Below, in pieces: positions 1 to 57,504 of a stretch of 57,504 nt of DNA. The notes below the pieces were generated by a model, which searched no databases, had not been told where the DNA came from, and worked only from the letters and a program-made list of their open reading frames with translations. The stretch covers positions 190,140-247,643 of the forward strand of contig JBMNNJ010000002.1 of assembly GCA_050953885.1 (NCBI GenBank), in the 5' to 3' direction. Made by a program: the position numbers and the translations under genes. Source of the stretch: Patescibacteria group bacterium (lineage in GTDB: Bacteria > Patescibacteriota > Microgenomatia > 0-14-0-10-38-17). Position 1 is the stretch's first letter. Each line of letters opens with the position of its first letter.

Positions 1-54
1 TCCGCTTACCAGCCCTGGCAGGCAGTTTATCTTAGGGGAACGAAGGAATAAATC

Positions 55-366
55 GTATTTGGTATTAAGTATTTGGTATTAGGTATAAAAAGGCAATACA
101 AATTTTCGCTTCTAGGGAATAAATAGCGCCATGCGTAATAGACAAGTACAAAGCGCAAAAACTAAATCAAAATTCAAAAACAATCAATAAACTCAAATGT
201 TAAATCGCAATCCGCCAGCTGGCGGATCAAAACTACAACTCAAAACTCAAATCTGAAAAACAACTTTAAGCTTTAAAAAGTTTTAACATTTGCCATGTAG
301 ATTTGCCATTTGCCATTTGAGTTTTGCGTTTTTTATACTTAATACTTAATACTAAATACTTAATAC
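55..366. repeat. Nested imperfect palindrome block (word-type repeats) upstream of tsaD
   Basis: Outer arms gtatttggtattaagtatttggtattaggtat (55-86) and atacttaatacttaatactaaatacttaatac (335-366) are inverted. Inner caaa/tttg word arms surround the central perfect palindrome tccgccagctggcgga (211-226). Confidence 0.85.
227..311. repeat. 85-bp dispersed repeat, copy 1 (identical to 12341-12425)
   Basis: tcaaaactacaactcaaaactcaaatctgaaaaacaactttaagctttaaaaagttttaacatttgccatgtagatttgccattt was read base by base in both places. A partial third copy lies at 8608-8631. Confidence 0.95.
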
Positions 367-374
367 TATTTACG

Positions 375-1424
375 ATGCTCATCCTTGCCTTAGAAACCTC
401 TTGCGATGAAACCGGCGCGGCGGTGGTGGAAAATGGCGCTAAAATTCTTGCCAATGCAGTTGCCTCGTCGGTGGCCTTACACCAAAAAACCGGCGGCATT
501 ATCCCAGAAATGGCCGCCCGCCAACAACTGGCCTATCTCTTGCCGGTTTTAGAAGAAGCCTTGCACCAATGCCAACCCCAAAAAGATCCCCGCCAAACGC
601 TGGAAGAGGATATCGACGCCATCGCGGTCACCGTTGGCCCGGGCTTGGTTGGTTCACTGGTGGTGGGAGTGGAGGCGGCCAAAACCTTAAGTTTTTTAAC
701 CGGCAAGCCTCTTTTGCCGATTAATCATCTTTTGGGCCACCTTTTTGCTAACTGGCTGGAAAAAGAAGCAAAGGATTTCCCTCCTTTGCCGGCAGTGGCC
801 TTAATTGCCTCCGGCGGCCACACCGATTTGGTTAAGGTCGAAAAAGGAGCGCCGTTTTCTTTTTTCTATCTTGGGGGGACGCGCGATGACGCCGCCGGGG
901 AATGCTTTGACAAATGCGCCCGGGCGCTGGGTTTGGGCTATCCGGGCGGGCCGGCCATTGCCCAGGCGGCGGCCAATTTTTTCCCCAAAGAAAGCCCCAA
1001 AATCCGCCTGCCGCGGCCGATGATGAACGCCCCTAATTTTGACTTTTCTTTTTCCGGGCTTAAAACCGCCGTTGTTAACAAAATAAGAGAGCTTGAGAAA
1101 AAAGGCTCGCTTTCTCCCGCGGTCCTTAACGCCTTGGCCTGGGAAATTCAGGAGGCCATCAGCGATTGTCTGGTTGGAAAAACTCTTAAAGCCGCCGTGG
1201 AAAACCAAGCCCAAGCAATTCTTTTGGGAGGGGGAGTTTGCGCCAATAAGCGTTTGCGAGAAAAACTGGAGGAGGAAAACCGTGGCCGTTTTCCACTTTT
1301 TATCCCCAAGCCTTCTTTTTGCACCGACAACGCCGCTCCCATTGCCGCCGCCGCCTATTTTCTAAAACCAAAAGCCGTTCCCCCGTCAAGTCTCAAAGCC
1401 AAACCCAACTTAAGAATCGCTTAG
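375..1424 (+). CDS. tsaD: tRNA N6-adenosine threonylcarbamoyltransferase TsaD (Kae1/Gcp family)
   Basis: ORF 324..1424 shows ILALETSCDETGAAVV at the N-terminus, INHLLGHLF, and GGGVCANKRLRE near the C-terminus. ATG at 375 is preferred because the TTG at 324 lies inside the 'cttaatac' word repeat. Confidence 0.9.
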   Translation: MLILALETSCDETGAAVVENGAKILANAVASSVALHQKTGGIIPEMAARQQLAYLLPVLEEALHQCQPQKDPRQTLEEDIDAIAVTVGPGLVGSLVVGVEAAKTLSFLTGKPLLPINHLLGHLFANWLEKEAKDFPPLPAVALIASGGHTDLVKVEKGAPFSFFYLGGTRDDAAGECFDKCARALGLGYPGGPAIAQAAANFFPKESPKIRLPRPMMNAPNFDFSFSGLKTAVVNKIRELEKKGSLSPAVLNALAWEIQEAISDCLVGKTLKAAVENQAQAILLGGGVCANKRLREKLEEENRGRFPLFIPKPSFCTDNAAPIAAAAYFLKPKAVPPSSLKAKPNLRIA

Positions 1425-1430
1425 AAGACC

Positions 1431-1556
1431 ACACGGGCGTATGCAATACGCCCCTACAAACCTCACAACATTTTTCCTAATTTTTACATGTTTCCGCCCA
1501 AGGCGGATCAGCCTCGGGCTGATATCCTTCATTTTGTCCGCCAGCTGGCGGATCGC
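1431..1556. repeat. Cluster of short hairpin repeats (gggcgtatgcaatacgcccctac; tccgcccaaggcgga; gatcagcctcgggctgatatc; tccgccagctggcggatc)
   Basis: Four adjacent palindromes were read directly. They belong to families that recur at 211, 6846, 8592, 21589, 21867, 25001, 46453 and 49167. Confidence 0.85.
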
Positions 1557-1647
1557 GAATTACAAATTATCACCCCCCCAAACTTCTTGATTATCGCCTC
1601 CTTTTTGTGCTATTCTTAATTTAAGGAGGAAAATCTACCCCCGCGCC

Positions 1648-3477
1648 ATGAAAAAACCTGCCAAAACCCTACCGTGGTTAGGGGTGGTGGCGATCAAAAA
1701 AGCGGTTTTAATTTTTGGCCGTCATCCCCAAGAAAAGAACCTCTTTTTGGTGCTTAAAAGCAAAAACGGCCTTGATTTTTCTCCTTTCAAAACTTGGGCG
1801 GAAATTATCGACCCAAAAGGCCAACCGGAGGAAATTGAAAAAACCAGTGATTTCAACCTTAGCAAAATTAATAACCGCTATTTTCTCACCTATCTTAAAG
1901 AAGAAAAAAAAGGAAAAATTTTAAACGGCGCTTTCTGGAGCGGTTTCTCCCACTGGCAAAAAGCCGGCTCCTGGCCCAACATTAGCAAACCGGCTTTCCT
2001 TGCCCCCAACTACCGCTGGGGGAAAAAATTGGTTCTTTTTTTTGGCGGCCGGGAGATAAAAATCGCCACCTCACCTGATCTTAAAAAATGGCAAGTAGGG
2101 AAAAGAATTTTCCCCCAAAAACCCCTACTAGCAGGCCAGGAAATAAAAGTGGGGAAGGTGGTTAAAACCAAGAAGGGCCTAGCGCTTTTCTACTGCCGAC
2201 AAGTTGAATCCTCCAATCAGTGCCGCCTTGACGCCCTGCTTTTAAACCCCGAAAAACCAACCCAAGTTATCAGGAAAGAAAAGCTTTGGGAAGGAGAATG
2301 GGGCAGGAAAGTTTCTTTTTTAGGAATGGCGGTTTTGGGAAGCCGCCTATTAACTTATTGGCAGGACGATGAGGGAGAAATTTTTGCCTTAAACCTTCCT
2401 TATCTGACGCCCTTGTTTGAAAGCGAAGAAGAAGATTTTACCGCCCCCTTGGTAACCCGTTACCGCGACAACCCGATTTTAGAACCGATTAACACCCATA
2501 AATGGGAATCAAAGGCAGTTTTTAACAGCGCTGTTTTTGCCGACCGCGAAAAAATTCATCTTGTCTACCGGGCGGTCGGCGACGATGATGTTTCCGTTTG
2601 GGGATATGCGGCCAGCAAAGATGGTTTTCAAATAGAAGAAAGACTTAAAAAACCGATTTACGCTCCCCGCGAGGGTTTTGAAGGCAGCATTCGCCGCCCG
2701 GCCTCTTTTTACCGCCCCGCTTTCTCCTGCGGCAGTGGCTATGGCGGTTGCGAGGATCCTCGCGCCACTCTAATCGACAACCGTCTTTATTTTACCTATA
2801 CCGCCTTTGACGGCGGTAATCCGCCTCGTGTGGCCTTGACCTCCATTAACCTTGATGATTTTCGCGCCCATCGCTGGCGCTGGCGCCAGCCGGTACTTCT
2901 TTCCCCACCGGGGCAAACCAACAAAAACTGGGTTCTCTTCCCCCAAAAAATCAAAGGAAAATACGCACTTTTACACAGCATTTCCCCAAAAATTTTAATT
3001 GACTATCTTGACAGCCTTAATTTTGATGGCCAAACTTTCATCAAAAGCAATTACGATGGTCAAGCTCCCGGCGCCTTATGGGAAAACCGGATTCGTGGCG
3101 TCGGCACCCCGCCCTTGCTTACCCCTTTAGGCTGGCTTATTTTTTATCATGCGATGGATAAGAGCGAACCCTATCTTTATAAGATCGGGGCGATGATTTT
3201 GGATAAAGAGGAGCCGACCCGCATCCTTTGGCGCGCCCACCAGCCGGTTTTGGCGCCCCGGCAAATTTATGAAACTACCGGCGCAAAACCCGGCATTGTT
3301 TATACCTGCGGCGCGGCCGCTTTCAAAAGTAAGCTCTTGCTTTATTACGGCGCTGCCGATAACATTCTAGCAGTGGCCAGCGCGCCTTTGGAAGAATTTT
3401 TAGGCAAACTGCGCTCCGGCGGCCAACCAACGCTTAAGCCCGCTAAAATGAAAGTAAATTACCAACTGACAGCGTAG
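1648..3477 (+). CDS. Two-domain glycosidase/phosphorylase, GH130 (DUF377 beta-propeller) family
   Basis: The C-terminal half has GH130 hallmarks: RDNPILEP...WESKAVFNSAVF, HLVYRAVG, WGYAASKDG, GCEDPR, YFTYTAFDG, YYGAADN. The N-terminal ~260 aa looks like a second, degenerate propeller. An RBS (aaggagg) lies upstream. Confidence 0.7.
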   Translation: MKKPAKTLPWLGVVAIKKAVLIFGRHPQEKNLFLVLKSKNGLDFSPFKTWAEIIDPKGQPEEIEKTSDFNLSKINNRYFLTYLKEEKKGKILNGAFWSGFSHWQKAGSWPNISKPAFLAPNYRWGKKLVLFFGGREIKIATSPDLKKWQVGKRIFPQKPLLAGQEIKVGKVVKTKKGLALFYCRQVESSNQCRLDALLLNPEKPTQVIRKEKLWEGEWGRKVSFLGMAVLGSRLLTYWQDDEGEIFALNLPYLTPLFESEEEDFTAPLVTRYRDNPILEPINTHKWESKAVFNSAVFADREKIHLVYRAVGDDDVSVWGYAASKDGFQIEERLKKPIYAPREGFEGSIRRPASFYRPAFSCGSGYGGCEDPRATLIDNRLYFTYTAFDGGNPPRVALTSINLDDFRAHRWRWRQPVLLSPPGQTNKNWVLFPQKIKGKYALLHSISPKILIDYLDSLNFDGQTFIKSNYDGQAPGALWENRIRGVGTPPLLTPLGWLIFYHAMDKSEPYLYKIGAMILDKEEPTRILWRAHQPVLAPRQIYETTGAKPGIVYTCGAAAFKSKLLLYYGAADNILAVASAPLEEFLGKLRSGGQPTLKPAKMKVNYQLTA

Positions 3478-3500
3478 ACAGAATTAAGTATAAAAATTAA

Positions 3501-3550
3501 TTCAAAAGGCAAAATTCAAAATGCAAAATTACAATTCAAAATTCAAAAGT
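3501..3550. repeat. Left arm of inverted 'caaaattcaaaagt' word repeat bracketing the four-helix-bundle gene
   Basis: ttcaaaaggcaaaattcaaaatgcaaaattacaattcaaaattcaaaagt is complementary to 3901-3940. The gene's ATG (3521) and first ~10 codons lie inside this arm. Confidence 0.8.
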
Positions 3551-3895
3551 GATTTAAAGAAAAGGTGCTTTAGGTTTAGTCTGACTATCATTGATTTTAT
3601 TGACACTCTTCCTAATAAAAAAGCGGCTTGGATTATTGCTGACCAACTCTTAAGAGCGGCAATGTCTATTGGCGCTAACCTTATTGAAGGCAGTGCGGCC
3701 AGTTCAAGGTTGGAATACAAAAAATACTATGAAATTGCTTTAAAAAGCGCTAATGAAACCAAGTATTGGCTGTGCCTATTAAGAGATTCAGGCTTGGGGG
3801 AAAAAGAAAGAACTCAAGCTCTCTTAGATGAGGCAACCCAGCTGGCTAATATGTTAGCAGCTGGAGTAATGAAGCTGAAAAGAAAAACTTTTTAA
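3521..3895 (+). CDS. Four-helix-bundle protein (23S rRNA intervening-sequence protein family, TIGR02436/PF05635-like)
   Basis: 124 aa with the typical layout: ...FSLTIIDFIDTLP...ADQLLRAAMSIGANLIEGSAA.S..E...YYEIALKSANETKYWLCLL. Confidence 0.8.
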   Translation: MQNYNSKFKSDLKKRCFRFSLTIIDFIDTLPNKKAAWIIADQLLRAAMSIGANLIEGSAASSRLEYKKYYEIALKSANETKYWLCLLRDSGLGEKERTQALLDEATQLANMLAAGVMKLKRKTF

Positions 3896-3900
3896 TTTTA

Positions 3901-3940
3901 ACTTGAACTTTTGACTTTTGAATTTTGAATTTTGACTTTT
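3901..3940. repeat. Right arm of inverted word repeat bracketing the four-helix-bundle gene
   Basis: acttgaacttttgacttttgaattttgaattttgactttt is the reverse complement (imperfect) of the 3501-3550 arm. Confidence 0.8.
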
Positions 3941-3946
3941 ACTACC

Positions 3947-5902
3947 ATGCTCTTTACCCGCCATCCCCAAAATCCCATTTTAGGCCCTGACGAAGATCAG
4001 CCATGGGAAGCCCTGGCCACTTTTAACGGCAGTATTGCTCCCAACAACAAAGGTTATCATTTTCTTTATCGGGCTCAAAGCACGGTTAAGCGCTATTTTG
4101 ATCAGGATATCAGTCTTTCCTCCATCGGCTACGCCCAAAGCCCCGACGGGATTAACTTCAAAAACCGACGGCTCTTTATTCATCCCGAAGACCCCTGGGA
4201 GCAATTCGGCGCCGAGGATCCCCGGGTGACCAAATTAGGAAAATACTACTATATTTTTTATACCGCTCTTTCCGCCTTCCCTCCTCAACCGTCGGATATT
4301 AAAATCGGTGTCGCCCTCACCCGTGACTTTAAAAAGATTGAACAAAAGCATCAGGCCACCCATTTTAACTCCAAGGCGATGGCTCTTTTCCCGGAAAAAA
4401 TTAACGGGAAAGCGACGGCTCTTTTAACCGTCCACACCGACCGGCCGCCGGCAAAAATTTGTCTTGTCTCTTTTGGCAACGAGGAAGAAATTTGGTTTCG
4501 GCCTTTTTGGGAAAAATGGTATGCCTCTTGGGAGAAAAATGCTCTTAACCTCTCCTGTGGGGAAAAAGACCATCTGGAGCTGGGAAGCACCCCTCTTAAA
4601 ACCCCCAAGGGTTGGCTTATTTTTTACTCCTATATTGAAAACTACTTTGCCGGCCGGCCAAAATTTACCGTTCGCGCCGCCCTTTTGGACCCCAAAAACC
4701 CCCAAAGGGTTTTGGCCGAAAGCGGCTCTCTTCTTGAGCCGCGGGAAGAATACGAGCGCTTTGGTCAGGTACCGGGAGTTATTTTCCCCTCGGGAGCCAC
4801 ACTTAAAAACGATCAAGTTTATCTCTACTACGGCGCCGCCGACACCACCTGCTGTTTGGCGACCGCTCCTCTTGGGGAAATTTTGAAAGAGCTTCTTTTA
4901 CCAAAAAAAATTACGATCATTGACCAAAGCAGGGAATTCCGTTTAAAACAATACCCCAAAAACCCCATTCTTACCCCCAAACGGGAGCATCCTTGGGAAT
5001 CACGCTATGTTTTAAACCCGGGAGCAATTTTTGCCGGCAACCGAGTTCATCTTCTCTACCGCGCAATGGGAGAAGATTACACCTCGGTCTTAGGATATGC
5101 TTCAAGTAAGGATGGTTTTAGTTTTGATAAACGTCTTGACTTGCCGGTTTACACCCCCCGAGCCGATTTTGAACTTAAGACCGAACCCAATATTTATTCC
5201 GGTTGTGAAGATCCCCGCCTAACTTTATTAAACGATCAGCTTTATCTTTGTTACACCGGCTTTGACGGCAAAACCCCCACCGCCGTCGCCCTTTCCTCAA
5301 TTAAACTAAGCGATTTTTTGGCCCACCGCTGGCAATGGGCTTTCCCTCAACGGCTTTCTTATCCGGGCCGAAGCGATAAAAATGCCGCTCTTTTACCGGA
5401 AAAACTTGGCGGCCAATATGTTTTCTTTCACCGCGTCGGCCATTGCATTTGGGTGGACCGTATTGATAACTTAGAATGTTTTGGTAAAGTTTGCTGGCTG
5501 GGGGGGCAGGTGATTCTTTGGCCAAGAGCAGGCAAATGGGACAGCGAGAAAATCGGCATTGCCGGCCCTCCCCACGAAACTCCTGACGGCTGGGTGTTAA
5601 TTTACCATGGTCTTTCACGGCAAGACCATCAGTATCGTTTAGGAGCGGTTTTGCTGGACCGCAAAAATCCGGAAAAAGTTTTGCGCCAGCTTGATAATCC
5701 CATCCTTGAGCCCCAAGAACCTTACGAAAAAGAAGGTCTTAGACCGGGAACGGTTTTCTCCTGCGGCAGTGTGATTTTAGGAGATCAGCTTTTGGTTTAC
5801 TACGGCGCCGCCGATCAGGTGGTAGCGGTTGCTTCCGGCTCTTTTAAAAAATTGCTTAAAAACCTCAAAAACGCCCCCGCCCCCCAGACAACTATATTCT
5901 GA
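3947..5902 (+). CDS. Tandem-domain GH130-family glycosidase/phosphorylase
   Basis: Two GH130-like units are present: N-terminal (HPQNPILGPDEDQPWE..ATFNG, FLYRAQ, IGYAQSPDG, AEDPRV, YLYYGAADT) and C-terminal (YPKNPILTPKREHPWE, LLYRAMG, LGYASSKDG, GCEDPRL, LVYYGAADQ). ATG at 3947 is preferred because the TTG at 3932 lies in the repeat arm. Confidence 0.7.
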   Translation: MLFTRHPQNPILGPDEDQPWEALATFNGSIAPNNKGYHFLYRAQSTVKRYFDQDISLSSIGYAQSPDGINFKNRRLFIHPEDPWEQFGAEDPRVTKLGKYYYIFYTALSAFPPQPSDIKIGVALTRDFKKIEQKHQATHFNSKAMALFPEKINGKATALLTVHTDRPPAKICLVSFGNEEEIWFRPFWEKWYASWEKNALNLSCGEKDHLELGSTPLKTPKGWLIFYSYIENYFAGRPKFTVRAALLDPKNPQRVLAESGSLLEPREEYERFGQVPGVIFPSGATLKNDQVYLYYGAADTTCCLATAPLGEILKELLLPKKITIIDQSREFRLKQYPKNPILTPKREHPWESRYVLNPGAIFAGNRVHLLYRAMGEDYTSVLGYASSKDGFSFDKRLDLPVYTPRADFELKTEPNIYSGCEDPRLTLLNDQLYLCYTGFDGKTPTAVALSSIKLSDFLAHRWQWAFPQRLSYPGRSDKNAALLPEKLGGQYVFFHRVGHCIWVDRIDNLECFGKVCWLGGQVILWPRAGKWDSEKIGIAGPPHETPDGWVLIYHGLSRQDHQYRLGAVLLDRKNPEKVLRQLDNPILEPQEPYEKEGLRPGTVFSCGSVILGDQLLVYYGAADQVVAVASGSFKKLLKNLKNAPAPQTTIF

Positions 5903-5940
5903 TCGACAAGAGACAGGGGCAGGTAAATATGGCGCACGGG

Positions 5941-6146
5941 TTTTTGGCGCGGGCAGACGATAAACAAATGCAAAGCGCAAAGAGCAAAAAGCAAAACCTA
6001 AATCAAAGTGCAAAAACATTTTTAATTTATGGTTTTGGTCTTTGAACTTGGTTTTGCTCTTTGATTTTTGATATTTGATTTATTTTTATATTATTCGTTC
6101 ATTCGTGTCCATTCGTTTCCAATTCGTGTGAATTCGTGTCTTTGAC
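5941..6146. repeat. Intergenic hairpin of caaag/ctttg words followed by 'attcgtg' word run
   Basis: caaagcgcaaagagcaaaaagcaaaacctaaatcaaagtgcaaaaac faces ggttttggtctttgaacttggttttgctctttgatttttg, followed by ttcgtgtccattcgtttccaattcgtgtgaattcgtgtc. Sub-words are shared with 46369-46412 (inverted). Confidence 0.8.
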
Positions 6147-6149
6147 AAT

Positions 6150-7850
6150 TTATTCTTCCCCAAACACCTCCGCCGTGTAGGTAAAAAGCTCCACTTCAGG
6201 ATGGCGCCAGCAATCAGCCGGCAAGCCGGCTTTTTCAACACAAAGATTAGTTAAAAATTCCTCCCGGCTCCAACCGGTTTCCTCGGCCACCTGAGGCAAA
6301 AAAGTGGCGCTCCTCTGGCCATATTTTAAATAAACGCCGTGTTTCCCCATTTCAATTTCCTCAACCGAATTAACTTTTCTCATCGGCGATAAAACAGAAA
6401 TTTCTATTTTTATTTCCTCAAGCTCTTCAGGGGAAAGAGGCAAAAAGCGGGGGTCATCAAATGCGGCCGCCAAAGCCATTTTTTTCACCTTTTCCCAAAG
6501 CGGTTCGTCAGCCGAAAAATCGCCAATACAGCCCCGCAGTTGGCCGTTTTTCTTCAGGGTCACAAAAACGCCCCGCTTTTGCGCTAAGCGAGGAGTAGGG
6601 GGCGGCTGATCGGGGACTTCTCCTTTTCCAAAATAGTTTTCAAGCGCTCCTCGGGCGCGGCTAAGAAGCATTTCCTTCTCTTCTTGAGAAAATTCCTCTT
6701 GACCATCAGCTGGTTGACTTTCCTCAACCGCTCCAGGGCGATTCTGTCCACCAGCGGGTAGATTAGAGTAACGGTTATAAACAGCGTCATTCTGAACTTG
6801 ATTCAGAATCTGTTTGCGATTTGAAATTTCCAAAGACTGATTCTGTCCGCCAGCTGGCGGATCGTCAGAATGACGAGAGCTGCCAGCGGAAATATTCAGC
6901 CAAAAACCAATCGCCGCATAGCCCACCGCCCGCTCTTTCTCGCCAGTAACCTCGCCGGAATTGGTTAACGAGAAAAGCTTTTGTTTGGTCATCCCCAAAG
7001 CCTGACCTACCTTAAGCCCCACCCGAATCGCTTCCTCCCCACAGGCAAAGGTGGCCACTTGAGGGTAATTTTGGCTTAATTCCTCAAGCGTTTTTGAAAA
7101 AACCTCTTCTTTGCCGGAAAGAATGGCCGCCACCGTCTGTTCATCAACCGCCCGCGCCAAGTCTGCCGGCGGATAATGAGAAAGATCGGAGGAAACCACC
7201 AAAAGAGTCTGCTCGTCAAAAACATTACTTATTTTTTGTGCCAACAAGCTTAAAACCGCTTCGTCCGCTTGGCCAAGCAAAATGGGGATAATTTTAAGAT
7301 CTTCCAAGCCGACCGTCTGCAGAAAGGGAAGAAGCACCTCCAAACAATGTTCGTTCTCGTGGGGTAAACTGTTAATGATAATTCCTCCCTCCTTATCTTG
7401 GAGTTTGCTAATTTTTTCCTTATCCAAAGCCAGCCTGCCTAAAGGCGTCTGCCAAAAATCGTTACCATCAAGAGCGGCGCCGGCAAAATAGGCCTGATGG
7501 GAAGGCCCCAAAAGAATAACCGTTTTAAAATTTCCCCCTTTAACTTGAGCAAAAGCCTGAGCCGCCACCGACCCGGAATAAGGATAACCGGCATGGGGAA
7601 CAATTAAAAAATTAGGCGCTTCCCCCACCTCTTCTAAAGGCAGGGCTTTTGAGAAAAACAAGGCTAATTGTTCTTCCAACACCTCTTTTTGGGCTGGATA
7701 AAACTGACCGGCCACGGCTGGTTCTCTTATTAAAGGCTTTTCCATTTTTTGTTTTTCTTCGCTCCCTCCTTTTACGGCTAAAATAACAACAACGAGCGTT
7801 AAAAGCCCGGCTAAAACCAAGCCGCCGGCAATTAATTTCCTTTTTCCCAC
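6150..7850 (-). CDS. Fusion protein: N-terminal membrane anchor + Memo-like (AmmeMemoRadiSam system protein B) + AMMECR1 (protein A) domains
   Basis: Memo part: AVAGQFYP, IVPHAGYPYSG, ILLGPSH, VVSSDLSHY. AMMECR1 part: RGVFVTLKKNGQLRGCIG...DPRF. The TM helix is LIAGGLVLAGLLTLVVVILAV. The start is uncertain: GTG 7850 is preferred, and the ORF extends to 7919 in AT-rich repeat words. Confidence 0.8.
   Translation of the reverse strand: MGKRKLIAGGLVLAGLLTLVVVILAVKGGSEEKQKMEKPLIREPAVAGQFYPAQKEVLEEQLALFFSKALPLEEVGEAPNFLIVPHAGYPYSGSVAAQAFAQVKGGNFKTVILLGPSHQAYFAGAALDGNDFWQTPLGRLALDKEKISKLQDKEGGIIINSLPHENEHCLEVLLPFLQTVGLEDLKIIPILLGQADEAVLSLLAQKISNVFDEQTLLVVSSDLSHYPPADLARAVDEQTVAAILSGKEEVFSKTLEELSQNYPQVATFACGEEAIRVGLKVGQALGMTKQKLFSLTNSGEVTGEKERAVGYAAIGFWLNISAGSSRHSDDPPAGGQNQSLEISNRKQILNQVQNDAVYNRYSNLPAGGQNRPGAVEESQPADGQEEFSQEEKEMLLSRARGALENYFGKGEVPDQPPPTPRLAQKRGVFVTLKKNGQLRGCIGDFSADEPLWEKVKKMALAAAFDDPRFLPLSPEELEEIKIEISVLSPMRKVNSVEEIEMGKHGVYLKYGQRSATFLPQVAEETGWSREEFLTNLCVEKAGLPADCWRHPEVELFTYTAEVFGEE
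6739..6880. repeat. Three intergenic-type palindromic repeat units lying in frame inside the Memo-AMMECR1 ORF
   Basis: gattctgtccgccagctggcggatc (6839-6863) is identical to 8585-8609. agcgtcattctgaacttgattcagaatc (6783-6810) matches 8865-8892 and 21549-21576. A variant gattctgtccaccagcgggtagatt lies at 6740-6764. Confidence 0.9.
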
Positions 7851-7900
7851 CCTTTCTATTGTATAATATTTAAGATAGTATTTGGTATCTTGTATTAAGT

Positions 7901-8479
7901 ATGAAAAAAAATAAATCAAGATGCACTGTCTTTATTGACGGCAGTAATTTCTACTTCAAGCTGAAAGAATTAGGCTTTCGCAATCTTTTGGAATTTGATT
8001 TCTCCGGCTTTGTAAAAATGTTGGCCGGTAAGAAAGGCAGCCTTGTTAAGGCTACTTATTATGTGGGGAAAATCCGCACCGACGGCACAAAGAAAACACA
8101 ACAACTGTTTAGAAGTCAAAGAAAGCTCCTTGCCCACCTTAAAAAACACAAAATTACCTACTCTCTGGGCTATTTAATGAAATCAGACGGAAAATATCAT
8201 GAAAAGGGAGTTGATGTTAATATTGCCGTCGATATGCTTGTGGCGACATATGAAAACTTAAGCGACCGGCTTATTTTAGTCTCCTCCGATACCGATCTCT
8301 TGCCGGCGATTGTTAAAGCCAAAGAAAAGGGCAAATTTGTTGAATATGTTGGTTTTTCCCATAAACCCAGCGTTGCTCTTGTGGCAACTTGTTTGGCATC
8401 ACGTCTCTTAACAAAAGAGGATTTAGAAAAGTTTAGCGTAAAAAAGAGAGAAGTAAGAAAGCAAAAAAAAGGCCTGTGA
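7901..8479 (+). CDS. NYN-domain (LabA/DUF88-like PIN-fold) putative RNase
   Basis: TVFIDGSNFYF..., GVDVNIAVDML, LVSSDTDLLPAI: the acidic motif pattern of NYN/LabA proteins. Confidence 0.75.
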   Translation: MKKNKSRCTVFIDGSNFYFKLKELGFRNLLEFDFSGFVKMLAGKKGSLVKATYYVGKIRTDGTKKTQQLFRSQRKLLAHLKKHKITYSLGYLMKSDGKYHEKGVDVNIAVDMLVATYENLSDRLILVSSDTDLLPAIVKAKEKGKFVEYVGFSHKPSVALVATCLASRLLTKEDLEKFSVKKREVRKQKKGL

Positions 8480-8506
8480 AGACCTTACGGTGTCACAGGC
8501 GATTTT
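8472..8506 (+). terminator. Stem-loop overlapping the NYN gene stop, followed by a short T run
   Basis: gcctgtga (8472-8479) pairs with tcacaggc (8493-8500), followed by gatttt. The stop codon TGA lies in the stem. Confidence 0.4.
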
Positions 8507-8579
8507 AGTATCTTTACTATACCATAAGGGGAAATAACTTGTCAATTGCTAAACTGGATTTTTAAATTACTATATTGCC

Positions 8580-8945
8580 AAATAGATTCTGTCCGCCAGC
8601 TGGCGGATCAAATCTGAAAAACAACTTTAAGATTTAAGAGGATTGAATAGTATTAGGTATTAAGTATGAAAGAACTCAAAACGCAAAGTAACAACTTAAT
8701 TTTAAATAAACTAATTTTAAATTTTAATTCAATTTCTAAATTTCTAAATGACTAAAGGAGAAAAATTCATTCAATCATTTATTTATTTAGATTTCATTTA
8801 AAATTTGTTATTTAAAATTTAAAATTAATTGATTCTGACTTTCGTCAGAATGACGGCCACGATTAGCGTCATTCTGAACTTGATTCAGGATCAGGCAGAT
8901 TCTGACTTTCGTCAGAATGACAGAAAAGTGCCAGAATGACAGCAG
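8580..8945. repeat. Repeat-only intergenic block (several palindromic families in tandem)
   Basis: Contains gattctgtccgccagctggcggatc, a partial copy of the 85-bp repeat, gaatagtattaggtattaagtatgaaagaactcaaaacgcaaag (also at 12297), 2x gattctgactttcgtcagaatgac, and gcgtcattctgaacttgattcaggatc. Confidence 0.9.
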
Positions 8946-8970
8946 TTTAATAATTTAACAATTTATCTTT

Positions 8971-11046
8971 ATGGATAAACGCTATCAACCCGAAAAAGTG
9001 GAGGAAAAAATTTATCAGTTTTGGGAAGAAAGGGGTTTCTTTACCCCTAAAATTGAAAAAGGGAAAAAGCCGTTTGTGATCACCTTGCCTCCTCCTAATG
9101 TTACCGGCAGTCTTCATGCCGGCCACGCGATGTATGTGGTTGAGGATATTATGGCCCGTTATCAGCGGATGAAGGGCGAGCCTACTCTTTGGTTGCCGGG
9201 TTTTGACCATGCCGCCATTGCCGTAGAATACCTTGTTAATCAGGAGCTTAAAAAAGAAGGCAAAACCAAAGAAGAAGTTGGCCGAGAAGAGTTTTTACGC
9301 CGCGCAGAGAAATTCGCCAACCGCTCCCGTGATTATATCCGCCAACAACTCAAGCGTTTGGGTTTTTCCCTTGACTGGTCACGCGAGGCTTATACGATGG
9401 ACGAAAAACGCTCGCTGGCGGTAAAAACCGCTTTTAAAAAGCTCCACCAAAAAGGGCTTATTTACAAAGGCGACTATCTGGTTAACTGGTGCCCAGGTTG
9501 CCAAACGGTCATTTCCGACTTGGAAAACATTTACGAGGAAGAAGAAGGCGTTCTTTATTACCTTTCCTATGGCCCAATCACCATCGCCACCACCCGACCG
9601 GAAACTATTTTTGCCGATGTGGCCGTGGCCGTTCATCCCCAAGACCGGCGCTACCAAAAACTGGTCGGCCAAAAAGTGCCCCTGCCATTAACCGGCCGGC
9701 TGATCCCGGTTATCGCCGATGAAGCGGTGGACCCAAAATTTGGCAGCGGCGCTCTAAAAATTACCCCCGCCCATGACCAAACCGACTTCGAGATCGGTCA
9801 ACGCCACCATCTGCCCACTCTTAAGGTGGTTAACGAAAAAGGTCGTCTTACTGATTTAGCCGGCTCTTTTGCTGGGCTAAAAGTAAATGAGGGGAGGCAA
9901 AAAGTGGTTGAGGTTTTGCGCCAAAAGGGATTTTTGAAAAAAGAAGAGCCTCTGATTCACCAAGTTGGCCACTGTCAGCGTTGCGGCACCACCACCGAAA
10001 CCACCATCTCCAAACAATGGTTTTTAAAAACCAAGCCTTTGGCTCAAAAAGCGATCAGCGCCGTTAAAAGCGGCCGGGTAAAAATTATCCCCAAACATTT
10101 TGAAAAAAATTATTTCCACTGGCTTGAAAATATTCACGACTGGTGCATTTCCCGTCAGCTTTGGTGGGGACACCCGATACCCCTTAAGGGAGAAACGGAT
10201 GTTTTGGATACTTGGTTTTCCTCCTCTCTTTGGCCCATTTCTGTTTTCGGCTGGCCAAAAAAAACCGCCGATCTGGCCTATTTTTACCCCACCACCGTTC
10301 GTGAAACCGGCTATGATATCCTTTTTTTCTGGGTCGCCCGGGAGATGATGATGTGCCAAGAGCTCACCGGCAAGGCTCCTTTTAAAATTATTTACCTTCA
10401 TGGCCTGGTCCGTGATGAAAAGGGGCGAAAATTTTCCAAAACCAAAAAAATTGGCTTTGACCCGCTGGAAATGGTTAAACAATATGGCGCCGACGCCTTG
10501 CGGATGGCTCTAGTTTACGGCACCAGCGCCGGCCGCGATCTTTTAATTTCTCCCGATAAGGTTATTAGCATGCGCAATTTTACCAACAAAATTTGGAACG
10601 CGGCGCGATTTATTTTAATGAATCGGGAAATTCGCAATTCGATCCACCAGCCGGCGGATGAGATCCAAGGTAAATCACAAATTTTAAATTTAAAAAACCA
10701 AAACAAAGATGACCAGCGGATATTAGCCTCATTGGATAAAACTATCAAGAGTGTAACCAAAGATATGGAAAACTACCGCTTTGGTCAGGCGGCGGAAAAG
10801 CTTTACGCTTTTTTCTGGCATGAGTTTTGCGATATTTATCTTGAACAAGCTAAAAAAAGGCTCTATAATGAAAGTGACCCAAAAGGGCAGGAAGAAGCGC
10901 TAGTGGTTTTAACTTTTGTTTTAAAAGAAAGCCTGAAGCTGCTTCATCCTTTTATGCCTTATGTGACGGAGGAAATTTGGACCAATCAATTAAAAGAGGA
11001 CGTGCCTTTGGTGGTTTCGCCCTGGCCCAAGAAAGAAATCCGGTAA
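8971..11046 (+). CDS. valS: Valine--tRNA ligase (short form, no C-terminal coiled-coil)
   Basis: PPPNVTGSLHAGHAM (HIGH), TTRPETIFADVAVAVHP and ITPAHD (editing domain), WCISRQLWWGH, DTWFSS, KFSKTK (KMSKS). Only 691 aa. Confidence 0.9.
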   Translation: MDKRYQPEKVEEKIYQFWEERGFFTPKIEKGKKPFVITLPPPNVTGSLHAGHAMYVVEDIMARYQRMKGEPTLWLPGFDHAAIAVEYLVNQELKKEGKTKEEVGREEFLRRAEKFANRSRDYIRQQLKRLGFSLDWSREAYTMDEKRSLAVKTAFKKLHQKGLIYKGDYLVNWCPGCQTVISDLENIYEEEEGVLYYLSYGPITIATTRPETIFADVAVAVHPQDRRYQKLVGQKVPLPLTGRLIPVIADEAVDPKFGSGALKITPAHDQTDFEIGQRHHLPTLKVVNEKGRLTDLAGSFAGLKVNEGRQKVVEVLRQKGFLKKEEPLIHQVGHCQRCGTTTETTISKQWFLKTKPLAQKAISAVKSGRVKIIPKHFEKNYFHWLENIHDWCISRQLWWGHPIPLKGETDVLDTWFSSSLWPISVFGWPKKTADLAYFYPTTVRETGYDILFFWVAREMMMCQELTGKAPFKIIYLHGLVRDEKGRKFSKTKKIGFDPLEMVKQYGADALRMALVYGTSAGRDLLISPDKVISMRNFTNKIWNAARFILMNREIRNSIHQPADEIQGKSQILNLKNQNKDDQRILASLDKTIKSVTKDMENYRFGQAAEKLYAFFWHEFCDIYLEQAKKRLYNESDPKGQEEALVVLTFVLKESLKLLHPFMPYVTEEIWTNQLKEDVPLVVSPWPKKEIR

Positions 11047-11080
11047 CAAAAATTTTCAATTTTCATTCTTGATTTTTCTT

Positions 11081-11135
11081 GCGTATCTTTATATCTTAAT
11101 ATCTTAGTATCTTAAACAAGAAGGGGGTGAGAAAA
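11081..11135 (+). promoter_or_regulatory. Conserved leader/RBS module, copy a (tatcttaatatcttagtatcttaaacaagaagggggtgagaaaa-ATG)
   Basis: Near-identical to 48843-48892 (+) and, in reverse orientation, 46311-46357. Each ends at the ATG of a small gene. Confidence 0.6.
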
Positions 11136-11369
11136 ATGGAAAATCCTTTAAAAGAAATTGTCAGAAACGCTACTTTTTTAACCGTTATCCAAGGTATTCT
11201 TTTTATCGTCTTAGGCGTTATTATCTTTATTCATCCTCAAGTTTTGGCAGCCTTAGCAGCGGCGGCGTTTTTAGCCACCGGCATTGTTTCTCTTTACTAC
11301 GGCTGGCGTATCCAAAGCTTTTCTAAAAAAGCGGAAAAGTTTTGGAAAAAGTTTGGTGAGGAAGAGTAA
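11136..11369 (+). CDS. Small membrane protein, DUF308/HdeD-like
   Basis: Two TM helices (FLTVIQGILFIVLGVIIFIHP / ALAAAAFLATGIVSLYYGW). A strong SD (agggggtga) lies 5-8 nt before ATG 11136. Confidence 0.55.
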   Translation: MENPLKEIVRNATFLTVIQGILFIVLGVIIFIHPQVLAALAAAAFLATGIVSLYYGWRIQSFSKKAEKFWKKFGEEE

Positions 11370-11399
11370 AAAAAGGAAAGTGTTAGTGAAGAGGATTTG

Positions 11400-12269
11400 T
11401 TACTTCAGAAGCCGCTCCATGGCGAAGGGAATTTCGTCGGCTAAGTCATCGGCATTAAAGAAGGGGCCTTTTTTCCGATAAAGTTTGGAGGCGGCTTTTT
11501 TGGAAACAAAAAGAGCCGTCGCGGCCGCTTCAAGAGGAGGCTTTTGCCCGGCCAAAGCCGCCACCAAACCGGCCAAAATATCGCCCATACCGCCTTTTTC
11601 CAACCCCTTATTGCCCGGACCGACCAGAAAACAGGTCCGACCATCGGTTACCAGCGAATAATCTTCTTTAGTTAAAAGAATCGCCTGATGCTCTCGGGCG
11701 AGAAAAACCAGCGTTTTCTCTTTTTCTTCTACCGGCTTTTTCTCCAAATCCACCCCAAAAAGAAGGCGATATTCTTCAAAGTTGGGAGTTAAAATCGCCC
11801 CGGGAGAAATAAATTCTTTCTCCATTACCTGCAGTGAGCCGGCATCAATCACCCATTGCTTTTGGGGAAATTGGGACAAGAAATCCTCGGTAATCTTTTT
11901 GGTTAATCTTCCCGCCTCATCATCAAGCCGTTTTTTCTCATATTTTTTACTCTCTTTTTCTTTCTCAAAACGCATTAGCCCCGGCCCGATTAAAACAGCC
12001 GTTGATTTTTTAATATAATCGCCAATTTCCTCAAAGGGAACCCAAATAAAGGAAAAAAGCCGGCTTTTAATTTTAGCCGCCACCTCTCCCAAACTAGGTT
12101 CGGGAGAAGAAAAGAAGACCATTTTGTTTAAACGCGAGGCGATCTTTAACGATAAAAGAGGAGCGCCATGAAAAAGGCGGGAGCCGCCGATAATCGTAGT
12201 TTGGCTTTTTAAAAATTCCTGCCTTGAAAGAAAAGCGCGGGCTTGTTTTTCCCCAAATTCTTCAGCCAT
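11400..12269 (-). CDS. nnrD: ADP-dependent NAD(P)H-hydrate dehydratase (YjeF C-terminal/carbohydrate kinase family)
   Basis: GGSRLFHGAP, VLIGPGL, and GGMGDILAGLVAAL near the C-terminus. ATG at 12269 was chosen because the longer ORF to 12344 runs into repeat words. Confidence 0.75.
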   Translation of the reverse strand: MAEEFGEKQARAFLSRQEFLKSQTTIIGGSRLFHGAPLLSLKIASRLNKMVFFSSPEPSLGEVAAKIKSRLFSFIWVPFEEIGDYIKKSTAVLIGPGLMRFEKEKESKKYEKKRLDDEAGRLTKKITEDFLSQFPQKQWVIDAGSLQVMEKEFISPGAILTPNFEEYRLLFGVDLEKKPVEEKEKTLVFLAREHQAILLTKEDYSLVTDGRTCFLVGPGNKGLEKGGMGDILAGLVAALAGQKPPLEAAATALFVSKKAASKLYRKKGPFFNADDLADEIPFAMERLLK

Positions 12270-12296
12270 CAATTCTAGTATAACACCGAGAGAGTG

Positions 12297-12486
12297 AATA
12301 GTATTAAGTATGAAAGAACTCAAATCGCAAAACTCAAAACTCAAAACTACAACTCAAAACTCAAATCTGAAAAACAACTTTAAGCTTTAAAAAGTTTTAA
12401 CATTTGCCATGTAGATTTGCCATTTAAGTTTTAAGTTTTGAGATTATCTTTCGTTTCTCGTTCGCGTTAATTCGCGTATTTCAACA
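12297..12486. repeat. Intergenic repeat block including copy 2 of the 85-bp repeat (12341-12425)
   Basis: Contains gaatagtattaagtatgaaagaactcaaatcgcaaa (also at 8647), the 85-bp identical repeat, then ttcgtttctcgttcgcgttaattcgcgtat words. Confidence 0.9.
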
Positions 12487-12504
12487 AGATGCTAAAATAA
12501 AATT

Positions 12505-13062
12505 ATGGCAAAGGAGAAGAAGCAGAATTGGCTCTCGTTATTACCGCACTATTGCCGCATTATTACCGAAAGGTTTATTAAAAAGCCTATTTTCCCAGCT
12601 ATTTTGTTATTTAGCGTTTTTCTGGCCTCCTTTTTTCTTGCTCCCCAAGGCCGCTTTTGGGAGGCAAAAAGAAAAATTCTCCAAAATCCCCAAGACTTGT
12701 CGGCTCACTTGGTTTTACTTGACGAACTTATCTTGGCCAGCGAATTTGAAAAAGCAGAGACAGAAATTAGTTTTTTAGAAGCAAATTATTTTAAGCTGAC
12801 TAACGAGGGAAAAGAGCAGTTTTGGCAAAAAAACCTTTTCTTTCACGAGCAAGACCCTGTTGGAAGAGAAGGATTAATTAAAAACTGGCAGCAATTTTTA
12901 GAAAAAAATCCGGATTATAAAATTGGCTGGCTGGTGCTGGCTTATTACCAACAAAAAGCGGGTCATGAAGATGGGGCGCAAACCGCTCTTAAGAAAGCTT
13001 ATGAACTTGATCCCGGGCTTCCCCTTGATTATCCCTCCTTGTTCTCCTCCGCCACTTTTTGA
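12505..13062 (+). CDS. Membrane-anchored TPR-like repeat protein (hypothetical)
   Basis: One N-terminal TM helix (IFPAILLFSVFLASFFLA) and a TPR-like C-terminus (WLVLAYYQQKAGHEDGAQTALKKAYELDP). The 3' end overlaps rplY convergently. Confidence 0.45.
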   Translation: MAKEKKQNWLSLLPHYCRIITERFIKKPIFPAILLFSVFLASFFLAPQGRFWEAKRKILQNPQDLSAHLVLLDELILASEFEKAETEISFLEANYFKLTNEGKEQFWQKNLFFHEQDPVGREGLIKNWQQFLEKNPDYKIGWLVLAYYQQKAGHEDGAQTALKKAYELDPGLPLDYPSLFSSATF

Positions 13063-13730
13063 CCTCCCGCCGCTTTTTCTTCCCCTTCCGCTGAAGCCGG
13101 CGCTTCTTCGGCGCCTTTTTCTCCTTCCGCTACGGCGGCTTCTTCCGCCGCCGGCGCTACCTCTTCTTCTTTTGCCTTAGGATTAATAATCGCCACCACT
13201 TCTTCTTGAACTGTTTTAACCACCACTCCCTTCGGCACTTTAAGATCTGCCACTCGCACGGCCGCGTCTATCTTATCTAAAGAAGAGATGTCTGCTTCCA
13301 AATGATCCGGCAAATCGGTCGGCAACGCTTCCACCTCCACTTCGGCCAAGGGTTGAACCAAAACCCCCTCGTCCTGGACTACCGCCGGCGCCTCGCCCAC
13401 CAAATGAATAGGCACTGCCACCGTTACTTTTTCTTCTAAATTAACCTGATGAAAATCAACATGGAGAAGCTGATCGCTGACCGGCTCAATCTGTACATTG
13501 CCCACTAAAACCGACCGCGTCTCCTTATCGTCAATTACCAAATCAATTAAACCTGTTTCGCCTGTTTTTTCAAAAACCTTTAAGAATTCTTTAAGATTAA
13601 CCTGCAGGCTTTGCGACTTAATCTTCTTGCCAAAAAGATTGGCCGGCAAAATTCCCTCGCGGCGCAGCTTTTTAACTTTATGTCCCGTTAGCTCTCTTTT
13701 TTGGGCGGTTAATTTTTCCCTTTTTGCCAT
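13029..13730 (-). CDS. rplY: 50S ribosomal protein L25/general stress protein Ctc, with long acidic Ala/Glu tail
   Basis: LTAQKRELTGHKVKKLRREGILPANLFG...VQIEPVSDQLLHVDFHQV is the L25/Ctc signature. Confidence 0.85.
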   Translation of the reverse strand: MAKREKLTAQKRELTGHKVKKLRREGILPANLFGKKIKSQSLQVNLKEFLKVFEKTGETGLIDLVIDDKETRSVLVGNVQIEPVSDQLLHVDFHQVNLEEKVTVAVPIHLVGEAPAVVQDEGVLVQPLAEVEVEALPTDLPDHLEADISSLDKIDAAVRVADLKVPKGVVVKTVQEEVVAIINPKAKEEEVAPAAEEAAVAEGEKGAEEAPASAEGEEKAAGGQKVAEENKEG

Positions 13731-13801
13731 ATCCTTAATTTTACCAAAAGCGGCCCAAAAAGCAATGGGAAAGTGTTAAAATAGCATCATTATCCAAAAA
13801 T

Positions 13802-15433
13802 ATGGCCGAAGAAAAAAATCTTTCCCCCCTTCTGGCGCGCCTAATTCAAGACTATTGGCAAGCGGTCGAAAAAAGCCGGCAAAAAAAACAAGAGGCCACA
13901 GTAAACGTTGATGAAATCGCTTCAAAGCTGGCTGTTTTTTACGAAAAGGTCCGCAAAGTGGTCGACTGGAAAGAAGAAAACCTGATTCGCCGCTCCGCTA
14001 TTGAGCGTTATCTTCGCCGCCAGCTGGTTGGCGAAATTTCCCAGTTTTCTCTTAAAAAAAATATCAACAGCCAAGAGGTAGCGGAAACAATCGTCGCCGA
14101 TTTGGTCCGGGGAGGCTATCTGAAAAATGGTCAGGTGCCGCAAAGTAAGGTAGGCGAGGTAAAAAATATCTTAGAGCGCTATCTTTTTCTCCTTAATCTT
14201 CTTTCCCGCCAAATCCCAGAAAAGGAAGTTAAAGAAAGAGTTAACCAGTCGGTTTGGCTTTTCTCCCAGGCGGCTTGCGAAATTGAAAAAACCCTCGATC
14301 CTGGCTTTCGTCAGGATCTCTTGATTAACTTTATGTTTGACTCTTTAAAAACGCGCCTTGCCTTGGACCCGCAATTAAAAATTGAACCTCAAGAGGCCGA
14401 GGTACAGCTTTATATTGCCGTCTGCCAAAGTCTTTTTAGCCTTGATGAGGCAGAAATTACCTCGCGACTACTTCCCCTTTATTACCCGCAATGGCAAACC
14501 CCCGACGAGAGCCTTAATATCCGCCAAATAAGGGAAGAAATTGCCCAAAAATTTAACCACCCCTTAGCCAGCCAATGGCAAAAAATTTGCCGTCAGGAAA
14601 AGGCGATTTTTTTAATTTTAAGCGATATTTTTAAGGAAAAAGAAAAAGAAGCGAAAAACTTTCAGGAATTCTGGGAGCAATTCGCGGTGCCGGATAATTT
14701 TCAAGCCGCCGTGGAAGAAGCGTATCAAAAGCGGTTTTCCACCCTTAAGTCGCGGCTTTTTAGAACCGCCATTTATTCCACCCTTTCCATTCTCATTGCC
14801 AGCCTTTTTTCGCTCTTAATTTTGGAGTTTCCGCTGGCAAAATTAATCTATGGCCAATTTTTACCATTAGCGATGATCATTGATATTCTTGTTCCCACTC
14901 TCTTGATGTTTCTTTTAGTAGCTTTGATCAGGCCGCCAAAAGAGGAAAATTATCAGCGATTAGAACAAAAAATTTTCCAATTAGCTTACGAAGAAGGAGG
15001 AGAAAGCTATTTTTTAAAACCAAGCAGGCCGCAAAGCCTTTTAAGCAAAAGCCTTTTTGCCTTTCTTTATCTTCTCGTTGCCACCTTGGGAATAGGCCTG
15101 ATTGTCGGCATTTTTTATTTTGCCAACGTGCCACCCACCTCAATTATTTTAGACACCATTAATGTGGCGATGATTATTTTTGCCGCCCTTTCTATCCGCC
15201 AAAGCGCGAAGGAAATTGATGTTGACGAGAAAGAATCTTTTTTCGAGTTTTTTCTTGACACCCTTTTTGTGCCCGTGGGCCGCTTAGGCCAGTGGTTTTC
15301 CCAAAAGTGGCGGGAGTATAACGTGGCCAGTGTTTTTTTAAGTGTTTTAGTGGATCTGCCTTTTTCTTCGTTAGTTACCTTCGTGGAAGACTGGCGCGCT
15401 TTCCTACGGGAAAAGCAGGCGGGAATTCATTAA
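13802..15433 (+). CDS. Hypothetical integral membrane protein (soluble N-terminal ~320 aa + ~5 TM C-terminal part)
   Basis: Long uninterrupted ORF with several clear hydrophobic helices after aa ~320. No family recognised. Confidence 0.5.
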   Translation: MAEEKNLSPLLARLIQDYWQAVEKSRQKKQEATVNVDEIASKLAVFYEKVRKVVDWKEENLIRRSAIERYLRRQLVGEISQFSLKKNINSQEVAETIVADLVRGGYLKNGQVPQSKVGEVKNILERYLFLLNLLSRQIPEKEVKERVNQSVWLFSQAACEIEKTLDPGFRQDLLINFMFDSLKTRLALDPQLKIEPQEAEVQLYIAVCQSLFSLDEAEITSRLLPLYYPQWQTPDESLNIRQIREEIAQKFNHPLASQWQKICRQEKAIFLILSDIFKEKEKEAKNFQEFWEQFAVPDNFQAAVEEAYQKRFSTLKSRLFRTAIYSTLSILIASLFSLLILEFPLAKLIYGQFLPLAMIIDILVPTLLMFLLVALIRPPKEENYQRLEQKIFQLAYEEGGESYFLKPSRPQSLLSKSLFAFLYLLVATLGIGLIVGIFYFANVPPTSIILDTINVAMIIFAALSIRQSAKEIDVDEKESFFEFFLDTLFVPVGRLGQWFSQKWREYNVASVFLSVLVDLPFSSLVTFVEDWRAFLREKQAGIH

Positions 15434-15546
15434 AATAAGGGAAAATACGGGAGAATACGGGAAAGATAAGGAAAAAATAAGAGAAAAATAAGTTTGAATA
15501 AACTATATCGTTAACCGTAACCCTTAAAAACTCACTAAACTTTTCT

Positions 15547-16383
15547 ATGGATCTTAAAAAACTGCTTAAAAGCCTTGACTTTGAAAACACCGATTGGGAA
15601 AAATTTGCTTGGCAAGAATTGGACCTTGATTGGGAAAATTTTCTTTCCTGGGATCTGTCTTTTCTAACCTCTGACGAGATTGGCAAATTAAACAGCCTCC
15701 ACGGTGCTTGGCTGATTTACGGGAAACCCTCCCGTAGCTCTCCCGTAGCTTCCCGTAATCTCCCGTTTGCTATCCCAAGCTTGGAAAAAATTGACTACCA
15801 GTCCCAAAACCCCCGCGGCTATCGCGCCTTGGCCCTTTGGCAAACCGCCAATCTCCTTTATGATTTTCTCAGACTTTTTACCCCCACCCTCCCCCCTTAT
15901 GAACATCGCCTTAAAGCCCAAGCCGACGACGCCGGCCGCAGTATGGTCGCTAACATTGAGGAAGGTTACGCCCGCCCCACTACCTTAGAATACTTGGAGT
16001 TCTTGGGTTTTGCCTACGCTTCCTGGGCAGAAGCAGATGGCGACATAGAACGTCTCCATAGTTTAGGCTATTTAAAATCTGTTGCCGGCTCCGGCTTGGC
16101 ATCCTTAGACATTCCCACACCGGCTCCAGACCGGCCCTATCCTCCCCTGGCTTCCCGTCAAAATCCGGGAAAATACGGGAGCTTAAGGGAAAAACTACGG
16201 GAATATACGGGAAAAAATATCAGGCCGGAGGAATTAACTTATGAGGCTTTCAAAGAACTTTCCAATAAAACCGGCTATCTTTTTAAAAAGACGGCGGAGG
16301 GATTGAGAGGAAAAATCATTAGGGACGAGAAAAGAGGGCTGGAGGAGAAAATGGAAATTATCTGGAGGAAATATTGGGGATAA
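15547..16383 (+). CDS. Four-helix-bundle (IVS-protein-like) domain protein with repeat-derived flanks
   Basis: The core YRALALWQTANLLYDFL...LKAQADDAGRSMVANIEEGYARPTTLEYLEFLGFAYASWAEADGDIERL matches the 4HB/IVS-protein pattern. cccgta/tacggg word runs lie in frame at 15728-15768 and 16150-16215. Confidence 0.55.
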   Translation: MDLKKLLKSLDFENTDWEKFAWQELDLDWENFLSWDLSFLTSDEIGKLNSLHGAWLIYGKPSRSSPVASRNLPFAIPSLEKIDYQSQNPRGYRALALWQTANLLYDFLRLFTPTLPPYEHRLKAQADDAGRSMVANIEEGYARPTTLEYLEFLGFAYASWAEADGDIERLHSLGYLKSVAGSGLASLDIPTPAPDRPYPPLASRQNPGKYGSLREKLREYTGKNIRPEELTYEAFKELSNKTGYLFKKTAEGLRGKIIRDEKRGLEEKMEIIWRKYWG

Positions 16384-16394
16384 ATACGGGAAAG

Positions 16395-19382
16395 TTACGG
16401 CAGGGCCCCCCATTCGGTTTGGAAGAGAAGATCTTGATCAAGCACCTGAAGATAAGTAATTGTGCCTTTGCCCAAAAGCGGTTCTTTGGTGATTCTCTTA
16501 CCCCGGTTGTTTTCCAAAATTATCGTTCCCAAAACCCAATCTTGGGGGTAAGAAATTAAAGTTACCTCCTCGCCAAATTTATTTCCCGGCTGTTTTTGCC
16601 ACAAAAAGGCTAAACTCTTCTTTTCGCCTTGCCAAGAAGCAGGCAAACGATAAGTAATCTCCAAAGTGTAGCTTTCCTTTATGGGCACCTCTATTAATAG
16701 AGCTACCACCTTTTTCCCTTCTTCTTCCCCTTGGGAAAAATCATCTCTTCTTTGCCGTGTTCCCCCCGCTTTCTCCCCGAAAACACTTTCTATTTGCGCG
16801 TTTTGGGGCAAATAAAGGCGCAGATAGTTTTTGTACTTTCCCCCGGGCCAGGTATCGATTTGGGCGTTATTTTGATAGGTAATTTTCACCGTGTGGGCAA
16901 GACCATCTTGCGAACAATCCAAATGTTGGGCTATTTTTCTGGTGACAAAAAAGTCAGCCTTATTGGCGCCCACATTGGTGTCTACCACCAAAAGATAATC
17001 CGTCAAACAACCTTCTTTAAGACATTTTGCCTGTTTTAACGCCCCGTCAAAACCTAAATTAGCCGCCAACTCTTCCAATTCTTGATTGTTAAAATAAAGC
17101 AAAAAATCCCGCCCTGTTAACGATTCTAAAAACGCTTTCCCGAGGCTTAAAAAAGGAGCTTCTCCTTCTTTTATTTTTTCAAAAAGAGCAAAGGAAAGCG
17201 CCCCCAGAAAATCTTTTTTTTGCGTTGACCCCGGAAAAAAATTCACTTCACTATGGTATTCGGCCCGCTCGAAAAGATTCTCGGCGGTAATTTCCTCGTT
17301 ATAATCCGGCAAATAGACCCCGCCGGTGGCTTCAAGCAGTCTTTTGGCCACCTCAAGATTAATTGCCCAAACGCCGTCCACTTTTTGCCCCATCTCTTTT
17401 TCTAAAAACCAAGCCGCCTGAACTGCCGTTTTGGGAAAAGAGGGTGACCAATTAGCATCGCGTAAATACCAACCATCTTCGCCTAAATATTTCCCAAGAT
17501 CCGCCGGCGGCTCCACATGCCCCCGCAATTGGCCATCCGCCTCATAAACATCATAAACTTTAAAATCTGCTAATTTACCTTGGAAAAAATTAAGAAGAGC
17601 GTAAGAGCCGATAAAACCGCCCGTAGGTCGCAATTCCATATTATTTTGCAAAAGAACCAGAATCGTTTGCCGCTCCTGACTTAAGAATTTTTCTCCCAAA
17701 GGAAGAGCTTCAAGGGTGAGTTCCAAAAACGAAAGCGTTTCTTTGGCCTTCAAAGCAAGGGGCCGGTAGTCCTCCGGCAATTTCAGGCTTTCCGCCGTTG
17801 CCAAAGCCGCTGCCAGATCAAAGTAAGCCTGTTCAAGCGGAAGCTTAAAAGCAGAAAATGAAGGTGGGCCGCTTGCCTGACGATTATTTTCTAAAATTAT
17901 TTCCAGTTGACTTTCTGCCTGGCTGATAACCTTTTCCAGATTTTGGGAAGAAGAAGCCAAATCAACTCCCAGCTTTAAATACTTTTCTAACGACGCCTCG
18001 CCTTCGGACCCCAAAATTAGCTTAAAAATCGGCGCTGTTTTTTGGGCAAACCGCTGGCAAAATAAAAGATGGCTCTTGGCGGCCATGGCTTTTTGGCCGG
18101 CGGCGGCAAAGTCAGCCGCGCCCACAGCCTGATAGGCTTGTTTTAAAGAATCTATCCCTATTTTTGCCCGACCTAAAAAAACTAAAAAAGGCAGGATTAA
18201 CAAAAATAAAAAAACAACCAAGGCAATAAGCGGCCCCTCTTTTTTTCTTCCGTTTTTGGGAGAAGAGGGAATGGGTTCTGCCTCCTGGTTTTCAAGAATT
18301 TTAATCTCTTCCCCAAGGTGAGGAATGATGATTTCCTCTTCCTCGTAAGCGCTTAAATCCGTTAAATCAAAAAAAGGGGGAGGGGGGCTACTTTTATTGG
18401 GTAAGGGCTGGCTTTCTTCTGGACTTATTTTTTCTTCAGAGACCGCGGCCACTTCTTCATTATCTTTGCTTTTAACTTTCGCTTGAAAATTAACCTCTCT
18501 TTCCTCCTCTCTCTTTTCCAAAAAATCCAAAGGGAGCGCCTCAACAAGAGGAATCTCTTTCTCGGCTGCTTCTTCTTTCTGATTTAATATCGCCTTAATA
18601 TCCGAACGATTGAACCAGGAAATTGTTTTTTCCACCCCTTCCTCAAGGGAAATTAACGGCCGCCAGCTTAAATCCTCGGCCGTCTTGGCCGCCCGACCTA
18701 AATAACCAAGCTCCTCGACTTCCAAATCAGCAGAAAAACTGATCTTCAAATCCGGCCAAAAATCCTGCCAAATCTTGGCAAAAGAAAAAGCGGTGATTTC
18801 CTGACCGGCAAAGTAAAAAACCCCTCCCTCGGTTTGGGGCATAAACATAGCGCTTTTCAAGCCCGCGATTAAATCGGCGATAAAAAGCGGGTAAAGAGGG
18901 AAGGACCCATCTTCGGGAAGAGAAATTTTTCTCTCAAAATAAGCTTCGTGAATTAATTCTCCTAAAAAATCTTCCCGGGAAAAGTCAAAGCGAGGTCCAA
19001 AAACTTGCCGCGAAAAAACCAGACGAAGGTTTAAATTTTCCTGAAGAGCTTTTCTTAATAAAAGCGTTTGTTCCTCTTTTGGAGAAAAAACCAGCCACCG
19101 GCGCGCCTCCTGTTTAAAAAGCCAATCCTGATAAGAAGAATCAAGAATAAAACCATAATCAACTTGGGCAAGAGGAGAAAAATCGGTCGGAGAAACAAAA
19201 CGGAACGTTTCCTGACCCAAAAGATGACTTACATTATTCTCTTTAAGACCATCTTTCTCGTCTACCACCACCACAAAACAGCGCTGCGAACAGAGGCTGT
19301 CGGCCAAATGGGAGCCAATAAAACCCGCCCCGCCAAAAACTAGGGCCACCGGAGAGTTAATTTCCTCAGGAAGAATTTTCAT
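16395..19382 (-). CDS. NAD-dependent epimerase/dehydratase-like domain + TM + DUF4012 domain fusion protein
   Basis: N-terminal Rossmann VFGGAGFIGSHLADSL, a mid TM helix (LIALVVFLFLLILPFLVFLG), and C-terminal MELRPTGGFIGSYALL...VYDVYEADGQL typical of DUF4012. Confidence 0.7.
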   Translation of the reverse strand: MKILPEEINSPVALVFGGAGFIGSHLADSLCSQRCFVVVVDEKDGLKENNVSHLLGQETFRFVSPTDFSPLAQVDYGFILDSSYQDWLFKQEARRWLVFSPKEEQTLLLRKALQENLNLRLVFSRQVFGPRFDFSREDFLGELIHEAYFERKISLPEDGSFPLYPLFIADLIAGLKSAMFMPQTEGGVFYFAGQEITAFSFAKIWQDFWPDLKISFSADLEVEELGYLGRAAKTAEDLSWRPLISLEEGVEKTISWFNRSDIKAILNQKEEAAEKEIPLVEALPLDFLEKREEEREVNFQAKVKSKDNEEVAAVSEEKISPEESQPLPNKSSPPPPFFDLTDLSAYEEEEIIIPHLGEEIKILENQEAEPIPSSPKNGRKKEGPLIALVVFLFLLILPFLVFLGRAKIGIDSLKQAYQAVGAADFAAAGQKAMAAKSHLLFCQRFAQKTAPIFKLILGSEGEASLEKYLKLGVDLASSSQNLEKVISQAESQLEIILENNRQASGPPSFSAFKLPLEQAYFDLAAALATAESLKLPEDYRPLALKAKETLSFLELTLEALPLGEKFLSQERQTILVLLQNNMELRPTGGFIGSYALLNFFQGKLADFKVYDVYEADGQLRGHVEPPADLGKYLGEDGWYLRDANWSPSFPKTAVQAAWFLEKEMGQKVDGVWAINLEVAKRLLEATGGVYLPDYNEEITAENLFERAEYHSEVNFFPGSTQKKDFLGALSFALFEKIKEGEAPFLSLGKAFLESLTGRDFLLYFNNQELEELAANLGFDGALKQAKCLKEGCLTDYLLVVDTNVGANKADFFVTRKIAQHLDCSQDGLAHTVKITYQNNAQIDTWPGGKYKNYLRLYLPQNAQIESVFGEKAGGTRQRRDDFSQGEEEGKKVVALLIEVPIKESYTLEITYRLPASWQGEKKSLAFLWQKQPGNKFGEEVTLISYPQDWVLGTIILENNRGKRITKEPLLGKGTITYLQVLDQDLLFQTEWGALP

Positions 19383-19424
19383 TAACTACCATTATAACCA
19401 ACTCCTAACGCCAAAACCATCTTT

Positions 19425-19841
19425 TTAAACATTTTGATCCAAGGTTTGGTTGACTAATAAATCAGCGGCTTTATTTTTGAAACGGGGGATATAAAAATAA
19501 GAAACAGGCACGTCCAGCGCTTTCTCTTTTTGTTTAATCGCCAAAACCAGCGGCAATAAATTTCTGGCTTTAATCTTAAATTGCCCGTTAAGCTGGGAAA
19601 CAACCAGCTTGGAGTCAAGAAAAAATTCAACTTTTCCCGCTTCTTTTGCTTTTTCCTGATAAGAAAGGAGCCAATCAAAAGCTTTCAAGACCGCCTGATA
19701 TTCGGCCACATTATTGGTGGCCCGGCCTAAATAGCGTCCTTCTTGGGCCAAAATTTCCTCCCCCTGATAGACAACAAAAGCGGCGGCGGCTGGCCCGGGA
19801 TTACCCCTTGCTCCGCCGTCGGTAAAGATTTTTAAGGTCAT
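19425..19841 (-). CDS. rnhA: Ribonuclease HI family protein
   Basis: IFTDGGARGNPGPAAAAFVV, TNNVAEYQAVLKA and FYIPRFKNKAADLL are RNase H catalytic motifs. Confidence 0.85.
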   Translation of the reverse strand: MTLKIFTDGGARGNPGPAAAAFVVYQGEEILAQEGRYLGRATNNVAEYQAVLKAFDWLLSYQEKAKEAGKVEFFLDSKLVVSQLNGQFKIKARNLLPLVLAIKQKEKALDVPVSYFYIPRFKNKAADLLVNQTLDQNV

Positions 19842-19896
19842 AATTTATGAATATAAAGATACACGAAACATGATATAGGAAACAGGAAATAAAAAC

Positions 19897-20040
19897 AAAA
19901 TTAAAATTCAAAAGTCAAAAGTTAAAATTACAAGTTAAAATTCAAAAGTAGAACAAAAAACTTTTAACTTTTGACTTGCACTTTTGACTTTTGCATTTTG
20001 AATTTTGAATTATTTTTCTTGTTTCTCGTTCGTGTCTTCA
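19897..20040. repeat. Gene-less long hairpin of 'tcaaaagt/acttttga' words plus 'cgttcgtg' words
   Basis: aaaattaaaattcaaaagtcaaaagttaaaattacaagttaaaattcaaaagtag faces cttttaacttttgacttgcacttttgacttttgcattttgaattttgaatt. The 27 nt cttttaacttttgacttgcacttttga is identical to 21630-21656. Confidence 0.9.
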
Positions 20041-21280
20041 GCGCTTTTTTCCCCACCCAGTATCCTCCTCCCAAAATCAACATCAAAAGTTCCGTCCCCA
20101 AGGTAATTATCGCCGCCCCCCAACCGCCAAGACGGGGGACCAAAAACCAATTGCCCCCTAAATTAAAAGCCAAGGCCAAAAGAGAAAAAAAGAGAAGCTT
20201 TTTTTGCTCTCCCCGCGCCAGAAAAAGATAGCCAAACAAATGATTTAAAAAAGCCGCCACCAAAGCCACCGCAAGAAGGCGCAAAATCGCCACCGAGGGC
20301 AAAAAAGCCTCGCCGCCTAAGATTTTAACTAAAAAAGGAGCAAAAAGAAAGGTGAAAACCCCCACGCCCAAACCAGCGGCAAGAAGAATTTTTCCGCTTT
20401 TCTTGACAATAGTTTTTGTCTTCTTACCTGAAGCGCCGGCCAAAATCGGAAAAAGGCTGTTCATAAAAAAAGCGGCTAAAAGCACTAAATTGGCATAAAC
20501 TTTATAAGCCAAGCCGTAATAAGCCACCGCCGCGCTTCCCAAAAAAGTTTTTAGGAAAAAATTATCAATCCCCTCGTCATAGGTGGCAAAAACCAACTGT
20601 CTTAAGCCTAAGGGCAAGGCTTCTTTAAAAAGAAGCTTGACTGATTTTTTGTTCACCCAAGAGAAGCCAAACTCTTTGTTTTTTAAAACCAAAAAAAGTG
20701 CTCCCAAACCGCTGACCGCCCCGGAAAGAACCCAAAAAACCAAAAGAAGTTGAAGATCGTTTTTACCAAAAATAAAAAGAGCCGAGCTTAAGATTAAAAA
20801 AATTAAGGAAGCCGCAACCTCAAAAAAAACTTTTTTTTCAAAACGAAGATCGGCCATAAAAAGAATATCCGCCGCCGTTCGAACGCTTAAAAAGAAAAGC
20901 GCCAGCGAGGCAATTAAAGCCGCCGGTCTTAAACCGGCAAATTGGGGCAAAAAAAAGGCGGCCAAATTGAGAACCAAAAAAGAAAGCAGTGAAAGACCTG
21001 TTTTTAAAACCAAAGCGGCGGAGAAAATTTCCCGGCGGCGTTTTTTTTCTTGAGAAATCATTCTGACCGCCGTGGCGCCCGTGCCAAAATCAGCTAAGTT
21101 AAAAAAAAGCAAAACTGTGGTGGTTAAAAAAAGATAATCGCCATAACGGGCGGTGCCCAAAAGCCGCGTCAGAAGAAAAACTATTAAAAAAGAGCAAACC
21201 AGCATCATCCCCCGCCCCAAAATCTGCCAAAGAGTGTTTTTAAAAGCAAGGCGAAAAGTAGAAAAAGGCATCTGTTTCAT
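19964..21280 (-). CDS. Oligosaccharide/polysaccharide flippase family protein (MOP/Wzx-like)
   Basis: About 12 TM helices with the usual Wzx-like organisation. The last ~25 codons (..ALKTRTRNKKNNSKFKMQKSKVQVKS) are encoded by the repeat block. Confidence 0.65.
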   Translation of the reverse strand: MKQMPFSTFRLAFKNTLWQILGRGMMLVCSFLIVFLLTRLLGTARYGDYLFLTTTVLLFFNLADFGTGATAVRMISQEKKRRREIFSAALVLKTGLSLLSFLVLNLAAFFLPQFAGLRPAALIASLALFFLSVRTAADILFMADLRFEKKVFFEVAASLIFLILSSALFIFGKNDLQLLLVFWVLSGAVSGLGALFLVLKNKEFGFSWVNKKSVKLLFKEALPLGLRQLVFATYDEGIDNFFLKTFLGSAAVAYYGLAYKVYANLVLLAAFFMNSLFPILAGASGKKTKTIVKKSGKILLAAGLGVGVFTFLFAPFLVKILGGEAFLPSVAILRLLAVALVAAFLNHLFGYLFLARGEQKKLLFFSLLALAFNLGGNWFLVPRLGGWGAAIITLGTELLMLILGGGYWVGKKALKTRTRNKKNNSKFKMQKSKVQVKS

Positions 21281-21344
21281 AATGACAAGTTCGTCCTAAT
21301 TTATCACCCAATTTTATACCAAAACAAGAGGAATAATAATACCT

Positions 21345-21685
21345 AAAAATAAAAAGTCAAAAGTCAAAATGCAAAAGTCAAAATGAAAGAGAAAAAAATT
21401 AAAAATCAGTAACCCGTAATAGGTAATAAAAAAGTGCAAAGAGCCCCGCCACAGCGGGCCGCCCACCCCAGACGGGATTCAAAATCAGTTAGATCCTGAC
21501 TTTCGTCAGAGCCTGTCCTGAATTTAATTCAGGAATGACAGTTGCGATTAGCGTCATTCTGAACTTGATTCAGAATCAGTTAGATCCTGTCCACCAGCCG
21601 GCGGATAAAATTTAAAAGTAAAACGAAAACTTTTAACTTTTGACTTGCACTTTTGAATTTTGAATTTTAAATTTTAAATTTTTAA
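21345..21685. repeat. Nested palindromic repeat block
   Basis: Outer arms aaagtcaaaagtcaaaatgcaaaagtcaaaatg / cttttaacttttgacttgcacttttgaattttgaatttt enclose gatcctgactttcgtcagagc, cctgaatttaattcagg, gcgtcattctgaacttgattcagaatc and tccaccagccggcgga. Confidence 0.9.
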
Positions 21686-21746
21686 TCCGGTGTTTGAATT
21701 CAAGCAAAGATATTACTAAAAAACATAATTACACAATATTATATTA

Positions 21747-23009
21747 CTACTCTAAAATCCCGTTTTTCTCTGTGTTAATAAACCCTAAGACCACCGCGAA
21801 CAAAAGAAAGTTTTGCGGCAAGGTGAGCCAGTAATGATCGAAAAGCCCCAAAAATAATATTAACAGGTAGGGGCGTATTGCATACGCCCTATAATGTAGG
21901 GGCACATTGCCGGCGCGCCAAAATATCTTCACCGCCATGGTTATAAAAACCAACAAACCAATGAAGCCCGTTTCGGAGGCGATTAATAAATAAATGTTGT
22001 GGACCGGCTGGAGCAAATTGACATCTTGGCGTAGAAAAGGGAGCGTTTCCGCCTGGGCGGGGATAAAATTGCCCAAGCCCACGCCCAAAAGAGGCCGTTT
22101 TTTAATTAAAACTAAGGCGTTTTGGGCCAAAACTAATCGCTCGTTCAATGATTTTTGTTCTACCAAACCTGCCTTAACAGAGAAGAGTATCGCTATTATA
22201 TATAATAGGAGCATCGCCCCTACCCCTATTTTAGGCAAAAGACCGGATTTTTGCCGCCATTTTTGCCATAAAAAAATTATTAGCGCCAACCCCGCCCCTA
22301 AATAAGCGGCAAAAGAAAAAGTTAAAAAGAGGGTCAGGCTAAGAAAGAAAAAAACCAAATTAAAAAAAATCTTATTTTTAAAACTTTCCCTTGCCCCCCA
22401 CAAAAGAAGAAGCGAAACCAGCAAAAAGCCGGCCAGGGAATTGGGATGAGAAAAAGTGGCGTAAGGCCGCAAAAGCAAATGATCACCTATCTGCGCCAGG
22501 GCGATTCCGGGAGTGGCCAAATTAAAAGAGCGCTCGCCTAACCACCAAAAAATTCCCCCCAAGGAGCCACCCTTAAACACCTGCCCCCAAGCCAAAAAAG
22601 AGCTGACTAAATTTCCCAAAAGCAAGGCTTGAGGCCAAAGAGAAAACTGAAAGCGTTTTAGAAAAAAAACTAAAAAGGAAAATTCGCCCAGTCTTAGAAA
22701 GCGATAAAAAGAAACTAAGGGACGAGAAGAAAAAATTATATTTAAAACCAAGAAGGCCAAAACCAACCCTAAGTTTAAAATTTTTGTTTTATTTTTCCAC
22801 TCTTTCTTGAGCCATTTTTTCAAAAGAGGCCAAGAAAAAAGAACCAGCGCCAAAATTAAAAGATCGGTTAAATAAATTGTCGGTGAGAGGAAATCAAGCC
22901 TTAACCCCCAAACATAAGCTTCCTCGGGCCAAAAATGATATCCTAATTGGGTAGGCAAAAAAAGAAAGAAGCTCCAAAGCAAAAACTCCCTTATCTTTTT
23001 AACCTCCAT
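21747..23009 (-). CDS. O-antigen ligase (Wzy_C) family membrane protein
   Basis: Polytopic, with the ATFSHPNSLAGFL motif characteristic of O-antigen ligase-like proteins. A hairpin repeat lies in frame at 21867-21919. Confidence 0.65.
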   Translation of the reverse strand: MEVKKIREFLLWSFFLFLPTQLGYHFWPEEAYVWGLRLDFLSPTIYLTDLLILALVLFSWPLLKKWLKKEWKNKTKILNLGLVLAFLVLNIIFSSRPLVSFYRFLRLGEFSFLVFFLKRFQFSLWPQALLLGNLVSSFLAWGQVFKGGSLGGIFWWLGERSFNLATPGIALAQIGDHLLLRPYATFSHPNSLAGFLLVSLLLLWGARESFKNKIFFNLVFFFLSLTLFLTFSFAAYLGAGLALIIFLWQKWRQKSGLLPKIGVGAMLLLYIIAILFSVKAGLVEQKSLNERLVLAQNALVLIKKRPLLGVGLGNFIPAQAETLPFLRQDVNLLQPVHNIYLLIASETGFIGLLVFITMAVKIFWRAGNVPLHYRAYAIRPYLLILFLGLFDHYWLTLPQNFLLFAVVLGFINTEKNGILE

Positions 23010-23023
23010 AGCCCCATTTTACG

Positions 23024-23506
23024 CTATTCTTCCCCTTGCCGCCGGCGCACCACGAGATAGCGATCGCGGCCTTCCCCTTCGGAAAGAGTTTCCATCTCCG
23101 GCTTATCCTTAAAATAAAGATGAATTACCCGCCGTTCAAAGGAAGAAAGACCGGGAAAAGTCACCGGTTCGCCGGTGGCGGCCACTTTCTCCAAAGCCTC
23201 TTGGGCCATTTTTTCAAGCTGTTCTTCTCTTTTCTGCCGATAGCCATCGATATCAACTAAGACCCGTTGCCATTCCCCTAAAGCGTTGGCCGTCATTAAG
23301 TTTAAAATTGTCTGCAAGGCTTCCAAGTTACGGCCAAAACGCCCCACCAGCAAAGCATTGTCCTCTGGCGAGGAAAGAGAAATTTTAAACATTTTATTCT
23401 TTTCGTCTTCTTCAACGGTCACTTTTGCCTCAACTCCCATTTTTCCTAATAATTCTTCGGTTAACTGCTGAATTTTTTCGACTGGTTTTTTTTCTTTATC
23501 AGCCAT
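23024..23506 (-). CDS. jag: Jag/KhpB-like RNA-binding protein (KH + R3H domains)
   Basis: KH-like LVGRFGRNLEALQTILNLM, R3H-like LSSFERRVIHLYF, and position downstream of yidC. Confidence 0.8.
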   Translation of the reverse strand: MADKEKKPVEKIQQLTEELLGKMGVEAKVTVEEDEKNKMFKISLSSPEDNALLVGRFGRNLEALQTILNLMTANALGEWQRVLVDIDGYRQKREEQLEKMAQEALEKVAATGEPVTFPGLSSFERRVIHLYFKDKPEMETLSEGEGRDRYLVVRRRQGEE

Positions 23507-24263
23507 TGCTTTCCTTCACCTCCCTTCGCCTTACCTTCGTTACCGCCAATTGCTGTAAAAAAGAAAATAAAGACGTTATCCACCAGTAAAGGGTCACTCC
23601 AGCGGGCAGAGTGTAGCCAATAAGAAGGGTCATTACCGGCATCATATAAACCATCTGCTTCTGCATCATCACCATCATATCATCGCTTTTGGCGACCGTT
23701 TTTTGGGCCACCTTCTGGGAAGAAGAAACAGCGGGCATCGTCAGGCGGGTGGTTAAGAACTGAAAAAGGGCGGAAAGAATTAAAAATAATCCGGGGATAA
23801 AACCGGCGATAACATCCGGTTTGCCTAAATCAAGGTAGGCAAATTTGAGGTTAATTCCCTCGGCAGGCAAAGAAACGCCGGGATAAAGAAGCCGACTCAA
23901 ATTTTCTCCTCCATTAACTCCTAAAGCCTGAATAAAAACTTGATAAAGAGCAATTAAAATCACAAACTGCAAAAGAGTGGGCAGACAGCCGGCGGCCGGA
24001 TTTACTCCCTCCCGTCGGTAAAGCTCCATTTGCGCTTGGGCTAATTTTTGCTTATCTTTAGCATACTTTTTTTGTAAAGCCTGAAGCTCGGGACCTAAGT
24101 CCTTTATTTTTTGCGCCGAGCGAAGAGAGGGCAGAGAAAGAGGCAAAAGCAAAAGCCGGATAAGAACCGTTAGGGCGATAATCGCTCCCCCCAAAGATCC
24201 TAACCAACCGGTTAAAATCACCAAAGCGTTGACTAAAGGTTGAACTAAAATTGCTTGAAACAT
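23499..24263 (-). CDS. yidC: Membrane protein insertase YidC (short Gram-positive type)
   Basis: LIRLLLLPLS, MELYRREGVNPAAGCLPTLLQFVILIALY and LYWWITSLFSFLQQ are YidC/Oxa1 motifs. Confidence 0.85.
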   Translation of the reverse strand: MFQAILVQPLVNALVILTGWLGSLGGAIIALTVLIRLLLLPLSLPSLRSAQKIKDLGPELQALQKKYAKDKQKLAQAQMELYRREGVNPAAGCLPTLLQFVILIALYQVFIQALGVNGGENLSRLLYPGVSLPAEGINLKFAYLDLGKPDVIAGFIPGLFLILSALFQFLTTRLTMPAVSSSQKVAQKTVAKSDDMMVMMQKQMVYMMPVMTLLIGYTLPAGVTLYWWITSLFSFLQQLAVTKVRRREVKESNG

Positions 24264-24264
24264 T

Positions 24265-24447
24265 TTAAGGATGACAACGCAAAATTCTTTTAAAACCTAA
24301 AAAAGAGCCTTTCAAAACACCATACCGGTTAATCGCTTGGGCGGTATAAACCGAACAGGAAGGATTAAAACGACAGTTATCTCCCAAAAGAGGGGAGAAA
24401 AAAAGCTGGTATCCTTTAATAAGCGCAAGAACAATTGCTTTAATCAT
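24265..24447 (-). CDS. yidD: Membrane protein insertion efficiency factor YidD
   Basis: [33 protein letters not shown]...RILRCHP. Confidence 0.85.
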
Positions 24448-24791
24448 TTTTTCAGAAGACCAATTGATGTTAAAGCTTTTTCCACCTCGGTAAAAATTTC
24501 TTCTTTGTTTAAGCTTAAAGCCTGATCTTTGACAAAAAAAATCACCTCGTAGCCCGGTTGACAGCGATCAAGAAGTTCGCGGACACTGCCGGAAAAAAGC
24601 CGCCGCGTCCGGTTGCGCGCAGTGGCCTGTTTACTTACCTTTTTGGAAATTACAAAAGCAAAAGAAGATGGTTTTTCGGGATTAACCCGACGGTAGCGTA
24701 AAGAAAAAGGAGTTGCCTGATAAAAATCGCCCTTTTTCTTTGTCTCTTCTATTTGGCTTTTCCCCAGCTTTCTCTTTTTAGTTAAATTCAT
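24444..24791 (-). CDS. rnpA: Ribonuclease P protein component
   Basis: Basic 115-aa protein ([22 protein letters not shown]) located between rpmH and yidD. Its ATG overlaps the rpmH stop. Confidence 0.8.
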
Positions 24792-24931
24792 ACCACAGTT
24801 AGCTTCTTGCGACCCTTTAGGCGGCGGCGTTTTAAAACACTCCGACCGGTTTGGGTTTTCATCCGCGCCCGAAAGCCATGGGTGCGCGCTCTTTTTCTCT
24901 TCTTTGGTTGGTAAGTTCTTTTGGTAGCCAT
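24788..24931 (-). CDS. rpmH: 50S ribosomal protein L34
   Basis: Not in the ORF track (47 aa). The reverse-strand translation is [47 protein letters not shown]. The stop overlaps the rnpA start (ATGA). Confidence 0.9.
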
Positions 24932-24997
24932 AAACTTCTTCTAACGGCTTTTATTATAACATGAAAAAACTGTTAAACTGTTAAATTGTTTCATTGT

Positions 24998-25082
24998 TAC
25001 GGGCGTATTGCAATACGCCCCTACATTTTGTTCGCTCATTCGTGTTAATTCGTTTTCTATTCGCGTCAATTCGCGTCTTTTA
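24998..25082. repeat. Left arm of ~80-bp imperfect inverted repeat bracketing the rhomboid gene
   Basis: gggcgtattgcaatacgcccctacattttgttcgctcattcgtgttaattcgttttctattcgcgtcaattcgcgtc matches the reverse complement of 25765-25830. The same composite recurs at 49220-49282. Confidence 0.8.
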
Positions 25083-25083
25083 T

Positions 25084-25749
25084 TCAGGCTTCCAATTCCG
25101 CCGCCCTTTTTCTTCCCCCCATTAGTTTTACTAAAATCATTCCTGCCAAAAAGCCGCCTAAATGGGCAAAATAAGCCACCCCGCCTTCTTCCACCATGCC
25201 CAAGCTTCCCACGCCGGTCAAAAGTTGAGCCAAAAACCAGTAGAAAAGCATTGTCCAGGCCGGCAGGGTAGTTTGCTCATACCACCAGCCGAAAGAAAAA
25301 AGAATATCAATGCGATGTTTTGGGTATAAAAGCAGGTAGCCGCCCATCACCCCGGCAATCGCTCCGGAAGCGCCTACCTGAGGGATAGCGCTTGTCGGGT
25401 CAACAAAAATTTGGGCAAAATCAGCCGCCAAACCGCAGGCAAGATAAAAAAGAAGATAACGAAAATGGCCAAAATAATCTTCAAGATTATCGCCAAAAAT
25501 ATGCAAAAAAAGCATGTTGCCTAAAAGATGGCCCAAGCCAGCATGCAAAAACATCGAGGTAAAAAAACTTAAAAGATTCTCACCCTGAAGAACTAAGGCT
25601 GGGGTAAGGGCAAAACGGTCAAAAAAATCCTCCAAGACCGGCAGAGGGAGAGTATAGGTATAAATACAGATGGCCACATTCACCATTATCAAAAGATAAT
25701 TGATAAAGGGAAAACGGCGGGTGGGATTATGGTCGCGAAGAGGGATCAT
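25084..25749 (-). CDS. Rhomboid family intramembrane serine protease
   Basis: FLHAGLGHLLGNMLFL, GASGAIAGVMG (GxSG) and AHLGGFLAG across six TM helices. Confidence 0.8.
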   Translation of the reverse strand: MIPLRDHNPTRRFPFINYLLIMVNVAICIYTYTLPLPVLEDFFDRFALTPALVLQGENLLSFFTSMFLHAGLGHLLGNMLFLHIFGDNLEDYFGHFRYLLFYLACGLAADFAQIFVDPTSAIPQVGASGAIAGVMGGYLLLYPKHRIDILFSFGWWYEQTTLPAWTMLFYWFLAQLLTGVGSLGMVEEGGVAYFAHLGGFLAGMILVKLMGGRKRAAELEA

Positions 25750-25764
25750 AGAATTAAATTGTTA

Positions 25765-25830
25765 AAAACACGGATGAACACGAATGGGAAACGAATAAGC
25801 ACGAATTGTAGGGGAGGGTTTTCCCGCCCA
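25765..25830. repeat. Right arm of inverted repeat bracketing the rhomboid gene
   Basis: cacggatgaacacgaatgggaaacgaataagcacgaattgtaggggagggttttcccgccc. Confidence 0.8.
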
Positions 25831-25888
25831 ACCTTGCCCTTTTTCTCATTTTTTTCTAAAATAAAAACAGTTATCGTTTAATTTTATC

Positions 25889-26932
25889 ATGAAAGAGGCT
25901 CTTCTTTGGGAAGAAAAACCCCACCAAGCGGTTCGCTGTCTTGCCTGTCACCATTTTTGCCAAATTGCCCCGGGCCAAACCGGTGTTTGCGGGGTGCGGC
26001 AAAACCAAAATGGTCGGCTTTATTCTTTGGTTTATGGCCAGGCGGCCGCCATAGGTATTGATCCGGTGGAAAAAAAGCCTCTTTTCCATTTCCTGCCGGG
26101 CAGCTTGGCTTTCTCCTTCGGCACCCTCGGCTGTAATTTTTCCTGTCTTAACTGCCAAAACTGGGAAATTTCCCAACTTGCTAACCAAAAGAGGAGGGTG
26201 GAAAATTATCCCCGCCTTTTTTGGGGAGAAAAGCTAAGGCCGCCGCAAATTGTCAACCTTGCCCGCCAAAATCAGTGCCTCTCTATCGCCTACACCTATA
26301 ACGAACCGACCGTCTTTTTGGAATACGCCTTGGCAACGATGAAGCTGGCCCGCCGGGCCGGCTTAAAAAACATCTGGGTTTCCAATGGCTTTATGTCCTC
26401 AAAAACATTAGATTTAATCCTGCCTTATTTGGACGCGGCTAATATTGATATTAAATCAATCAAGGAACAGTTTTATCAAAAAGTCTGCGGCGCCAAGCTG
26501 GCACCGGTTTTGGAAAACTGCCAAAGGCTGGTTAAAGAAGAAGTTTGGCTGGAGGTAACCACCCTAGTTATTCCCACCCTCAACGATAAGATTGCTGTCT
26601 TAAATAATATTGCCGGCTTTATTAAGGAAAAATTAGGCGACGCTGTTCCTTGGCATTTAAGCGCCTTCTCGCCCGCGATTTCCTGGAAACTAAAAGACCT
26701 ACCCGCCACCCCGCCGACGACAATTAAAAAAGCCCGTCAGGAAGCTTTAAAAAAGGGCCTAAAATATGTTTACGCCGGCAACTTAGGACCATCTTCCGGC
26801 GACGATACCCTTTGCCCCGCCTGCGACCAGTTGGTGGTTAAACGCCGCGGCTACGAAATTACCCGCTTTGACCAAAACGGCCACTGCCCCAAATGCGGCC
26901 AAAAAATTGAAGGATGGTGGAGTTTCAAATGA
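25889..26932 (+). CDS. amrS: AmmeMemoRadiSam system radical SAM enzyme (AmrS)
   Basis: VRCLACHHFCQIAPGQTGVCGVRQN.NG.LYSLVYG, the radical-SAM cluster GCNFSCLNCQNWEISQ, and a C-terminal Cys4 knuckle CPACD...CPKCG. Confidence 0.8.
   Translation: MKEALLWEEKPHQAVRCLACHHFCQIAPGQTGVCGVRQNQNGRLYSLVYGQAAAIGIDPVEKKPLFHFLPGSLAFSFGTLGCNFSCLNCQNWEISQLANQKRRVENYPRLFWGEKLRPPQIVNLARQNQCLSIAYTYNEPTVFLEYALATMKLARRAGLKNIWVSNGFMSSKTLDLILPYLDAANIDIKSIKEQFYQKVCGAKLAPVLENCQRLVKEEVWLEVTTLVIPTLNDKIAVLNNIAGFIKEKLGDAVPWHLSAFSPAISWKLKDLPATPPTTIKKARQEALKKGLKYVYAGNLGPSSGDDTLCPACDQLVVKRRGYEITRFDQNGHCPKCGQKIEGWWSFK
26752..26922 (+). repeat. Direct repeat copy 1 (attL-like): functional 3' end of amrS
   Basis: Aligns with 33017-33187. 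26831-26907 is identical to 33096-33172 (77 bp). The flanks differ by scattered substitutions. Confidence 0.9.
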
Positions 26933-27043
26933 TGCTTTAGGAAAAAGTTGCTCTTTTTCTTCACTTAGGGCTTCTTACTAAAAATCTTAAACCGCTAAGA
27001 TCGTGCAATTCTGGTAAAATCGACGAGCAACAATGATATGATA

Positions 27044-27052
27044 TGATATAAT
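27044..27052 (+). promoter_or_regulatory. Possible extended -10 promoter element (TGaTATAAT) for the island cassette
   Basis: tgatataat lies 37 nt upstream of the CYTH ATG. No good -35 was seen. Confidence 0.3.
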
Positions 27053-27088
27053 GTTGCCTGACCGTTTAAGCTAACACATTTTTTGACC

Positions 27089-27667
27089 ATGCCCGATAAC
27101 TCTAAAAAACAAATCGAGATAGAATTAAGGTCTCTTTTGGACAAGAGAAAATATGTTGCCCTCAAAAAATTTTTAGATACTAACGCAAAAAGTTTAGGTA
27201 AAGATGATAAGGATGTCTATTTCTTCCTTCTGCCCGATAGAATCGTCAAGGCGGTTAAAAATATTTCTCAAAAAACAGCCAAAATCGTTATTAAACTTAA
27301 TCGCCTGGGGAGAGGAAGGAGTGACTTTGAGGAGATAGAGATCCCTATTTCGCCTCTTGATTTTGATAAGGCAGTCAAGCTTTTCTCCTCTCTTCGTTTT
27401 GATCAAATTCAAAACTCCTATCAAACAAGACAAAATTATCTTTACGAAGGGGTTGAGATTGCCTTAAAACATACCGATTCGTGGGGCTACCACATGGAGC
27501 TTGAAGTTATTATTGATGATCTTTCAAAAAAAAATGAAGCGGAGAGAAAAATATATCAAGTCGCCAATAAGTTGGGAGTAAAAATTATGACGGAAGAGGA
27601 AATCACCGAATTTGCCCAAAAAATTGACGCGCAATATAAAAAAGGTATTTATAAAAAATCAAAATGA
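27089..27667 (+). CDS. CYTH-domain protein (triphosphate tunnel metalloenzyme / class IV adenylate cyclase-like)
   Basis: N-terminal ExExK-type motif (IEIELR), alternating charged beta-strand pattern, late HMELEVI motif, ~190 aa. Confidence 0.65.
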   Translation: MPDNSKKQIEIELRSLLDKRKYVALKKFLDTNAKSLGKDDKDVYFFLLPDRIVKAVKNISQKTAKIVIKLNRLGRGRSDFEEIEIPISPLDFDKAVKLFSSLRFDQIQNSYQTRQNYLYEGVEIALKHTDSWGYHMELEVIIDDLSKKNEAERKIYQVANKLGVKIMTEEEITEFAQKIDAQYKKGIYKKSK

Positions 27668-28191
27668 GCTTAATATCTTTGGCAGAAAAAAATAATTTGC
27701 CCTCACTTCAATTAATGGACAAAGAAACTCTTGGCTGGATAAAAAGCAACAAGCCGAACTTTAGTTCCGGGCTGGCAATTAATAAATATTCCCGTGCTAT
27801 CAAAACCGACCTTCTTCGTTTTTCGCCTCCTGATTCCTGGTTCCAAGAAAAAAATCATATCAGTTCACTTCACGGCGTACGCCACATTCTTCGGGTTATA
27901 GCTAACGCTTCTTACCTTGCTCAAGAAAATAAAGTAAGCAGCCATTTAATAAACAAGCTGCTTGTTGCCGCTTCCTTACATGATTTAAGGCGAAAAAATG
28001 ATAAAGGTGATCCGGGCCATGGCCAAAGGGCGGTTGAATGGCTAAGTATTAACAAAAGTAAAGTCTGCAAACAATTTCATCTAAATTTTGACGAAAAAGA
28101 TTTTATAGATATCAAAAGCGCTATCTTACTTCATGAAGCCCCCTATGATCAATTTGATAAGAAATTCGCGTATACCTATGACGCTAAAAAG
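27664..28191 (+). pseudogene. HD-domain phosphohydrolase, 5' part (interrupted by IS)
   Basis: SSLHGVRHILRV...AASLHDLRR (H...HD) and LLHEAPYD. The frame is broken at 28192 by the IS terminal repeat. Confidence 0.75.
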
Positions 28192-29296
28192 GGTGATGTG
28201 CCAAGACATTGTATCCACTCCAAGGGCCTAGTTTTACCGAGACATCATCAAGGATAATCGGTTGTACATAACGTATGTTATCATCAATCTCTGGTAATTG
28301 CATTTTCAGATATTGGTAGGGTATTTGATAGTCTAAGGATGAGTGTTCCCGGACATTGTTGTAGTAATAAATGTAACCCAGGGCCTCATTCAAGAGATCT
28401 TTTTTGCTCTTAATCTGTAGGACCCTGGGAATGTAGAACTCTTCGTCATCGGTTCTATGGCTTCTTTCCAAATGAGCATTCTCCTCAGGATGACCTTTGT
28501 GGTTCTGGATTAATCTACAGCCAAAACCCCTGATCAGTTTTCTTAACTCTTTGACCTTCAACCAGGATCTACCCCCAAATTCCTCACCATTATCAACAGT
28601 AAAGGCAATCTCTGATTTAACCCCATGAGACCTTAACCAGGAAATAGTCCAAAGGTAAAAACACAAACCATTAGTCCAAGATTTTTCCTTGGAATAAGCA
28701 ATTAGTTTAAACCTAGAGTTAACATCCAGGGCTCCCCATTGATAGTTGGGAATATCATATTGGTTAAGATGAATAATTTGCTTTTTAGTCAGGGCTTTCT
28801 GATCCCTAATGAATTTGATATCCATTTGGACAATCTCAAAAGGTTTGGCTGAATACCAGTCAACAAACTCCCTTGGTTGTTTTCTTCTCTTGTTTGATTT
28901 TAGTTTGTAAGTAAGCCTGTCTTTATTCCTCCTTAGAATGTGCCTGATTGTTCCTGGAGGAACAAGAATCCCTTCATGTTTCTCAAGGTAGCGTGATAAT
29001 CTTTTTGGCCCCAGGTGGGTTTTGTTCTTGGCCTTAATGACTTTACCTTCTGTCTTGGCTGGTGTCTTGTTGGGCTGGTGTTTTGGTATCTTGGGTCTGT
29101 CTTTAAGATTGCCCTCTTTGCTTTTTGCCAAGATGTCATAAACCACTGTCCTGTTGACCCTAAAAACCCTGGCGGTATCAGCAATGTTGTGGCCATTAGT
29201 CTTTAGATACTCAATCACTGTTTGTCTGGCTGCTTCTGGATTAATCTTTCTTAATTCCTTGTAGTCTATCCGGATTCCATGGATTCCAGGACTCAT
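28184..29296 (-). CDS. IS transposase: N-terminal HTH + integrase-core (rve) DDE domain; IS481/IS3-superfamily-like, family not resolved
   Basis: IVQMDIKFI (D), AFTVDNGEEFGG (D) and HPEENAHLERSHRT (E) with typical spacing. The ORF reads through the left IR and stops 6-8 nt into flanking DNA. Confidence 0.85.
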   Translation of the reverse strand: MSPGIHGIRIDYKELRKINPEAARQTVIEYLKTNGHNIADTARVFRVNRTVVYDILAKSKEGNLKDRPKIPKHQPNKTPAKTEGKVIKAKNKTHLGPKRLSRYLEKHEGILVPPGTIRHILRRNKDRLTYKLKSNKRRKQPREFVDWYSAKPFEIVQMDIKFIRDQKALTKKQIIHLNQYDIPNYQWGALDVNSRFKLIAYSKEKSWTNGLCFYLWTISWLRSHGVKSEIAFTVDNGEEFGGRSWLKVKELRKLIRGFGCRLIQNHKGHPEENAHLERSHRTDDEEFYIPRVLQIKSKKDLLNEALGYIYYYNNVREHSSLDYQIPYQYLKMQLPEIDDNIRYVQPIILDDVSVKLGPWSGYNVLAHHPF

Positions 29297-29414
29297 GCTT
29301 TTTCACCCCCTTTACTACACTCTCAAAATTAACACCCACCAATTTTAACACTCTTCTTACATATTCCTCATACCCAAACCTCATGAAGTGTATAGCATGT
29401 CCTGGACACCGCAC
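28192..29414 (-). mobile_element. Insertion sequence (~1.22 kb) with rve-type DDE transposase, imperfect ~35-bp terminal inverted repeats and 5-bp target duplication
   Basis: The left end ggtgatgtgccaagacattgtatccactccaaggg matches the reverse complement of the right end, gtgcggtgtccaggacatgctatacacttcatgagg. AAAAG is present at 28187-28191 and 29415-29419. Confidence 0.75.
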
Positions 29415-29419
29415 AAAAG

Positions 29420-29650
29420 ATTATTGACTTATTAAAATCCGCCGATGCTTTAGATAGATACAGGCTACCCAAGATAAAATGGTGGATTAACGATAAGTAT
29501 TTAGCTTTATCCCCGTCTGACGACGCAAAGAAATTTGCTTATGAGTTGGTCTTAGAAAGTGAAAGTAATTTTTTAAAAACAAAAAAGAATCTCCCGTCAG
29601 TTTTGTCGGCTCTTAATTTACTAGAAAAAAAATATGGATCAAAGCAATAA
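29420..29650 (+). pseudogene. HD-domain phosphohydrolase, 3' part
   Basis: Translation: IIDLLKSADALDRYRLPKIKWWINDKYL... Removing 28192-29419 joins ...YDAKK to IIDLLKSADALDR in frame. Confidence 0.7.
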
Positions 29651-31034
29651 CCTTATTTCGCAATGGGCAGATGCACATGTTTTTTATAACATGTATTTAC
29701 ATAAACCTGCAAAAAACGCTCCTGAAATTGAGAAAGAGGAATTTTTGTGGAGGGAAAAACTAATTTCCGAATCACCAAACGAGCAGTTAATAACCCAAAA
29801 TTCTTTTTTTGAAACACTAAAAAAATCAAGCAAAATCTATTTGGCCCATATAACTTACAACCTAGACAAAATACTGGCTAACAAAAGAATTTTCCCAAGC
29901 GGCGGCTGTTTAACAGGCAGTATTTACTGTGTCCCTGTTGTCCCGGAAAACAGAAAATTAAGAGTTCATAATTTAGGCGTCTACCTTTCAGAAGTAGAAG
30001 CGCCCATGATGGCGCAAAAGATAAACAGTAAAAAGCAACCTGATGTTTTGCTTTTTGAAATTAAAAACAGCAAAAACAATCACCATAACCTTATCGGCAT
30101 TGATTATTTGCGCATGGGAGAAATACACTATTCTATTTACAAACAGCTGGAATATCTTCTTTCATACAAAGAGCGCTCTAATCTTTACACCATTGTTATC
30201 TCAAGAGTCAAACAATCACTGGATTATTTAAGCCTCTGTACGCAAACAGCAAGCCCTTTTGATAGTCTTGATGTTGATTATTTTCTAAATTGCTTTATTA
30301 ATACGATTTCGTCGTTACCCATCTTGGGCTATTTATATTTTGAAGTAATCTCGGAATATTTAATGTTGTTCCAAGACAACAATGAGGCAAAAAAATATTT
30401 TGAAAGAGGAGAACTTTATAACCCTACTTATAAAAACTTAATGTACGCCCTTCATCCTAAACTTAAGCAAAATTTTAAGTTAAACAGTTTTCAGCCTTCT
30501 ATCAAAGGCTTAATCATCTATTTAGAGCAAAGTAAAATCTTTACTAATTTTGATTCTAAACATTTTAAAGATTGGTTATGCAGGCGCTTAATATATCTTA
30601 CTAATGCGCGCTTAATTGATGGATCCGGGGGCGAGACAGACTGGCGCCGAATCTGTTGGGATTTTGATAATTTAGCCAAATATGTAAAGCCGTTGCTAGG
30701 TCATTTAATTCACCGGGAGCTTAGAAATTTTGGGCGTTACCCCAGCTTTTACTTCTACTTTGACCAAACTAAAGCCCTACAGGTTTGGAATTATTGGAAT
30801 CATATGGATATTGAAATTCCATTTAATGGTGTAATTCCCAAGGGCGAAGTGGGCATTAATCCTGCGTTCCCAAACTTAACATACAAGGTTTTTAAGTGTA
30901 AATATTATGCGGAGAATTCCGGATTTAGATATCTGGAGCCAGTAAAAGAACTAAAAATAGACATCGAGACAAAACTCATTAATCTTCGCTATTCCGGCAT
31001 GCATTCTAAGCAGAAACAAATAAAAAGGAGCTAA
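29634..31034 (+). CDS. Hypothetical 466-aa protein, no family recognised
   Basis: Long ORF in the AT-rich island, overlapping the HD gene end by 17 nt and followed 3 nt later by the next gene. No TM helices or known motifs were confidently seen. Confidence 0.55.
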   Translation: MDQSNNLISQWADAHVFYNMYLHKPAKNAPEIEKEEFLWREKLISESPNEQLITQNSFFETLKKSSKIYLAHITYNLDKILANKRIFPSGGCLTGSIYCVPVVPENRKLRVHNLGVYLSEVEAPMMAQKINSKKQPDVLLFEIKNSKNNHHNLIGIDYLRMGEIHYSIYKQLEYLLSYKERSNLYTIVISRVKQSLDYLSLCTQTASPFDSLDVDYFLNCFINTISSLPILGYLYFEVISEYLMLFQDNNEAKKYFERGELYNPTYKNLMYALHPKLKQNFKLNSFQPSIKGLIIYLEQSKIFTNFDSKHFKDWLCRRLIYLTNARLIDGSGGETDWRRICWDFDNLAKYVKPLLGHLIHRELRNFGRYPSFYFYFDQTKALQVWNYWNHMDIEIPFNGVIPKGEVGINPAFPNLTYKVFKCKYYAENSGFRYLEPVKELKIDIETKLINLRYSGMHSKQKQIKRS

Positions 31035-31037
31035 ATC

Positions 31038-31679
31038 ATGAATAATAAAGAAGGAAGGGTCTATCTGGTTGGGGGAGTAAACGGAGTAGGCAAATCAAGC
31101 CTACTACAAGAAATATCTGCCAACTATCCAGAATTTGAAGTATTTAAAGGTTCGGCAAAGTTTATGGAATGGCTAGGGTTACCCCCGGGTGATTATAAAG
31201 CTCTCCAAGAGTTGCCGGATGATTACAAAAATCTTGAAGTTTGTAAAATGATGATGCAAATTTTTAAAAGTAAGCCTCGCCCGGGAAAGACACTCCTAAT
31301 TGACGCCCATTATTTTAATTACAAACAAGGGGCTCTTATTGACGCCACCGGCGAGTGGGTTTCTTTTTTGGACGCTCTATTTGTTGTTTTAGCCCCCCCG
31401 GAAACAATTCTCCAAAGATTAGAACTTGACCAAACAACAAAAGATCGAGCAAGAGACATCCTCCCTCCTAACGCAGATTACAATAAAAAAATCGAAATGT
31501 TATATGGTTTTATTCAGGCGACAATTAATAAGGCGCAAGAGTTATCCCAAAAATACAAGATCCCTTATTTTTTAATTAATAACGGTTCTGAAGGATTCGG
31601 TCATGCGGTAGAAGAATTCTTGGGATATCATGCCGTTATCAATTCTAATATAAGTTCAAAAATAAATGACCAAAAATAA
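31038..31679 (+). CDS. P-loop nucleotide kinase resembling archaeal-type adenylate kinase (AdkA-like)
   Basis: Walker A VGGVNGVGKSS, then LLIDAHYFNYKQG...ALFVVLAPPETILQRLELDQTTKDRARD. This parallels the AdkA pattern (VAVDTH...IIVVETTGDEIL.RR..D.TR.RD). An RBS (aaaaaggag) is present. Confidence 0.6.
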   Translation: MNNKEGRVYLVGGVNGVGKSSLLQEISANYPEFEVFKGSAKFMEWLGLPPGDYKALQELPDDYKNLEVCKMMMQIFKSKPRPGKTLLIDAHYFNYKQGALIDATGEWVSFLDALFVVLAPPETILQRLELDQTTKDRARDILPPNADYNKKIEMLYGFIQATINKAQELSQKYKIPYFLINNGSEGFGHAVEEFLGYHAVINSNISSKINDQK

Positions 31680-32406
31680 TATCAAAGACATCCAAAAGCT
31701 AGAATCAATTGCCATTAACCTGCTCAACAGTGGTAATGTCACTCACGGCTTAGGTCGATCCCTGCGTGGTTTGCTTGGGGAAATTGCTGTTTATAAAAAT
31801 CACATTAATAGTCTTCCTCGGCTTAAATCTTACTTAAACACGCAAAGCTATAAAAATGTCCAAGTTGGAGGGGGAAAACATTTCTTAAAAGGTTTTATAA
31901 ATATCGATATCGTCCCCCCAGCAGATATTATTTTTGATGTAAGAGAAGGATTGCCTTTGAAAACAAATTCTACTGATTTTATTTTTTCTGAACACTTCCT
32001 CGAACATATAGATTACCCTCTATCGGTAAATAAGTTCATTAGTGAATGCTACAGAATATTAAAAAAAGAAGGAAAACTTGTTATCGGCGTTCCAGACAGC
32101 CAGTTAATAATCTCGGCATATGTGAAAAAAGATAAAAAGCTATGGGAACAAATGATTAAAAAGTGGTATTCAAACAGAAATTGCTTAGAACACTTTAATA
32201 CTTATATCGACTTGGTAAATTACCATTTTAGAGATCAGGACGATGATTTTAAATATCACCCCCATTTTTGGGCTTATGATTTTGAGAAATTGAAATCTCT
32301 CCTCACAGGCGTTGGCTTTATTAAGGTTAAAAAATGGAAATTTAATAAAGCCATCGCCAACCCCAAAAGAAAATGGGGAAGCCTCTATGTTGAAGCATTA
32401 AAATAA
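31666..32406 (+). CDS. Class I SAM-dependent methyltransferase (Methyltransf_11/23-like)
   Basis: VQVGGGKHFLKGFINIDI (motif I), DFIFSEHFLEHI, ECYRILKKEGKLVIGVPD. Confidence 0.75.
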   Translation: MTKNNIKDIQKLESIAINLLNSGNVTHGLGRSLRGLLGEIAVYKNHINSLPRLKSYLNTQSYKNVQVGGGKHFLKGFINIDIVPPADIIFDVREGLPLKTNSTDFIFSEHFLEHIDYPLSVNKFISECYRILKKEGKLVIGVPDSQLIISAYVKKDKKLWEQMIKKWYSNRNCLEHFNTYIDLVNYHFRDQDDDFKYHPHFWAYDFEKLKSLLTGVGFIKVKKWKFNKAIANPKRKWGSLYVEALK

Positions 32407-32409
32407 AAA

Positions 32410-32937
32410 ATGAAAGAAAGACAAAAAATATTTGAAGCAACGCAAATCGCCATAAAAGAACGCCTTGAGAAAACTGAAGATCAGTTGCAAGGCAATACTT
32501 TTAATATGAGGAATCTTGATATGGACGGCGACATGATGGATGATCCTCTGCTACACAGGTTAATGGCAGAACGAATACGATTAGAAGATGAGATAAGCGA
32601 ACTTAAAGGATATTTGGGAAATGAGACAGAGGTCTTGCGTCACCCAGAGCAAAATGGTTCTATCTCACTTGGGCACTTAGTGCATGTAAAAATAAGATAT
32701 CCAAATGGGGAAATGGAAGAAACGAGAGTTTCTCTCGGAAGTGCACTTGATAAAAGATATTTATGGCAAGATGAAGAAAACAACAACCCAAAACATATCT
32801 TAATCTCGCAAGATAGCCCACTTGCTCAAGCATTAATCGGAAGAAAAATTGGCGATACTGTTCTATACCAAGCCCCTGAAGGACAAGGAGAAATCATAAT
32901 TTTAGAAGTAGAAGATTCTCCGTTTCTTAAGAAATAA
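32410..32937 (+). CDS. GreA/GreB C-terminal-domain protein (Rnk / nucleoside-diphosphate-kinase-regulator-like)
   Basis: N-terminal coiled-coil-like region followed by GHLVHVKIRY...ISQDSPLAQALIGRKIGDTVLYQAPEG..EIIILEV. This matches the GreA-C fold signature (S..SP.G.AL.G...GD.v). Confidence 0.55.
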   Translation: MKERQKIFEATQIAIKERLEKTEDQLQGNTFNMRNLDMDGDMMDDPLLHRLMAERIRLEDEISELKGYLGNETEVLRHPEQNGSISLGHLVHVKIRYPNGEMEETRVSLGSALDKRYLWQDEENNNPKHILISQDSPLAQALIGRKIGDTVLYQAPEGQGEIIILEVEDSPFLKK

Positions 32938-33016
32938 AATTTGAAAGACCAAGAAGGGAACCGCTATAAGCGTCAAATACAACAACGGTTGTTCTCTTTG
33001 TTTAGGTAATTACGGC

Positions 33017-33187
33017 AAGGGGCCTCAAACATGTTTACGCCGGTAACTTGGGACCATTTTCCGGCGACGATACCCTTTGCCCCACCTGCGGTCAATTGGT
33101 GGTTAAACGCCGCGGCTACGAAATTACCCGCTTTGACCAAAACGGCCACTGCCCCAAATGCGGCCAAAAAATCGCCGGTTGGTGGGG
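33017..33187 (+). repeat. Direct repeat copy 2 (attR-like)
   Basis: See 26752-26922. The 77-bp identical core is 33096-33172. Confidence 0.9.
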
Positions 33188-33200
33188 AAAAACGCCTTAG
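33021..33200 (+). pseudogene. Displaced 3'-terminal fragment of amrS (last ~59 codons, frame intact, no start)
   Basis: In-frame translation: GLKHVYAGNLGPFSGDDTLCPTCGQLVVKRRGYEITRFDQNGHCPKCGQKIAGWWGKTP*. The live gene end reads GLKYVYAGNLGPSSGDDTLCPACDQLVVKRRGYEITRFDQNGHCPKCGQKIEGWWSFK*. Confidence 0.85.
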
Positions 33201-33273
33201 AGGTGAGTTTCCCGCCACGAGAGGACTATTTACGCCTCGGCTAAAAGCCAAAAGCAGCGTTTGCAATTAGTTC

Positions 33274-34608
33274 CTAATCCCCCTCTTTCAAAATCGCTAA
33301 AATTTGCTCGCCAATAGCGGCGTTAAAGCCGGAAAAAGCCTTATCGCCGATAAAGATAATCGGGTAATAACCAAAAGAAGAAGAAACGCCTTCGCTTTTA
33401 TTACCAACGGCCTGTTTTTTCTCTTCCAGCTTCTGGGCAAAATCGGCTTCTTCTGTTAAATACTCCTCGCAGGGAATATTTTTGTCCTTGAAAAATTCTT
33501 TGGCCTCAAGGCACATTGGGCCAGTATCGTTATGAAACATTAAAATTTTTTCCGTTTCTTGGACTTCTTCTTTTTTCGGTACAGGTGTTTCTTCTGGCTC
33601 CTCGCCCGCTGTTGGCCAATATTTTCCCACCTCGTCGACGGCGCAAGGGTTGGCAATATTTTCCTCCTCCTCATAAGCAGTCAGCGGCCTGATTTTCTCC
33701 GGCGTATAGGGAGCGGTGCGGTTTTGGGGAATTTGCCAGCCGGGTAAAACTACCACCTCATTCTGGGCCAGCTCATCAATCGTTACCCACTCCACTTCTT
33801 CATCGTCAAAAAAACTCATCCACATTTGATACCACGGCTTTTTAAGACCGCCAATATAGGTATGGGAAACCGGAGTAATCTGGCTCTGCCGAAGGGCCGC
33901 CTTAAGCTCCGCCAGCATATCATCCGGCGTTCCTCCCCGCTCGTAGTAACTATAATCGCAAAGACTGCCATATTTAAACTTAATGGAGGGAATGTTGGAA
34001 ACGGAAACCACTTTGACATCGGGATACTCCTCGGCCTGATAAATAGTAGCTTTGGTGTCGGTGGTGCCCCGAGCAAAAAGATAAGGAATACCCAATTCTT
34101 GAGCCACCTCGATTGTGGTTAAATCAGTGCCCATATAACGAGCCGAGATAATCCGTAAGGGCTGGCCGGTGCAGGCCTCAATGCGTTCTTTCAAGTTAAC
34201 AATCGCTTTTTTTTGCTCTTCATAGGGTTTATCCCAAAAAGGGGCTTCCAAGCTTGAACCGGCAATTTCTAAATTATAGGGGAGTAACTTTTTAACATCT
34301 TCGCAATTTTTTTCAATAAAATCCGCCCCCACCATTAGATAACCATGAATTCCCCGCCGGTAAAGCTCATTAACAAAATTAGCCAAACCAACGGTGTCTT
34401 TTTGTTCAATTAAAATCATTAGCCCTTTCGGGGGAGAATAAAGCCGCGTCGATGGCGCTGCCTGATAAGCTTTTGTTTCATAAAGCTCATCTTGACAAAA
34501 CGCCAAATCTTTTTTTAAAGAAGCCAAAGCGGAGGAAGAAAAAAGGCCGGTGATTAAAAAGATCACCAAAAGACAAAGAAGGATAATTTCTTTTTGCGCT
34601 TTCTCCAT
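33274..34608 (-). CDS. Membrane-anchored/secreted protein with C-terminal glutaredoxin-like (thioredoxin-fold) domain; N-terminal domain unassigned (possibly deacetylase-like)
   Basis: Signal anchor IILLCLLVIFLITGLF. The C-terminus ILMFHNDTGPMCLEAKEFFKDKNIPCEEYL...YPIIFIGDKAFSGFN follows the Grx layout but has a single Cys. Confidence 0.45.
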   Translation of the reverse strand: MEKAQKEIILLCLLVIFLITGLFSSSALASLKKDLAFCQDELYETKAYQAAPSTRLYSPPKGLMILIEQKDTVGLANFVNELYRRGIHGYLMVGADFIEKNCEDVKKLLPYNLEIAGSSLEAPFWDKPYEEQKKAIVNLKERIEACTGQPLRIISARYMGTDLTTIEVAQELGIPYLFARGTTDTKATIYQAEEYPDVKVVSVSNIPSIKFKYGSLCDYSYYERGGTPDDMLAELKAALRQSQITPVSHTYIGGLKKPWYQMWMSFFDDEEVEWVTIDELAQNEVVVLPGWQIPQNRTAPYTPEKIRPLTAYEEEENIANPCAVDEVGKYWPTAGEEPEETPVPKKEEVQETEKILMFHNDTGPMCLEAKEFFKDKNIPCEEYLTEEADFAQKLEEKKQAVGNKSEGVSSSFGYYPIIFIGDKAFSGFNAAIGEQILAILKEGD

Positions 34609-34776
34609 TTCTGCTTTCAGCTTAACATTTATTTTTCCCTCTTGTCAACCCATGCCGGTGTCGGCGATAACCACACTAAACACACCTTAGAGGTGGTTTC
34701 CTATTTACACCTCTGGTAAAACTGGTTTCCCTACTTATACCAACATGGCGACGGATATTTTAGTTCTTCCACTTTA

Positions 34777-34802
34777 ACTAAATTGCTATATAGCAATTTA
34801 GT
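34777..34802. promoter_or_regulatory. 26-bp perfect palindrome, candidate operator in divergent intergenic region
   Basis: actaaattgctat|atagcaatttagt (13+13, no mismatch) lies ~70 bp upstream of the predicted promoter. Confidence 0.45.
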
Positions 34803-34871
34803 CTTTAAATAAATTAAAACACACAAATATTAATGTCGCAAAAGTATTTGACTTATACATGGCATATGGTA

Positions 34872-34900
34872 TTGACAAGCTGCCCTTTTGTTGTTATTAT
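34872..34900 (+). promoter_or_regulatory. Sigma-70-type promoter: TTGACA-17 nt-TATTAT
   Basis: ttgaca (34872-34877), the 17-nt spacer agctgcccttttgttgt, and tattat (34895-34900). It lies 48 nt upstream of the DUF5320 ATG, which has the SD aaggaggtga. Confidence 0.5.
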
Positions 34901-34948
34901 GAATAAGTATTCAATATATTATTTAATAATAAAAGGAGGTGAGAGAAA

Positions 34949-35194
34949 ATGCCAGGATTTGACGCCACCGGCCCGATGGGGACAGGACCAGTTACCGGCC
35001 GGGGTTTCGGCCCTTGCGGTTTAGGTCTGGGCTGGAGGAAAAGGTTTGGCGCGGGACGAGGTTTAGGAAGATATTTTCGCTGGAGTTGGCCGACTACCCG
35101 CGAGGACCAGGAAAAAGCTCTTGCCGATTACAAGAAAGCGCTTCAGGAAGAAATGGAAGACGTGGAAAAGGAACTTGCCGACTTGCAAAAGTAA
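34949..35194 (+). CDS. DUF5320 family protein
   Basis: MPGFDATGPMGTGPVTGRGFGPCG... N-terminus plus a C-terminal acidic coiled coil, typical of DUF5320. Confidence 0.7.
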   Translation: MPGFDATGPMGTGPVTGRGFGPCGLGLGWRKRFGAGRGLGRYFRWSWPTTREDQEKALADYKKALQEEMEDVEKELADLQK

Positions 35195-35203
35195 GAACCG
35201 AAT

Positions 35204-35253
35204 AAATCCCTACCTTGTCTGGTTTTTTATCCCAAATAGCAAGGTAGGGATTT
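35204..35253 (+). other. 14-bp stem-loop between the DUF5320 and DUF134 genes
   Basis: aaatccctaccttg (35204-35217) pairs perfectly with caaggtagggattt (35240-35253). The loop contains a T6 run and there is no T tract after the stem. Confidence 0.4.
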
Positions 35254-35276
35254 GCCGTATTATAATATACTTAATT

Positions 35277-35555
35277 ATGCCCCGACCAAGAGTTCCCCGC
35301 TGTCTGCGGTTTAAGCCGCATGTTTATTATTTTAAGCCTCAAGGGATTCCTTTAAGAATGCTTGAGGAAGTAGTTTTGCGACCCGATGAACTAGAAGCCC
35401 TGAAATTATACGAGATCGATGGGCTTAACCAGATAATGGCGGCCAAGAAAATGAAAATTTCCCAACCAACCCTTGCCCGACTTTTGGATAGCGCTAATAA
35501 AAAAATTGCCCAAGCAATTATTACGGGAAAAGCGATTAGAATTGAAGAAAAATGA
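35277..35555 (+). CDS. DUF134 (UPF0251) predicted DNA-binding protein
   Basis: MPRPRVPRCLRFKPHVYYFKPQGIPL...LRPDELEALKLYEIDGLNQIMAAKKMKISQPTLARLL is the canonical DUF134 pattern. ATG 35277 was chosen within ORF 35121..35555. Confidence 0.75.
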   Translation: MPRPRVPRCLRFKPHVYYFKPQGIPLRMLEEVVLRPDELEALKLYEIDGLNQIMAAKKMKISQPTLARLLDSANKKIAQAIITGKAIRIEEK

Positions 35556-36676
35556 AAAAGAAATTACTTGCCTTTCTTTTCTTAGCGGCAGTCTTTTTTT
35601 CTCTTGGCGGCGCTTTTATTTTTGCCCAAGGTGAAGCGGTTAGCCAACCGCCCCAAGAAGAAACCCTTGAAGCGGTGGTAGAAAAAATAGCGGAAGAAAA
35701 ACAAATCAAGCCCTTAGGGGCAGAAAACTTTCAGCTTTATCAAAAACTGGAACTTTTGGTCACGAAAGGCTCTTTAAAAGATAAAAAAATTATTGTTGAA
35801 AACGGCAATTTGCCGGTCGCTAATAACTTACGATATAGGGTGGGTGATAAAGTAATTGTTTCCTATTCACTTGATTTTGAAGGTAACGACAGTTTTTATA
35901 TTACCGATTATGTTCGGCGCGAATCTTTACTTTGGCTATTTTTAATCTTTGCCTTGCTGGCGATCGCCGTTGCCCGCTGGCGGGGAGCGGCCTCCATTTT
36001 GGGTATGGGCATCTCCTTCTTGGTTATTTTTATCTTTATTCTCCCCAAAATTTCTGCGGGCGCTAATCCGGTGGGAATTGCTATTTTAGGCGCGCTGATG
36101 ATTATTCCCCCCACTTTTTTTCTTTCCCACGGCTTTAATAAAAAAACCTTAGTCGCCATGGGGGGAACACTGATCGCCCTAATTATTACCGGAATTTTGG
36201 CTAATATTTTTGTGGAAGCCGCCAAGCTCACCGGCTTTGCCTCCGAAGAAGCCGGCTTCTTACAAGTAGCCAAAGGGGGAGCAATTAACATGAAAGGGCT
36301 TCTTTTGGCCGGAATTATCATCGGCCTTTTGGGAGTTTTGGACGATGTGACCGTTTCCCAAGCGGCAATTGTTTTTCAACTTAAAGAAGCCAATGACAGG
36401 CTGAAATTTAACCAACTTTACCAGCGGGCGATGAGGGTGGGGCAAGATCATATTGCCTCAATGATTAACACCCTTATTTTGGTTTACGCCGGCGCTTCCT
36501 TGCCACTCCTGCTTCTTTTCCTTGACAATCCCCACCCTTTTTCAGAAGTGGTTAATTATGAAATTATTGCCGACGAAGTGGTCCGCACCCTGGTAGGCAG
36601 TATTGGTCTTATCTTAGCCGTCCCTCTTACCACCCTCATTGCTTCTTTAGCGGTAAGCGCGGAAAAGAAGAAATAA
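35552..36676 (+). CDS. YibE/F family membrane protein
   Basis: Signal peptide, then a soluble N-domain, then 6-7 TM helices with LGVLDDVTVSQAAIVFQL and QDHIASMINTLILVYAGASLPLLLL. ATGA overlap with the DUF134 stop. Confidence 0.75.
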   Translation: MKKKLLAFLFLAAVFFSLGGAFIFAQGEAVSQPPQEETLEAVVEKIAEEKQIKPLGAENFQLYQKLELLVTKGSLKDKKIIVENGNLPVANNLRYRVGDKVIVSYSLDFEGNDSFYITDYVRRESLLWLFLIFALLAIAVARWRGAASILGMGISFLVIFIFILPKISAGANPVGIAILGALMIIPPTFFLSHGFNKKTLVAMGGTLIALIITGILANIFVEAAKLTGFASEEAGFLQVAKGGAINMKGLLLAGIIIGLLGVLDDVTVSQAAIVFQLKEANDRLKFNQLYQRAMRVGQDHIASMINTLILVYAGASLPLLLLFLDNPHPFSEVVNYEIIADEVVRTLVGSIGLILAVPLTTLIASLAVSAEKKK

Positions 36677-36862
36677 AAAGCTCTTAAATTTTTACCCCCT
36701 AAAAATGAGTTTTCTTGCCACGCCCGACGGTATTTCCTGCTTACACCAATACCGATTCCCTATATTTAGGTAAGCAAAACTTCGATGGCAAGGCTTTAAC
36801 CAAAATTAAAATTGGAAATTTTGCGTTTTAAAAGCTTTAGGTTTAAAATAGGCTTTTTGAAC

Positions 36863-37465
36863 ATGAACGAAAGACGAATTGGCCACCAAGAACGACCGAT
36901 TACTAACGAAATCCTCTGGAAAGAAAGGGCTTTTTTTGCTCGTCGCGTTTTAGGGCAAGGAGGCACTTTTGTTGGCGTTGGCCGACCGGAAAAAGTTTAT
37001 CAGCAGGGAAAAATTTTAACGGCAGCCCAAATTTTTGGTTGTGACTTAGACGAAAAAATTTTAACCGGATACCGAGAATTCGCACACCTTAAAAGCAACT
37101 TTAGTTTTTTGGAGGGCGACATTTTAGCCGAAAAGCAAAAAGAAGCAATTAGGCAATTAAGAGAAAGCTATTCTCCTTTAGTGGTTGATTTTGCAAATCT
37201 TTTTAACTGGGAGCAAAATTCGCCAAAAAAATTATTAGATTTTTGTTGTCAAGTTAAACCAGAAATTATCTTTTTAAGCGACTTTCCCAACGGTCCCCTT
37301 TTTGCCGCCGTAGAAAAATCTTTACCGGCAAATAACCCTTTTCGGGGCTTACTCGAAGAAGATTTTGACCCCCGTTCTTGCCCAAAAGCCGCTTTTTCTC
37401 TGCGCGCCCTAGCCTTACCTGTAGAAAATAACTTTATAGAAAAAGTAGTCGCCTTGGTGGATTAA
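36863..37465 (+). CDS. Hypothetical protein
   Basis: ORF with ATG at 36863 (the longer TTG start at 36812 is possible). No motif confidently recognised. Confidence 0.4.
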   Translation: MNERRIGHQERPITNEILWKERAFFARRVLGQGGTFVGVGRPEKVYQQGKILTAAQIFGCDLDEKILTGYREFAHLKSNFSFLEGDILAEKQKEAIRQLRESYSPLVVDFANLFNWEQNSPKKLLDFCCQVKPEIIFLSDFPNGPLFAAVEKSLPANNPFRGLLEEDFDPRSCPKAAFSLRALALPVENNFIEKVVALVD

Positions 37466-37646
37466 GAAAAAAAGCCTAGGAGCGGCTTGTTGCTAGCTTC
37501 GAGGATAAAGATTAAGAATAAAAATTATCAAGCTTTCTTCCTTAAAACTTGAAATGCTTTAGAACATTCCAGGGAAAAAATAATAAACCTTTTTAGCAAT
37601 GTGATATAAGACCAAACCACTGTTTGCTACCAAATTAGTATAGAAG

Positions 37647-38480
37647 CTAATAGAAAGCGCCGGAGCAGTAGCTGGTGGTTGGCAGCCATTCATTTTTTGC
37701 TACCTCTCCGGAATTAGTATGATAAAAAACTTCAAACCCATTTTTACCTAATTTTTCGGCCATCATTAGAATCGTTACTAAAGCAGGGGGAGAATCAAGA
37801 TAGCGATCGTCTAGAGCCAAAATTTCCCGATAATTAAAACTTTCTATCAGCCTTAAGGTTAAATCGTCTTTTGATCGCGCTTCTTCGCTCCTTAAATGGT
37901 GAGAAAAATCAATTGAAGCAAGAATAATCACGCCTTCTTTTTGGTAAGTCAACAATTTTTGGGCCAAAACGCCAATTTCCTCAAAATCAAGACGGCCGCT
38001 TAAAACAAGGGGAACCACTGTTGTTTCGGGAAGGTAAAGCTTCAAAAAGGGCAAAAGCGCGCCCACGGCATGCTCGTTTTTCAAAACCTCCTCGTCAACT
38101 TCCACCAAATTTTCTGCCAACAAGCCTTCGATAATTAATTCGTCGGGAAATATTTTCCCAAAAGGCGTCTGCCAACCGGAAAGACTGGTAAGCACCTTGA
38201 AGTTTCCTTTTTCATAATGATTAGGGCCAAGAATAATAATTGTCTTCGGGTTTTGGAAAGAAAGCCTTTGGAAAAAATCGGTGATAATAAAACCGGCGAA
38301 GATATCATGGGGAACGATCCCTAATGCAATTTGATAATTTTCCTGGCGGGTTTTTGCTCCCATTATCCCTTTATCAAAAAGCTCTTTATCAAAAAAAACA
38401 GTTTGATAAGAGTCAACCAATAAGAAGGTAAAAAAAATAAGCAGGCTAACGACTATCCCCCTAAAAATAACCTTTTTCAT
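37647..38480 (-). CDS. Memo-like protein (AmmeMemoRadiSam system protein B family) with N-terminal membrane anchor
   Basis: GIVPHDIFAG, ILGPNHY, HAVGALLPFL and ASIDFSHH match the Memo metal-site pattern. TM helix GIVVSLLIFFTFLLV. The start overlaps the alpha-2-macroglobulin stop by 4 nt. Confidence 0.75.
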   Translation of the reverse strand: MKKVIFRGIVVSLLIFFTFLLVDSYQTVFFDKELFDKGIMGAKTRQENYQIALGIVPHDIFAGFIITDFFQRLSFQNPKTIIILGPNHYEKGNFKVLTSLSGWQTPFGKIFPDELIIEGLLAENLVEVDEEVLKNEHAVGALLPFLKLYLPETTVVPLVLSGRLDFEEIGVLAQKLLTYQKEGVIILASIDFSHHLRSEEARSKDDLTLRLIESFNYREILALDDRYLDSPPALVTILMMAEKLGKNGFEVFYHTNSGEVAKNEWLPTTSYCSGAFY

Positions 38481-41400
38481 CCTCTCGTCTTAATAAAAGA
38501 AAGCACTTTTTGAATAAAGTTTAAAATTGCCTGCCATATCCGGACAAAAAAATTACCCCTTGTCCCATCTCCTGGGGAGAAAACCAATTCCGACGGGCTT
38601 AATATCTCAACCTCCCCAACCTCGCTACGACCATTAATTTCGGGAGCGTACATTAAAGAAGCGCTTGCCGGCGGCACGATAAAAGTCCCGGCGCTTACTA
38701 CCCGAGCTTTATAAGTATAACTTCGCTCCCCGGGCGCAAGACGGTAAAGAGCTAAAACCACCCCATCCTCGCTCACCTCCTGATCGCTAACATCATAGGA
38801 AGTATAATAAGAACTCCTCTCTCCATATTGTTCGCTTTCAAACTTAGGATTAACGGGAATTAAACCGGCGGGGAGTTGATCCTCAATCACCGCGTAATGC
38901 TCTTCGGTGTTTAGTCCCCCTACGGTAATTTTAACAATCACCGTCTCTCCCACCACCAAAGGATAGCCCTCCCCTTTTTCGCTTATATACTCTCTTTTAA
39001 CCCACAGACCATTGTTTTTTGCTTCTGCCTTTCTCTCGGTTCTAAACTCGTTAGCAATTAGGGTAGAGTAGAGTTCACCTTCGCCCTCTTTCTCAATCGT
39101 TAATTCTAAATTATTATTTTTCACTTCCTTAAGAGGAATTTTAATCTCGGCAATTTCCTGCTTAAGGTCAGAAATATTTCCCCGGCTAATTTCTTGATTA
39201 TTTAGTAAAACTCTATAAGTATAATCTGGGCTTGTCTCTTGATTACTTTGCCCAAAATCAACTAATGCCTGAACTACTTGCGCGGTGGCAAAAGTATTCG
39301 CCCAGTAATCAAACTTTCTGTTGCGCGCCAAAAAACGCGCCGCTTTGGTAGCCACATCCCGATGCTCGCCCGAAGAGGTAATCGCTCTTAAAGCCAAGGC
39401 AGTGGAAACTTCTTTGGAACCAAAATTCTTTTCCTCTCCTTCTTCCCAAAATACCGCTTCTCCCTGATAACGAGCTAAGGCAAGAAGTTTTGCCAAGCCG
39501 TTACTTTGGGGATCTTTATTACCGTTTCTTAAATTACTCATCAGCGCTAAGGCAAGGTAGTCGGGACCCAAATTATCTAAATCCGTCAAAAACTTCTTCC
39601 CTTTCTCTGAACCAATTAAAGAAAGAGCATAGGTTTTAGCAATCCAATCCTCACGGCTATATTCGCGGCTAATATTTTCTTGAAAGTCATAATAAGAATC
39701 TCCCTCAAGATAAGCTTTTGCCTTTTTAAAAACTTCCTCATCGATTCTCCCTCCTGCCTGTTTGGCTCTTAAGAGATACTCGACTACATAGGCGGTAATA
39801 AAAGGATTAGAGCTCCCTTCTTTCCACCAACTCCAACCCCCATCATCATGCTGGAGCAGAACCAGCTTCTTAATGCTTTCCTTAATCACCTGTTCAGGGC
39901 CCTTCTCTAAATTTTGAGAAACAAACAATTGGGGGTTTTCCTTGGCAATCACCGCCGGGGCAAGACGACTGGCTACCTGTTCCGCACAACCATAAGGATA
40001 ATTAATCAGGTATTCCATCGCCGTCGGCAGCATTCCCATCAGGGAAGGGGACAAAGAAAGACTGACGGCTGATTTTTCCTGATCGCGATCAGGCGAGAGC
40101 TTAACCGAAAATGTTTTTGGCCCCTCGCCGGCAAAAGCGCTTTTTTCCCAAAAGCCAAAAGAATAAACGGGAATTTCCACGACCACCTCGTCCGAGACGC
40201 TTTTGTCTTCTGAAGAACCAGCCGAGAAGGTGAGTTTTGCCTTTTCTTTTTCCTCATCGGGGCTTACCTGCCAGTAAATCTGTTTTATCTCTTGAGGCTT
40301 TAGGGAAATTGTCTGCGCTTCCTTTGGGGAAACTTTTCCGGCCTCAAACTTCATTCTTACCTCCAAGACCTCTTCTTTTTCGGTAAAATTTTGCACTAAA
40401 GCAGAGAGAAAAATTTGGTCACCCTCGCGCAAGATATTAGGCAATACCGGCCGGATAACCACTTCTTTACTCACCACCACCTCACTTGTGCTCTGACCGG
40501 CTTTAGTATCCGCTGTTGCTCCTAGGGCCGAAATTACCCAAGTGGTGAGATTATCGGGCAATTTAAAGCTTATTTGCGCCCGACCGTCATTACCAGTTTG
40601 CACCACCGGATTCCAATAGGCCGTATCCTCAAAAATATCCCGGGTGGAACCTCCTCCTCCCCCCATTTCCGGGCCGCCCATATTGTAAAACCCTTCTAAG
40701 GAATGAGCCATGGCAGTGGTATTGGAGCGCTCCTGCCAAAACTCCCTAAAAATTTCTGCCGGCTTTTTATCAACCAACTCAAAGAGGGCCTTATCCACCG
40801 CCCAAACTGCCAACTCGGCCGCTACCGGATTGCCGGCAAAATCATTAGTTTGCAAATTTAAGGTCAGTGTTTCCCCGGGAGCGTAAGTTTCTTTGTCCGG
40901 CGTAATACTCACCACCATTCGTTTACTCTCGGCAGGGACTTTAATATCAACCGACGCATAATCCAGACCGTCATCGGCAAAACTTAAAGCATTTGCAAAA
41001 ATATTAGGCATATCACTTTCAACTAAGGGAACCTCTATTGTTTCACTTTTACCGCTAATTTTAACTACCTGAAAACGGTGGACCCAACCTCTTTCAAAAG
41101 ACAAAAATATGTCCCGATCGGGAACTTCGGAAAAAATTGTCAGCCGCACCTTCTCGGCAGGAGAATAGGTTAGCTTATCAGCTTTTATCGTTAATTTCTG
41201 CTGGTTATCACCGGCATAACCTTCATAAATAGGCTGATCTTTACCTACCACCCAAAAACTAAAATCTTTACTAATTAAATTCCCCCGGCGGTCACTACCG
41301 GAAACCGTAAAATTATAAGAGCCGGGCTTTGAAGGGACAAGTGAAAAATTAACTTCTCCTTGGGCATTGCTGGCGGCTTTCAACTCCGGCAAGTCTTCTT

Positions 41401-43132
41401 CCTCTTTTTGGTAGGAGGGATATTTTTTGCCTTCCTCTTGATAGGGCACCCAGTTTGTGCGGTGGACCTTAGCCGTTAACGGAATCGTGTTCACCTGCCC
41501 CTCCCTTCTTGGCTCAAGAATAAGAGACAGATTTAGAGGCGTGCCTACCTGGACAGTCGTCTCCGCCGTTCTTCGGTAGAAAGTATACTCTCCGGGATAA
41601 ATTAAAAGGTTTTTCCGGGCAAAAGAGGGATTGCCGGAACCGTCATCAAATTCTGCTTCAACGGAAAAAACCTGCGGTTTTCCTATTTTTCCCGGATAAG
41701 AAGTATCCAAATTTATCTCTGCTTCCCCTTTGGCATTAAGAACCACCTCTTCTTCCAAAAGTTTGGTCCCTCCCCAGTAGCCCCAGCGGTATTCGTCCGA
41801 AAGAAAAACGGGAAATTCTGTCTGATATTGATATTCATAAAAATCGCCCGACCAAATGGTGTATTTAACTTTTTGGTTAGCCAAGGGCTGGCCAAAGAAA
41901 TAACGGCCGCTAATCTTGAAAGAGGCTTTATCTTGAGCAATTAATTCTGTTTGGGGCGCATTAATCTCGATGCTATACTCCGGCTTGCGAAAATACTCTA
42001 CTTGGAAAGAGGTCGTGCTCCTTCTATAATCCCCCTCCTTTGAGGGCATCTCCACCAAAAGAGTATAATAGCCCGGAATGGCTTCTTCTGGCAGCTGATA
42101 TTCTCCCCAAATTGTCCCCTGCGGAGAAATTTCATAAGTTTTTTTAAAAAGAATATTATTATCTCCTCTTGCCCCTTTATAAATTTCCATGCGGGCGCTA
42201 CCGGTAGGAATGGTATAGCGCGCATCGTTATCATCTCTTATCACCGCCTTAAAATAAACTTTATCGCCGGGCTTGTAAAGGGGCCTATCGGTAAAAACAA
42301 AATACTTTGTTTCTTGTGATTTAGGTTGAAATGGCTGATAAAGATATTCACTATTAAGATAGCGCAAGTTGAGGGGGATAATGGCCATTTCTTCTCCCTG
42401 TCTTAATATGGCCATATCCGCCTCTGACAAAAGAGGCGCCCGGGCAATTCCTTCTTCATTTAAAGCTGCCGAAGCAAGTTGCCGCGGCTGATTTAAGAGA
42501 TTGTAAATTTGGATTGTCCCCTCGGAAAGACTTCTCTTGGTTTTAAAACTCTGCGCCCAAAAAATATATTCATTATCGCCTTCCTTGGCAATGGCGCCAA
42601 TACCAGAGCGAATCACAAAAACATCTGTTTTTATCCCTCCCAGCTTAATTTCCAAAAACCAAATTCCCTTCTCTTCTAATGGCAAAAGCAACTTTGATTC
42701 CTTCCCTCCTCCCAAAATGGGGTGGCTAATAGTTGTGATCTTTTCAAACTGGTCTACCGGCGGCTTCTTTTCTATTTGAAAACCTTTCTCATTGTGAACC
42801 AAATAATCCAACAGGTTTTGCTCGCTGACACGATAAAGCGTCACTTCCGCCTCGCCCGCAAGATCATAACTTGTAATTCGCACCGCTGGTTCATCGGTTG
42901 AAGAGAGGGCAATCACCCCCTCACCGCTTTCCTCGCCACCACCATAAATATATATTGCCCGGGTGCGTTGGCCAAGAACCCGCTCTTCAACAGAATCGGG
43001 CAATAAAGAAGTAGGGGAGGGCTCCTTCTCGATGATGGTTTGCTGGGGAGAAGAAAGAGAAACCGCCAAAAAAACGCTTAAGAAAAAAACCGCAAAACTA
43101 ATAACCGCCAAAAAATTATCCTCTTTTCCCAT
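38477..43132 (-). CDS. Bacterial alpha-2-macroglobulin family protein with thioester motif
   Basis: ~1550 aa, N-terminal anchor, repeated MG/Ig-like beta segments, thioester site YPYGCAEQVASRLAP, and a downstream alpha/alpha-toroid-like region (GGWSWW...). ATG 43132 is preferred; a TTG at 43144 is possible. Confidence 0.85.
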   Translation of the reverse strand: MGKEDNFLAVISFAVFFLSVFLAVSLSSPQQTIIEKEPSPTSLLPDSVEERVLGQRTRAIYIYGGGEESGEGVIALSSTDEPAVRITSYDLAGEAEVTLYRVSEQNLLDYLVHNEKGFQIEKKPPVDQFEKITTISHPILGGGKESKLLLPLEEKGIWFLEIKLGGIKTDVFVIRSGIGAIAKEGDNEYIFWAQSFKTKRSLSEGTIQIYNLLNQPRQLASAALNEEGIARAPLLSEADMAILRQGEEMAIIPLNLRYLNSEYLYQPFQPKSQETKYFVFTDRPLYKPGDKVYFKAVIRDDNDARYTIPTGSARMEIYKGARGDNNILFKKTYEISPQGTIWGEYQLPEEAIPGYYTLLVEMPSKEGDYRRSTTSFQVEYFRKPEYSIEINAPQTELIAQDKASFKISGRYFFGQPLANQKVKYTIWSGDFYEYQYQTEFPVFLSDEYRWGYWGGTKLLEEEVVLNAKGEAEINLDTSYPGKIGKPQVFSVEAEFDDGSGNPSFARKNLLIYPGEYTFYRRTAETTVQVGTPLNLSLILEPRREGQVNTIPLTAKVHRTNWVPYQEEGKKYPSYQKEEEDLPELKAASNAQGEVNFSLVPSKPGSYNFTVSGSDRRGNLISKDFSFWVVGKDQPIYEGYAGDNQQKLTIKADKLTYSPAEKVRLTIFSEVPDRDIFLSFERGWVHRFQVVKISGKSETIEVPLVESDMPNIFANALSFADDGLDYASVDIKVPAESKRMVVSITPDKETYAPGETLTLNLQTNDFAGNPVAAELAVWAVDKALFELVDKKPAEIFREFWQERSNTTAMAHSLEGFYNMGGPEMGGGGGSTRDIFEDTAYWNPVVQTGNDGRAQISFKLPDNLTTWVISALGATADTKAGQSTSEVVVSKEVVIRPVLPNILREGDQIFLSALVQNFTEKEEVLEVRMKFEAGKVSPKEAQTISLKPQEIKQIYWQVSPDEEKEKAKLTFSAGSSEDKSVSDEVVVEIPVYSFGFWEKSAFAGEGPKTFSVKLSPDRDQEKSAVSLSLSPSLMGMLPTAMEYLINYPYGCAEQVASRLAPAVIAKENPQLFVSQNLEKGPEQVIKESIKKLVLLQHDDGGWSWWKEGSSNPFITAYVVEYLLRAKQAGGRIDEEVFKKAKAYLEGDSYYDFQENISREYSREDWIAKTYALSLIGSEKGKKFLTDLDNLGPDYLALALMSNLRNGNKDPQSNGLAKLLALARYQGEAVFWEEGEEKNFGSKEVSTALALRAITSSGEHRDVATKAARFLARNRKFDYWANTFATAQVVQALVDFGQSNQETSPDYTYRVLLNNQEISRGNISDLKQEIAEIKIPLKEVKNNNLELTIEKEGEGELYSTLIANEFRTERKAEAKNNGLWVKREYISEKGEGYPLVVGETVIVKITVGGLNTEEHYAVIEDQLPAGLIPVNPKFESEQYGERSSYYTSYDVSDQEVSEDGVVLALYRLAPGERSYTYKARVVSAGTFIVPPASASLMYAPEINGRSEVGEVEILSPSELVFSPGDGTRGNFFVRIWQAILNFIQKVLSFIKTRG

Positions 43133-43329
43133 TCTTATTCTCAAGATATCACAATCTTTAAAACCTTACAATAATAAGAGCGTTCTTAACTTTCTTACAT
43201 CTTTCTTCCACCTTAGGCTATTTACACCTCTGGCAAAAATTAGTTTGCTAAGGTTAAAGGGTTAAATTACTAAAACACACGAATTGACATAAAATGGAAA
43301 ATGAATGGACACGACTAGCGGGAAGTTCC

Positions 43330-44322
43330 CTACCGCAAATATTGGTCAATTTTTTCCAAATGTTCTTCGTAAGTTTTACTGCAGTGGATTTGGCGGGCAG
43401 AGTCGTGGAAATAAAAAAGGCAATCGGTTTCTTGGGGGTTAGCAGCGGCAGCCAAAGCCTTAAGGCCGGGGTTGCAAATTGGCGTGGGCGGCAAGCCAGC
43501 GTAAAGATAGGTGTTATAAGGCGAGTCAATTTGCTTGTCCTCAATTTTAATCGGCGCCCACCAGCCATTATCGGTTTTCCCGCGCGCATACTGAACGGTA
43601 GCGTCAATATCAAGCTTCATCCCAATATTCAGCCGATTCCAAATAATACCGGCAATTAAAGCCATATCCTCATCCCCGGCCGCTTCCCGCTGAACCAGGG
43701 AGGCCACCTTTAATCCTGTTGTCCAAAGAATATTCTGTTGGGCAAATTCGGCTAAAATCGGCGCCGCTTTTTCTTCAAAACGGCTGATAAGCCGATTGGC
43801 CACCGTCAGGCCATCCTCCTGACGGTCAATTAAATAAGTGTCGGGAAAATAAACTCCTTCCTGATAATCAAATCTCATTCGGGTATAAACCTCGTTCCAT
43901 TTTTCAAGCTCCTCGTCTCCCCAGCCCAAAACTTTGGCTAAGCGCTCGCCAATTTCTTCCTTGCGCCAGCCCTCGGGAATGGTTACCCAAACCATATCCG
44001 GCGGGGAGACAAGCTTTTCGGCCACCGCTAAAGCGTCCATGTCAGGGCGAAGATAATAACCGCCCGGCTCAATTTTGGCAAAGCCATATTTCTTGAAAAA
44101 AAGCCAGGAAAAAGCCGCCTTGTTTTTAATCAATCCTTGACTTGCTAACTGGGCAAAAACCGCCTCTTTATCCGTTTCCCGGCTAACCACTAATGTCTGG
44201 GTTTGGCTGTCTTGGGGATTGGGGGCGCCAAAAAATTTATCCCAAGAAAACAAGCCTCCCAAAATCAGAAGAAGCAAAAAAACCAAAAGACCCGCTAAAA
44301 GAACCTTAACTCCCCGTTTCAT
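43330..44322 (-). CDS. mltG: Endolytic murein transglycosylase MltG (YceG-like)
   Basis: TIPEGWRKEEI, ASLVQREA, IIWNRL and SPYNTYLYAGLPPTPICNPG. TM anchor VKVLLAGLLVFLLLLILGG. Confidence 0.85.
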   Translation of the reverse strand: MKRGVKVLLAGLLVFLLLLILGGLFSWDKFFGAPNPQDSQTQTLVVSRETDKEAVFAQLASQGLIKNKAAFSWLFFKKYGFAKIEPGGYYLRPDMDALAVAEKLVSPPDMVWVTIPEGWRKEEIGERLAKVLGWGDEELEKWNEVYTRMRFDYQEGVYFPDTYLIDRQEDGLTVANRLISRFEEKAAPILAEFAQQNILWTTGLKVASLVQREAAGDEDMALIAGIIWNRLNIGMKLDIDATVQYARGKTDNGWWAPIKIEDKQIDSPYNTYLYAGLPPTPICNPGLKALAAAANPQETDCLFYFHDSARQIHCSKTYEEHLEKIDQYLR

Positions 44323-44332
44323 AAAACTTATT

Positions 44333-45316
44333 CTACTTAAGTTTTCCTTCCAAAACAAGGGGAGCCCCGGAAGCCATCTGCACGGTTAAATCTTGAAAGG
44401 AAAAAGCCCGGGTTTTTGGGTCAATGGTTAAAACCACCAACAGGCCTTTTTGCGTTTCGGGGGAAAAATACTGGTCAAAGAGGAAATTGCCTAAAGAATA
44501 ATAAATTTTCTTCCCCTGATAAAGTTCGGCAGGCTGGACAACGTGGGGATGAGAGCCGATGATCAAATCTGCCCCTGCCTCTGCCAGCTGATGAGCTTGC
44601 TCTTTAATTAGTTTATTCGGTTCTTCCTGATACTCCTCTCCCCAATGAGCATAGAGAATAATTAAATCAGCTTGAGGACGAGCTTTTAAAATATCCTCTT
44701 TCGCCAAAGCAAAGCCATTAGGGACAAATTGATTATAATTCACAAAGCCAATTTTTAAGTTGTCTTTTTGCCAAATAAAATAGCGTTCCTCATCGTCGCC
44801 GGTATTGCCAAAATAGCCTATCCCGGCTACTTTTAAATAATTTTTAGTTTGCGCCAAGCCTTCGAGGCCAAAATTTAAAATATGATTATTGCCTAAATTA
44901 AGCAGGTAAAAATTATTTTTCGCTAAAGTCTCCACCACCGCCGGCGAAAAGGTGAAGATAAAGTTCTTGGGACTGCCGGGAAGAGTACCCACACTCTGGG
45001 AGGAAAATTCGGTAATTGGCCCTTCCAAATTGGCCACCACCAAATCTGCCTCTTGAAAAAGAGGCGCTAAATTAGTAAAGAAAAAATCATAACCGCCAAA
45101 TTTTCCCGCTTGAAGGCGAATATTGCGATCAAACATCAAGTCACCGCCAAAGATAATTTTAATTGGTTTAGGGACAGGGGAGGGAATAAGGGTTGGCGGC
45201 GGCGAGAAGAGAGGCGGAAAACCTACCTCTTCTTTTGGCTTTGAAAAAATCGCTCCAACAAGAAGGGCGCCAAAAATTACCAAAACCAAAACGCCCCAGA
45301 AAATTCTTTTCTTCAT
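44333..45316 (-). CDS. capA: CapA family (PGA_cap metallophosphatase-like) protein
   Basis: IIFGGDLMFDR, ANLEGPIT, LGNNHILNFG, YAHWGEEY, GSHPHVVQP. Confidence 0.8.
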   Translation of the reverse strand: MKKRIFWGVLVLVIFGALLVGAIFSKPKEEVGFPPLFSPPPTLIPSPVPKPIKIIFGGDLMFDRNIRLQAGKFGGYDFFFTNLAPLFQEADLVVANLEGPITEFSSQSVGTLPGSPKNFIFTFSPAVVETLAKNNFYLLNLGNNHILNFGLEGLAQTKNYLKVAGIGYFGNTGDDEERYFIWQKDNLKIGFVNYNQFVPNGFALAKEDILKARPQADLIILYAHWGEEYQEEPNKLIKEQAHQLAEAGADLIIGSHPHVVQPAELYQGKKIYYSLGNFLFDQYFSPETQKGLLVVLTIDPKTRAFSFQDLTVQMASGAPLVLEGKLK

Positions 45317-45927
45317 TCTTTAATTTTGATTGCTCCTTGACGGATGATTTTTATTTTCTCCCCGCTGACATCAACCACCGTTGAGGGCGGCGAAAAAGGC
45401 AATTCACCGGCATCAAGAAATAAATCTACTAATGCTTGCCTTTCCCGGGGAGTTTCTTTTTCCCAAGAAAAACGAGAATAAGGAGAGGCGCCGCCGGAAA
45501 TATTAGCCGAAGTGGTGGTTATCGGTTTACCTAAGGCGGCGATAATCGCCAATACTAAAGGAGTGTTAGGAATACGAATTCCTAAAGTTTTTTGGTCTGA
45601 TTCCAACCTTGGGTCGGTTTTATGCTTGCTTTGACAAACCAAAGTAAGCGGTCCGGGAAGATATTTTTTAGCCAAAATTTGTGCCGCGGGGGAGAGAAAA
45701 GCATACTCTTCGGCCATGGCCAAATTGTTCACCGCCACCGCTACCGGCTTACCCTCTCTTTCGCCCTTAAAGGCCATCAGCTTATCAATTGCCAAGGGGT
45801 TGGTGGCGTCGGCTCCTAACCCATAACAAGTATCCGTCGGGTAAACAATTAATCCTCCTTTTTTAAGAACCGCCACTACCTTTTCCCCTTGGCCTTTTTT
45901 GGCTTCCTCAACGGAAATTATCTCCAT
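45313..45927 (-). CDS. tsaC: L-threonylcarbamoyladenylate synthase (TsaC/YrdC/Sua5 family)
   Basis: YPTDTCYGLGADATN, KGEREGKPVAVAV, PGPLTLV, LGIRIPN, TTTSANISG. Confidence 0.85.
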   Translation of the reverse strand: MEIISVEEAKKGQGEKVVAVLKKGGLIVYPTDTCYGLGADATNPLAIDKLMAFKGEREGKPVAVAVNNLAMAEEYAFLSPAAQILAKKYLPGPLTLVCQSKHKTDPRLESDQKTLGIRIPNTPLVLAIIAALGKPITTTSANISGGASPYSRFSWEKETPRERQALVDLFLDAGELPFSPPSTVVDVSGEKIKIIRQGAIKIKE

Positions 45928-45929
45928 TG

Positions 45930-46310
45930 TCAGTGCTCCTCCTCCTCGGCCGCCATCGCTTCGGCGCGGGTAGGATGAATCGTCCCGTCAGGATGATTGG
46001 GCGGTGAATAAAGAGTATAAAGCTTAAGGGGATTGCTACCGGTATTAACCACGTTATGCTGAGAGCCGGCGGGGACAATGATCGCAAATCCCTCATCAAC
46101 TTCATGCTCTTCACCGTCGATAACCACCTTTGCCCGCCCCTCTTCGATACGGAAAAACTGGTCAACTTGAGGATGGACCTCCATACCAATCTCTTCGCCC
46201 GGCAAAAGACTCATCACCACCAGCTGGGTGTGCTTGCCGGTATAAAGCACTTGGCGGAAAAAGTTGTTTTGTTCGGTTTTTTCTTCAATATTATCAATAA
46301 AACCCACCAT
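45930..46310 (-). CDS. Cupin-domain protein
   Basis: GMEVHPQVDQFFRIEEGRAKVVIDGEEHEVDEGFAIIVPAGSQHNVVNTG is a cupin_2 two-motif pattern. Confidence 0.7.
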   Translation of the reverse strand: MVGFIDNIEEKTEQNNFFRQVLYTGKHTQLVVMSLLPGEEIGMEVHPQVDQFFRIEEGRAKVVIDGEEHEVDEGFAIIVPAGSQHNVVNTGSNPLKLYTLYSPPNHPDGTIHPTRAEAMAAEEEEH

Positions 46311-46357
46311 AATTTCTCACCTCCTTTTGTTTAGAATACTAAGATAGAGACACGATA
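46311..46357 (-). promoter_or_regulatory. Conserved leader/RBS module, copy c (reverse strand: ctatcttagtattctaaacaaaaggaggtgagaaatt-ATG)
   Basis: Homologous to 11081-11135 and 48843-48892. It abuts the cupin ATG. Confidence 0.6.
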
Positions 46358-46359
46358 AA

Positions 46360-46610
46360 ACAAATTCAGAGCGCAAAAATCAAAATTCAAAACCAAGCTC
46401 AAAGACCAAAACTACAAATTAAAACTCAAAATGCAAATGGCAAATACAATTCTGTAGGGGCGGACCCATGTGTCCGCCCGTCAAAGGGTCCGTCCCTACC
46501 TTATTTAAAACCATTAATCGGGTCGACACATGGGTCGACCCCTACAAATTCCCTTGCGTTTTGCGATTTAACATTTGAGTTTATTTTTTGTGTCAATTCG
46601 CGTCTTCTAA
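46360..46610. repeat. Nested repeat block (caaa-word arms enclosing two gtagggg...cccctac hairpins)
   Basis: gtaggggcggacccatgtgtccgccc... and cgggtcgacacatgggtcgacccctac. The arm cttgcgttttgcgatttaacatttgagtttat is the reverse complement of 187-210 (ataaactcaaatgttaaatcgcaa). Confidence 0.85.
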
Positions 46611-46633
46611 TAATTTAGCAATTTATCTATATT

Positions 46634-47749
46634 CTACTTAACAATCTTTCTCTCTTCAAGCCCTTGAATAATTTTCTTTTTAATTTCCGCTGGCGGCAAA
46701 ATCTTATCCCCTGTCGAAGAAAGGCATTCAATGGTTAACCAATGGGGGGACCGCTTGGCTAATTTTAGATAAGCTTTTTCTACCGCCTCAAGATAAGGCA
46801 AATTTTTTTCGTAGGCGTCGCTTTTACCTGTTTTTTTAAAGCGCTTAAAAGCAAGTTTCTGGCTTACTCTCGCCGGCAGGTGAAGAAAAACCACCACCTC
46901 CTCGCGGGGAATTTTGTTAACCTGATACTCCATTTGCTCTGCCCAGTCCCAAAATTTTTCCTGTTCTTTCTTGCCTTTTAACCGCGCTCCCTGATAGGCA
47001 AGGTTTGAGGGGGCGTAGCGGTTGGCGATCACCAAGCAACCACCCCGCAACCAATCCTCAATTTGGTCTTTTGCCCCAAGACGGTCAAGAGCATAGGGCA
47101 GGGAGGCAAAATAGGGGTTAACCTCCAGCGGTGAGCCAAATTCCCCCTGAAGAAAACGACCGACCATTTGGCCATAAAAAGAAGTTTTATAACAGGGAAA
47201 ATCAATAATTTTGGCCGTTAGACCCTTTTTTTTAAAATAGGCAAAAAGTTTTCTGGCTTGGGTGCTTTTCCCCGACCCATCCACTCCCTCAATAGCAATT
47301 AGCTTCCCCCAAAAACGTTTTTTTCGGCGGCAAAAACTTAAAAAATGGCGCAGTAAAGAGCGGATATTTTGCTCGTTAAAACTTTCCCAAAAAAATTGCT
47401 CTTTTTTTTGCCAATCCTCATCAAAAGCGGGCATTTTTGTTTCCTTTTCTTGCCAAAAAAGGCCTAAAACCGGTTTTTGCAAGCCTAAAGCCTTGGAGAC
47501 TAAAAAACCAGTTTTAAAATCACTCTTGGTTAAGTCGGCAATTACCAAATCCGCCTTTTCCAAAAATTTTTCTTCTTCTTGGTAAAAAAGTTGGGGAAAA
47601 AGAGGGGGAGGTGGGGAAGTCTGCGGCGGCCGGCCGGGAGAGGGGTTTAAAAGCTGGACGCGAAAATCCGCCAAATTGGTAACAATTAGCCGCCGGCGGT
47701 AAAGCGAAGCGGCATCCTTTCTTTCTCCTCCCAAAACAATAGCCCTCAT
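46634..47749 (-). CDS. tmk: dTMP kinase with ~150-aa N-terminal extra domain
   Basis: The C-terminal part shows LIAIEGVDGSGKSTQ, DFPCY, ALDRL, ANRYAPSNLAYQG. The N-terminal domain is unassigned (Rossmann-like; possibly nucleoside 2-deoxyribosyltransferase-like, weak). Confidence 0.8.
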   Translation of the reverse strand: MRAIVLGGERKDAASLYRRRLIVTNLADFRVQLLNPSPGRPPQTSPPPPLFPQLFYQEEEKFLEKADLVIADLTKSDFKTGFLVSKALGLQKPVLGLFWQEKETKMPAFDEDWQKKEQFFWESFNEQNIRSLLRHFLSFCRRKKRFWGKLIAIEGVDGSGKSTQARKLFAYFKKKGLTAKIIDFPCYKTSFYGQMVGRFLQGEFGSPLEVNPYFASLPYALDRLGAKDQIEDWLRGGCLVIANRYAPSNLAYQGARLKGKKEQEKFWDWAEQMEYQVNKIPREEVVVFLHLPARVSQKLAFKRFKKTGKSDAYEKNLPYLEAVEKAYLKLAKRSPHWLTIECLSSTGDKILPPAEIKKKIIQGLEERKIVK

Positions 47750-47755
47750 TAATTT

Positions 47756-48643
47756 CTATTCTATCATCTTTGTGCTCTCTGTTCTTAGCCAAATTTTCTC
47801 CTGCGGTAACTGCCGTATCTTTAGCTTCCAAAAAATTAAAAGCCAAAGGTAAAGCCGGGCTAAAAAAAGAAGCAAAAGCCAAAGCCACTCCTTAAAGGAG
47901 GAGGGGAGAGTTAAAAGAAAAAGGCTTTCTTTTAATTCATTTTTAAAACCGCGCATTGAAGGCAAATCTTTTCTCTTTTGCGCCGCCCCACCCACCGAGC
48001 GCACCTTTTGCTTTTTCCAGTCGGAAAAATTAGTGGGAAATTTAACCCAAACTACCGCTTGGGGCACGTAGACCAATTTTCCTCCCTTTTCCCAAACCTC
48101 TTGGGAGAAAAAAACATCCTCGGTTAATAAAGAAGGCGGAACCGGTGACCAATACTTTTTTCTTATCACCAAAAGATAGCCGGAGCCGTCAAAATAATCT
48201 CCGGCGGCACTTCTTTTAAGCCTTATTTGGTGAGCGGCGCCGGTTAAGCAGAACGCCCAGAAACCAAAAAGAGAATCTCTTTTATTAACCGGCTTTGGTT
48301 GACCGGTGGCCAAACCGACTTTGGGATTTTTAAAGACCGCCAAAATCTTTTCCAATGCCTCCTTTCCCAGCCAAACATCGCCATCGGTTAAAACTAAAAC
48401 TTCTCCGCCGGCTTTTGAAACCGCCAGATTAAGCGCCGCCGGCTTGCCTTTCCCCTCATCTTTTAGGGTTTTAACCTGCGGGTAGTTTTTCGCCACCTTG
48501 AGGGTAGCCTCATCCGGCGCCGCCACCCAAAGCTCGGCCTTGGAAAAATCAATTTGCGGCAAAATCGCTTCAATGGCCCGACCAATAGTTTTTTCCTCCC
48601 GAAAAGCAGTAATAATAACCGAATAGCTAACTACTGGTTTCAT
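47756..48643 (-). CDS. Glycosyltransferase family 2
   Basis: VSYSVIITAFREEKTIGRAIEAIL, VLTDGDVW (DxD), and a C-terminal TM segment. Confidence 0.75.
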   Translation of the reverse strand: MKPVVSYSVIITAFREEKTIGRAIEAILPQIDFSKAELWVAAPDEATLKVAKNYPQVKTLKDEGKGKPAALNLAVSKAGGEVLVLTDGDVWLGKEALEKILAVFKNPKVGLATGQPKPVNKRDSLFGFWAFCLTGAAHQIRLKRSAAGDYFDGSGYLLVIRKKYWSPVPPSLLTEDVFFSQEVWEKGGKLVYVPQAVVWVKFPTNFSDWKKQKVRSVGGAAQKRKDLPSMRGFKNELKESLFLLTLPSSFKEWLWLLLLFLARLYLWLLIFWKLKIRQLPQEKIWLRTESTKMIE

Positions 48644-48842
48644 TTAAAACTCATTTTATCATTTTCCCAAAGGCCAGCGGCCAAAATTGCTTTTGGCAAA
48701 AAAATGGGGTAAGCTGGAAATAAGCTGCTAGCGAAGCACACGGGATTAAACAGGATGTTTACAGGATAAAACAGGATAGAAACCATCCTGTCTCGTATTT
48801 CTTTGTATCGTGTATCATGCCTTGTGTTCTTAGTATCTTAGT

Positions 48843-48892
48843 CTCTTTGTATCTTAATATCTTAGTATCCTAAACAAAGGGGGGTGAGAAAA
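48843..48892 (+). promoter_or_regulatory. Conserved leader/RBS module, copy b
   Basis: ctctttgtatcttaatatcttagtatcctaaacaaaggggggtgagaaaa-ATG. Confidence 0.6.
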
Positions 48893-49156
48893 ATGAGTAT
48901 TCGGGTGCAAAAAAGAGACGGCCGGCTGGAAGAATTTGACGCCAATAAAATCCGCCAAAGTCTTATTGCCGCCGGCGCCACCGATCAGGAAGCAGAAAGC
49001 ATTGCCCAAGAAGTAGAAAATTGGGCGGCAGCTAACGCCGCTAAAGGCTTTGTTCGCACCGCCGCTATCAGGGAAAAGGTTTTGTCTTCCCTCCGGTTGG
49101 TCAACCCCCAAGCCGCCGCCGCCTTTGAAAGCTACCAAAAGCCGGCTGTTTCTTAA
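48893..49156 (+). CDS. Stand-alone ATP-cone domain protein
   Basis: IRVQKRDGRLEEFDANKIRQSLIAAGATDQEAESIAQEVE is the ATP-cone signature. ATG 48893 follows the SD ggggggtga. Confidence 0.7.
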   Translation: MSIRVQKRDGRLEEFDANKIRQSLIAAGATDQEAESIAQEVENWAAANAAKGFVRTAAIREKVLSSLRLVNPQAAAAFESYQKPAVS

Positions 49157-49162
49157 ACTAAT

Positions 49163-49285
49163 CATGGTAGGGGTGATTTATGAATCACCCGTTGGGGGCT
49201 TATTTCCGCCCACATGGTCGGGCGCCCACAAGGGGCGCTCCTACATTTTGTTCACTCATTCGTATTAATTCGTGTTCCTAACAGT
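49163..49285. repeat. Hairpin repeat cluster (gtaggggtgatttatgaatcaccc..., cgcccacaaggggcgctcctac) + 'attcgt' words
   Basis: The tail cctacattttgttcactcattcgtattaattcgtg parallels 25020-25055. Confidence 0.85.
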
Positions 49286-49343
49286 TTAACGATTATTAAT
49301 TTCTTCTCTTGACAGTCATTAAGTAATATGTTACTTTAATATT

Positions 49344-49586
49344 ATGCTTACCAAAAGAACTAACCTCTTGCTCACCGAAACTGATTACGCTCTCTTGTCG
49401 CGTTTGGCTGAAAAAGAAAACAAATCAATGGGCGAATTAATAAGAAGGGCGATAAGGGCTTTCTATGATTATCAAGCCGCCAATTCCCGCCAACAAATCC
49501 TGGAAGAAATAGAAAACCTCTCCGCCCAAGCCAAAACAAAGGGGATTGATTATAAAAAATTAGTTGAAGATGGCCGAAAATACTAA
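49344..49586 (+). CDS. Ribbon-helix-helix (CopG/VapB-like) antitoxin
   Basis: TNLLLTETDYALLSRLAEKENKSMGELIRRAIRAFY is an RHH pattern. Its end overlaps the PIN gene. Confidence 0.65.
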   Translation: MLTKRTNLLLTETDYALLSRLAEKENKSMGELIRRAIRAFYDYQAANSRQQILEEIENLSAQAKTKGIDYKKLVEDGRKY

Positions 49587-50007
49587 AAAAGTTGTTGTTG
49601 ACGCCAGCATTATCTTGGCAAAACTGCTTCCGGACGAGGCCGCAAGGCCAAAGATTAAAAAGTTATTTTCTTCTTTTGAAAAAGGCGCGGTTGACTTTCT
49701 TGCCCCAAGCCTACTGCGATATGAAGTGGCCAATGCCCTAAGATCGGCCATTAAGCAAAAAAGACTCGCCAAAAACACGGGGGTAAAGCTTTTAGAAGCT
49801 TTTTTAAGATTGCCAATAATTTACGAGGAGATTAATTATGAAGAAACTCTGGCCATTAGCCTGGGTGAAAACCTTTCTTTTTATGATGCCGCCTATGTCT
49901 TTCTCTCGTCTCGAAAAAACATCGCCTTAAAAAGCTTAGACCAAAAACTGATGGAAGCTTCTCGCCGCCCGCACCAACCACCCGGACTAAAAACAAAAAC
50001 AAATTAA
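49570..50007 (+). CDS. vapC: PIN-domain toxin (VapC-like)
   Basis: VVVDASIILAKLLPDE..., E in LRYEVANAL, FYDAAYVFLS: a PIN acidic residue pattern. Confidence 0.75.
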   Translation: MAENTKKVVVDASIILAKLLPDEAARPKIKKLFSSFEKGAVDFLAPSLLRYEVANALRSAIKQKRLAKNTGVKLLEAFLRLPIIYEEINYEETLAISLGENLSFYDAAYVFLSSRKNIALKSLDQKLMEASRRPHQPPGLKTKTN

Positions 50008-50029
50008 GCCAGGCGGGCAAAACCGAGAG

Positions 50030-51025
50030 CTAATTATTAAGGCTAATAGTTTGATAAACAGTCTGGGAAACTTGCCGCACAATTCCCTGAAGAGCGTTAA
50101 AATCGTCTCCACGGGTCATTACGCAAAGCAGGTAGGGCTTGCCGGGGTAATAAATAATCCCGCAATCGTGAAATTGTTTTACCCCGCTTTCCTCATAAGC
50201 CCGCTCGCCAAATTTATGGGCCACCTTAATCCCTTCAGGCAGGACAGCGACCAAACCATCCTCATAAACCACTTCGCTTAATAATTTAAGCGCCTTCTCC
50301 GACATCTCGCGGCTAAGATAAGAGGCGTTATAAAGAATCCTGAAAAGAGCGGCATAGTCTTTGACGGTGATAAAGTTCTCCTCCGCCTCATCTGCCGGCA
50401 CCTTTAAGCCTAAATCGGCATAAACTTCCGCCAATTTATTTTTTTCAATTTTGTCCGCCAAGATCTCCAGCGCCTGATTGTCGGAATAAACAATCATCCG
50501 CCTAATAAGATTGCCAATTGAATAAGATTGGCCCGCCACTAATTGCTTTTCCGGCGGAATATTTTGGGAAAGCGCCTCCTGGGGCTGATATTCTATCTCT
50601 TGGTAAAGATAATCGGGATCCTCTTCGGCAACTTTTAGATAAGCAATCATTAAAGGAACTTTAAGGAGGCTGGCGGGAGCAAATTTTTCTCTCTCGCCAA
50701 GACCAATCCAGGCGCCGGAATTTAGTTCTTGAAAATAAATGCCCACTTGGGAAGCCTTGTTACTTTTAACAGCCGTATTGATTAACTCTTCCAGCTTTTT
50801 TCTTAAAAAAACTAAATCCCCCCGTCTGGTTTCTTCAAGGGGAGCAAAGTCAAGCAGGGGATTAATGAATTGATACTCCGACTGGCGCTGGCGGAAAAAA
50901 ACATTTTCTTCTTCTTTTTTGGTTAAAAGCTTTTCCCCTAAAGCGCCCAAAGCCACTCCCAAAACAAAAACTCCCAAAAAAATCGTTGCTTTTTTTAACT
51001 TGCCAATCATTTTTAATTTTTCCAT
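50030..51025 (-). CDS. Class A beta-lactamase-related serine hydrolase (membrane-anchored)
   Basis: SxxK (ASLLK), SDN (YSDNQALE) and KxG-like (HKFGE) motifs in the right order. N-terminal TM helix. Confidence 0.65.
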   Translation of the reverse strand: MEKLKMIGKLKKATIFLGVFVLGVALGALGEKLLTKKEEENVFFRQRQSEYQFINPLLDFAPLEETRRGDLVFLRKKLEELINTAVKSNKASQVGIYFQELNSGAWIGLGEREKFAPASLLKVPLMIAYLKVAEEDPDYLYQEIEYQPQEALSQNIPPEKQLVAGQSYSIGNLIRRMIVYSDNQALEILADKIEKNKLAEVYADLGLKVPADEAEENFITVKDYAALFRILYNASYLSREMSEKALKLLSEVVYEDGLVAVLPEGIKVAHKFGERAYEESGVKQFHDCGIIYYPGKPYLLCVMTRGDDFNALQGIVRQVSQTVYQTISLNN

Positions 51026-51087
51026 TATATTCTTCTTACCCAAGAAAGAAAAGAAAGCGGTAGAACAAAAATAAGTGCTTTAAAGCT

Positions 51088-51858
51088 TTAGCGGCCCAAG
51101 AAAAACCAAAAAACAAAAGCCAAAATAATCCGGTAGAAAGCAAAAATCCGAAAAGAATGGCTCTTAACAAAGCCAGTCAAGGCTTTAATTGTTAAAAGCG
51201 CCGCCAGAAAAGCTCCCAAAAAGCCCACCAGCAAAATCAAATACTCCTGACGTGTGAAAGAAAAACCTACTTTTGCCAAATCAAGACCCGCGGCCCCCAC
51301 CATGGTGGGGATGGCCAAAAGAAAAGAAAACTCGGTGGCGCTTTTGCGGCTCAAGCCCGTCCCCAGACCGGCAAAAATCGTTACCATTGCCCGGGAAACC
51401 CCGGGGACCAAAGCAAGAGATTGGGCCACACCGATTAAAAAAACTTGAGCTAGGTTTAAGTCTTTAATTTTCTTCTGACGCTTTCTTTGGCTAAAGAAGT
51501 CCTCCAGAGCCAGCATTAAGATCCCCCCTAAAGCAAGGGAAACAATCACTATCTGAAGATTACCAAGAAGAAAACCCTTCACCAACGGATAAGCAAAAAA
51601 ACCAATCAGGCCGGTGGGGATAAAGGCGATAAGCACCCGGAGAAGCAGGCGGCGGCTGGAAAACAAAGTGCGCCAGTATAAAACGGCCACCGCCAAAATT
51701 GCCCCCAATTGGATAATGATTTCAAAACTTTTTAAAAATTCCGTTTGGGCAAGACCCAAAAGGTGGCTTACTAAAATCAGATGGCCGGTTGAGGAAACAG
51801 GCAAAAATTCGGTAATCCCCTCAACCAGGGAAAGAATAAAGGCTTGAAAATAAGTCAT
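51088..51858 (-). CDS. uppP: Undecaprenyl-diphosphate phosphatase
   Basis: LVEGITEFLPVSSTGHLIL, PGVSRA and FSFLLAIPTM are BacA/UppP motifs. Confidence 0.9.
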   Translation of the reverse strand: MTYFQAFILSLVEGITEFLPVSSTGHLILVSHLLGLAQTEFLKSFEIIIQLGAILAVAVLYWRTLFSSRRLLLRVLIAFIPTGLIGFFAYPLVKGFLLGNLQIVIVSLALGGILMLALEDFFSQRKRQKKIKDLNLAQVFLIGVAQSLALVPGVSRAMVTIFAGLGTGLSRKSATEFSFLLAIPTMVGAAGLDLAKVGFSFTRQEYLILLVGFLGAFLAALLTIKALTGFVKSHSFRIFAFYRIILAFVFWFFLGR

Positions 51859-51910
51859 TACTAATCATTATATCTTAAAAAATAAGGCAAAATGTTAAAA
51901 TAGGAACTTA

Positions 51911-52939
51911 ATGATAAAAATCTTACTGGTAATCAGTTTAGGAATGGCTTTTTTCTCCCAAATAAGCGGTCTTCCTTTCCCAAGTCTTGCCAATAGTTTT
52001 GCCTTAATCTTAGGATGGCTTGTTCTCTTTCTGATTTTTCTTTCAGGAGGAATTGGCTTTTTAGAAGGTTGGCTCTCGCGTTCAAAAAAGCCTTCCCTTT
52101 CTTTGCTAAAAATAAAAAGAAAGGAACGGGTGCTTTTCTTTTCCCCCCATCCTGACGACGAAACTCTTGCCGCCGGCGGCCTGATCAGCCAACTTTTAGC
52201 CCAAAAAAATCCCCTTAAAATTGTTTTTGTTACCCGCGGTAATGGCAACCCCTCTCTTTTTTTAAAGGATAAAAAAGTCAGGTTTTTGCCGGAAAAATTT
52301 ATTGAAACCAGCCGGGTAAGAGAAGAAGAAGCCAAAAGGGCAATCAAAGCTTTAGGCGGGCAAGAAAATAACCTGCTTTTTTGGGATTATCCCGACGGAG
52401 TCCTCTCTTCTTTATGGAAAAAACCAAAAAAATTAATTGCCAGCCAAACAACAAAACTTGACCACTCGCCAGATACTTCACAGGAATACCGCGGAGAAAA
52501 TCTTGCTAAAGACATTAAAGACGTCATCGAAGAATTTCAGCCCACAGTTATTTTTGCTCCCCATCAGAAAGAGAGCAATCCCGATCATCAAGCCGTTGCC
52601 CTTTTTATCAAAAAAGCCTTAAAAGCAATTCGCTGGCAGGGAACTCTCTACCAATATCCGATCCACCTAAGAATTTTCAATTTTTTCCGTGTTTACCCGC
52701 CAGGCCTAAAAAAGAAAAATAAAATTTTGTTTCCTCCTCGACAAGTCAGCCCAAAAGGGGAAGGCTGGTTCAGCTTTTGGCTATCAAAAGAACAAATAGC
52801 TAAAAAAAGAAAGGCTCTCAACTGTTACCAAAGCCAGCTCATTATCCCTACTTTAAGGGTGCTTTTCCGCTCTTTTCAGGCTCAAAACGAAATTTTTTCT
52901 CTTCTTAACTATTCTTCTAGCTCTTCCTCTAAAAGGTAG
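51911..52939 (+). CDS. PIG-L/LmbE family deacetylase with N-terminal TM helices
   Basis: VLFFSPHPDDETLAAGGLI and NPDHQAV. Confidence 0.75.
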   Translation: MIKILLVISLGMAFFSQISGLPFPSLANSFALILGWLVLFLIFLSGGIGFLEGWLSRSKKPSLSLLKIKRKERVLFFSPHPDDETLAAGGLISQLLAQKNPLKIVFVTRGNGNPSLFLKDKKVRFLPEKFIETSRVREEEAKRAIKALGGQENNLLFWDYPDGVLSSLWKKPKKLIASQTTKLDHSPDTSQEYRGENLAKDIKDVIEEFQPTVIFAPHQKESNPDHQAVALFIKKALKAIRWQGTLYQYPIHLRIFNFFRVYPPGLKKKNKILFPPRQVSPKGEGWFSFWLSKEQIAKKRKALNCYQSQLIIPTLRVLFRSFQAQNEIFSLLNYSSSSSSKR

Positions 52940-53670
52940 TCCTTTAAACGCTGATAGTTAACCTTAAGGTAGTCAGCTAAACTACGGAGAAAACCTGTTT
53001 TCATTTTTTCCTGATAAGAAGAGCGCTGGTTGGCAATTGTTTGGCGGAAAACCTGAAAGTTCTCCTTCACATAGGCCTTCATCCAATTTTGTTGTTTCTT
53101 AACTTTCTTAAGATGAAGCGGCTTACCAGAAACCCAGGGCACCACGACAATTCTTTTCTTTTTCATCAATTCATTAAGGAAAACTTCTAAACCATAACCC
53201 GTCTTTTCCATTTTTTCAACTGTTTCCTTACTAAAAAAAATTTTCTTCAAACAGCGCTGACCGGAAAGAGGCCAAGAAAGATAATAGGGGCTGTAGAAAA
53301 AAGAGGGGGCGGCAATCGTCATATCGGCCTGATCATTCAACACCGGCCAAGACAAAGAAGAAAGATAATACGGCTGAAGATTAATTAAATCGGCATCTAA
53401 AAAAAGGAGGTAATCATAACGCGCTCTTTTAATTCCTTGGGCCACAGCATAACCCTTGCCGCGGTTTTTGGGAAGATTAACCACCTTAATTTTATCTTTA
53501 TCTCTAAAAACCTGAAGCCTTTCCTTGGTTTTATCCTGCGAGCCATCGTTGACAACAATTATCTCTCCCACTTCGGGCGTCTTTAGGCAAACCTTAACCA
53601 CTTCCGCCACTGTTTTCTCCTCGTTGAAGGCGGGGATAATAACACTGACTAATTTTTTTTCTTCTCCCAT
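52909..53670 (-). CDS. Glycosyltransferase family 2
   Basis: VSVIIPAFNEEKTVAEVV, IIVVNDGSQDKT, GKGYAV, LFLDADL. Confidence 0.8.
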   Translation of the reverse strand: MGEEKKLVSVIIPAFNEEKTVAEVVKVCLKTPEVGEIIVVNDGSQDKTKERLQVFRDKDKIKVVNLPKNRGKGYAVAQGIKRARYDYLLFLDADLINLQPYYLSSLSWPVLNDQADMTIAAPSFFYSPYYLSWPLSGQRCLKKIFFSKETVEKMEKTGYGLEVFLNELMKKKRIVVVPWVSGKPLHLKKVKKQQNWMKAYVKENFQVFRQTIANQRSSYQEKMKTGFLRSLADYLKVNYQRLKDYLLEEELEE

Positions 53671-53789
53671 AAAAGATAAACTTTATCTAAGATTATTTTA
53701 GTGCTTTTGTCAAATAATTACGCCAAGGCCTCTGGGGAGTTAGAGAAGAGAATGTGAGGTTTCTTTCTTTTTTTAAAAATCCGTTTCGA

Positions 53790-54599
53790 CTAATTAATTT
53801 CATAAGTAATGCTTACCGTAATTTCAATTTTATTTTCCCCTGTCTCTATTTGCGGCGCTTCTTTCTCGTCAGTTGTTGCTTCCAAAGCACCAAAAGTTTG
53901 CAAAGAATAGGTTGGCGCCTGGCTCTTTTCACTGAAATTAGTAATTCGCACCAAGTTCACTCCTAAAAGAGAAGCCAGCTCTTTGGCCCTATCCTTGGCA
54001 TTTTTCACCGCTTCTTCTCGCGCCTCCCTCTCCAGCTCTTCCCGATTATCAATCGTAAACTGCAGATCGCCTATCTGATTGGCACCAGCGGCGGTGGCTC
54101 CTTCAATAAGGCTGCCGATTTTATCCATTGCCCGCACTTTTACCTCCAATTCCTGGCGCGCTTCATAACCTATCAACTGCCGCTGGGGAGAAAGATCCTC
54201 GCGCCATTCATAGCGAGGACGAAGGCTAAAGGTGGTGGTTTTTAAATCCTTATCTTCTATGCCTTGGCTCTTAACAAAAGCAATCACCGCGTTCATCTTT
54301 TGGCTGTTTTGGGCCATGGCCTCGGCCACTGTTTTTGCCTCGGAGGAAACCGCAAAAGAAATTAAGGCCAAATCAGGCTTACCGTAAACCTCGCCACGAC
54401 CGGAAACCACCAGCGTATTTTTGGTTTCAATCTCCTGACCAATATATCTTCCTTCCTTAATTTTATTTTGTATCCCCACGACGGTGGAAACGGTTAAGGC
54501 CACCGCAAAAATAATCAAAACGGCCAGAAAAACATTCACCAGCGTTGACTTTTTTCCCCAAAATCCTGCCATGGAAGAATTCGTTTCTTGGTTTAACAT
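53790..54599 (-). CDS. SIMPL-domain (DUF541) protein
   Basis: LVVSGRGEVYGKPDLALISFAV...AKTV.EA.......M..V...VK..GI...DLKT..FSL.P.Y and a late ITVSITYEI. Confidence 0.8.
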   Translation of the reverse strand: MLNQETNSSMAGFWGKKSTLVNVFLAVLIIFAVALTVSTVVGIQNKIKEGRYIGQEIETKNTLVVSGRGEVYGKPDLALISFAVSSEAKTVAEAMAQNSQKMNAVIAFVKSQGIEDKDLKTTTFSLRPRYEWREDLSPQRQLIGYEARQELEVKVRAMDKIGSLIEGATAAGANQIGDLQFTIDNREELEREAREEAVKNAKDRAKELASLLGVNLVRITNFSEKSQAPTYSLQTFGALEATTDEKEAPQIETGENKIEITVSITYEIN

Positions 54600-54654
54600 C
54601 TAGTTAAGAGTACACAATTTACAACCTAAAAGCAAGTCCTACCTTACTATCTAA

Positions 54655-55923
54655 TTATTCGCTCGCTATTGTTTCTAATGTTTCCAGTGCTTTTTGGGTA
54701 ATCATTCTTTCCCGACGATTATCCCCTCCCCAAAACCAACCGCAACTGGTAAAACCCAAAAGAGAGTAGAGCTTACCTAAATATTGTTTCTTTTCTTCAT
54801 CTGTTAATCCGAAACAAAATTTAGCCTCAAAATTCCTGCCGGCAAAAAGATCCTCTCTTGCCCGCAAGACTCTTTTTATAAAATCGCTTTCCTGACCCCT
54901 ACTAATTTGAAACTCGCTATTAAAAGCGGCTAATTCTTCATAAAGTTTTCTTTTCTCGGCCAGAACCGCTTCCGAAGGAGAATCGCAAGAACAAGTTCCC
55001 CGCCACCGACCCAGCAGGTGCGGACAACTCCAACTGGAATCCTCCACCAACCCAACAAATGTTTTTTCTCCGCTTGGCTTTGCCAAGGCTTCTCTTAAGT
55101 TTAAGGGGGCAATACGGTGGGAAGTTAAAACCGCCGGAGAAAGAGCTTCCAGTAAAAATTTTTCCCGACCGGGCTTATGATGGCCAAAGGTTTCCATATC
55201 CACCCCCACCGCCAGTTGCTCTTGGCTATTTTGGCATCTTTCCAGAAAATTATCGGCGCTAATTGTTTCCCCATCATCAAAGGCAACTTTGCCGCTTTCC
55301 GAAGTCTCAAACCAAAAAACCCCCATCTTTTCTCCTGATGGCAAAGAAACAAATACCGGCTGTTCTTTTTTTACCCCCGGCGGGAAGACTATTTGATCGT
55401 CTCGCAAAGCAACAAATTCATAGCCAACTTCCTTAGCCTTGTCTAAAGTGGCCGAACTAATCGCTGTTTCCGGAAGCCACAAGCCTTTAGGGGTAAAACC
55501 AAAATCCTCCCTAAAAGCTTTCTGCCCCAAATCTAAAAGAAGCCTTTGATCGTCTTCGGGTAAAAGGGGTAAAATCGCGTGAATAAAAGGGTCTCCTAAA
55601 ACTTGATATTCCCGGTCTTTTTGCCTGCCAACAAGATCAACCATTTTCTCAAAATCATCAGGGTGAGTGCTTTTCATCCATTCCCGCAGGGTAGAGTAGA
55701 AGGAAAAAACCATCCCTTGGGGAAATCTTTCTTCCGAATCAACTAAAATTGGCCGATAAACCTCTCGGTAAATTTGTTCGTTAATCTCGGGATAAATTTG
55801 AAGCGTTTCCCCGTGGCCATTGTTGACAAAATAAAGCTCGCGCGGCGGCTGATAGGCGTGAAGAAAAAAAACTATTGGCGAAGGCGATTGCTCTTGTTCT
55901 CTTCTTTCTCTCTCCAAACTCAT
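54655..55923 (-). CDS. Glycoside hydrolase family 57-like protein with DUF3536-like C-terminus
   Basis: FFLHAYQPPRE, GLWLPETAIS, VGVDMETFGHH and the C-terminal TSCGWFWG. Confidence 0.65.
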   Translation of the reverse strand: MSLERERREQEQSPSPIVFFLHAYQPPRELYFVNNGHGETLQIYPEINEQIYREVYRPILVDSEERFPQGMVFSFYSTLREWMKSTHPDDFEKMVDLVGRQKDREYQVLGDPFIHAILPLLPEDDQRLLLDLGQKAFREDFGFTPKGLWLPETAISSATLDKAKEVGYEFVALRDDQIVFPPGVKKEQPVFVSLPSGEKMGVFWFETSESGKVAFDDGETISADNFLERCQNSQEQLAVGVDMETFGHHKPGREKFLLEALSPAVLTSHRIAPLNLREALAKPSGEKTFVGLVEDSSWSCPHLLGRWRGTCSCDSPSEAVLAEKRKLYEELAAFNSEFQISRGQESDFIKRVLRAREDLFAGRNFEAKFCFGLTDEEKKQYLGKLYSLLGFTSCGWFWGGDNRRERMITQKALETLETIASE

Positions 55924-56012
55924 AACTAACCTTTAATAAAACTCTAATTGTTTTTTAAAAACGTTCCCCCTTTTTAAGCAAGCTTTAAGAGAAACAAATC
56001 TCTTTTTAAGTT

Positions 56013-56270
56013 TTAGTCATGCTCTTCAAACATCCTCTTGAAAGTCGCGTCTTTTTCTTTTAGATATTCAACCAGCATCGCCGCGTGCTCTTTTTCCTCA
56101 TCACGATTATGCGCCAGAATTCTCTTTAATTCTTCGTCATTGCTGGCCTGAAAACGCTCTTCATAAACATTAATGGCGTCAAGCTCTTCAATTAAAGACT
56201 GCCTGGCGCGCGCCAAGTTTTTGGCCTCCTCCGTTTGCTTTTCCGCATCGCTTGTTAAGTTATAACTCAT
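56013..56270 (-). CDS. Encapsulated-ferritin-like (EncFtn family) protein
   Basis: LIEELDAINVYEERFQASNDEELKRILAHNRDEEKEHAAMLVEYL closely follows the EncFtn di-iron motif region. Confidence 0.7.
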   Translation of the reverse strand: MSYNLTSDAEKQTEEAKNLARARQSLIEELDAINVYEERFQASNDEELKRILAHNRDEEKEHAAMLVEYLKEKDATFKRMFEEHD

Positions 56271-56561
56271 TTTTATTATTTCACCTCCTTTAACTTCTAA
56301 CTAATTGCTTTTTATTCTATCCCAAACACCCATCGGAAATCAACCGCCAATTTAAGGCCATCTTTTTAAATTAATCAGCATAATTACCCTTAATGTTTTG
56401 GATGTAATTGCCGACACTGGCTTCCTGCGCCGAAGGCGAGGTGATGCTGGTGGGCAGCGGTTTACTCCGCGTCAAAGAACTAGGGTAGGCTGGTTTACCG
56501 ATAAAAAAGAGGCGGCGCTCTGTTGTCCTGGTGGCCCCGTCAAATAGTATTTGTCAAGAGC

Positions 56562-56891
56562 CTAACGATTATCTCCGCTTCCAGAAAGCCGCTTTCTTTT
56601 TTGCCTTGAACTTAGTTTCTTAAGATTGCCCTTCGCCACTTCCTCCAGCGAAAGGCCCAACTCGGTGGCAATTTGCGCCAGATACCAAAGCACATCCCCT
56701 AACTCCTTGGCAATTTCCTCTTTTTTGGGTTGGTCAATAATCCCCTGATTATCCCTTAAAACTTTTTTAATTTTCTCCGCCACCTCGCCGGCTTCACCAG
56801 CCAGGCCTAGAGTAGGGTAGATAAAGTTTTTCCCTTTTTGGGGATAAATGGCCGTTTTGCGGGAAAGCTTTTGATAGTCTCTAAAGTCCAT
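56562..56891 (-). CDS. MazG-like nucleotide pyrophosphohydrolase domain protein
   Basis: LAGEAGEVAEKIKK and ELGDVLWYLAQIATELG (EExxE...ExxD four-helix pattern). Confidence 0.8.
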   Translation of the reverse strand: MDFRDYQKLSRKTAIYPQKGKNFIYPTLGLAGEAGEVAEKIKKVLRDNQGIIDQPKKEEIAKELGDVLWYLAQIATELGLSLEEVAKGNLKKLSSRQKRKRLSGSGDNR

Positions 56892-56920
56892 CGTTTTTAT
56901 TATTGGAACATAAATTTTAT

Positions 56921-56966
56921 CCCTGAATTAGATTCAGGGCAGGCCCTGAACTTCGTTCAGAATCTG
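56921..56966. repeat. Two adjacent hairpin repeats of the 'ctgaa...ttcag' family
   Basis: ccctgaattagattcaggg and ccctgaacttcgttcagaatctg. The second is related to 6783, 8865 and 21549; the first resembles the cctgaatttaattcagg hairpin at 21516-21532. Confidence 0.8.
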
Positions 56967-57169
56967 AAACATTATACAAAGATGCTGAGTTGAATTCAAC
57001 ATAACAAACTATGTAAGTTTCGTTTAATTATTTTTAAATACTTTAGCCTTTTTTGCCAGAGGGGGAAATAGCAATTCACCTCTTGCCGCCTTCCCAAGCG
57101 CTTTCACCACTTTGCTTTTTCGATATTTTATCAAAATAAAAGCCAAGCCCGCCACTATCAGCCCGCCTC

Positions 57170-57504
57170 CGACCGGATAAGCCCAAGACGGAAAAACGCG
57201 GCCGCGGGAAACTTCATTTTCCCCGCTAATTTGGATTTTTTCTCCTTTGGAAAAAGGAAACTTCAAGGTGCTTACCAGTCTTTTCAGTTGGGAGACACTT
57301 TTTGGACAAACATTCTCCGACGAATTAATTTTCAAAGGCTTGCTGGCAGAAAATTTGGTGGAAGTTGACGAGGAGGCTTTGAAAAACAAGTATGCTGTGG
57401 GAGCGCTTTTGTCCTTTTTGAAATTTTACCTTCCTGAAATAACAGTTATTCCCCTGATAATTTTTATCTTCGAAGCTAACAACAAACCACCCCTAAGCTG
57501 TTTT
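57170..57504 (+). pseudogene. Decayed, internally deleted inverted copy of the [alpha-2-macroglobulin 3' end]-[Memo]-[downstream] junction
   Basis: 57249-57282 is identical to the reverse complement of 38180-38213 (34 nt). The translation ...GNFKVLTSLFSWETLFGQTFSDELIFKGLLAENLVEVDEEALKNKYAVGALLSFLKFYLPEITVIPL parallels Memo aa ~93-160. It then jumps to sequence homologous to 37476-37525. Confidence 0.7.

Follow-up and report, generated by a model that had tools for sequence, protein, structure and literature searches.

REP-type hairpins inserted in frame, probably stepwise, in the linker of a Memo-AMMECR1 fusion protein of Patescibacteria

Introduction

CGTC-tagged REPs, as described by Di Nocera, De Gregorio & Rocco in 2013, carry a terminal CGTC, TGTC or CCTC tag, a stem of 8-9 bp that begins with A-T pairs, a loop that measures 4 nt in family 1 and 5 nt in families 2-4, and a short, unpaired tail with the consensus CCA (PMC3733652). 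These repeats are mostly extragenic and usually occur as head-to-head dimers, with occasional in-frame intragenic copies; intragenic clusters that encode 43-82 aa have already been documented, and the supplement of the same study contains an intragenic CGTC-2 copy read as RHSELVSGS (PMC3733652). The RPE-6 and RPE-4 elements of R. conorii are members of this superfamily (PMC3733652). In-frame MITEs such as ERIC, the Coxiella QMITE and Nezha, which are small and non-autonomous, likewise give rise to translational fusions with the ORFs of their hosts (PMC10969869). A search of the accessible literature library for REPs in Patescibacteria/CPR, and for papers on Memo-AMMECR1 fusions, returned nothing relevant.

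Here we analyse a Memo-AMMECR1 fusion gene in a 57.5-kb stretch of DNA from an uncultivated patescibacterium (hereafter the window, meaning the whole stretch). A fused "protein B/protein A" is already named in the public annotation of the AmmeMemoRadiSam system, and the protein encoded in the window matches both of the corresponding models, TIGR04336 and TIGR04335; it differs from the known fused relatives in a linker that is about 50 aa longer. We focus mainly on the origin of these additional residues.

Results

The fusion gene and its relatives

The first-pass annotation of the window had described a 589-codon ORF in which a Memo-like and an AMMECR1 domain are joined, and Pfam and NCBIfam agree with this description (Table 1), the protein scoring 241 bits with TIGR04336 (AmmeMemoSam_B) and 193 bits with TIGR04335 (AmmeMemoSam_A; cut-off 99). 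Because near-identical database proteins begin 23 codons further in, the true start is probably the GTG at 7850, which would give a protein of 566 aa, as in P0001. The gene for the radical SAM partner lies 18 kb from the fusion gene, so that protein B, protein A and the radical SAM enzyme are all encoded within the window and the AmmeMemoRadiSam system is complete. The closest relatives of the protein carry the database names Candidatus Woesebacteria or Shapirobacteria (CPR/Patescibacteria, Microgenomates group).

Table 1. Positions of the fusion gene, the parts of its linker insert and related loci in the window
Feature	Position	Strand	Details
Memo-AMMECR1 (AmrB/AmrA) fusion gene, longest ORF	6150..7919	-	589 codons, from TTG
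AMMECR1 / AmmeMemoRadiSam protein A domain	6162..6659	-	aa 421-586; PF01871, E 4e-59; TIGR04335
Memo / AmmeMemoRadiSam protein B domain	6909..7724	-	aa 66-337; PF01875, E 2e-59; TIGR04336
Lineage-specific in-frame insert	6741..6893	-	~51 codons (aa ~343-393), ~153 nt; missing in close orthologs
Unit C(A)', degenerate second copy of C(A)	6740..6773	+	encodes NLPAGGQN; family D6, 80%
Unit B, CGTC-ATTCTGAA-CTTGA-TTCAGAAT-C	6785..6810	+	CGTC-2 architecture; encodes ILNQVQND
Spacer between units B and C(A)	6811..6838	+	28 nt
Unit C(A), CGTC-type hairpin GATTCTG...GTCAGAATGACG	6839..6875	+	palindrome TCCGCCAGCTGGCGGA nested in loop; encodes SRHSDDPPAGGQN
Intergenic A unit	8585..8609	+	25/25 identical to linker copy
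Intergenic C-B-C array	8831..8921	+	unit order and 11-nt first-C-to-B spacing as in linker insert
Intergenic array of C-like, hairpin, B and A units	21491..21607	+	A/T-rich inverted arms at both sides
AmmeMemoRadiSam radical SAM partner (AmrS)	25889..26932	+	TIGR04337, 347 bits vs cut-off 220

The first-pass annotation also took the two domains to be normally separate proteins, which is overstated because the fusion is widespread. Both Pfam domains were present in all of the 120 best protein matches, and GTDB species genomes contain at least 579 loci that encode a relative, in phyla that include the Bacteroidota, Acidobacteriota and Patescibacteria. The latter were retrieved by a scan with the fusion alignment; among the matches listed, the relatives were all distant (at most 40% identity), with no close syntenic loci, and their linkers were short and had no second copy in the locus. 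By sequence comparison, the Memo-AMMECR1 fusion is thus old and common, and was not made by repeats.

Anatomy of the linker insert

The linker had been described as built of three repeat units, and three were indeed found (Table 1). Read on the coding strand, the insert starts with a C unit that carries the A unit, a palindrome, in its loop (CGTCATTCTGAC-GATCCGCCAGCTGGCGGA-CAGAATC, encoding SRHSDDPPAGGQN); this is followed by the 28-nt spacer and an inverted B unit (ILNQVQND), and then by an 11-nt spacer and the degenerate second C(A) unit (NLPAGGQN). The C unit itself reads CGTC-ATTCTGAC-GAAA-GTCAGAAT-C. Within the spacer between B and C(A), a 12-mer (6813-6824) is identical to an intergenic family at 12320-12331. 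The insert was ruled out as an intein or intron, being only 153 nt long, composed of known hairpin units and devoid of catalytic features. If translated, it would be expected to yield the tryptic peptides HSDDPPAGGQNQSLEISNR and QILNQVQNDAVYNR.

The same units occur between the genes of the window. The previously noted 25-nt identity to 8585-8609 holds at 25/25 nt for linker positions 6839-6863, of which a further copy with 2 mismatches lies at 1530-1554. Two 28-nt matches had also been reported; the one to 8865-8892 was recovered at 27/28 nt from linker positions 6783-6810, and the other proved to be exact (28/28 nt) and to lie at 21550-21577 instead of 21549-21576. We found no match to any of the linker patterns in 100 dinucleotide-preserving shuffles, and chance similarity between the linker and the intergenic units was rejected on this basis. 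Overall, A, B and C units were located at six intergenic loci of the window (204-228, 1530-1554, 8585-8609, 8831-8940, 21491-21607 and 56922-56966), so the earlier statement that such repeats fill the intergenic regions is correct as to their presence but somewhat generous as to their extent. A composite element, GAATGAC-11 nt-B (family D10), is common to the linker (6766-6810) and to intergenic positions 8848-8892 and 21533-21577, and the intergenic C-B-C array is found only 2 kb from the linker insert.

In their architecture, units B and C closely resemble CGTC-tagged REPs. The B copies at 6785, 8866 and 21551 all start with CGTC; the C copies end in ...GACG or ...GACA on the plus strand, and those of the linker and of the related locus L001 start with CGTC. 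Stems are 8 bp long and start with AT (C, ATTCTGAC/GTCAGAAT; B, ATTCTGAA/TTCAGAAT), and the loops are GAAA in C (4 nt) and CTTGA in B (5 nt). Head-to-head C-B pairs with an 11-nt spacer occur both at 8831-8892 and in the linker, and about 9 B/C-type units were counted within 57 kb (in this one window). Downstream of the stems come C and variable bases, the CCA consensus not being evident in the few copies available. Judged from sequence, units B and C therefore fit the CGTC-tagged REPs by tag, stem and loop, and probably by dimer pairing, with the nested-palindrome C(A) units departing from the published loop definition. GTAG-tagged hairpins, such as GTAGGGGCGTATTGCATACGCCC, are also present in the window.

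Three states of one linker site

Comparison with orthologs revealed three states at a single linker site, namely 0, +14 and +51 codons, each a multiple of three. In nearly all protein matches, 50-70 aa separate the end of Memo from the AMMECR1 core, as compared to 113 aa in the cluster to which the window's protein belongs; the linker itself measures 83 aa in the window, 46 aa in L001 and 32 aa in L002. A short, repeat-free linker was found in the fused close orthologs P0002, P0003, P0005, P0006 and P0007 and in the partial protein P0123; a contig for P0007 was looked for and not found. The first five proteins read "...GFWLNA-PKTANGNKKDD..." where the window carries 51 more residues, and the linker flanks on either side of the insert are homologous to theirs. 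These insert-free orthologs are 94-97% identical to the window's protein in both domains (P0002, 94% in Memo and 97% in AMMECR1).

In the sister lineage P0004/L001, the linker has 14 extra residues at the same codon and between shared flanks, of which the left one is the same; in the DNA these residues correspond to one intact C hairpin, and the further 111 nt of the window sit inside the loop of the hairpin that corresponds to this C unit. We also considered a likeness between the L001 linker and an intergenic spacer ("GCGATTAG"), which was dropped as an 8-mer on the wrong side of the tag. Since orthologs with 94-97% identity have no insert and a single unit is present in the sister lineage, the insert appears to be a recent, stepwise and in-frame invasion. 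By its domains the window's protein groups with the insert-free P0002, but by its linker flank it groups with P0004. Linker type is therefore discordant with the domain phylogeny, meaning that recombination or secondary loss was involved and that the order of the steps is uncertain.

Reading frame, selection and structure

The same 83-aa linker was found in at least 10 full-length proteins of independent JGI, ENA and NCBI assemblies (the cluster around P0001), which supports the single open frame against a hidden stop or frameshift. Frame-keeping point variants (PPAGG, PSAGG or PLAGG; RKQ or RKK) are the only differences within this cluster, and in L083, an independent ENA contig, the linker DNA is identical to that of the window. 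The PSAGG and PLAGG variants disrupt the stem of the palindrome with no compensating change. These uncompensated S and L variants speak against the hairpin being under selection within the coding copy, where it appears not to be maintained.

In comparison to the insert-free L002, dN/dS was 0.25 for Memo and 0.05 for AMMECR1, at a dS of 0.1-0.2, which places both halves under purifying selection and makes the insert a young one. The AlphaFold2 model has a pLDDT below 50 for aa 344-407, as compared to 70-90 in the domain cores, which is consistent with disorder.

At the RNA level, the insert may have an effect. The linker RNA folds slightly better than its shuffles (z = -1.9, with 7/200 shuffles folding as well or better), as compared to z = -4.5 for the intergenic array. 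A terminator scan retrieved no terminator-like site in the linker, and a scan of the whole window at Rfam gathering thresholds retrieved no family.

Repeats in other linkers and other genes

Repeat-derived sequences were also seen in the Memo-AMMECR1 linkers of other CPR lineages. The linker of L207, whose protein is 46% identical, contains a canonical GTAG REP, GTAG-GGGCGACC-CTTGC-GGTCGCCC, which is read as VGATLAVAR and is repeated exactly over 27 nt in an intergenic region close by. In L085 the linker contains an A-type palindrome, identical over 17/17 nt to the copies in the window. The linkers of L084 and L086 show similarity to the A-rich intergenic module found in the window at 12317-12365 and 227-251, with E values of 1e-5 to 3e-4; shuffled query sets gave 0.5 matches at E<0.05 per set, and low complexity may inflate this similarity. 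Two more linkers (L208 and L209) look repeat-like as peptides, had no second copy in their own loci and were left unclassified. As judged from these sequences, the Memo-AMMECR1 linker has been hit independently and repeatedly in other CPR lineages.

Two further genes of the window carry in-frame repeat pieces. An O-antigen-ligase gene contains an exact 23-nt copy of the GTAG-type hairpin at 1435-1457, which replaces an equal-length segment found in orthologs with 91-92% identity. In the variable loop of ValRS, a stretch of about 50 nt is homologous to intergenic positions 21589-21640 (alignment score 43, as compared to a shuffle maximum of 25), and the "PADE" core of this loop is restricted to the closest relatives.

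Unit B in metagenomes

Scanning metagenomes with the unit B pattern GTCATTCTGAN{6,7}TCAGAATC gave at least 135 matches. Among the matches listed, the loops were highly restricted (ACTTGTT, at least 37; ACTTGAT, at least 24; ATTTATT, at least 19). Most of the 135 listed matches were extragenic, the median longest open frame covering them being 48 aa, whereas random positions gave 272 aa. Of the 135, about 16 fell within long ORFs, read as ILNQVQND/ILKQVQND or as RHSELVSES, and for eight of those ORFs, among the matches listed, Pfam confirmed that the protein is genuine: a tyrosine recombinase, HsdM, a DegT aminotransferase, an S9 peptidase, a GT1 glycosyltransferase, TsaD, DapF and a UDP-glucose dehydrogenase. 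Unit B has three stop-free frames, of which both hydrophilic ones occurred among the matches listed and the third (VILNLIQN) did not; with these small numbers, a bias to hydrophilic frames is only suggestive.

Discussion

We propose, with a probability of roughly 0.8, that REP-type hairpins from the intergenic pool entered an existing disordered linker stepwise in a young Microgenomates (Woesebacteria/Shapirobacteria-like) lineage. One CGTC-type hairpin (unit C) would have inserted first, adding 14 codons, a state that would have survived in P0004/L001; the element would then have gained 37 more codons to become a C(A)-B-C(A)' array in which either C unit carries the GC-rich palindrome in its loop. 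An insertion would survive only if its length was a multiple of three and it had no stop in the frame of the gene, and the units would be read in hydrophilic frames (RHSD, PPAGGQN and ILNQVQND). The protein would tolerate the insert because of these hydrophilic frames and of the flexible-linker site, and it is most likely carried along neutrally instead of serving as a functional module. We infer both the order of the insertion steps and their mechanism; the REPs may have been mobilised, or an intergenic array may have taken part in ectopic recombination or template switching.

Of the two origins that the first-pass annotation had left side by side, the invasion of an existing linker with its frame intact is the one borne out by the repeat-free fused orthologs and by the one-unit sister lineage, fusions both with and without repeats being found as soon as orthologs are compared. 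The other origin, in which a repeat-filled spacer between adjacent amrB and amrA genes turned coding and thereby created the fusion, would account for an insert laid out like an intergenic array, and for the several CPR orthologs whose linkers resemble intergenic modules. It is nevertheless very improbable, since the closest relatives and many phyla have the fusion with short, ordinary linkers, insert-free orthologs have homologous linker flanks to the left and right of the insertion site, and the step from +14 to +51 codons occurs among genes that were already fused. Even less credible is an assembly or frameshift artefact that hides two genes separated by an ordinary repeat-containing spacer. 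Although repeats can cause misassembly, the long linker recurs in at least ten assemblies from three sources with point variants that keep the frame, the L083 DNA is identical, and the insert-free relatives are fused as well.

An insert with a function of its own also seems unlikely to us. Its hairpin mRNA might slow ribosomes for co-translational folding, processing or attenuation might yield a Memo-only product, or the added residues might serve as a useful linker or peptide; the unchanged presence of the insert in many assemblies, the slightly better folding of the linker RNA and the repeated hits on this linker in other lineages would all agree with such a role. Against it stand the very close orthologs that have no insert, the stem-breaking variants that are uncompensated, the absence of a terminator-like site in the linker and of an Rfam match, and the low-confidence structure prediction, and the unrelated repeats in the linkers of other lineages fit tolerance better than one specific function. 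Within the stepwise invasion that we favour, the array may have been copied as a block out of an intergenic one, through ectopic recombination, gene conversion or template switching at hairpins, instead of being built by transposition of single REPs; this is a sub-mechanism of the invasion and not a rival to it. The shared GAATGAC-11 nt-B composite, the equal C-B-C order and the mosaic distribution of linker alleles point in this direction, but the single unit at the same site in L001 suggests at least one single-unit event, and no donor array identical to the insert is present within the window. Block copying is therefore possible, with the balance tilted somewhat against it.

The linker insert reveals no new mechanism or function. 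What is new is the CPR/Microgenomates host for in-frame REP/RPE colonisation of proteins, the repeated hits on one linker in other CPR lineages, and the in-frame repeat pieces in ValRS and O-antigen ligase of the same window. The intermediates at one site (no insert, one unit and a nested three-unit array) are unusually clean, and can be of use for understanding how disordered linkers grow and for annotating CPR proteins with odd insertions. They also carry a warning that genuine proteins contain peptides derived from repeats, ILNQVQND and RHSELVSES among them. More tentatively, and at somewhat short of even odds, CPR/Microgenomates genomes might be pervasively colonised, in a Rickettsia-like manner, by CGTC REPs, GTAG REPs, GC-rich palindromes and A-rich heptamer modules, which would enter linkers and variable loops repeatedly and in frame, even in essential proteins. 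In that case, invasion by repeats would act as a general source of the lineage-specific insertions that typify CPR proteins, with certain sites, the Memo-AMMECR1 linker among them, serving as recurrent sinks.

Coding REP/MITE-like elements had been regarded as unusual in the first-pass annotation, which is overstated, since in-frame REP and RPE insertions, including the intragenic clusters, have been published (PMC3733652). The RHSELVSGS peptide of the published CGTC-2 copy is close to the RHSELVSES found here in metagenome proteins. CGTC REPs have been published from five phyla that do not include the Patescibacteria/CPR, the host in our case, and, unlike the published ones, the C units here hold a second palindrome within their loops. 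With REP/BIME and REPIN-RAYT systems (GTAG REPs) the units share the form of short, probably high-copy hairpins in arrays; classical REPs are extragenic by definition. As compared to in-frame MITEs, the units are only 24-37 nt long, and terminal inverted repeats or a target-site duplication are not definable. The closest likeness in behaviour is to the RPEs, palindromic repeats that lie in frame in unrelated proteins, are tolerated in exposed or variable regions and form lineage-specific peptide inserts; the fusion linker, the ValRS loop and the O-antigen ligase likewise represent in-frame insertions into ORFs of unrelated proteins. An RPE is one element of ~100-150 bp, whereas here several short units form a composite array within an interdomain linker, and the host belongs to the CPR and not to Rickettsia, so that the likeness is one of behaviour only and we do not assign the insert as an RPE. 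The phenomenon itself is of the known in-frame REP/RPE type, as in Rickettsia, here in a new bacterial group.

Repeat-like segments in other genes of the window

Two further genes carry pieces resembling intergenic repeats (see the table). In the gene for an O-antigen-ligase family protein, a 23-nt stretch exactly copies the intergenic GTAG-type hairpin GGGCGTATGCAATACGCCCCTAC at 1435-1457, of which a near copy lies at 25001-25025. This stretch is translated as ..NVPLHYRAYAIRPY.. and has a membrane helix on either side. At this site, orthologs that share 91-92% identity with the protein have a same-length but unrelated segment, and other relatives show variants, one of them 8 aa longer.

The piece in the variable loop of ValRS is homologous over ~50 nt to an intergenic module containing the GC-rich palindrome A, with 17/17 matches in the core. 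The 'SIHQPADEIQ' form of the loop is limited to relatives 95-97% identical; across Microgenomates, A-rich heptamer-type sequence seems to encode the loop (TNYKLQITNKSQ..KIQNKD). Tandem words of the AAAATACGGG type, found in the intergenic region 15434-15546, recur in the C-terminal part of ORF 15547..16383, which may be another repeat-derived coding segment.

Repeat-associated features of the window
Feature	Position	Gene or family	Remarks
GTAG-type hairpin copy	21867-21889	O-antigen-ligase family, ORF 21747..23009, minus strand	exact 23-nt match
In-frame repeat-like piece, variable loop	10642-10691	ValRS, 8971..11046, plus strand	homology to intergenic 21589-21640
AAAATACGGG-type tandem words	16150-16216 and 15422-15498		75%
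124-aa four-helix-bundle protein	3521-3895	TIGR02436	between two GH130-like phosphorylase paralogs
A/T-rich inverted repeats	141-333; 3476-3550/3884-3941; 5975-6100; 12308-12447; 19889-20014; 21318-21405/21626-21683; 46354-46433/46560-46582		
Word-repeat class ATTCGTGT	6100-6145, 25040-25083, 25770-25810		
Canonical GTAG-tagged REP hairpins	1435-1457, 25001-25025, 46455-46548, 49170-49245		e.g. GTAG-GGGCGGAC-CCATGT-GTCCGCCC

Start of the fusion gene

In the region 7850-7919, the TTG start of the 589-codon Memo-AMMECR1 fusion ORF overlaps a divergent NYN-domain gene (7901..8479), and database orthologs of the protein begin at the position equivalent to GTG at 7850. In its mature form the fusion protein starts with a membrane helix at the N-terminal end (KRKLIAGGLVLAGLLTLVVVILAV).

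Intergenic repeats and duplications

Most intergenic regions of the window contain long imperfect A/T-rich inverted repeats built of ~7-nt periodic words, with CAAAACT or TCAAAAT in one arm and TTTGCCA or TTTTGA in the opposite arm; these often enclose the GC-rich hairpins. Immediately past the 3' end of the fusion gene, one such A/T-rich hairpin separates convergent stop codons, and a 105-nt element is present in three copies (227-331, 12341-12445 [93%] and 19908-20012). Further word-repeat classes are GTATTAAGTAT and TATCTTAA, the latter sitting upstream of ribosome-binding sites.

The TIGR02436 gene is flanked by an A-rich (3476-3550) and a T-rich (3884-3941) repeat arm, and together with them resembles a cassette that was inserted. 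The gene for AmrS, the radical SAM partner, has its 3' end (26752-26920) duplicated at 33017-33185 within the intergenic region 32938-33273 (169 nt, 92%), the duplicate probably representing a gene fragment. An inverted duplication of 206 nt (88%) links 38008-38213, in gene 37647..38480, with 57250-57455 near the window end.

REP hairpins and their metagenome copies

GTAG-tagged REP hairpins and CGTC-type units (hairpins B and C) occur together in the window. Among the matches listed from a scan of metagenome contigs (loci L087-L206), the 25-mer GTCATTCTGAACTTG(T/A)TTCAGAATC was found in very diverse metagenomes, from the ocean and many other samples; its copies were usually extragenic, often with a second inverted hairpin nearby, and ~12% of those listed lay in frame within genuine proteins. 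The S9 peptidase of one locus (L096) contained two exact and two degenerate units.

Follow-up and report, generated by a model that had tools for sequence, protein, structure and literature searches.

A genomic island without an integrase in the 3′ end of amrS of a Candidatus Shapirobacteria genome

A stretch of 57,504 nucleotides (hereafter the window) from the genome of an ultra-small Candidatus Shapirobacteria (CPR) bacterium was found to contain a horizontally acquired genomic island that carries no integrase and, as the initial annotation had stated, sits in a protein-coding 3′ end, that of amrS (Table 1). With confidence a little better than even, we favour a Campbell-type single-crossover insertion by host homologous recombination, followed by reshuffling among strains, and we infer that the original insertion was homology-driven and not catalysed in trans.

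The island, its repeats and the empty site

The interior of the island (26933-33016, 6,084 bp) has a GC content of 0.369, or 0.360 without a nested insertion sequence (IS), against 0.431 and 0.433 in the 20-kb flanks. GC3 ranged from 0.30 to 0.36 in the six island genes versus 0.451 +/- 0.042 in 34 host genes (Mann-Whitney, p = 9.5e-5 for GC3 and p = 2.6e-7 for GC), and the pooled codon-usage distance of the island genes (0.872) exceeded those of all 500 random host gene sets (maximum 0.859). The AT-rich interior and different codon use remarked on earlier are thus borne out by all three measures. Once the nested IS and its 5-bp target duplication are removed, the island measures 4.9 kb. The gene in which it lies was matched by its NCBIfam model with 347 bits (cutoff 220).

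Direct repeats of ~170 bp at the end of amrS were confirmed: 26752-26920 and 33017-33185 align over 169 nt with 92% identity, and a search within the window paired both copies with a BLAST E value of 2.8e-65. The 77-nt identical core (26831-26907 = 33096-33172) was also recovered as described, whereas in the 5′ part, previously credited with 7 substitutions in ~65 nt, we counted 9 in 79 nt (26761, 26765, 26779, 26785, 26793, 26819, 26826, 26827 and 26830). Strong divergence and an indel mark the last ~25 nt ahead of both stop codons. The distal copy does remain in frame, reading ...CPTCGQLVV...GQKIAGWWGKTP up to its stop at 33198-33200; other annotations list this displaced amrS end as a 50-aa hypothetical protein (P0242, P0243).

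The initial annotation had allowed for an assembly duplication, in which the distal copy would be a mis-assembled duplicate of the amrS end, an explanation that we regard as scarcely credible. Short contigs (L122, L123 and 10 similar ones) do begin and end inside the repeat, where assemblers break. However, L114, L119 and L120 each span attL, island and attR whole and so cross both unique junctions, five more contigs (L115-L118 and L121) span attR plus the right flank, and the two copies are not the same in sequence. Different samples and different assemblers underlie these contigs, which were taken from JGI, Logan and ENA. The repeat is genuine, and the artefact reading was rejected on the strength of these junction-spanning contigs and of the differing copies.

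The empty-site variant that had been asked for was found in a related contig, L001, which is collinear with the window over 25039-26920 and then over 33021-36580. Its amrS ends in AGWWGKTP and directly adjoins the gene that flanks the island on the right. Because the empty-site gene ends in this way, the distal copy is the displaced native end of amrS, its C-terminus being exactly that of the island-free relatives P0002/L001 and P0004/L004; the earlier proposal that an island-borne end displaced the resident one is supported by this match. The proximal 8-codon tail (EGWWSFK and stop) arrived with the island, which makes the present amrS a chimera of a host body and eight island-type last codons. 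This replacement is functionally minor, altering only codons 3′ of both CxxC motifs.

Table 1 Features of the island and its surroundings (positions in the window)
Feature	Position	Strand	Size or content	Basis
amrS (AmmeMemoRadiSam radical SAM enzyme)	25889-26932	+	347 aa	NCBIfam TIGR04337, Pfam Radical_SAM, tail comparison with relatives
Proximal direct repeat (attL-like)	26752-26920	+	core 26831-26907; island-type tail from 26908	repeat alignment, strain comparison
Left-end non-coding spacer	26933-27082		150 bp	in all island-bearing strains, not in empty sites
Cargo gene 1, CYTH-domain protein (class IV adenylate cyclase / triphosphatase-like)	27083-27667	+	194 aa	Pfam PF01928, E = 1.5e-9
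Cargo gene 2, 5′ part, HD-like, IS-interrupted	27664-28191	+	H..HD..D-type motif	
Nested IS481-like insertion sequence	28192-29414	-	1,223 bp	Pfam rve_3, HTH_32
Cargo gene 2, 3′ part, HD-like	29420-29650	+	...ADALDRYRLPK...	
Cargo gene 3, X466, unknown function	29634-31034	+	466 aa	AlphaFold2 model
Cargo gene 4, P-loop kinase-like protein (AAA_17)	31038-31679	+	213 aa	Pfam PF13207, E = 1.1e-9
Cargo gene 5, SAM-dependent methyltransferase	31666-32406	+	246 aa	Pfam Methyltransf_11, Methyltransf_23
Cargo gene 6, GreA/GreB C-terminal-domain protein (Rnk-like)	32410-32937	+	175 aa	Pfam PF01272
Right-end non-coding spacer	32938-33016		79 bp	junction with amrS-like fragment at 33016/33017
Distal direct repeat (attR-like)	33017-33200	+	native amrS 3′ end, displaced	repeat alignment, strain comparison
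Right flank gene	33274-34608	-	444 aa, weak polysaccharide-deacetylase similarity	next after amrS in empty site L001

Cargo, nested insertion sequence and related cassettes

The cargo is a single six-gene operon encoding CYTH, HD-like, 466-aa (X466), P-loop kinase-like, methyltransferase and GreA/Rnk-like proteins. The first scored 44.5 bits against TIGR00318 (cyaB) and the last 47.8 bits against NCBIfam PRK05892 ('nucleoside diphosphate kinase regulator'), both under the respective cutoffs, and identical copies of the last protein occur in 109 blocks of the public collection. No Pfam match was obtained for the 5′ part of gene 2. X466 had no match in Pfam, NCBIfam or PADLOC; its AlphaFold2 model (pLDDT 89, pTM 0.90) retrieved nothing with E < 0.1 from PDB or BFVD, and the protein is a confidently modelled, predicted orphan fold with 475 homologues in CPR bacteria and Actinobacteria.

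The initial annotation held that all six genes point the same way and had overlooked a minus-strand DDE transposase within the island. This recombinase-type gene (28184-29296, 370 aa, HTH + rve) belongs to the nested IS, which is bounded by imperfect ~28-bp terminal inverted repeats and a 5-bp AAAAG target duplication (28187-28191 and 29415-29419) and is present once in the window. Its single HTH + rve DDE transposase, its length, its inverted repeats and its 5-bp duplication are those of the IS481 family; the best NCBIfam match of the transposase, IS481, reached 134 bits against an equivalog cutoff of 224, so it is a divergent member. The element splits the HD-like gene, is missing from sister strains and is unrelated to the insertion of the island: its exact empty site is found in L017, L119, L120, L122 and L123, removal of 28192-29419 brings back a 252-aa ORF, and intact orthologues of 249-252 aa occur in L007, L120, L122 and L123.

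With a DDE transposase gene inside the island, and an uncharacterised X466 constant in the cassette, the ~170-bp repeats might be taken for a target-site duplication made by the IS481-like enzyme or by an unrecognised one such as X466, but we hold this to be highly improbable. Otherwise identical islands lack the IS, which has inverted repeats and a 5-bp duplication of its own. Target-site copies should also start out identical, whereas here identity is limited to the core: an indel and mismatches at most positions separate the tails, and the distal tail is the same as in island-free relatives. No solved structure of a transposase or recombinase matched X466, and none of six Streptomycetaceae/actinomycete loci checked has bracketing repeats. 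We know of no DDE family that makes duplications of ~170 bp. The IS-free islands and asymmetric repeat ends effectively refute this reading.

The operon core (CYTH, HD-like, 466-aa and methyltransferase genes) is conserved from CPR bacteria through to Streptomyces, and in other CPR lineages the same cassette lies at unrelated sites. Tight direct repeats bracket it in 3 of the 14 loci scanned, some of which are cut by contig ends; these repeats (43, 38 and 101 bp) are unrelated in sequence. In L006 the repeat consists of the final 43 bp of the PKD gene upstream, and its distal copy is followed by what looks by eye like a terminator, a GC-rich hairpin and T run. The gene order of the cassette is circularly permuted between loci.

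Junction variation and the route of insertion

The absence of a tyrosine or serine recombinase, noted at the outset, was upheld: the island, the window ORFs (all those of at least 150 aa), related cassettes and the DNA 3′ of amrS in L008 and L003 yielded none, and structure searches gave X466 no recombinase-like fold. An exact-pattern search of contigs returned no circular junction. The self-integrating element with a dedicated site-specific mechanism that the initial annotation implied is not supported, given the lack of any integrase remnant, junction positions that depend on the host and the want of a circular junction on contigs.

The junctions themselves vary. The left switch from host-type to window-type sequence falls at ~26530 in P0241, within 26722-26785 in L125, within 26873-26907 in L119/L120 and within 26891-26907 in L017. 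Likewise, L120 differs from the window at 16 positions in 26645-26872, at one in 26873-33057 and at 8 in 33058-33134. In the distal repeat, 33017-33031 is island-type, sequence from ~33058 is host-type, and native downstream DNA follows the stop codon. Only the extreme edges (proximal tail 26908-26932, distal 33017-33031) are island-type in every strain examined, which is the reciprocal pattern expected if a gene fragment on the element underwent a single crossover with the resident gene, and supports such an event. When tabulated, the variable attL and attR sites of two strain groups could not be derived from one attP and one crossover each; homologous exchange therefore acted inside the repeats. 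Taken with the variable junctions, this makes insertion and spread through homology (Campbell-type) more likely than a site-specific crossover at a fixed position.

In the favoured route, the incoming DNA would carry a fragment of a foreign amrS allele, its final ~60 codons. One crossover of this fragment with the resident amrS 3′ end would insert the operon as a Campbell-type insertion-duplication, made by the host homologous-recombination machinery with no element-encoded recombinase. Its outcome would be an amrS with a host body and the island's 8-codon tail, the native end being moved 6.3 kb downstream and left as a dead fragment. Homologous recombination would later reshuffle island and flanks between related strains and species, with amrS supplying homology on the left and the displaced end and next gene on the right. 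The IS481-like element entered the HD-like gene later, in one strain group. Across strain groups the island is nearly identical, either because it moved or because its flanks were overwritten from island-free donors.

Alternatively, insertion might have been site-specific and catalysed in trans. The island would then be non-autonomous, resembling a CIME or serving as a satellite to another integrative element; its attP, mimicking the amrS 3′ end, would have been recombined with attB by a tyrosine or serine integrase whose gene lies at another place in the genome or on a helper element, and the repeat mosaic would have arisen by later gene conversion. We consider this possible, though doubtful. 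Imperfect direct repeats at a targeted gene 3′ end, a frame that is restored and an empty site in relatives make up the classic architecture of integrase islands, the same site is occupied in at least four amrS backgrounds, and cis-mobilizable elements (CIMEs), which keep attL and attR and lack integration genes, are a described class (PMC5704250). A site-specific core might be represented by an invariant 13-nt stretch, ATGTTTACGCCGG (26766-26778, equivalent to 33031-33043), that adjoins the island-specific bases on their right; three host backgrounds (window, L125 and P0241) are consistent with a crossover in this stretch or to its left. On the other hand, neither the window nor any related cassette encodes an integrase, nor does the alternative DNA that follows amrS in relatives; there are also no decayed genes of an ICE, IME or phage, and a single conserved operon, which at other loci is not accompanied by mobile-element genes, fills the island. 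Host-type sequence comes as close to the tail as 35 nt in L119/L120 and 17 nt in L017, so a fixed core near 26766-26778 would need extra events, and the unrelated repeats at other cassette loci would call for several different integrases. No circular junction was seen on contigs.

Against homology-driven insertion there stand, besides the invariant stretch and the scope for secondary gene conversion after a site-specific event, the L017-type crossover within the last 17 identical nt, which is short for RecA-type recombination, and the failure to find a circular form on contigs or a donor: no lineage with amrS natively beside the cassette was recovered, and a peptide search was empty.

Homology-facilitated illegitimate recombination usually deletes recipient DNA. 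In a one-sided event of this kind, which we judge unlikely, a linear donor fragment (amrS, then the cassette) would be anchored on the left by amrS homology and joined on the right, through the microhomology AAGG, to recipient amrS at ~26752, a point that precedes the anchor; the recipient would thereby have ~170 bp of its DNA duplicated, and the island-specific bases at 33017-33031 would be junction-associated errors. The amrS homology does begin abruptly at the 33016/33017 joint, where AAGG is shared, the distal copy is host-like from ~33058 in strain comparisons, and neither recombinase nor circle was found. Duplication of recipient DNA would nevertheless be atypical, a foreign allele accounts equally well for 3-4 differences clustered within 15 nt and the host-like sequence after them, and the circular permutation of the cassette is left unexplained.

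Comparison with known elements

SGI1 is reportedly an integrase-driven island that enters the trmE 3′ end, restores the gene, encodes its own tyrosine integrase and has an 18 bp core, and the CIMEs related to ICESt1/ICESt3 in Streptococcus thermophilus are said to target the fda 3′ end. Like SGI1-type islands, the present one targets the 3′ end of a protein gene, supplies a replacement for that end, is flanked by direct repeats and has an empty-site counterpart in relatives; those islands, however, encode a tyrosine integrase and have short fixed cores, whereas ours has no integrase and no fixed crossover. CIMEs resemble it in being bounded by attL/attR direct repeats that take in a protein-coding 3′ end, in lacking integration and transfer genes, and in presence/absence polymorphism among relatives. 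Unlike them, it shows no sign of ICE or IME descent and no decayed mobility genes, no cognate integrase-bearing element was found at the amrS site, and its varying junctions and long (169-181 nt) mosaic repeats point to homologous rather than site-specific exchange.

A Campbell-type single crossover is a route by which circular DNA with a chromosomal fragment integrates in naturally transformable bacteria. Like the island, its products show a direct-orientation duplicate around the insert and reciprocal hybrid copies, and it needs no recombinase and has a variable crossover position. Here it would have happened naturally, in a CPR bacterium that is uncultured, over no more than ~180 nt of homology at ~90% identity, and neither circular intermediate nor donor was observed. 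Overall, this is a well-documented yet fairly ordinary genomic island, and the domain content of its cargo suggests nucleotide metabolism or modification.

An island lodged in the 3' end of amrS

The interrupted gene was identified as amrS by TIGR04337 (347 bits against a cutoff of 220), and its closest homologues were found in Candidatus Shapirobacteria. Alignment bore out the direct repeats of ~170 bp which the initial annotation had reported at the end of this gene, giving 169 nt at 92% identity (BLAST E value of 2.8e-65 within the window; see the table). The 77-nt block described as base-for-base identical was indeed so, and the substitutions to its left numbered nine in 79 nt instead of the seven first counted. 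As had also been described, the repeat ends were diverged, strongly so over the ~25 nt preceding each stop codon and with an indel, and the distal copy could be read in frame as ...CPTCGQLVV...GQKIAGWWGKTP*. The swap in amrS is limited to eight codons, located 3' of both CxxC motifs.

An empty site, the search for which had been proposed on first reading, was found in the island-free relative L001 (Logan SRR29552642), in which amrS is preceded by a rhomboid gene and followed by a 444-aa gene, DUF5320, DUF134 and YibE_F. L001 is collinear at 88% identity with window positions 25039-26920 and then 33021-36580, and unoccupied attB-type sites are present in L001/L002 and in the second island-free relative, L004. 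The AmrS proteins of L001 and L004 (P0002 and P0004) end in exactly the distal-copy reading, and the DNA 3' of their amrS genes matches that following the distal stop codon and not that following the proximal one. It is therefore the resident gene end that was displaced, as the distal copy, and the island that brought the proximal tail, EGWWSFK*, in agreement with the initial proposal that an incoming element had supplied a replacement gene end. In L004 a Phd/YefM-PIN toxin-antitoxin pair (L004:433-909) replaces the rhomboid gene 5' of amrS, which indicates that the left neighbourhood is variable too.

The repeat structure is not an assembly artefact and the island is widespread. Three independent contigs (L114, L119 and L120) span attL, island and attR, five others (L115-L118 and L121) cover attR and its flank, and the window AmrS itself lies on a 247,643-bp NCBI contig. 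The samples in which the island occurs include JGI 3300053716, 3300010338, 3300010344 and 3300027914 and Logan SRR31128651, ERR6188786 and ERR4982103. One Shapirobacteria MAG at NCBI carries annotations for AmrS (MBP8591554) as well as for the 50-aa distal fragment (MBP8591561), and the exact GreA-like protein of the island was present in 109 blocks of a public collection; exact look-ups of the CYTH protein and of the AmrS relative P0241 returned no record.

Quantitative analysis confirmed that the DNA between the repeats is AT-rich and differs in codon use. Its GC content was 0.369, against 0.431 and 0.433 for the 20-kb flanks, GC3 was 0.30-0.36 in the six island genes against 0.451 +/- 0.042 in 34 host genes (Mann-Whitney p = 9.5e-5), and the codon-usage distance of the pooled island genes exceeded that of all 500 random host gene sets. 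The locus is a real, horizontally acquired island without an integrase, situated in the amrS 3' end, with the native end displaced and an IS481-like insertion sequence (IS) nested within. No tRNA or tmRNA gene was detected in the window and no Rfam family in the 25-35 kb region.

Features of the amrS locus (window positions) and repeats bracketing related cassettes (positions in the respective loci)
Feature	Position	Strand	Details
Memo-AMMECR1 fusion gene	6150-7919	-	18 kb from amrS
Proximal (attL-like) repeat	26752-26920		169 nt
Identical block, proximal / distal	26831-26907 / 33096-33172		77 nt
Island-type edge of attL	26908-26932		inner, donor-type
Island interior	26933-33016		6,084 bp
Transposase ORF	28184-29296	-	HTH and rve DDE
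Nested IS	28192-29414		1,223 bp
X466 gene	29634-31034	+	466 aa
Distal (attR-like) repeat	33017-33185		169 nt
Island-type edge of attR	33017-33031		inner, donor-type
Stand-alone Memo-family gene	37647-38480	-	second Memo-family gene
Alpha-2-macroglobulin gene	38477-43144		1,555 aa
Inverted repeat	38008-38213 / 57455-57250		206 bp, 88% identical
L005 bracketing direct repeat	2-102 / 5984-6084		101 bp
L006 bracketing direct repeat	5891-5933 / 11513-11554		last 43 bp of upstream PKD-domain gene
L015 bracketing direct repeat	606-643 / 5678-5715		38 bp; sole direct repeat in locus

Beyond the island, the Memo-AMMECR1 fusion gene presumably encodes the AmrAB partner of AmrS, and a second, stand-alone Memo-family gene abuts a large alpha-2-macroglobulin gene. 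Contigs L114 and L115 join window position ~37514 (~37470-37514) to 57504 and downward in inverted orientation (54040-57504) while L116 and L117 follow the window order, which suggests that the ~20-kb segment is polymorphic for an inversion or rearrangement, or else was assembled in two alternative ways; a 206-bp inverted repeat was also recorded in this part of the window.

Cargo genes and a late IS481-like passenger

Pfam and NCBIfam searches assigned the six island proteins as a CYTH protein, an HD-like protein, X466 (belonging to no family), an AAA_17 P-loop protein, a methyltransferase and a GreA/GreB-C (Rnk-like) protein. The earlier reading that all genes of the island point the same way did not hold, owing to a large minus-strand ORF encoding a transposase. 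This protein carries an N-terminal HTH_32 domain and an rve_3 DDE domain (Pfam), with IS481 as the best NCBIfam model, below its cutoff. In five contigs bearing the same island at the same site (L017, L119, L120, L122 and L123) window position 28191 joins 29415 directly, with a 5-bp overlap, and this delimits the IS to 28192-29414. It is flanked by a 5-bp target duplication (AAAAG) and bounded by imperfect terminal inverted repeats of ~28 bp, so that its DDE transposase with HTH, size, inverted repeats and short duplication are all those of the IS481 family. Its removal gives back a 252-aa HD-like ORF, the orthologues of which in related cassettes are 242-252 aa long. The IS occurs once in the window and was otherwise found in L114, being absent from the five IS-free contigs; it is a late passenger of one strain group and a very recent insertion polymorphism. 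A target duplication made by this IS was considered as the origin of the 170-bp repeats and rejected because islands without the IS exist; the two are unconnected. At the IS edge, L116:1-207 corresponds to window 29502-29296 reversed and is then joined to 29641 onward, which looks like a fold-back assembly artefact.

The AlphaFold2 model of X466 was confident (pLDDT 89, pTM 0.90), and searches of its fold against PDB and BFVD gave nothing with E < 0.1 and no recombinase fold; X466 also had no match in a phage collection. The bolder idea that X466 might act as a recombinase of a novel kind is very improbable. Its invariant polar residues include H72, S89, C92, H112, N113, E122, R361, R364 and R368. 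PADLOC gave only marginal matches for the cargo proteins (E >= 5.8e-5), and no meaningful one to a known anti-phage defence system.

The CYTH, HD-like, X466 and methyltransferase genes form a syntenic core in many contigs of CPR bacteria and in about 100 species of Streptomyces, Kitasatospora and other actinomycetes; X466 was always found beside the other three genes in about 100 Streptomycetaceae species (loci L034-L113). Most CPR loci also include the P-loop gene, and some of them the GreA-like gene; variants carry a second methyltransferase (L005 and L006) or a ThyA-like protein (L015). Elsewhere, this compact operon occurs without mobile-element genes. Two chromosomal copies of X466 were noted in Streptomyces sp. 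A5-4 (L103 and L111), and two further copies lie in proviral regions predicted by IMG/VR (L010 and L011). Distant paralogues of X466 (31-34% identity) are located on Streptomyces and Nonomuraea plasmids beside tmk, NUDIX and glycosyltransferase genes, joined on one Streptomyces plasmid by an epimerase gene. These gene associations suggest that the operon serves to metabolise or modify nucleotides. In the literature we found nothing on amrS as an integration site, nor on this cassette.

Direct repeats were also found tight around the same cassette in the other CPR lineages represented by L005, L006 and L015, and these repeats were of unrelated sequence. The distal copy in L006 is followed, as judged by eye, by a terminator-like GC-rich hairpin and a run of T. 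A 48-bp hairpin-containing repeat bracketing L018/L024 lies in a repeat-rich region and was not counted as evidence. The gene order is circularly permuted, the GreA-like gene being last in the window and in L007 and first in L005 and L006, which fits a circular intermediate. The cassettes might constitute, in CPR bacteria, a family of mobile islands that need no recombinase. A circularised fragment, having captured the end of whichever host gene had last been its neighbour, would be taken up by a new host and re-insert into the corresponding gene through one homologous crossover. Such mobility would explain the unrelated bracketing repeats (amrS, the L006 PKD-gene end, L005 and L015), the permuted order and the lack of an integrase; we nevertheless regard it as unlikely. 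A circular attP-type junction would read ...GGTAATTACGGCAAGGGGCCTCAAACATG...CAAAAAATTGAAGGATGGTGGAGTTTCAAATGATGC; an exact gapped pattern for attP gave no match in a search confined to JGI metagenome contigs.

Variable junctions and the route of insertion

Comparison of strains showed that attL is island-type in all copies from 26908 onward, and that attR is consistently island-type only at its first 15 nt (GGGGCCTCAAAC against native AAGGCCTAAAAT), the repeat sequence between these edges being mosaic. In mismatch maps, L125 differed from the window at 82 sites in 25889-26755 and at none in 26756-27363. L120 differed at 16 sites in 26645-26872, at one (29782) in 26873-33057, at eight in 33058-33134 and at ~45 more up to 34222, while L017 was host-type up to 26890 and island-type thereafter, its island being 1-5% diverged. 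Together with P0241, which has the window sequence only from about residue 217 on, these maps place the left switch from host-type to window-type sequence in four backgrounds at ~26530, 26722-26785, 26873-26907 and 26891-26907, a spread that would point to an unfixed crossover point but could instead reflect secondary homologous exchange. We also compiled, for attL and attR of two strain groups, A and B, the 13 positions that vary in 26793-26872 / 33058-33137. A single attP combined with one crossover per group failed to account for them at every crossover position, which implies that homologous exchange acted inside the repeats.

The island is almost identical between strain groups with flanks that differ by 4-7%, which shows recent recombination at the island borders; the island itself may have been transferred, or island-free donors may have supplied DNA that replaced the flanks. 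The outer flanks are mosaic as well, with identities to the window over 34601-36500 of 99.2% for L118 and 98.3% for L114. Among AmrS relatives with ~85-100% identity to the window AmrS in the body of the protein (P0001-P0006 and P0241-P0261), the last ~45 residues have a modular make-up: either of two internal versions, GDDT.CPAC..LVVKRRGYEITRF or DDNTLCPVCGQLVVERQGYTVKRF, can be found with any of five tails (EGWWSFK, AGWWGKTP, AGWWD/AGRWD, GATIPGRWA/T and a longer one). The DNA 3' of amrS also differs among L001, L003 and L008. This modularity points to the gene end as a tolerated breakpoint beside a variable region, and the amrS end borders a recombination hot spot. In L114, otherwise identical here, one extra C in AAACGCCGC (window 26845 region; L114:2238-2589) cuts AmrS to 327 aa, with P0249 ending in ...VVKRPRLRNYPL; the extra base reflects a frameshift allele or, alternatively, an error in sequencing.

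The absence of a tyrosine or serine recombinase reported in the initial annotation was confirmed by Pfam and NCBIfam searches of all island ORFs, and extended to all window ORFs of at least 150 aa. No mobility-gene remnant was seen on the island, no integrase in the related cassettes (the extra genes of which are those for the second methyltransferase and the ThyA-like protein), and none in the DNA 3' of amrS in L008 and L003, as far as these few short contigs reach. The island thus resembles a site-specific integrative island in that the direct repeats at both ends include target sequence, as attL and attR do, and that relatives have an unoccupied attB, but it differs in that no element-encoded integrase adjoins the att site. 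A recombinase may also have acted in trans. For this, CIMEs, which keep attL and attR without integration and transfer genes (PMC5704250), offer a precedent, and the invariant ATGTTTACGCCGG adjoining the island-specific bases could be the core for such an enzyme. The island is like a CIME in what it keeps and lacks, but shows no signs of ICE/IME decay, and no cognate ICE/IME was found at the amrS site in the few short contigs compared.

We favour homology-driven insertion over a dedicated integrase because of the missing recombinase, the variable junctions and the unrelated repeats at other cassette loci. On either side of the insert lies one copy of a direct duplication whose outer parts are recipient-type or mosaic and whose inner edges are donor-type, as in a Campbell-type insertion, with a variable crossover position and no single attP for groups A and B. 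These reciprocal hybrid repeats indicate one crossover, which would have taken place between the resident amrS and a 3' piece of a foreign amrS to which the operon was attached. A donor search with a 76-aa island-type AmrS C-terminal peptide, a query too short for the word index, gave no candidates. Host homologous recombination is the most likely mechanism. The structural part of the original proposal of an integrated island is right, and the dedicated integration mechanism that it implies is not supported, no integrase being present and the junctions being variable. The 57.5-kb window encodes neither RecA-type recombination nor a DNA-uptake route; competence and pilus genes have been reported as prevalent across Patescibacteria (PMC12455944).

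A population-resolved case in CPR bacteria

The main value of the amrS locus is as a clean, population-resolved case, with occupied and empty sites, the island with and without a nested IS, and several host backgrounds, of an operon that was gained at a gene end, with no recombinase encoded by the element, and that homologous recombination subsequently reshuffled. CPR bacteria (Patescibacteria) have tiny genomes in which few integrative elements can be recognised, and are presumed to depend on the uptake of DNA. To our knowledge, their mobile DNA is poorly characterised. The five tails among close relatives flag the last amrS codons as a tolerated breakpoint. The locus also points to a widespread, uncharacterised operon of nucleotide-enzyme flavour with an orphan-fold protein, common to CPR and Streptomyces, the Streptomyces copies of which are open to genetic study.

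Follow-up and report, generated by a model that had tools for sequence, protein, structure and literature searches.

Phage T4, with its dCTPase, dCMP hydroxymethylase and dNMP kinase, phage XP12, with a dCMP methylase, and phage SPO1, with hmdU, exemplify the tailoring of nucleotides by phages. In another setting, bifunctional alarmone enzymes of the RelA/SpoT type combine an HD hydrolase with a second catalytic domain. Phage base replacement and hypermodification at the nucleotide level, including thymidine hypermodification, have been described (PMC5889632, PMC8989533), and it was proposed that the CYTH and MazG triphosphatases of jumbo phages degrade unmodified NTPs (PMC7824862). Bacteria also contain defence genes that deplete dNTPs, for example those encoding a dCTP deaminase or a dGTPase (bioRxiv 10.1101/2021.04.26.441389).

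The cassette analysed here lies within a 57,504-nt stretch of DNA from a Patescibacteria group bacterium (the window) and contains six co-directional genes (27083-32937; Table 1). All of their open reading frames were found where a sequence-only reading had placed them and, with spacings of -4, -17, +3, -14 and +3 nt in gene order, they form the one tight unit that it described. The domain calls of that reading, including the AdkA-like kinase, were also right, as the CYTH, methyltransferase, GreA C-terminal and AAA_17 domains score above their Pfam cut-offs and the HD domain is identified by its ligands and family profile. The cassette has a GC content of 0.34-0.39, compared to 0.45-0.49 in the flanking genes, and lies between the two copies of a 169-bp direct repeat (155/169 identities, 92%, by blastn), which bears out its proposed location on a horizontally acquired island. 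The six genes are a real operon that was acquired horizontally. Less can be said for the promoter assigned to it: the extended -10-like element is present at 27044, but its motif, TGATATAAT, occurs twice in the window when 1.25 occurrences are expected by chance, so the match has no statistical weight and is positional only.

Table 1. Features of the cassette and its boundaries (positions within the window).
Feature	Position	Strand	Remarks
Direct repeat, left copy	26752-26920	+	3' end of radical-SAM gene 25889-26932; left island boundary
Extended -10-like element	27044-27052	+	31 nt 5' of CYTH start, read in sequence
CYTH / triphosphate-tunnel protein, 194 aa	27083-27667	+	Alternative ATG 27089
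HD phosphohydrolase, N-terminal ~176 codons	27664-28191	+	Cut by IS
IS481-family element, ~1219 bp	28192-29410	-	Transposase ORF 28184-29296; NF033577, rve_3 and HTH domains
HD phosphohydrolase, C-terminal ~79 codons	29411-29650	+	ADALDRYRLPKxKWW motif; 17-nt overlap with orphan start
Orphan enzyme, 466 aa	29634-31034	+	Cassette signature gene; fold without known match
P-loop NMP-kinase-like protein	31038-31679	+	Nearest archaeal-type adenylate kinases
Class I SAM-dependent methyltransferase	31666-32406	+	Methyltransf_11
GreA/Gfh1-like factor	32410-32937	+	GreA_GreB C-terminal domain
Direct repeat, right copy	33017-33185	+	Orphaned pseudo-3'-end of radical-SAM gene; right island boundary

An IS481-family element interrupts the HD gene, confirming the reported knock-out of one component, so the cassette is probably inactive in this window. 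This element, whose transposase matches NF033577 at 5.2e-39, is present as a single copy in the window; its termini begin GGTG..CCA[AG]GACAT and are flanked by an imperfect 9-bp duplication, GC[TA][AC]AAAAG. Excising it with one copy of the duplication yields a 252-aa HD protein that is colinear with its homologues. The fitness cost deduced earlier from this event is speculation, since it rests on a single insertion.

The HD protein scores 14.6 bits against the Pfam family, below the cut-off of 22, but the ligand pattern H..H..HD..D..D..H..H..D is invariant across 17 homologues (alignment A3; H71, H75, H107, D108, D114, D117, H120 and H158 in the numbering of its first sequence, L001), and the family profile matches HD protein structures (2pq7, 1.5e-4; 4mcw, 1e-3). 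The CYTH assignment is supported by a Pfam score of 38.4 bits (cut-off 23.2; E = 1.5e-9), by closest solved relatives among archaeal CYTH proteins (1yem, 2dc4 and 2een), and by homologues that keep the ExExR and K/R/ExE tunnel residues. Against the cyaB model TIGR00318 it scores 44.5 bits (E = 1.5e-11), under the cut-off of 57.95, and cyclase and triphosphatase are indistinguishable by sequence.

Both sequence and structure searches agree with the earlier statement that the 466-aa protein has no recognisable family: Pfam, NCBIfam, PADLOC, PHROGs, PDB sequences, Foldseek PDB and BFVD all yielded no match, and no similarity was detected to the folds of RSH, CD-NTase, GGDEF or cyclase proteins or to any nucleotidyltransferase. 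It has 475 homologues (296 representatives at 50% identity), with 43 residues invariant among 91 sequences, and its AF2 model is confident (pLDDT 89.9, pTM 0.91). The HD protein and this orphan form an obligate pair, which is fused with the HD domain N-terminal in an HD-orphan protein (P0168, L086) and extended to a NUDIX-HD-orphan triple fusion in L099 (a single 933-aa ORF, 6465-9266).

The kinase matches AAA_17 (39.1 bits, cut-off 27; E = 1.1e-9), and the best PDB matches of its family profile (A4) are archaeal adenylate kinases (1nks, 5.3e-10; 6ln3, 6e-9). The methyltransferase matches Methyltransf_11 (35.9 bits, cut-off 21.2; E = 1.2e-8), its profile finds 1vlm at 2.8e-6, and copies from Patescibacteria-type (CPR) genomes and Streptomyces are 45-59% identical. 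For the last gene, the GreA/Rnk-like call holds at the level of the Pfam GreA_GreB C-terminal domain (43.0 bits, cut-off 26.9; E = 4.6e-11), but the protein falls under the Rnk, GreA and GreB equivalog cut-offs. Residues 6-166 align to Gfh1 (2eul, 6e-6), and the factor would bind the secondary channel of RNA polymerase. Its coiled-coil tip, D-x-x-G-D-x-x-[HD]-D-[NP], departs from the canonical Gre tip.

Comparison of ~90 loci, 15 of CPR type and 76 from Actinomycetota, indicated which of these genes belong together. That the genes might never co-occur elsewhere can be set aside, as CYTH, HD, orphan and methyltransferase genes are found in essentially all ~90 loci (CYTH in 14/15 CPR and 76/76 actinomycete loci) and are tightly spaced and co-directional in 11 CPR and ~70 actinomycete genomes. 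The six-gene unit was therefore correctly drawn for these four genes, but the kinase and Gre-like genes were added to them in a lineage-specific manner, in CPR loci only. The AdkA-like kinase is present in 11/15 CPR and 0/76 actinomycete loci, and the Gre-like gene adjoins the cassette in 6/15 CPR loci, including the two nearest relatives; actinomycete versions lack both and have in their place an NDK paralog (74/76 loci) and two NUDIX genes (NUDIX in 64/76). Other partners vary, and include a cytidine deaminase (6/15 CPR loci; Pfam 2.7e-10), a ThyA-like enzyme that occupies the methyltransferase position in L005 and L011 and is also found in L087, L099, L102, L103 and L104, a Tmk-like kinase, an APH-like kinase, a PRTase, a HAD hydrolase and sugar-nucleotide enzymes. 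The spread is patchy, with the orphan in ~170 of 185,579 species genomes, and elsewhere the cassette is located on islands, ICE-like regions and plasmids; its flanks vary in actinomycetes, where they contain genes for restriction-modification, toxin-antitoxin, IS and relaxase functions. On linear plasmids of actinomycetes, paralogues of the orphan adjoin glycosyltransferases and sugar-nucleotide enzymes.

The conflict or defence system first proposed for this cassette is at most a candidate. PADLOC matched no system in it, in line with the earlier view that the combination had not been classified, its components are all enzymes of small molecules, and neither a sensor nor a nuclease, NADase or pore-type effector was found among its genes. 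The island context makes a defence role plausible, and the restriction-modification, toxin-antitoxin, IS and relaxase neighbours in actinomycetes are compatible with a role in conflict. The variable partnership with cytidine deaminase, ThyA-like, Tmk-like, PRTase and NUDIX proteins points to a pathway that tailors pyrimidine nucleotides. Because the core recurs always beside pyrimidine-nucleotide enzymes in both Patescibacteria and Streptomyces, nucleotide re-tailoring is the most likely function. To a sensor-effector immune system we prefer a mobile pathway for which the nucleotide pool is the target, pyrimidine (deoxy)nucleotides being its most likely substrates, and we give this reading a probability of about 0.5.

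The sequences themselves show the gene content and linkage, the protein fusions, the mobility and an orphan that lacks known relatives; the substrates, order of steps and biological role of such a pathway we infer as follows. The CYTH triphosphate-tunnel enzyme would take an NTP to the NMP or nucleoside, a task that may fall to NUDIX or HAD proteins in other versions; the HD protein and the 466-aa enzyme would act as a pair on the base or nucleotide; and the methyltransferase would add a one-carbon group, as might the ThyA-like enzyme at the same gene position. The product would be re-phosphorylated by the AdkA-like NMP kinase, or by the NDK paralog in actinomycetes and Tmk-like or APH-like kinases elsewhere. 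The resulting non-canonical (d)NTP could either protect the cell by entering its nucleic acid or poison or starve a replicating invader, and the Gre-like factor may adapt or proof-read RNA polymerase as it faces a modified nucleotide or template.

Several observations count against this reading. ThyA-like and deaminase genes are both missing from the window cassette, so that the pyrimidine assignment rests on relatives; the orphan has no structural or sequence relative in the databases searched that would suggest its chemistry; no dedicated polymerase or transglycosylase ties the pathway to DNA or RNA; and the actinomycete versions do without the Gre-like factor and the kinase. In addition, the methyltransferase might act on a sugar, phosphate or macromolecule. 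Since plasmid paralogues adjoin glycosyltransferases and sugar-nucleotide enzymes, the common denominator may be sugar-nucleotide or nucleoside natural-product chemistry.

This chemistry is also the basis of an alternative that we regard as unlikely, a small gene cluster that would make a nucleoside or pyrimidine antimetabolite against competitors or, for an epibiotic CPR cell, against its host, with NUDIX, HD and Gre-like proteins for self-protection. Its logic would be like that of bacimethrin or mildiomycin (ThyA-like hydroxymethylase, glycosidase-type enzyme, O-methyltransferase and kinase), and ThyA-like, methyltransferase, kinase and PRTase partners occur among the loci; the plasmid paralogues lie among GT2/GT4, a TauD-family dioxygenase, a nucleotide-sugar dehydrogenase, an epimerase and a radical SAM enzyme, and WhiJ/BldB-type regulators (HTH_31, DUF397, HATPase_c_2) adjoin the block in Streptomyces. 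However, there is no conserved exporter, the four-gene core is also found in tiny CPR genomes, HD, NUDIX and orphan domains in one fused protein would be unusual for a resistance and a biosynthetic gene, and only generic superfamilies were matched, with no characterised biosynthetic enzyme family.

Quite unlikely is a second-messenger or alarmone module, in which the orphan or the CYTH protein (acting as a class IV cyclase) would make a signalling nucleotide, the fused or adjacent HD and NUDIX enzymes degrade it, as in RelA/SpoT, and the Gre-like factor or another target read it out, as DksA does with ppGpp; it could serve as an abortive-infection switch. Such a module would explain the fusions, which resemble a synthetase-hydrolase architecture, the relationship of the CYTH protein to CyaB, the linked Gre-like factor, the dinuclear-type HD ligand set with its HD-GYP structure match (1e-3) and the island context. 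It fails to account for the deaminase, ThyA-like, Tmk-like, PRTase, methyltransferase and NMP-kinase/NDK partners, the CYTH score is below the CyaB cut-off, no effector domain is present, and the orphan resembles none of the RSH, CD-NTase, GGDEF or cyclase folds.

The deaminase, kinases, nucleotidases and NUDIX proteins are classic salvage and sanitising enzymes, and CPR bacteria depend on salvage, so ordinary house-cleaning genes might merely have clustered, for example to scavenge or sanitise host-derived modified nucleotides. This is improbable for a rare, patchy cassette (~170 species) that is carried by plasmids, islands and ICE-like regions, in every case combines a highly constrained orphan with a methyltransferase or ThyA-like enzyme, and is dispensable here, where its HD gene is split. 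The least probable reading is RNA-end healing or modification (Pnkp/Hen1-like or a cap-like 5' end, with a CYTH triphosphatase, an HD 2',3'-phosphoesterase, kinase, methyltransferase and the orphan as ligase or nucleotidyl-transferase), as the superficial agreement in enzyme classes (TTM triphosphatase, HD, P-loop kinase, SAM methyltransferase), the removal of RNA caps by NUDIX enzymes and the transcription link through the Gre-like factor are countered by a kinase that is like adenylate rather than polynucleotide kinases and is replaced in 74/76 actinomycete loci by an NDK acting on free NDPs, by partners (deaminase, ThyA-like, Tmk-like, PRTase) that act on mononucleotides, and by searches that found no Hen1, ligase or capping-enzyme signatures.

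The proposed pyrimidine-tailoring pathway can be compared to known systems, beginning with its individual components. The CYTH protein has, like CyaB/TTM proteins, a bona fide CYTH domain with its tunnel residues, but an arginine replaces the lysine of ExExK and its score is under the CyaB equivalog cut-off. The Gre-like protein aligns over its full length to Gfh1, but differs from GreA, Gfh1 and Rnk in its linkage to a cassette and in its island GC content. The N-terminal fusion of HD to a second domain in P0168 and L099 recalls RelA/SpoT, except that no resemblance could be detected between the orphan and the RSH synthetase fold or any nucleotidyltransferase. With the phage pathways the cassette shares a logic of NTP pyrophosphatase or triphosphatase, deaminase, C5 one-carbon transferase (the ThyA-like enzyme of 7 related loci), NMP kinase and NDK. 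However, it has no INPHARED match and no PHROG; it is cell-encoded, on CPR and actinomycete islands, ICE-like regions and linear plasmids; most versions use a SAM methyltransferase instead of a folate enzyme; and the phage pathways lack the pair of HD and unknown-fold proteins on which it is built. With dNTP-depletion defence it has in common a deaminase and an HD-family hydrolase of the nucleotide pool in accessory islands, and its HD and CYTH proteins might together link triphosphohydrolysis with the breakdown of inorganic triphosphate. Those defences are single-gene systems of larger, recognisable proteins, which PADLOC does not find here, whereas the cassette adds anabolic steps (kinases and a methyltransferase), suggesting that it makes something and does not only deplete.

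The cassette encodes a CYTH protein, an HD protein split by an insertion sequence, a 466-aa putative enzyme (the orphan, its signature gene), an AdkA-like kinase, a SAM methyltransferase (MTase) and a Gre-like factor. The sequence-only reading, which took these genes for a nucleotide-centred conflict or defence operon, had staked that proposal on their co-occurrence in other genomes, and such co-occurrence was found at 15 Patescibacteria-type (CPR) and 76 actinomycete loci when the window proteins were compared by tblastn with 80 genome loci containing an orphan homologue and with further loci added afterwards. For the actinomycete loci pre-called genes were used, as crude ORF calls are unreliable in high-GC DNA; the metagenome scan used the subfamily alignment A8 as query, the broad alignment A7 having no conserved stretch. 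Where CYTH, HD or MTase is missing from a CPR locus, the contig breaks off at an end or, at two loci, a ThyA-like gene stands in for the MTase. The loci of the two nearest relatives of the window orphan (69% and 63% identity) read Gre-like - CYTH - HD - orphan - AAA_17 kinase - MTase; therefore all six families are found together again, the Gre gene being at the opposite end of the operon. The actinomycete block reads NUDIX-NUDIX (divergent) / NDK - 99-aa TPR-like - CYTH - HD - orphan - MTase, and its flanks are unrelated and differ from genome to genome.

Gene families found at loci with an orphan homologue
Family	CPR-type loci (n=15)	Actinomycete loci (n=76)
Orphan	15/15	76/76
CYTH	14/15	76/76
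HD	14/15	76/76
MTase	12/15	76/76
AdkA-like kinase	11/15	0/76
Cytidine deaminase	6/15	0/76
Gre-like factor	6/15	0/76
Second MTase	4/15	17/76
ThyA-like	2/15	0/76
NDK paralog	0/15	74/76
NUDIX	2/15 (CPR-type query)	64/76 (NUDIX136 query)

The unit is better defined as a core of HD and orphan with CYTH and MTase, accompanied by lineage-specific kinases, Gre-like factor, NUDIX, deaminase and ThyA-like proteins. It is rare (~170 of 185,579 species genomes), a search of 50,697 phage records gave no match in cultured phage genomes, and the only two IMG/VR contigs that match both carry the actinomycete block. No description of this gene combination was found in the literature.

Each of the five proteins of known type could be placed in a family. 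The CYTH protein, of the triphosphate tunnel metalloenzyme superfamily, exceeds the curated cut-off of PF01928 (38.4 versus 23.2 bits) and keeps the tunnel residues found in 20 homologues, namely EIELR (ExExR, with R instead of K), then K, F.E.E, R, K and H.E.E; as a CyaB class IV adenylate cyclase it falls below the equivalog cut-off (TIGR00318, 44.5 versus 57.95 bits). Compared with the HD phosphohydrolase superfamily, the HD protein scores under the Pfam threshold (PF01966, 14.6-15.5 versus 22 bits), but its metal ligands are invariant in the HD alignment (H71, H75, H107-D108, D114, D117, H120, H158 and D185, numbered on the sequence of locus L001) and form the complete set H..H..HD..D..D..H..H..D, and the family profile matches the HD structures 2pq7 (1.5e-4) and HD-GYP 4mcw (1e-3). 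The kinase is above the Pfam cut-off for AAA_17, and archaeal adenylate kinases are the best matches to its profile (1nks, 5.3e-10, residues 8-156; 6ln3, 6e-9, residues 7-199), while the score against the AdkA equivalog NF003122 is 13.5 bits with a cut-off of 155. The MTase belongs to class I and matches PF08241 (Methyltransf_11; 35.9 versus 21.2 bits) with an invariant glycine-rich motif I, Q-I-G-G-G-x-H; the closest relative of solved structure, 1vlm, is likewise uncharacterised. The Gre-like protein contains the Gre C-terminal domain (PF01272, 43.0 versus 26.9 bits) and aligns end to end with Gfh1 (residues 6-166 to 6-153, 6.2e-6), yet stays below the Rnk, GreA and GreB equivalog cut-offs (PRK05892, 47.8 versus 126; TIGR01462, 45.8 versus 139). 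In PADLOC-DB v2 nothing significant was obtained for any of the six proteins: the best matches were HEC-02B (0.003) and mad2 (5.8e-5, a partial MTase region), and the orphan, HD and Gre-like proteins had no match at all.

The orphan family comprises 475 homologues in a 90%-clustered database (296 representatives at 50% identity), and identity between Patescibacteria and Streptomyces members is 42-72%. Among 91 sequences 43 residues are invariant, in stretches that include SGGC, HNLG, LEYLLS..ER, GHLIHRELRxFGRYPxFYFYFDQxKAL and PKGExGINP; invariants of the wider family are H72, T74, S89, G91, H112, N113, G155, E237, K267, G356, G404, E405 and P410, and C92 varies. From the marked conservation of polar and aromatic residues we conclude that the orphan is probably an enzyme, one without recognisable relatives. 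Its sequence gave no match to Pfam, NCBIfam, PADLOC or PHROGs, none of the 91 members matched any Pfam family, and no PDB sequence was matched by the single sequence or by the 91-sequence profile. The AlphaFold2 model is confident (pLDDT 89.9, pTM 0.91) and shows, besides a large helical body, an alpha/beta domain at the N-terminus and a beta unit at the C-terminus; with the full model, the best Foldseek E-values were 0.85 in PDB and 0.25 in BFVD. The N-terminal domain was also modelled separately (pLDDT 75), lest the helical part swamp the Foldseek prefilter, and the search was likewise empty. Scattered Foldseek matches to MuF-type minor-capsid proteins and nucleotidyltransferase substrate domains (probability <=0.12) were distrusted, and readings of H72/C92/Y98/E122 as ADP-ribosyltransferase (H-Y-E), papain-like or caspase-like residues were rejected, being without structural support and C92 not being invariant in the wider family.

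Within the window, the six ORFs lie exactly where the sequence-only reading had placed them, and their tight spacing was borne out (CYTH/HD -4 nt, HD C-terminal piece/orphan -17, then +3, -14 and +3). The promoter-like element that it had assigned to the operon, TGATATAAT, is present, but its motif occurs twice in the window versus 1.25 times expected by chance; the only other TGnTATAAT is intergenic, upstream of the rnpA-yidC gene string. The GC content of the six genes is 0.34-0.39 versus 0.45-0.49 in neighbouring genes. A 169-bp direct repeat (92% identical) lies on both sides of this low-GC segment, so the ~6.1 kb between the copies constitutes an insertion, of which the repeat pair is an att-like signature. 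No integrase, tRNA or Rfam element was found in the window, and a tRNA or ncRNA integration site was dropped for want of a tRNA or Rfam match there.

The HD gene is interrupted after approximately codon 176 by a ~1219-bp element, present as one copy in the window. Its transposase matches the IS481-family model NF033577 over the full length, yet with 134.5 bits against a cut-off of 224. The termini of the element start GGTG, its terminal inverted repeats were read by eye, and the flanking 9-bp duplication, GC[TA][AC]AAAAG, is imperfect (7/9). When the two HD pieces are joined across this duplication, the resulting product of 252 aa runs colinear with 16 intact homologues. The transposase frame reads through the end of the element, with its stop codon inside the flanking duplication.

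Coordinates of features in the window and at related loci
Feature	Sequence	Coordinates	Strand	Remark
Second TGnTATAAT	window	24953-24961	minus	
Radical-SAM gene	window	25889-26932		
Left repeat copy	window	26752-26920		3' end of radical-SAM gene
Promoter-like element	window	27044-27052		
Cassette	window	27083-32937	plus	
IS transposase ORF	window	28184-29296	minus	IS481 family match 5.2e-39
Element with flanking duplication	window	28184-29419		
IS element	window	28192-29410		
Orphan	window	29634-31034	plus	
Right repeat copy	window	33017-33185		orphaned pseudo-3'-end left over from radical-SAM gene
Second divergent CYTH	L005	12032-12562		
Second divergent CYTH	L011	5303-5821		
Carbamoyltransferase	L002 (Woesebacteria)	11827-13461		Carbam_trans_C 1e-70
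P0260 ORF	L085 (Logan SRR22388275)	237-13037		
Divergent NUDIX gene pair	L081	6089-7155		equivalents in L092/L093
'Pycsar system effector family protein' annotation	L090 (Nonomuraea plasmid NZ_CP107854.1)	15369-15959		

Fusions and divergent branches extend the list of partners. Protein P0168 is an HD-orphan fusion. In locus L099, NUDIX, HD and orphan are joined in one protein of 933 aa, whose gene has a HAD hydrolase, an APH-like kinase, a PRTase-domain protein and a ThyA-like gene as neighbours. Two further loci (L087 and L104) combine a Tmk-like kinase, ThyA-like protein, HD, orphan and NUDIX with the same MTase family, and in L005 and L011 a ThyA-like gene occupies the exact usual position of the MTase; altogether this ThyA-superfamily C5 one-carbon transferase is absent from the window and found in seven related loci. 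L005 and L011 also contain, directly before the kinase, an additional CYTH gene that is divergent (34-36% identity with that of the window). In a Woesebacteria locus, a NodU/TobZ-type carbamoyltransferase that may perform an extra tailoring step is encoded between the MTase and Gre-like genes. Orphan paralogues (31-34% identity) are found on Streptomyces and Nonomuraea linear plasmids, alongside SAM MTases, dTMP kinase, NUDIX, radical SAM, a TauD-family dioxygenase, GT2/GT4 glycosyltransferases and nucleotide-sugar enzymes. P0260 is an uninterrupted 4266-aa ORF with epimerase, ROK kinase, DHQS-like, HAD, two PRTase-like, pol-beta-type NTase and divergent orphan modules, of which one PRTase-like domain matched Pfam and the second, like the NTase motif, was read by eye; short 'RSExR' stretches repeat between its modules.

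The variable regions around the actinomycete block include relaxase and SPDY genes, a type II restriction-modification system and a HATPase_c_3 protein (L081), an IS481 transposase, excisionase-like HTH and PIN/PhD pair (L083), SNF2 with C5-MTase and Vsr (L092), or an integrase, IS21, IS110 and RHS toxin (L093), and are circumstantial evidence in keeping with an accessory function that may relate to conflict. The block is preceded by a divergently transcribed pair of NUDIX genes (L081, with equivalents in L092 and L093); in the 219-aa NUDIX protein an N-terminal stretch looks XRE-type HTH-like by eye, with no Pfam match, so this protein may regulate in response to nucleotides. Modules of WhiJ/BldB type (HTH_31 + DUF397 + HATPase_c_2) often adjoin the block. 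On the Nonomuraea plasmid, a 3'-5' exonuclease gene directly follows the orphan paralogue, and a gene annotated as a Pycsar effector lies ~5 kb downstream of it.

The recurrent partners are all enzymes of small-molecule nucleotide metabolism, none is a sensor or effector, and those of recognisable specificity (deaminase, ThyA-like and Tmk-like) point to pyrimidines. The most economical reading of the cassette is a five-step nucleotide pathway, in which an NTP would be stripped down by CYTH, NUDIX and HAD enzymes, the stripped nucleotide would be transformed by the HD-orphan pair, a one-carbon unit would be added by the SAM MTase or ThyA-like enzyme, the product would be re-phosphorylated by the AdkA-like kinase, Tmk-like kinase or NDK, and a non-canonical (d)NTP would be released. 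Such a product might shield the nucleic acid of the cell itself, act on invaders by poisoning or starving them, or be exported as an antimetabolite, and the Gre-like factor suggests an encounter between this product and RNA polymerase. More tentatively, with a chance of roughly three in ten, the orphan family would be a new enzyme fold that, with its HD partner, performs a novel nucleobase or nucleotide transformation. Cellular genomes (Patescibacteria and Streptomyces islands and plasmids) would thereby possess a hypermodified nucleotide of the phage type, which would serve in self-protective DNA/RNA chemistry or as an antiviral nucleotide, with a dedicated Gre-like factor tuning RNA polymerase to it. 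What stands of the earlier interpretation is a nucleotide-centred, mobile and unclassified system, whereas its designation as a defence system is unproven.

If this reading is true, the cassette would be a cell-encoded, horizontally mobile counterpart of nucleotide modification known so far mainly from phages, common to ultra-small CPR bacteria and Streptomyces and built around an enzyme family that is under strong constraint and has several hundred members (475 matches). No Pfam, DUF, PDB or defence-database entry exists for that family, and no solved structure matches its confidently predicted one. The HD-orphan and NUDIX-HD-orphan fusions and the partner list would focus the search for substrates on pyrimidine mononucleotides and so make the chemistry directly testable, and the repeated Gre-like linkage would hint that modified nucleotides and RNA polymerase are connected in a way so far unexplored.

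Among known systems, Pnkp/Hen1 RNA repair was rejected, since the kinase is AdkA-like and has NDK in its place in actinomycetes, and no Hen1 or ligase profiles matched; a RelA/SpoT homologue fails for lack of an RSH synthetase domain and of any Pfam match (91 orphan members) or Foldseek match. Base replacement or hypermodification is exemplified by phages T4, XP12 and SPO1. The proposed five steps follow the same logic as such phage pathways (PMC5889632, PMC8989533). In the virus sequences searched, the cassette was matched only by the two IMG/VR contigs. CYTH triphosphatases have been suggested to remove unmodified NTPs (PMC7824862), which the first step would fit, and the starving or poisoning of invaders may be compared with defence by dNTP depletion (bioRxiv 10.1101/2021.04.26.441389). 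We place the cassette among systems of an already known kind, nucleotide-tailoring or base-replacement pathways, with a genuinely uncharacterised enzyme family in it.
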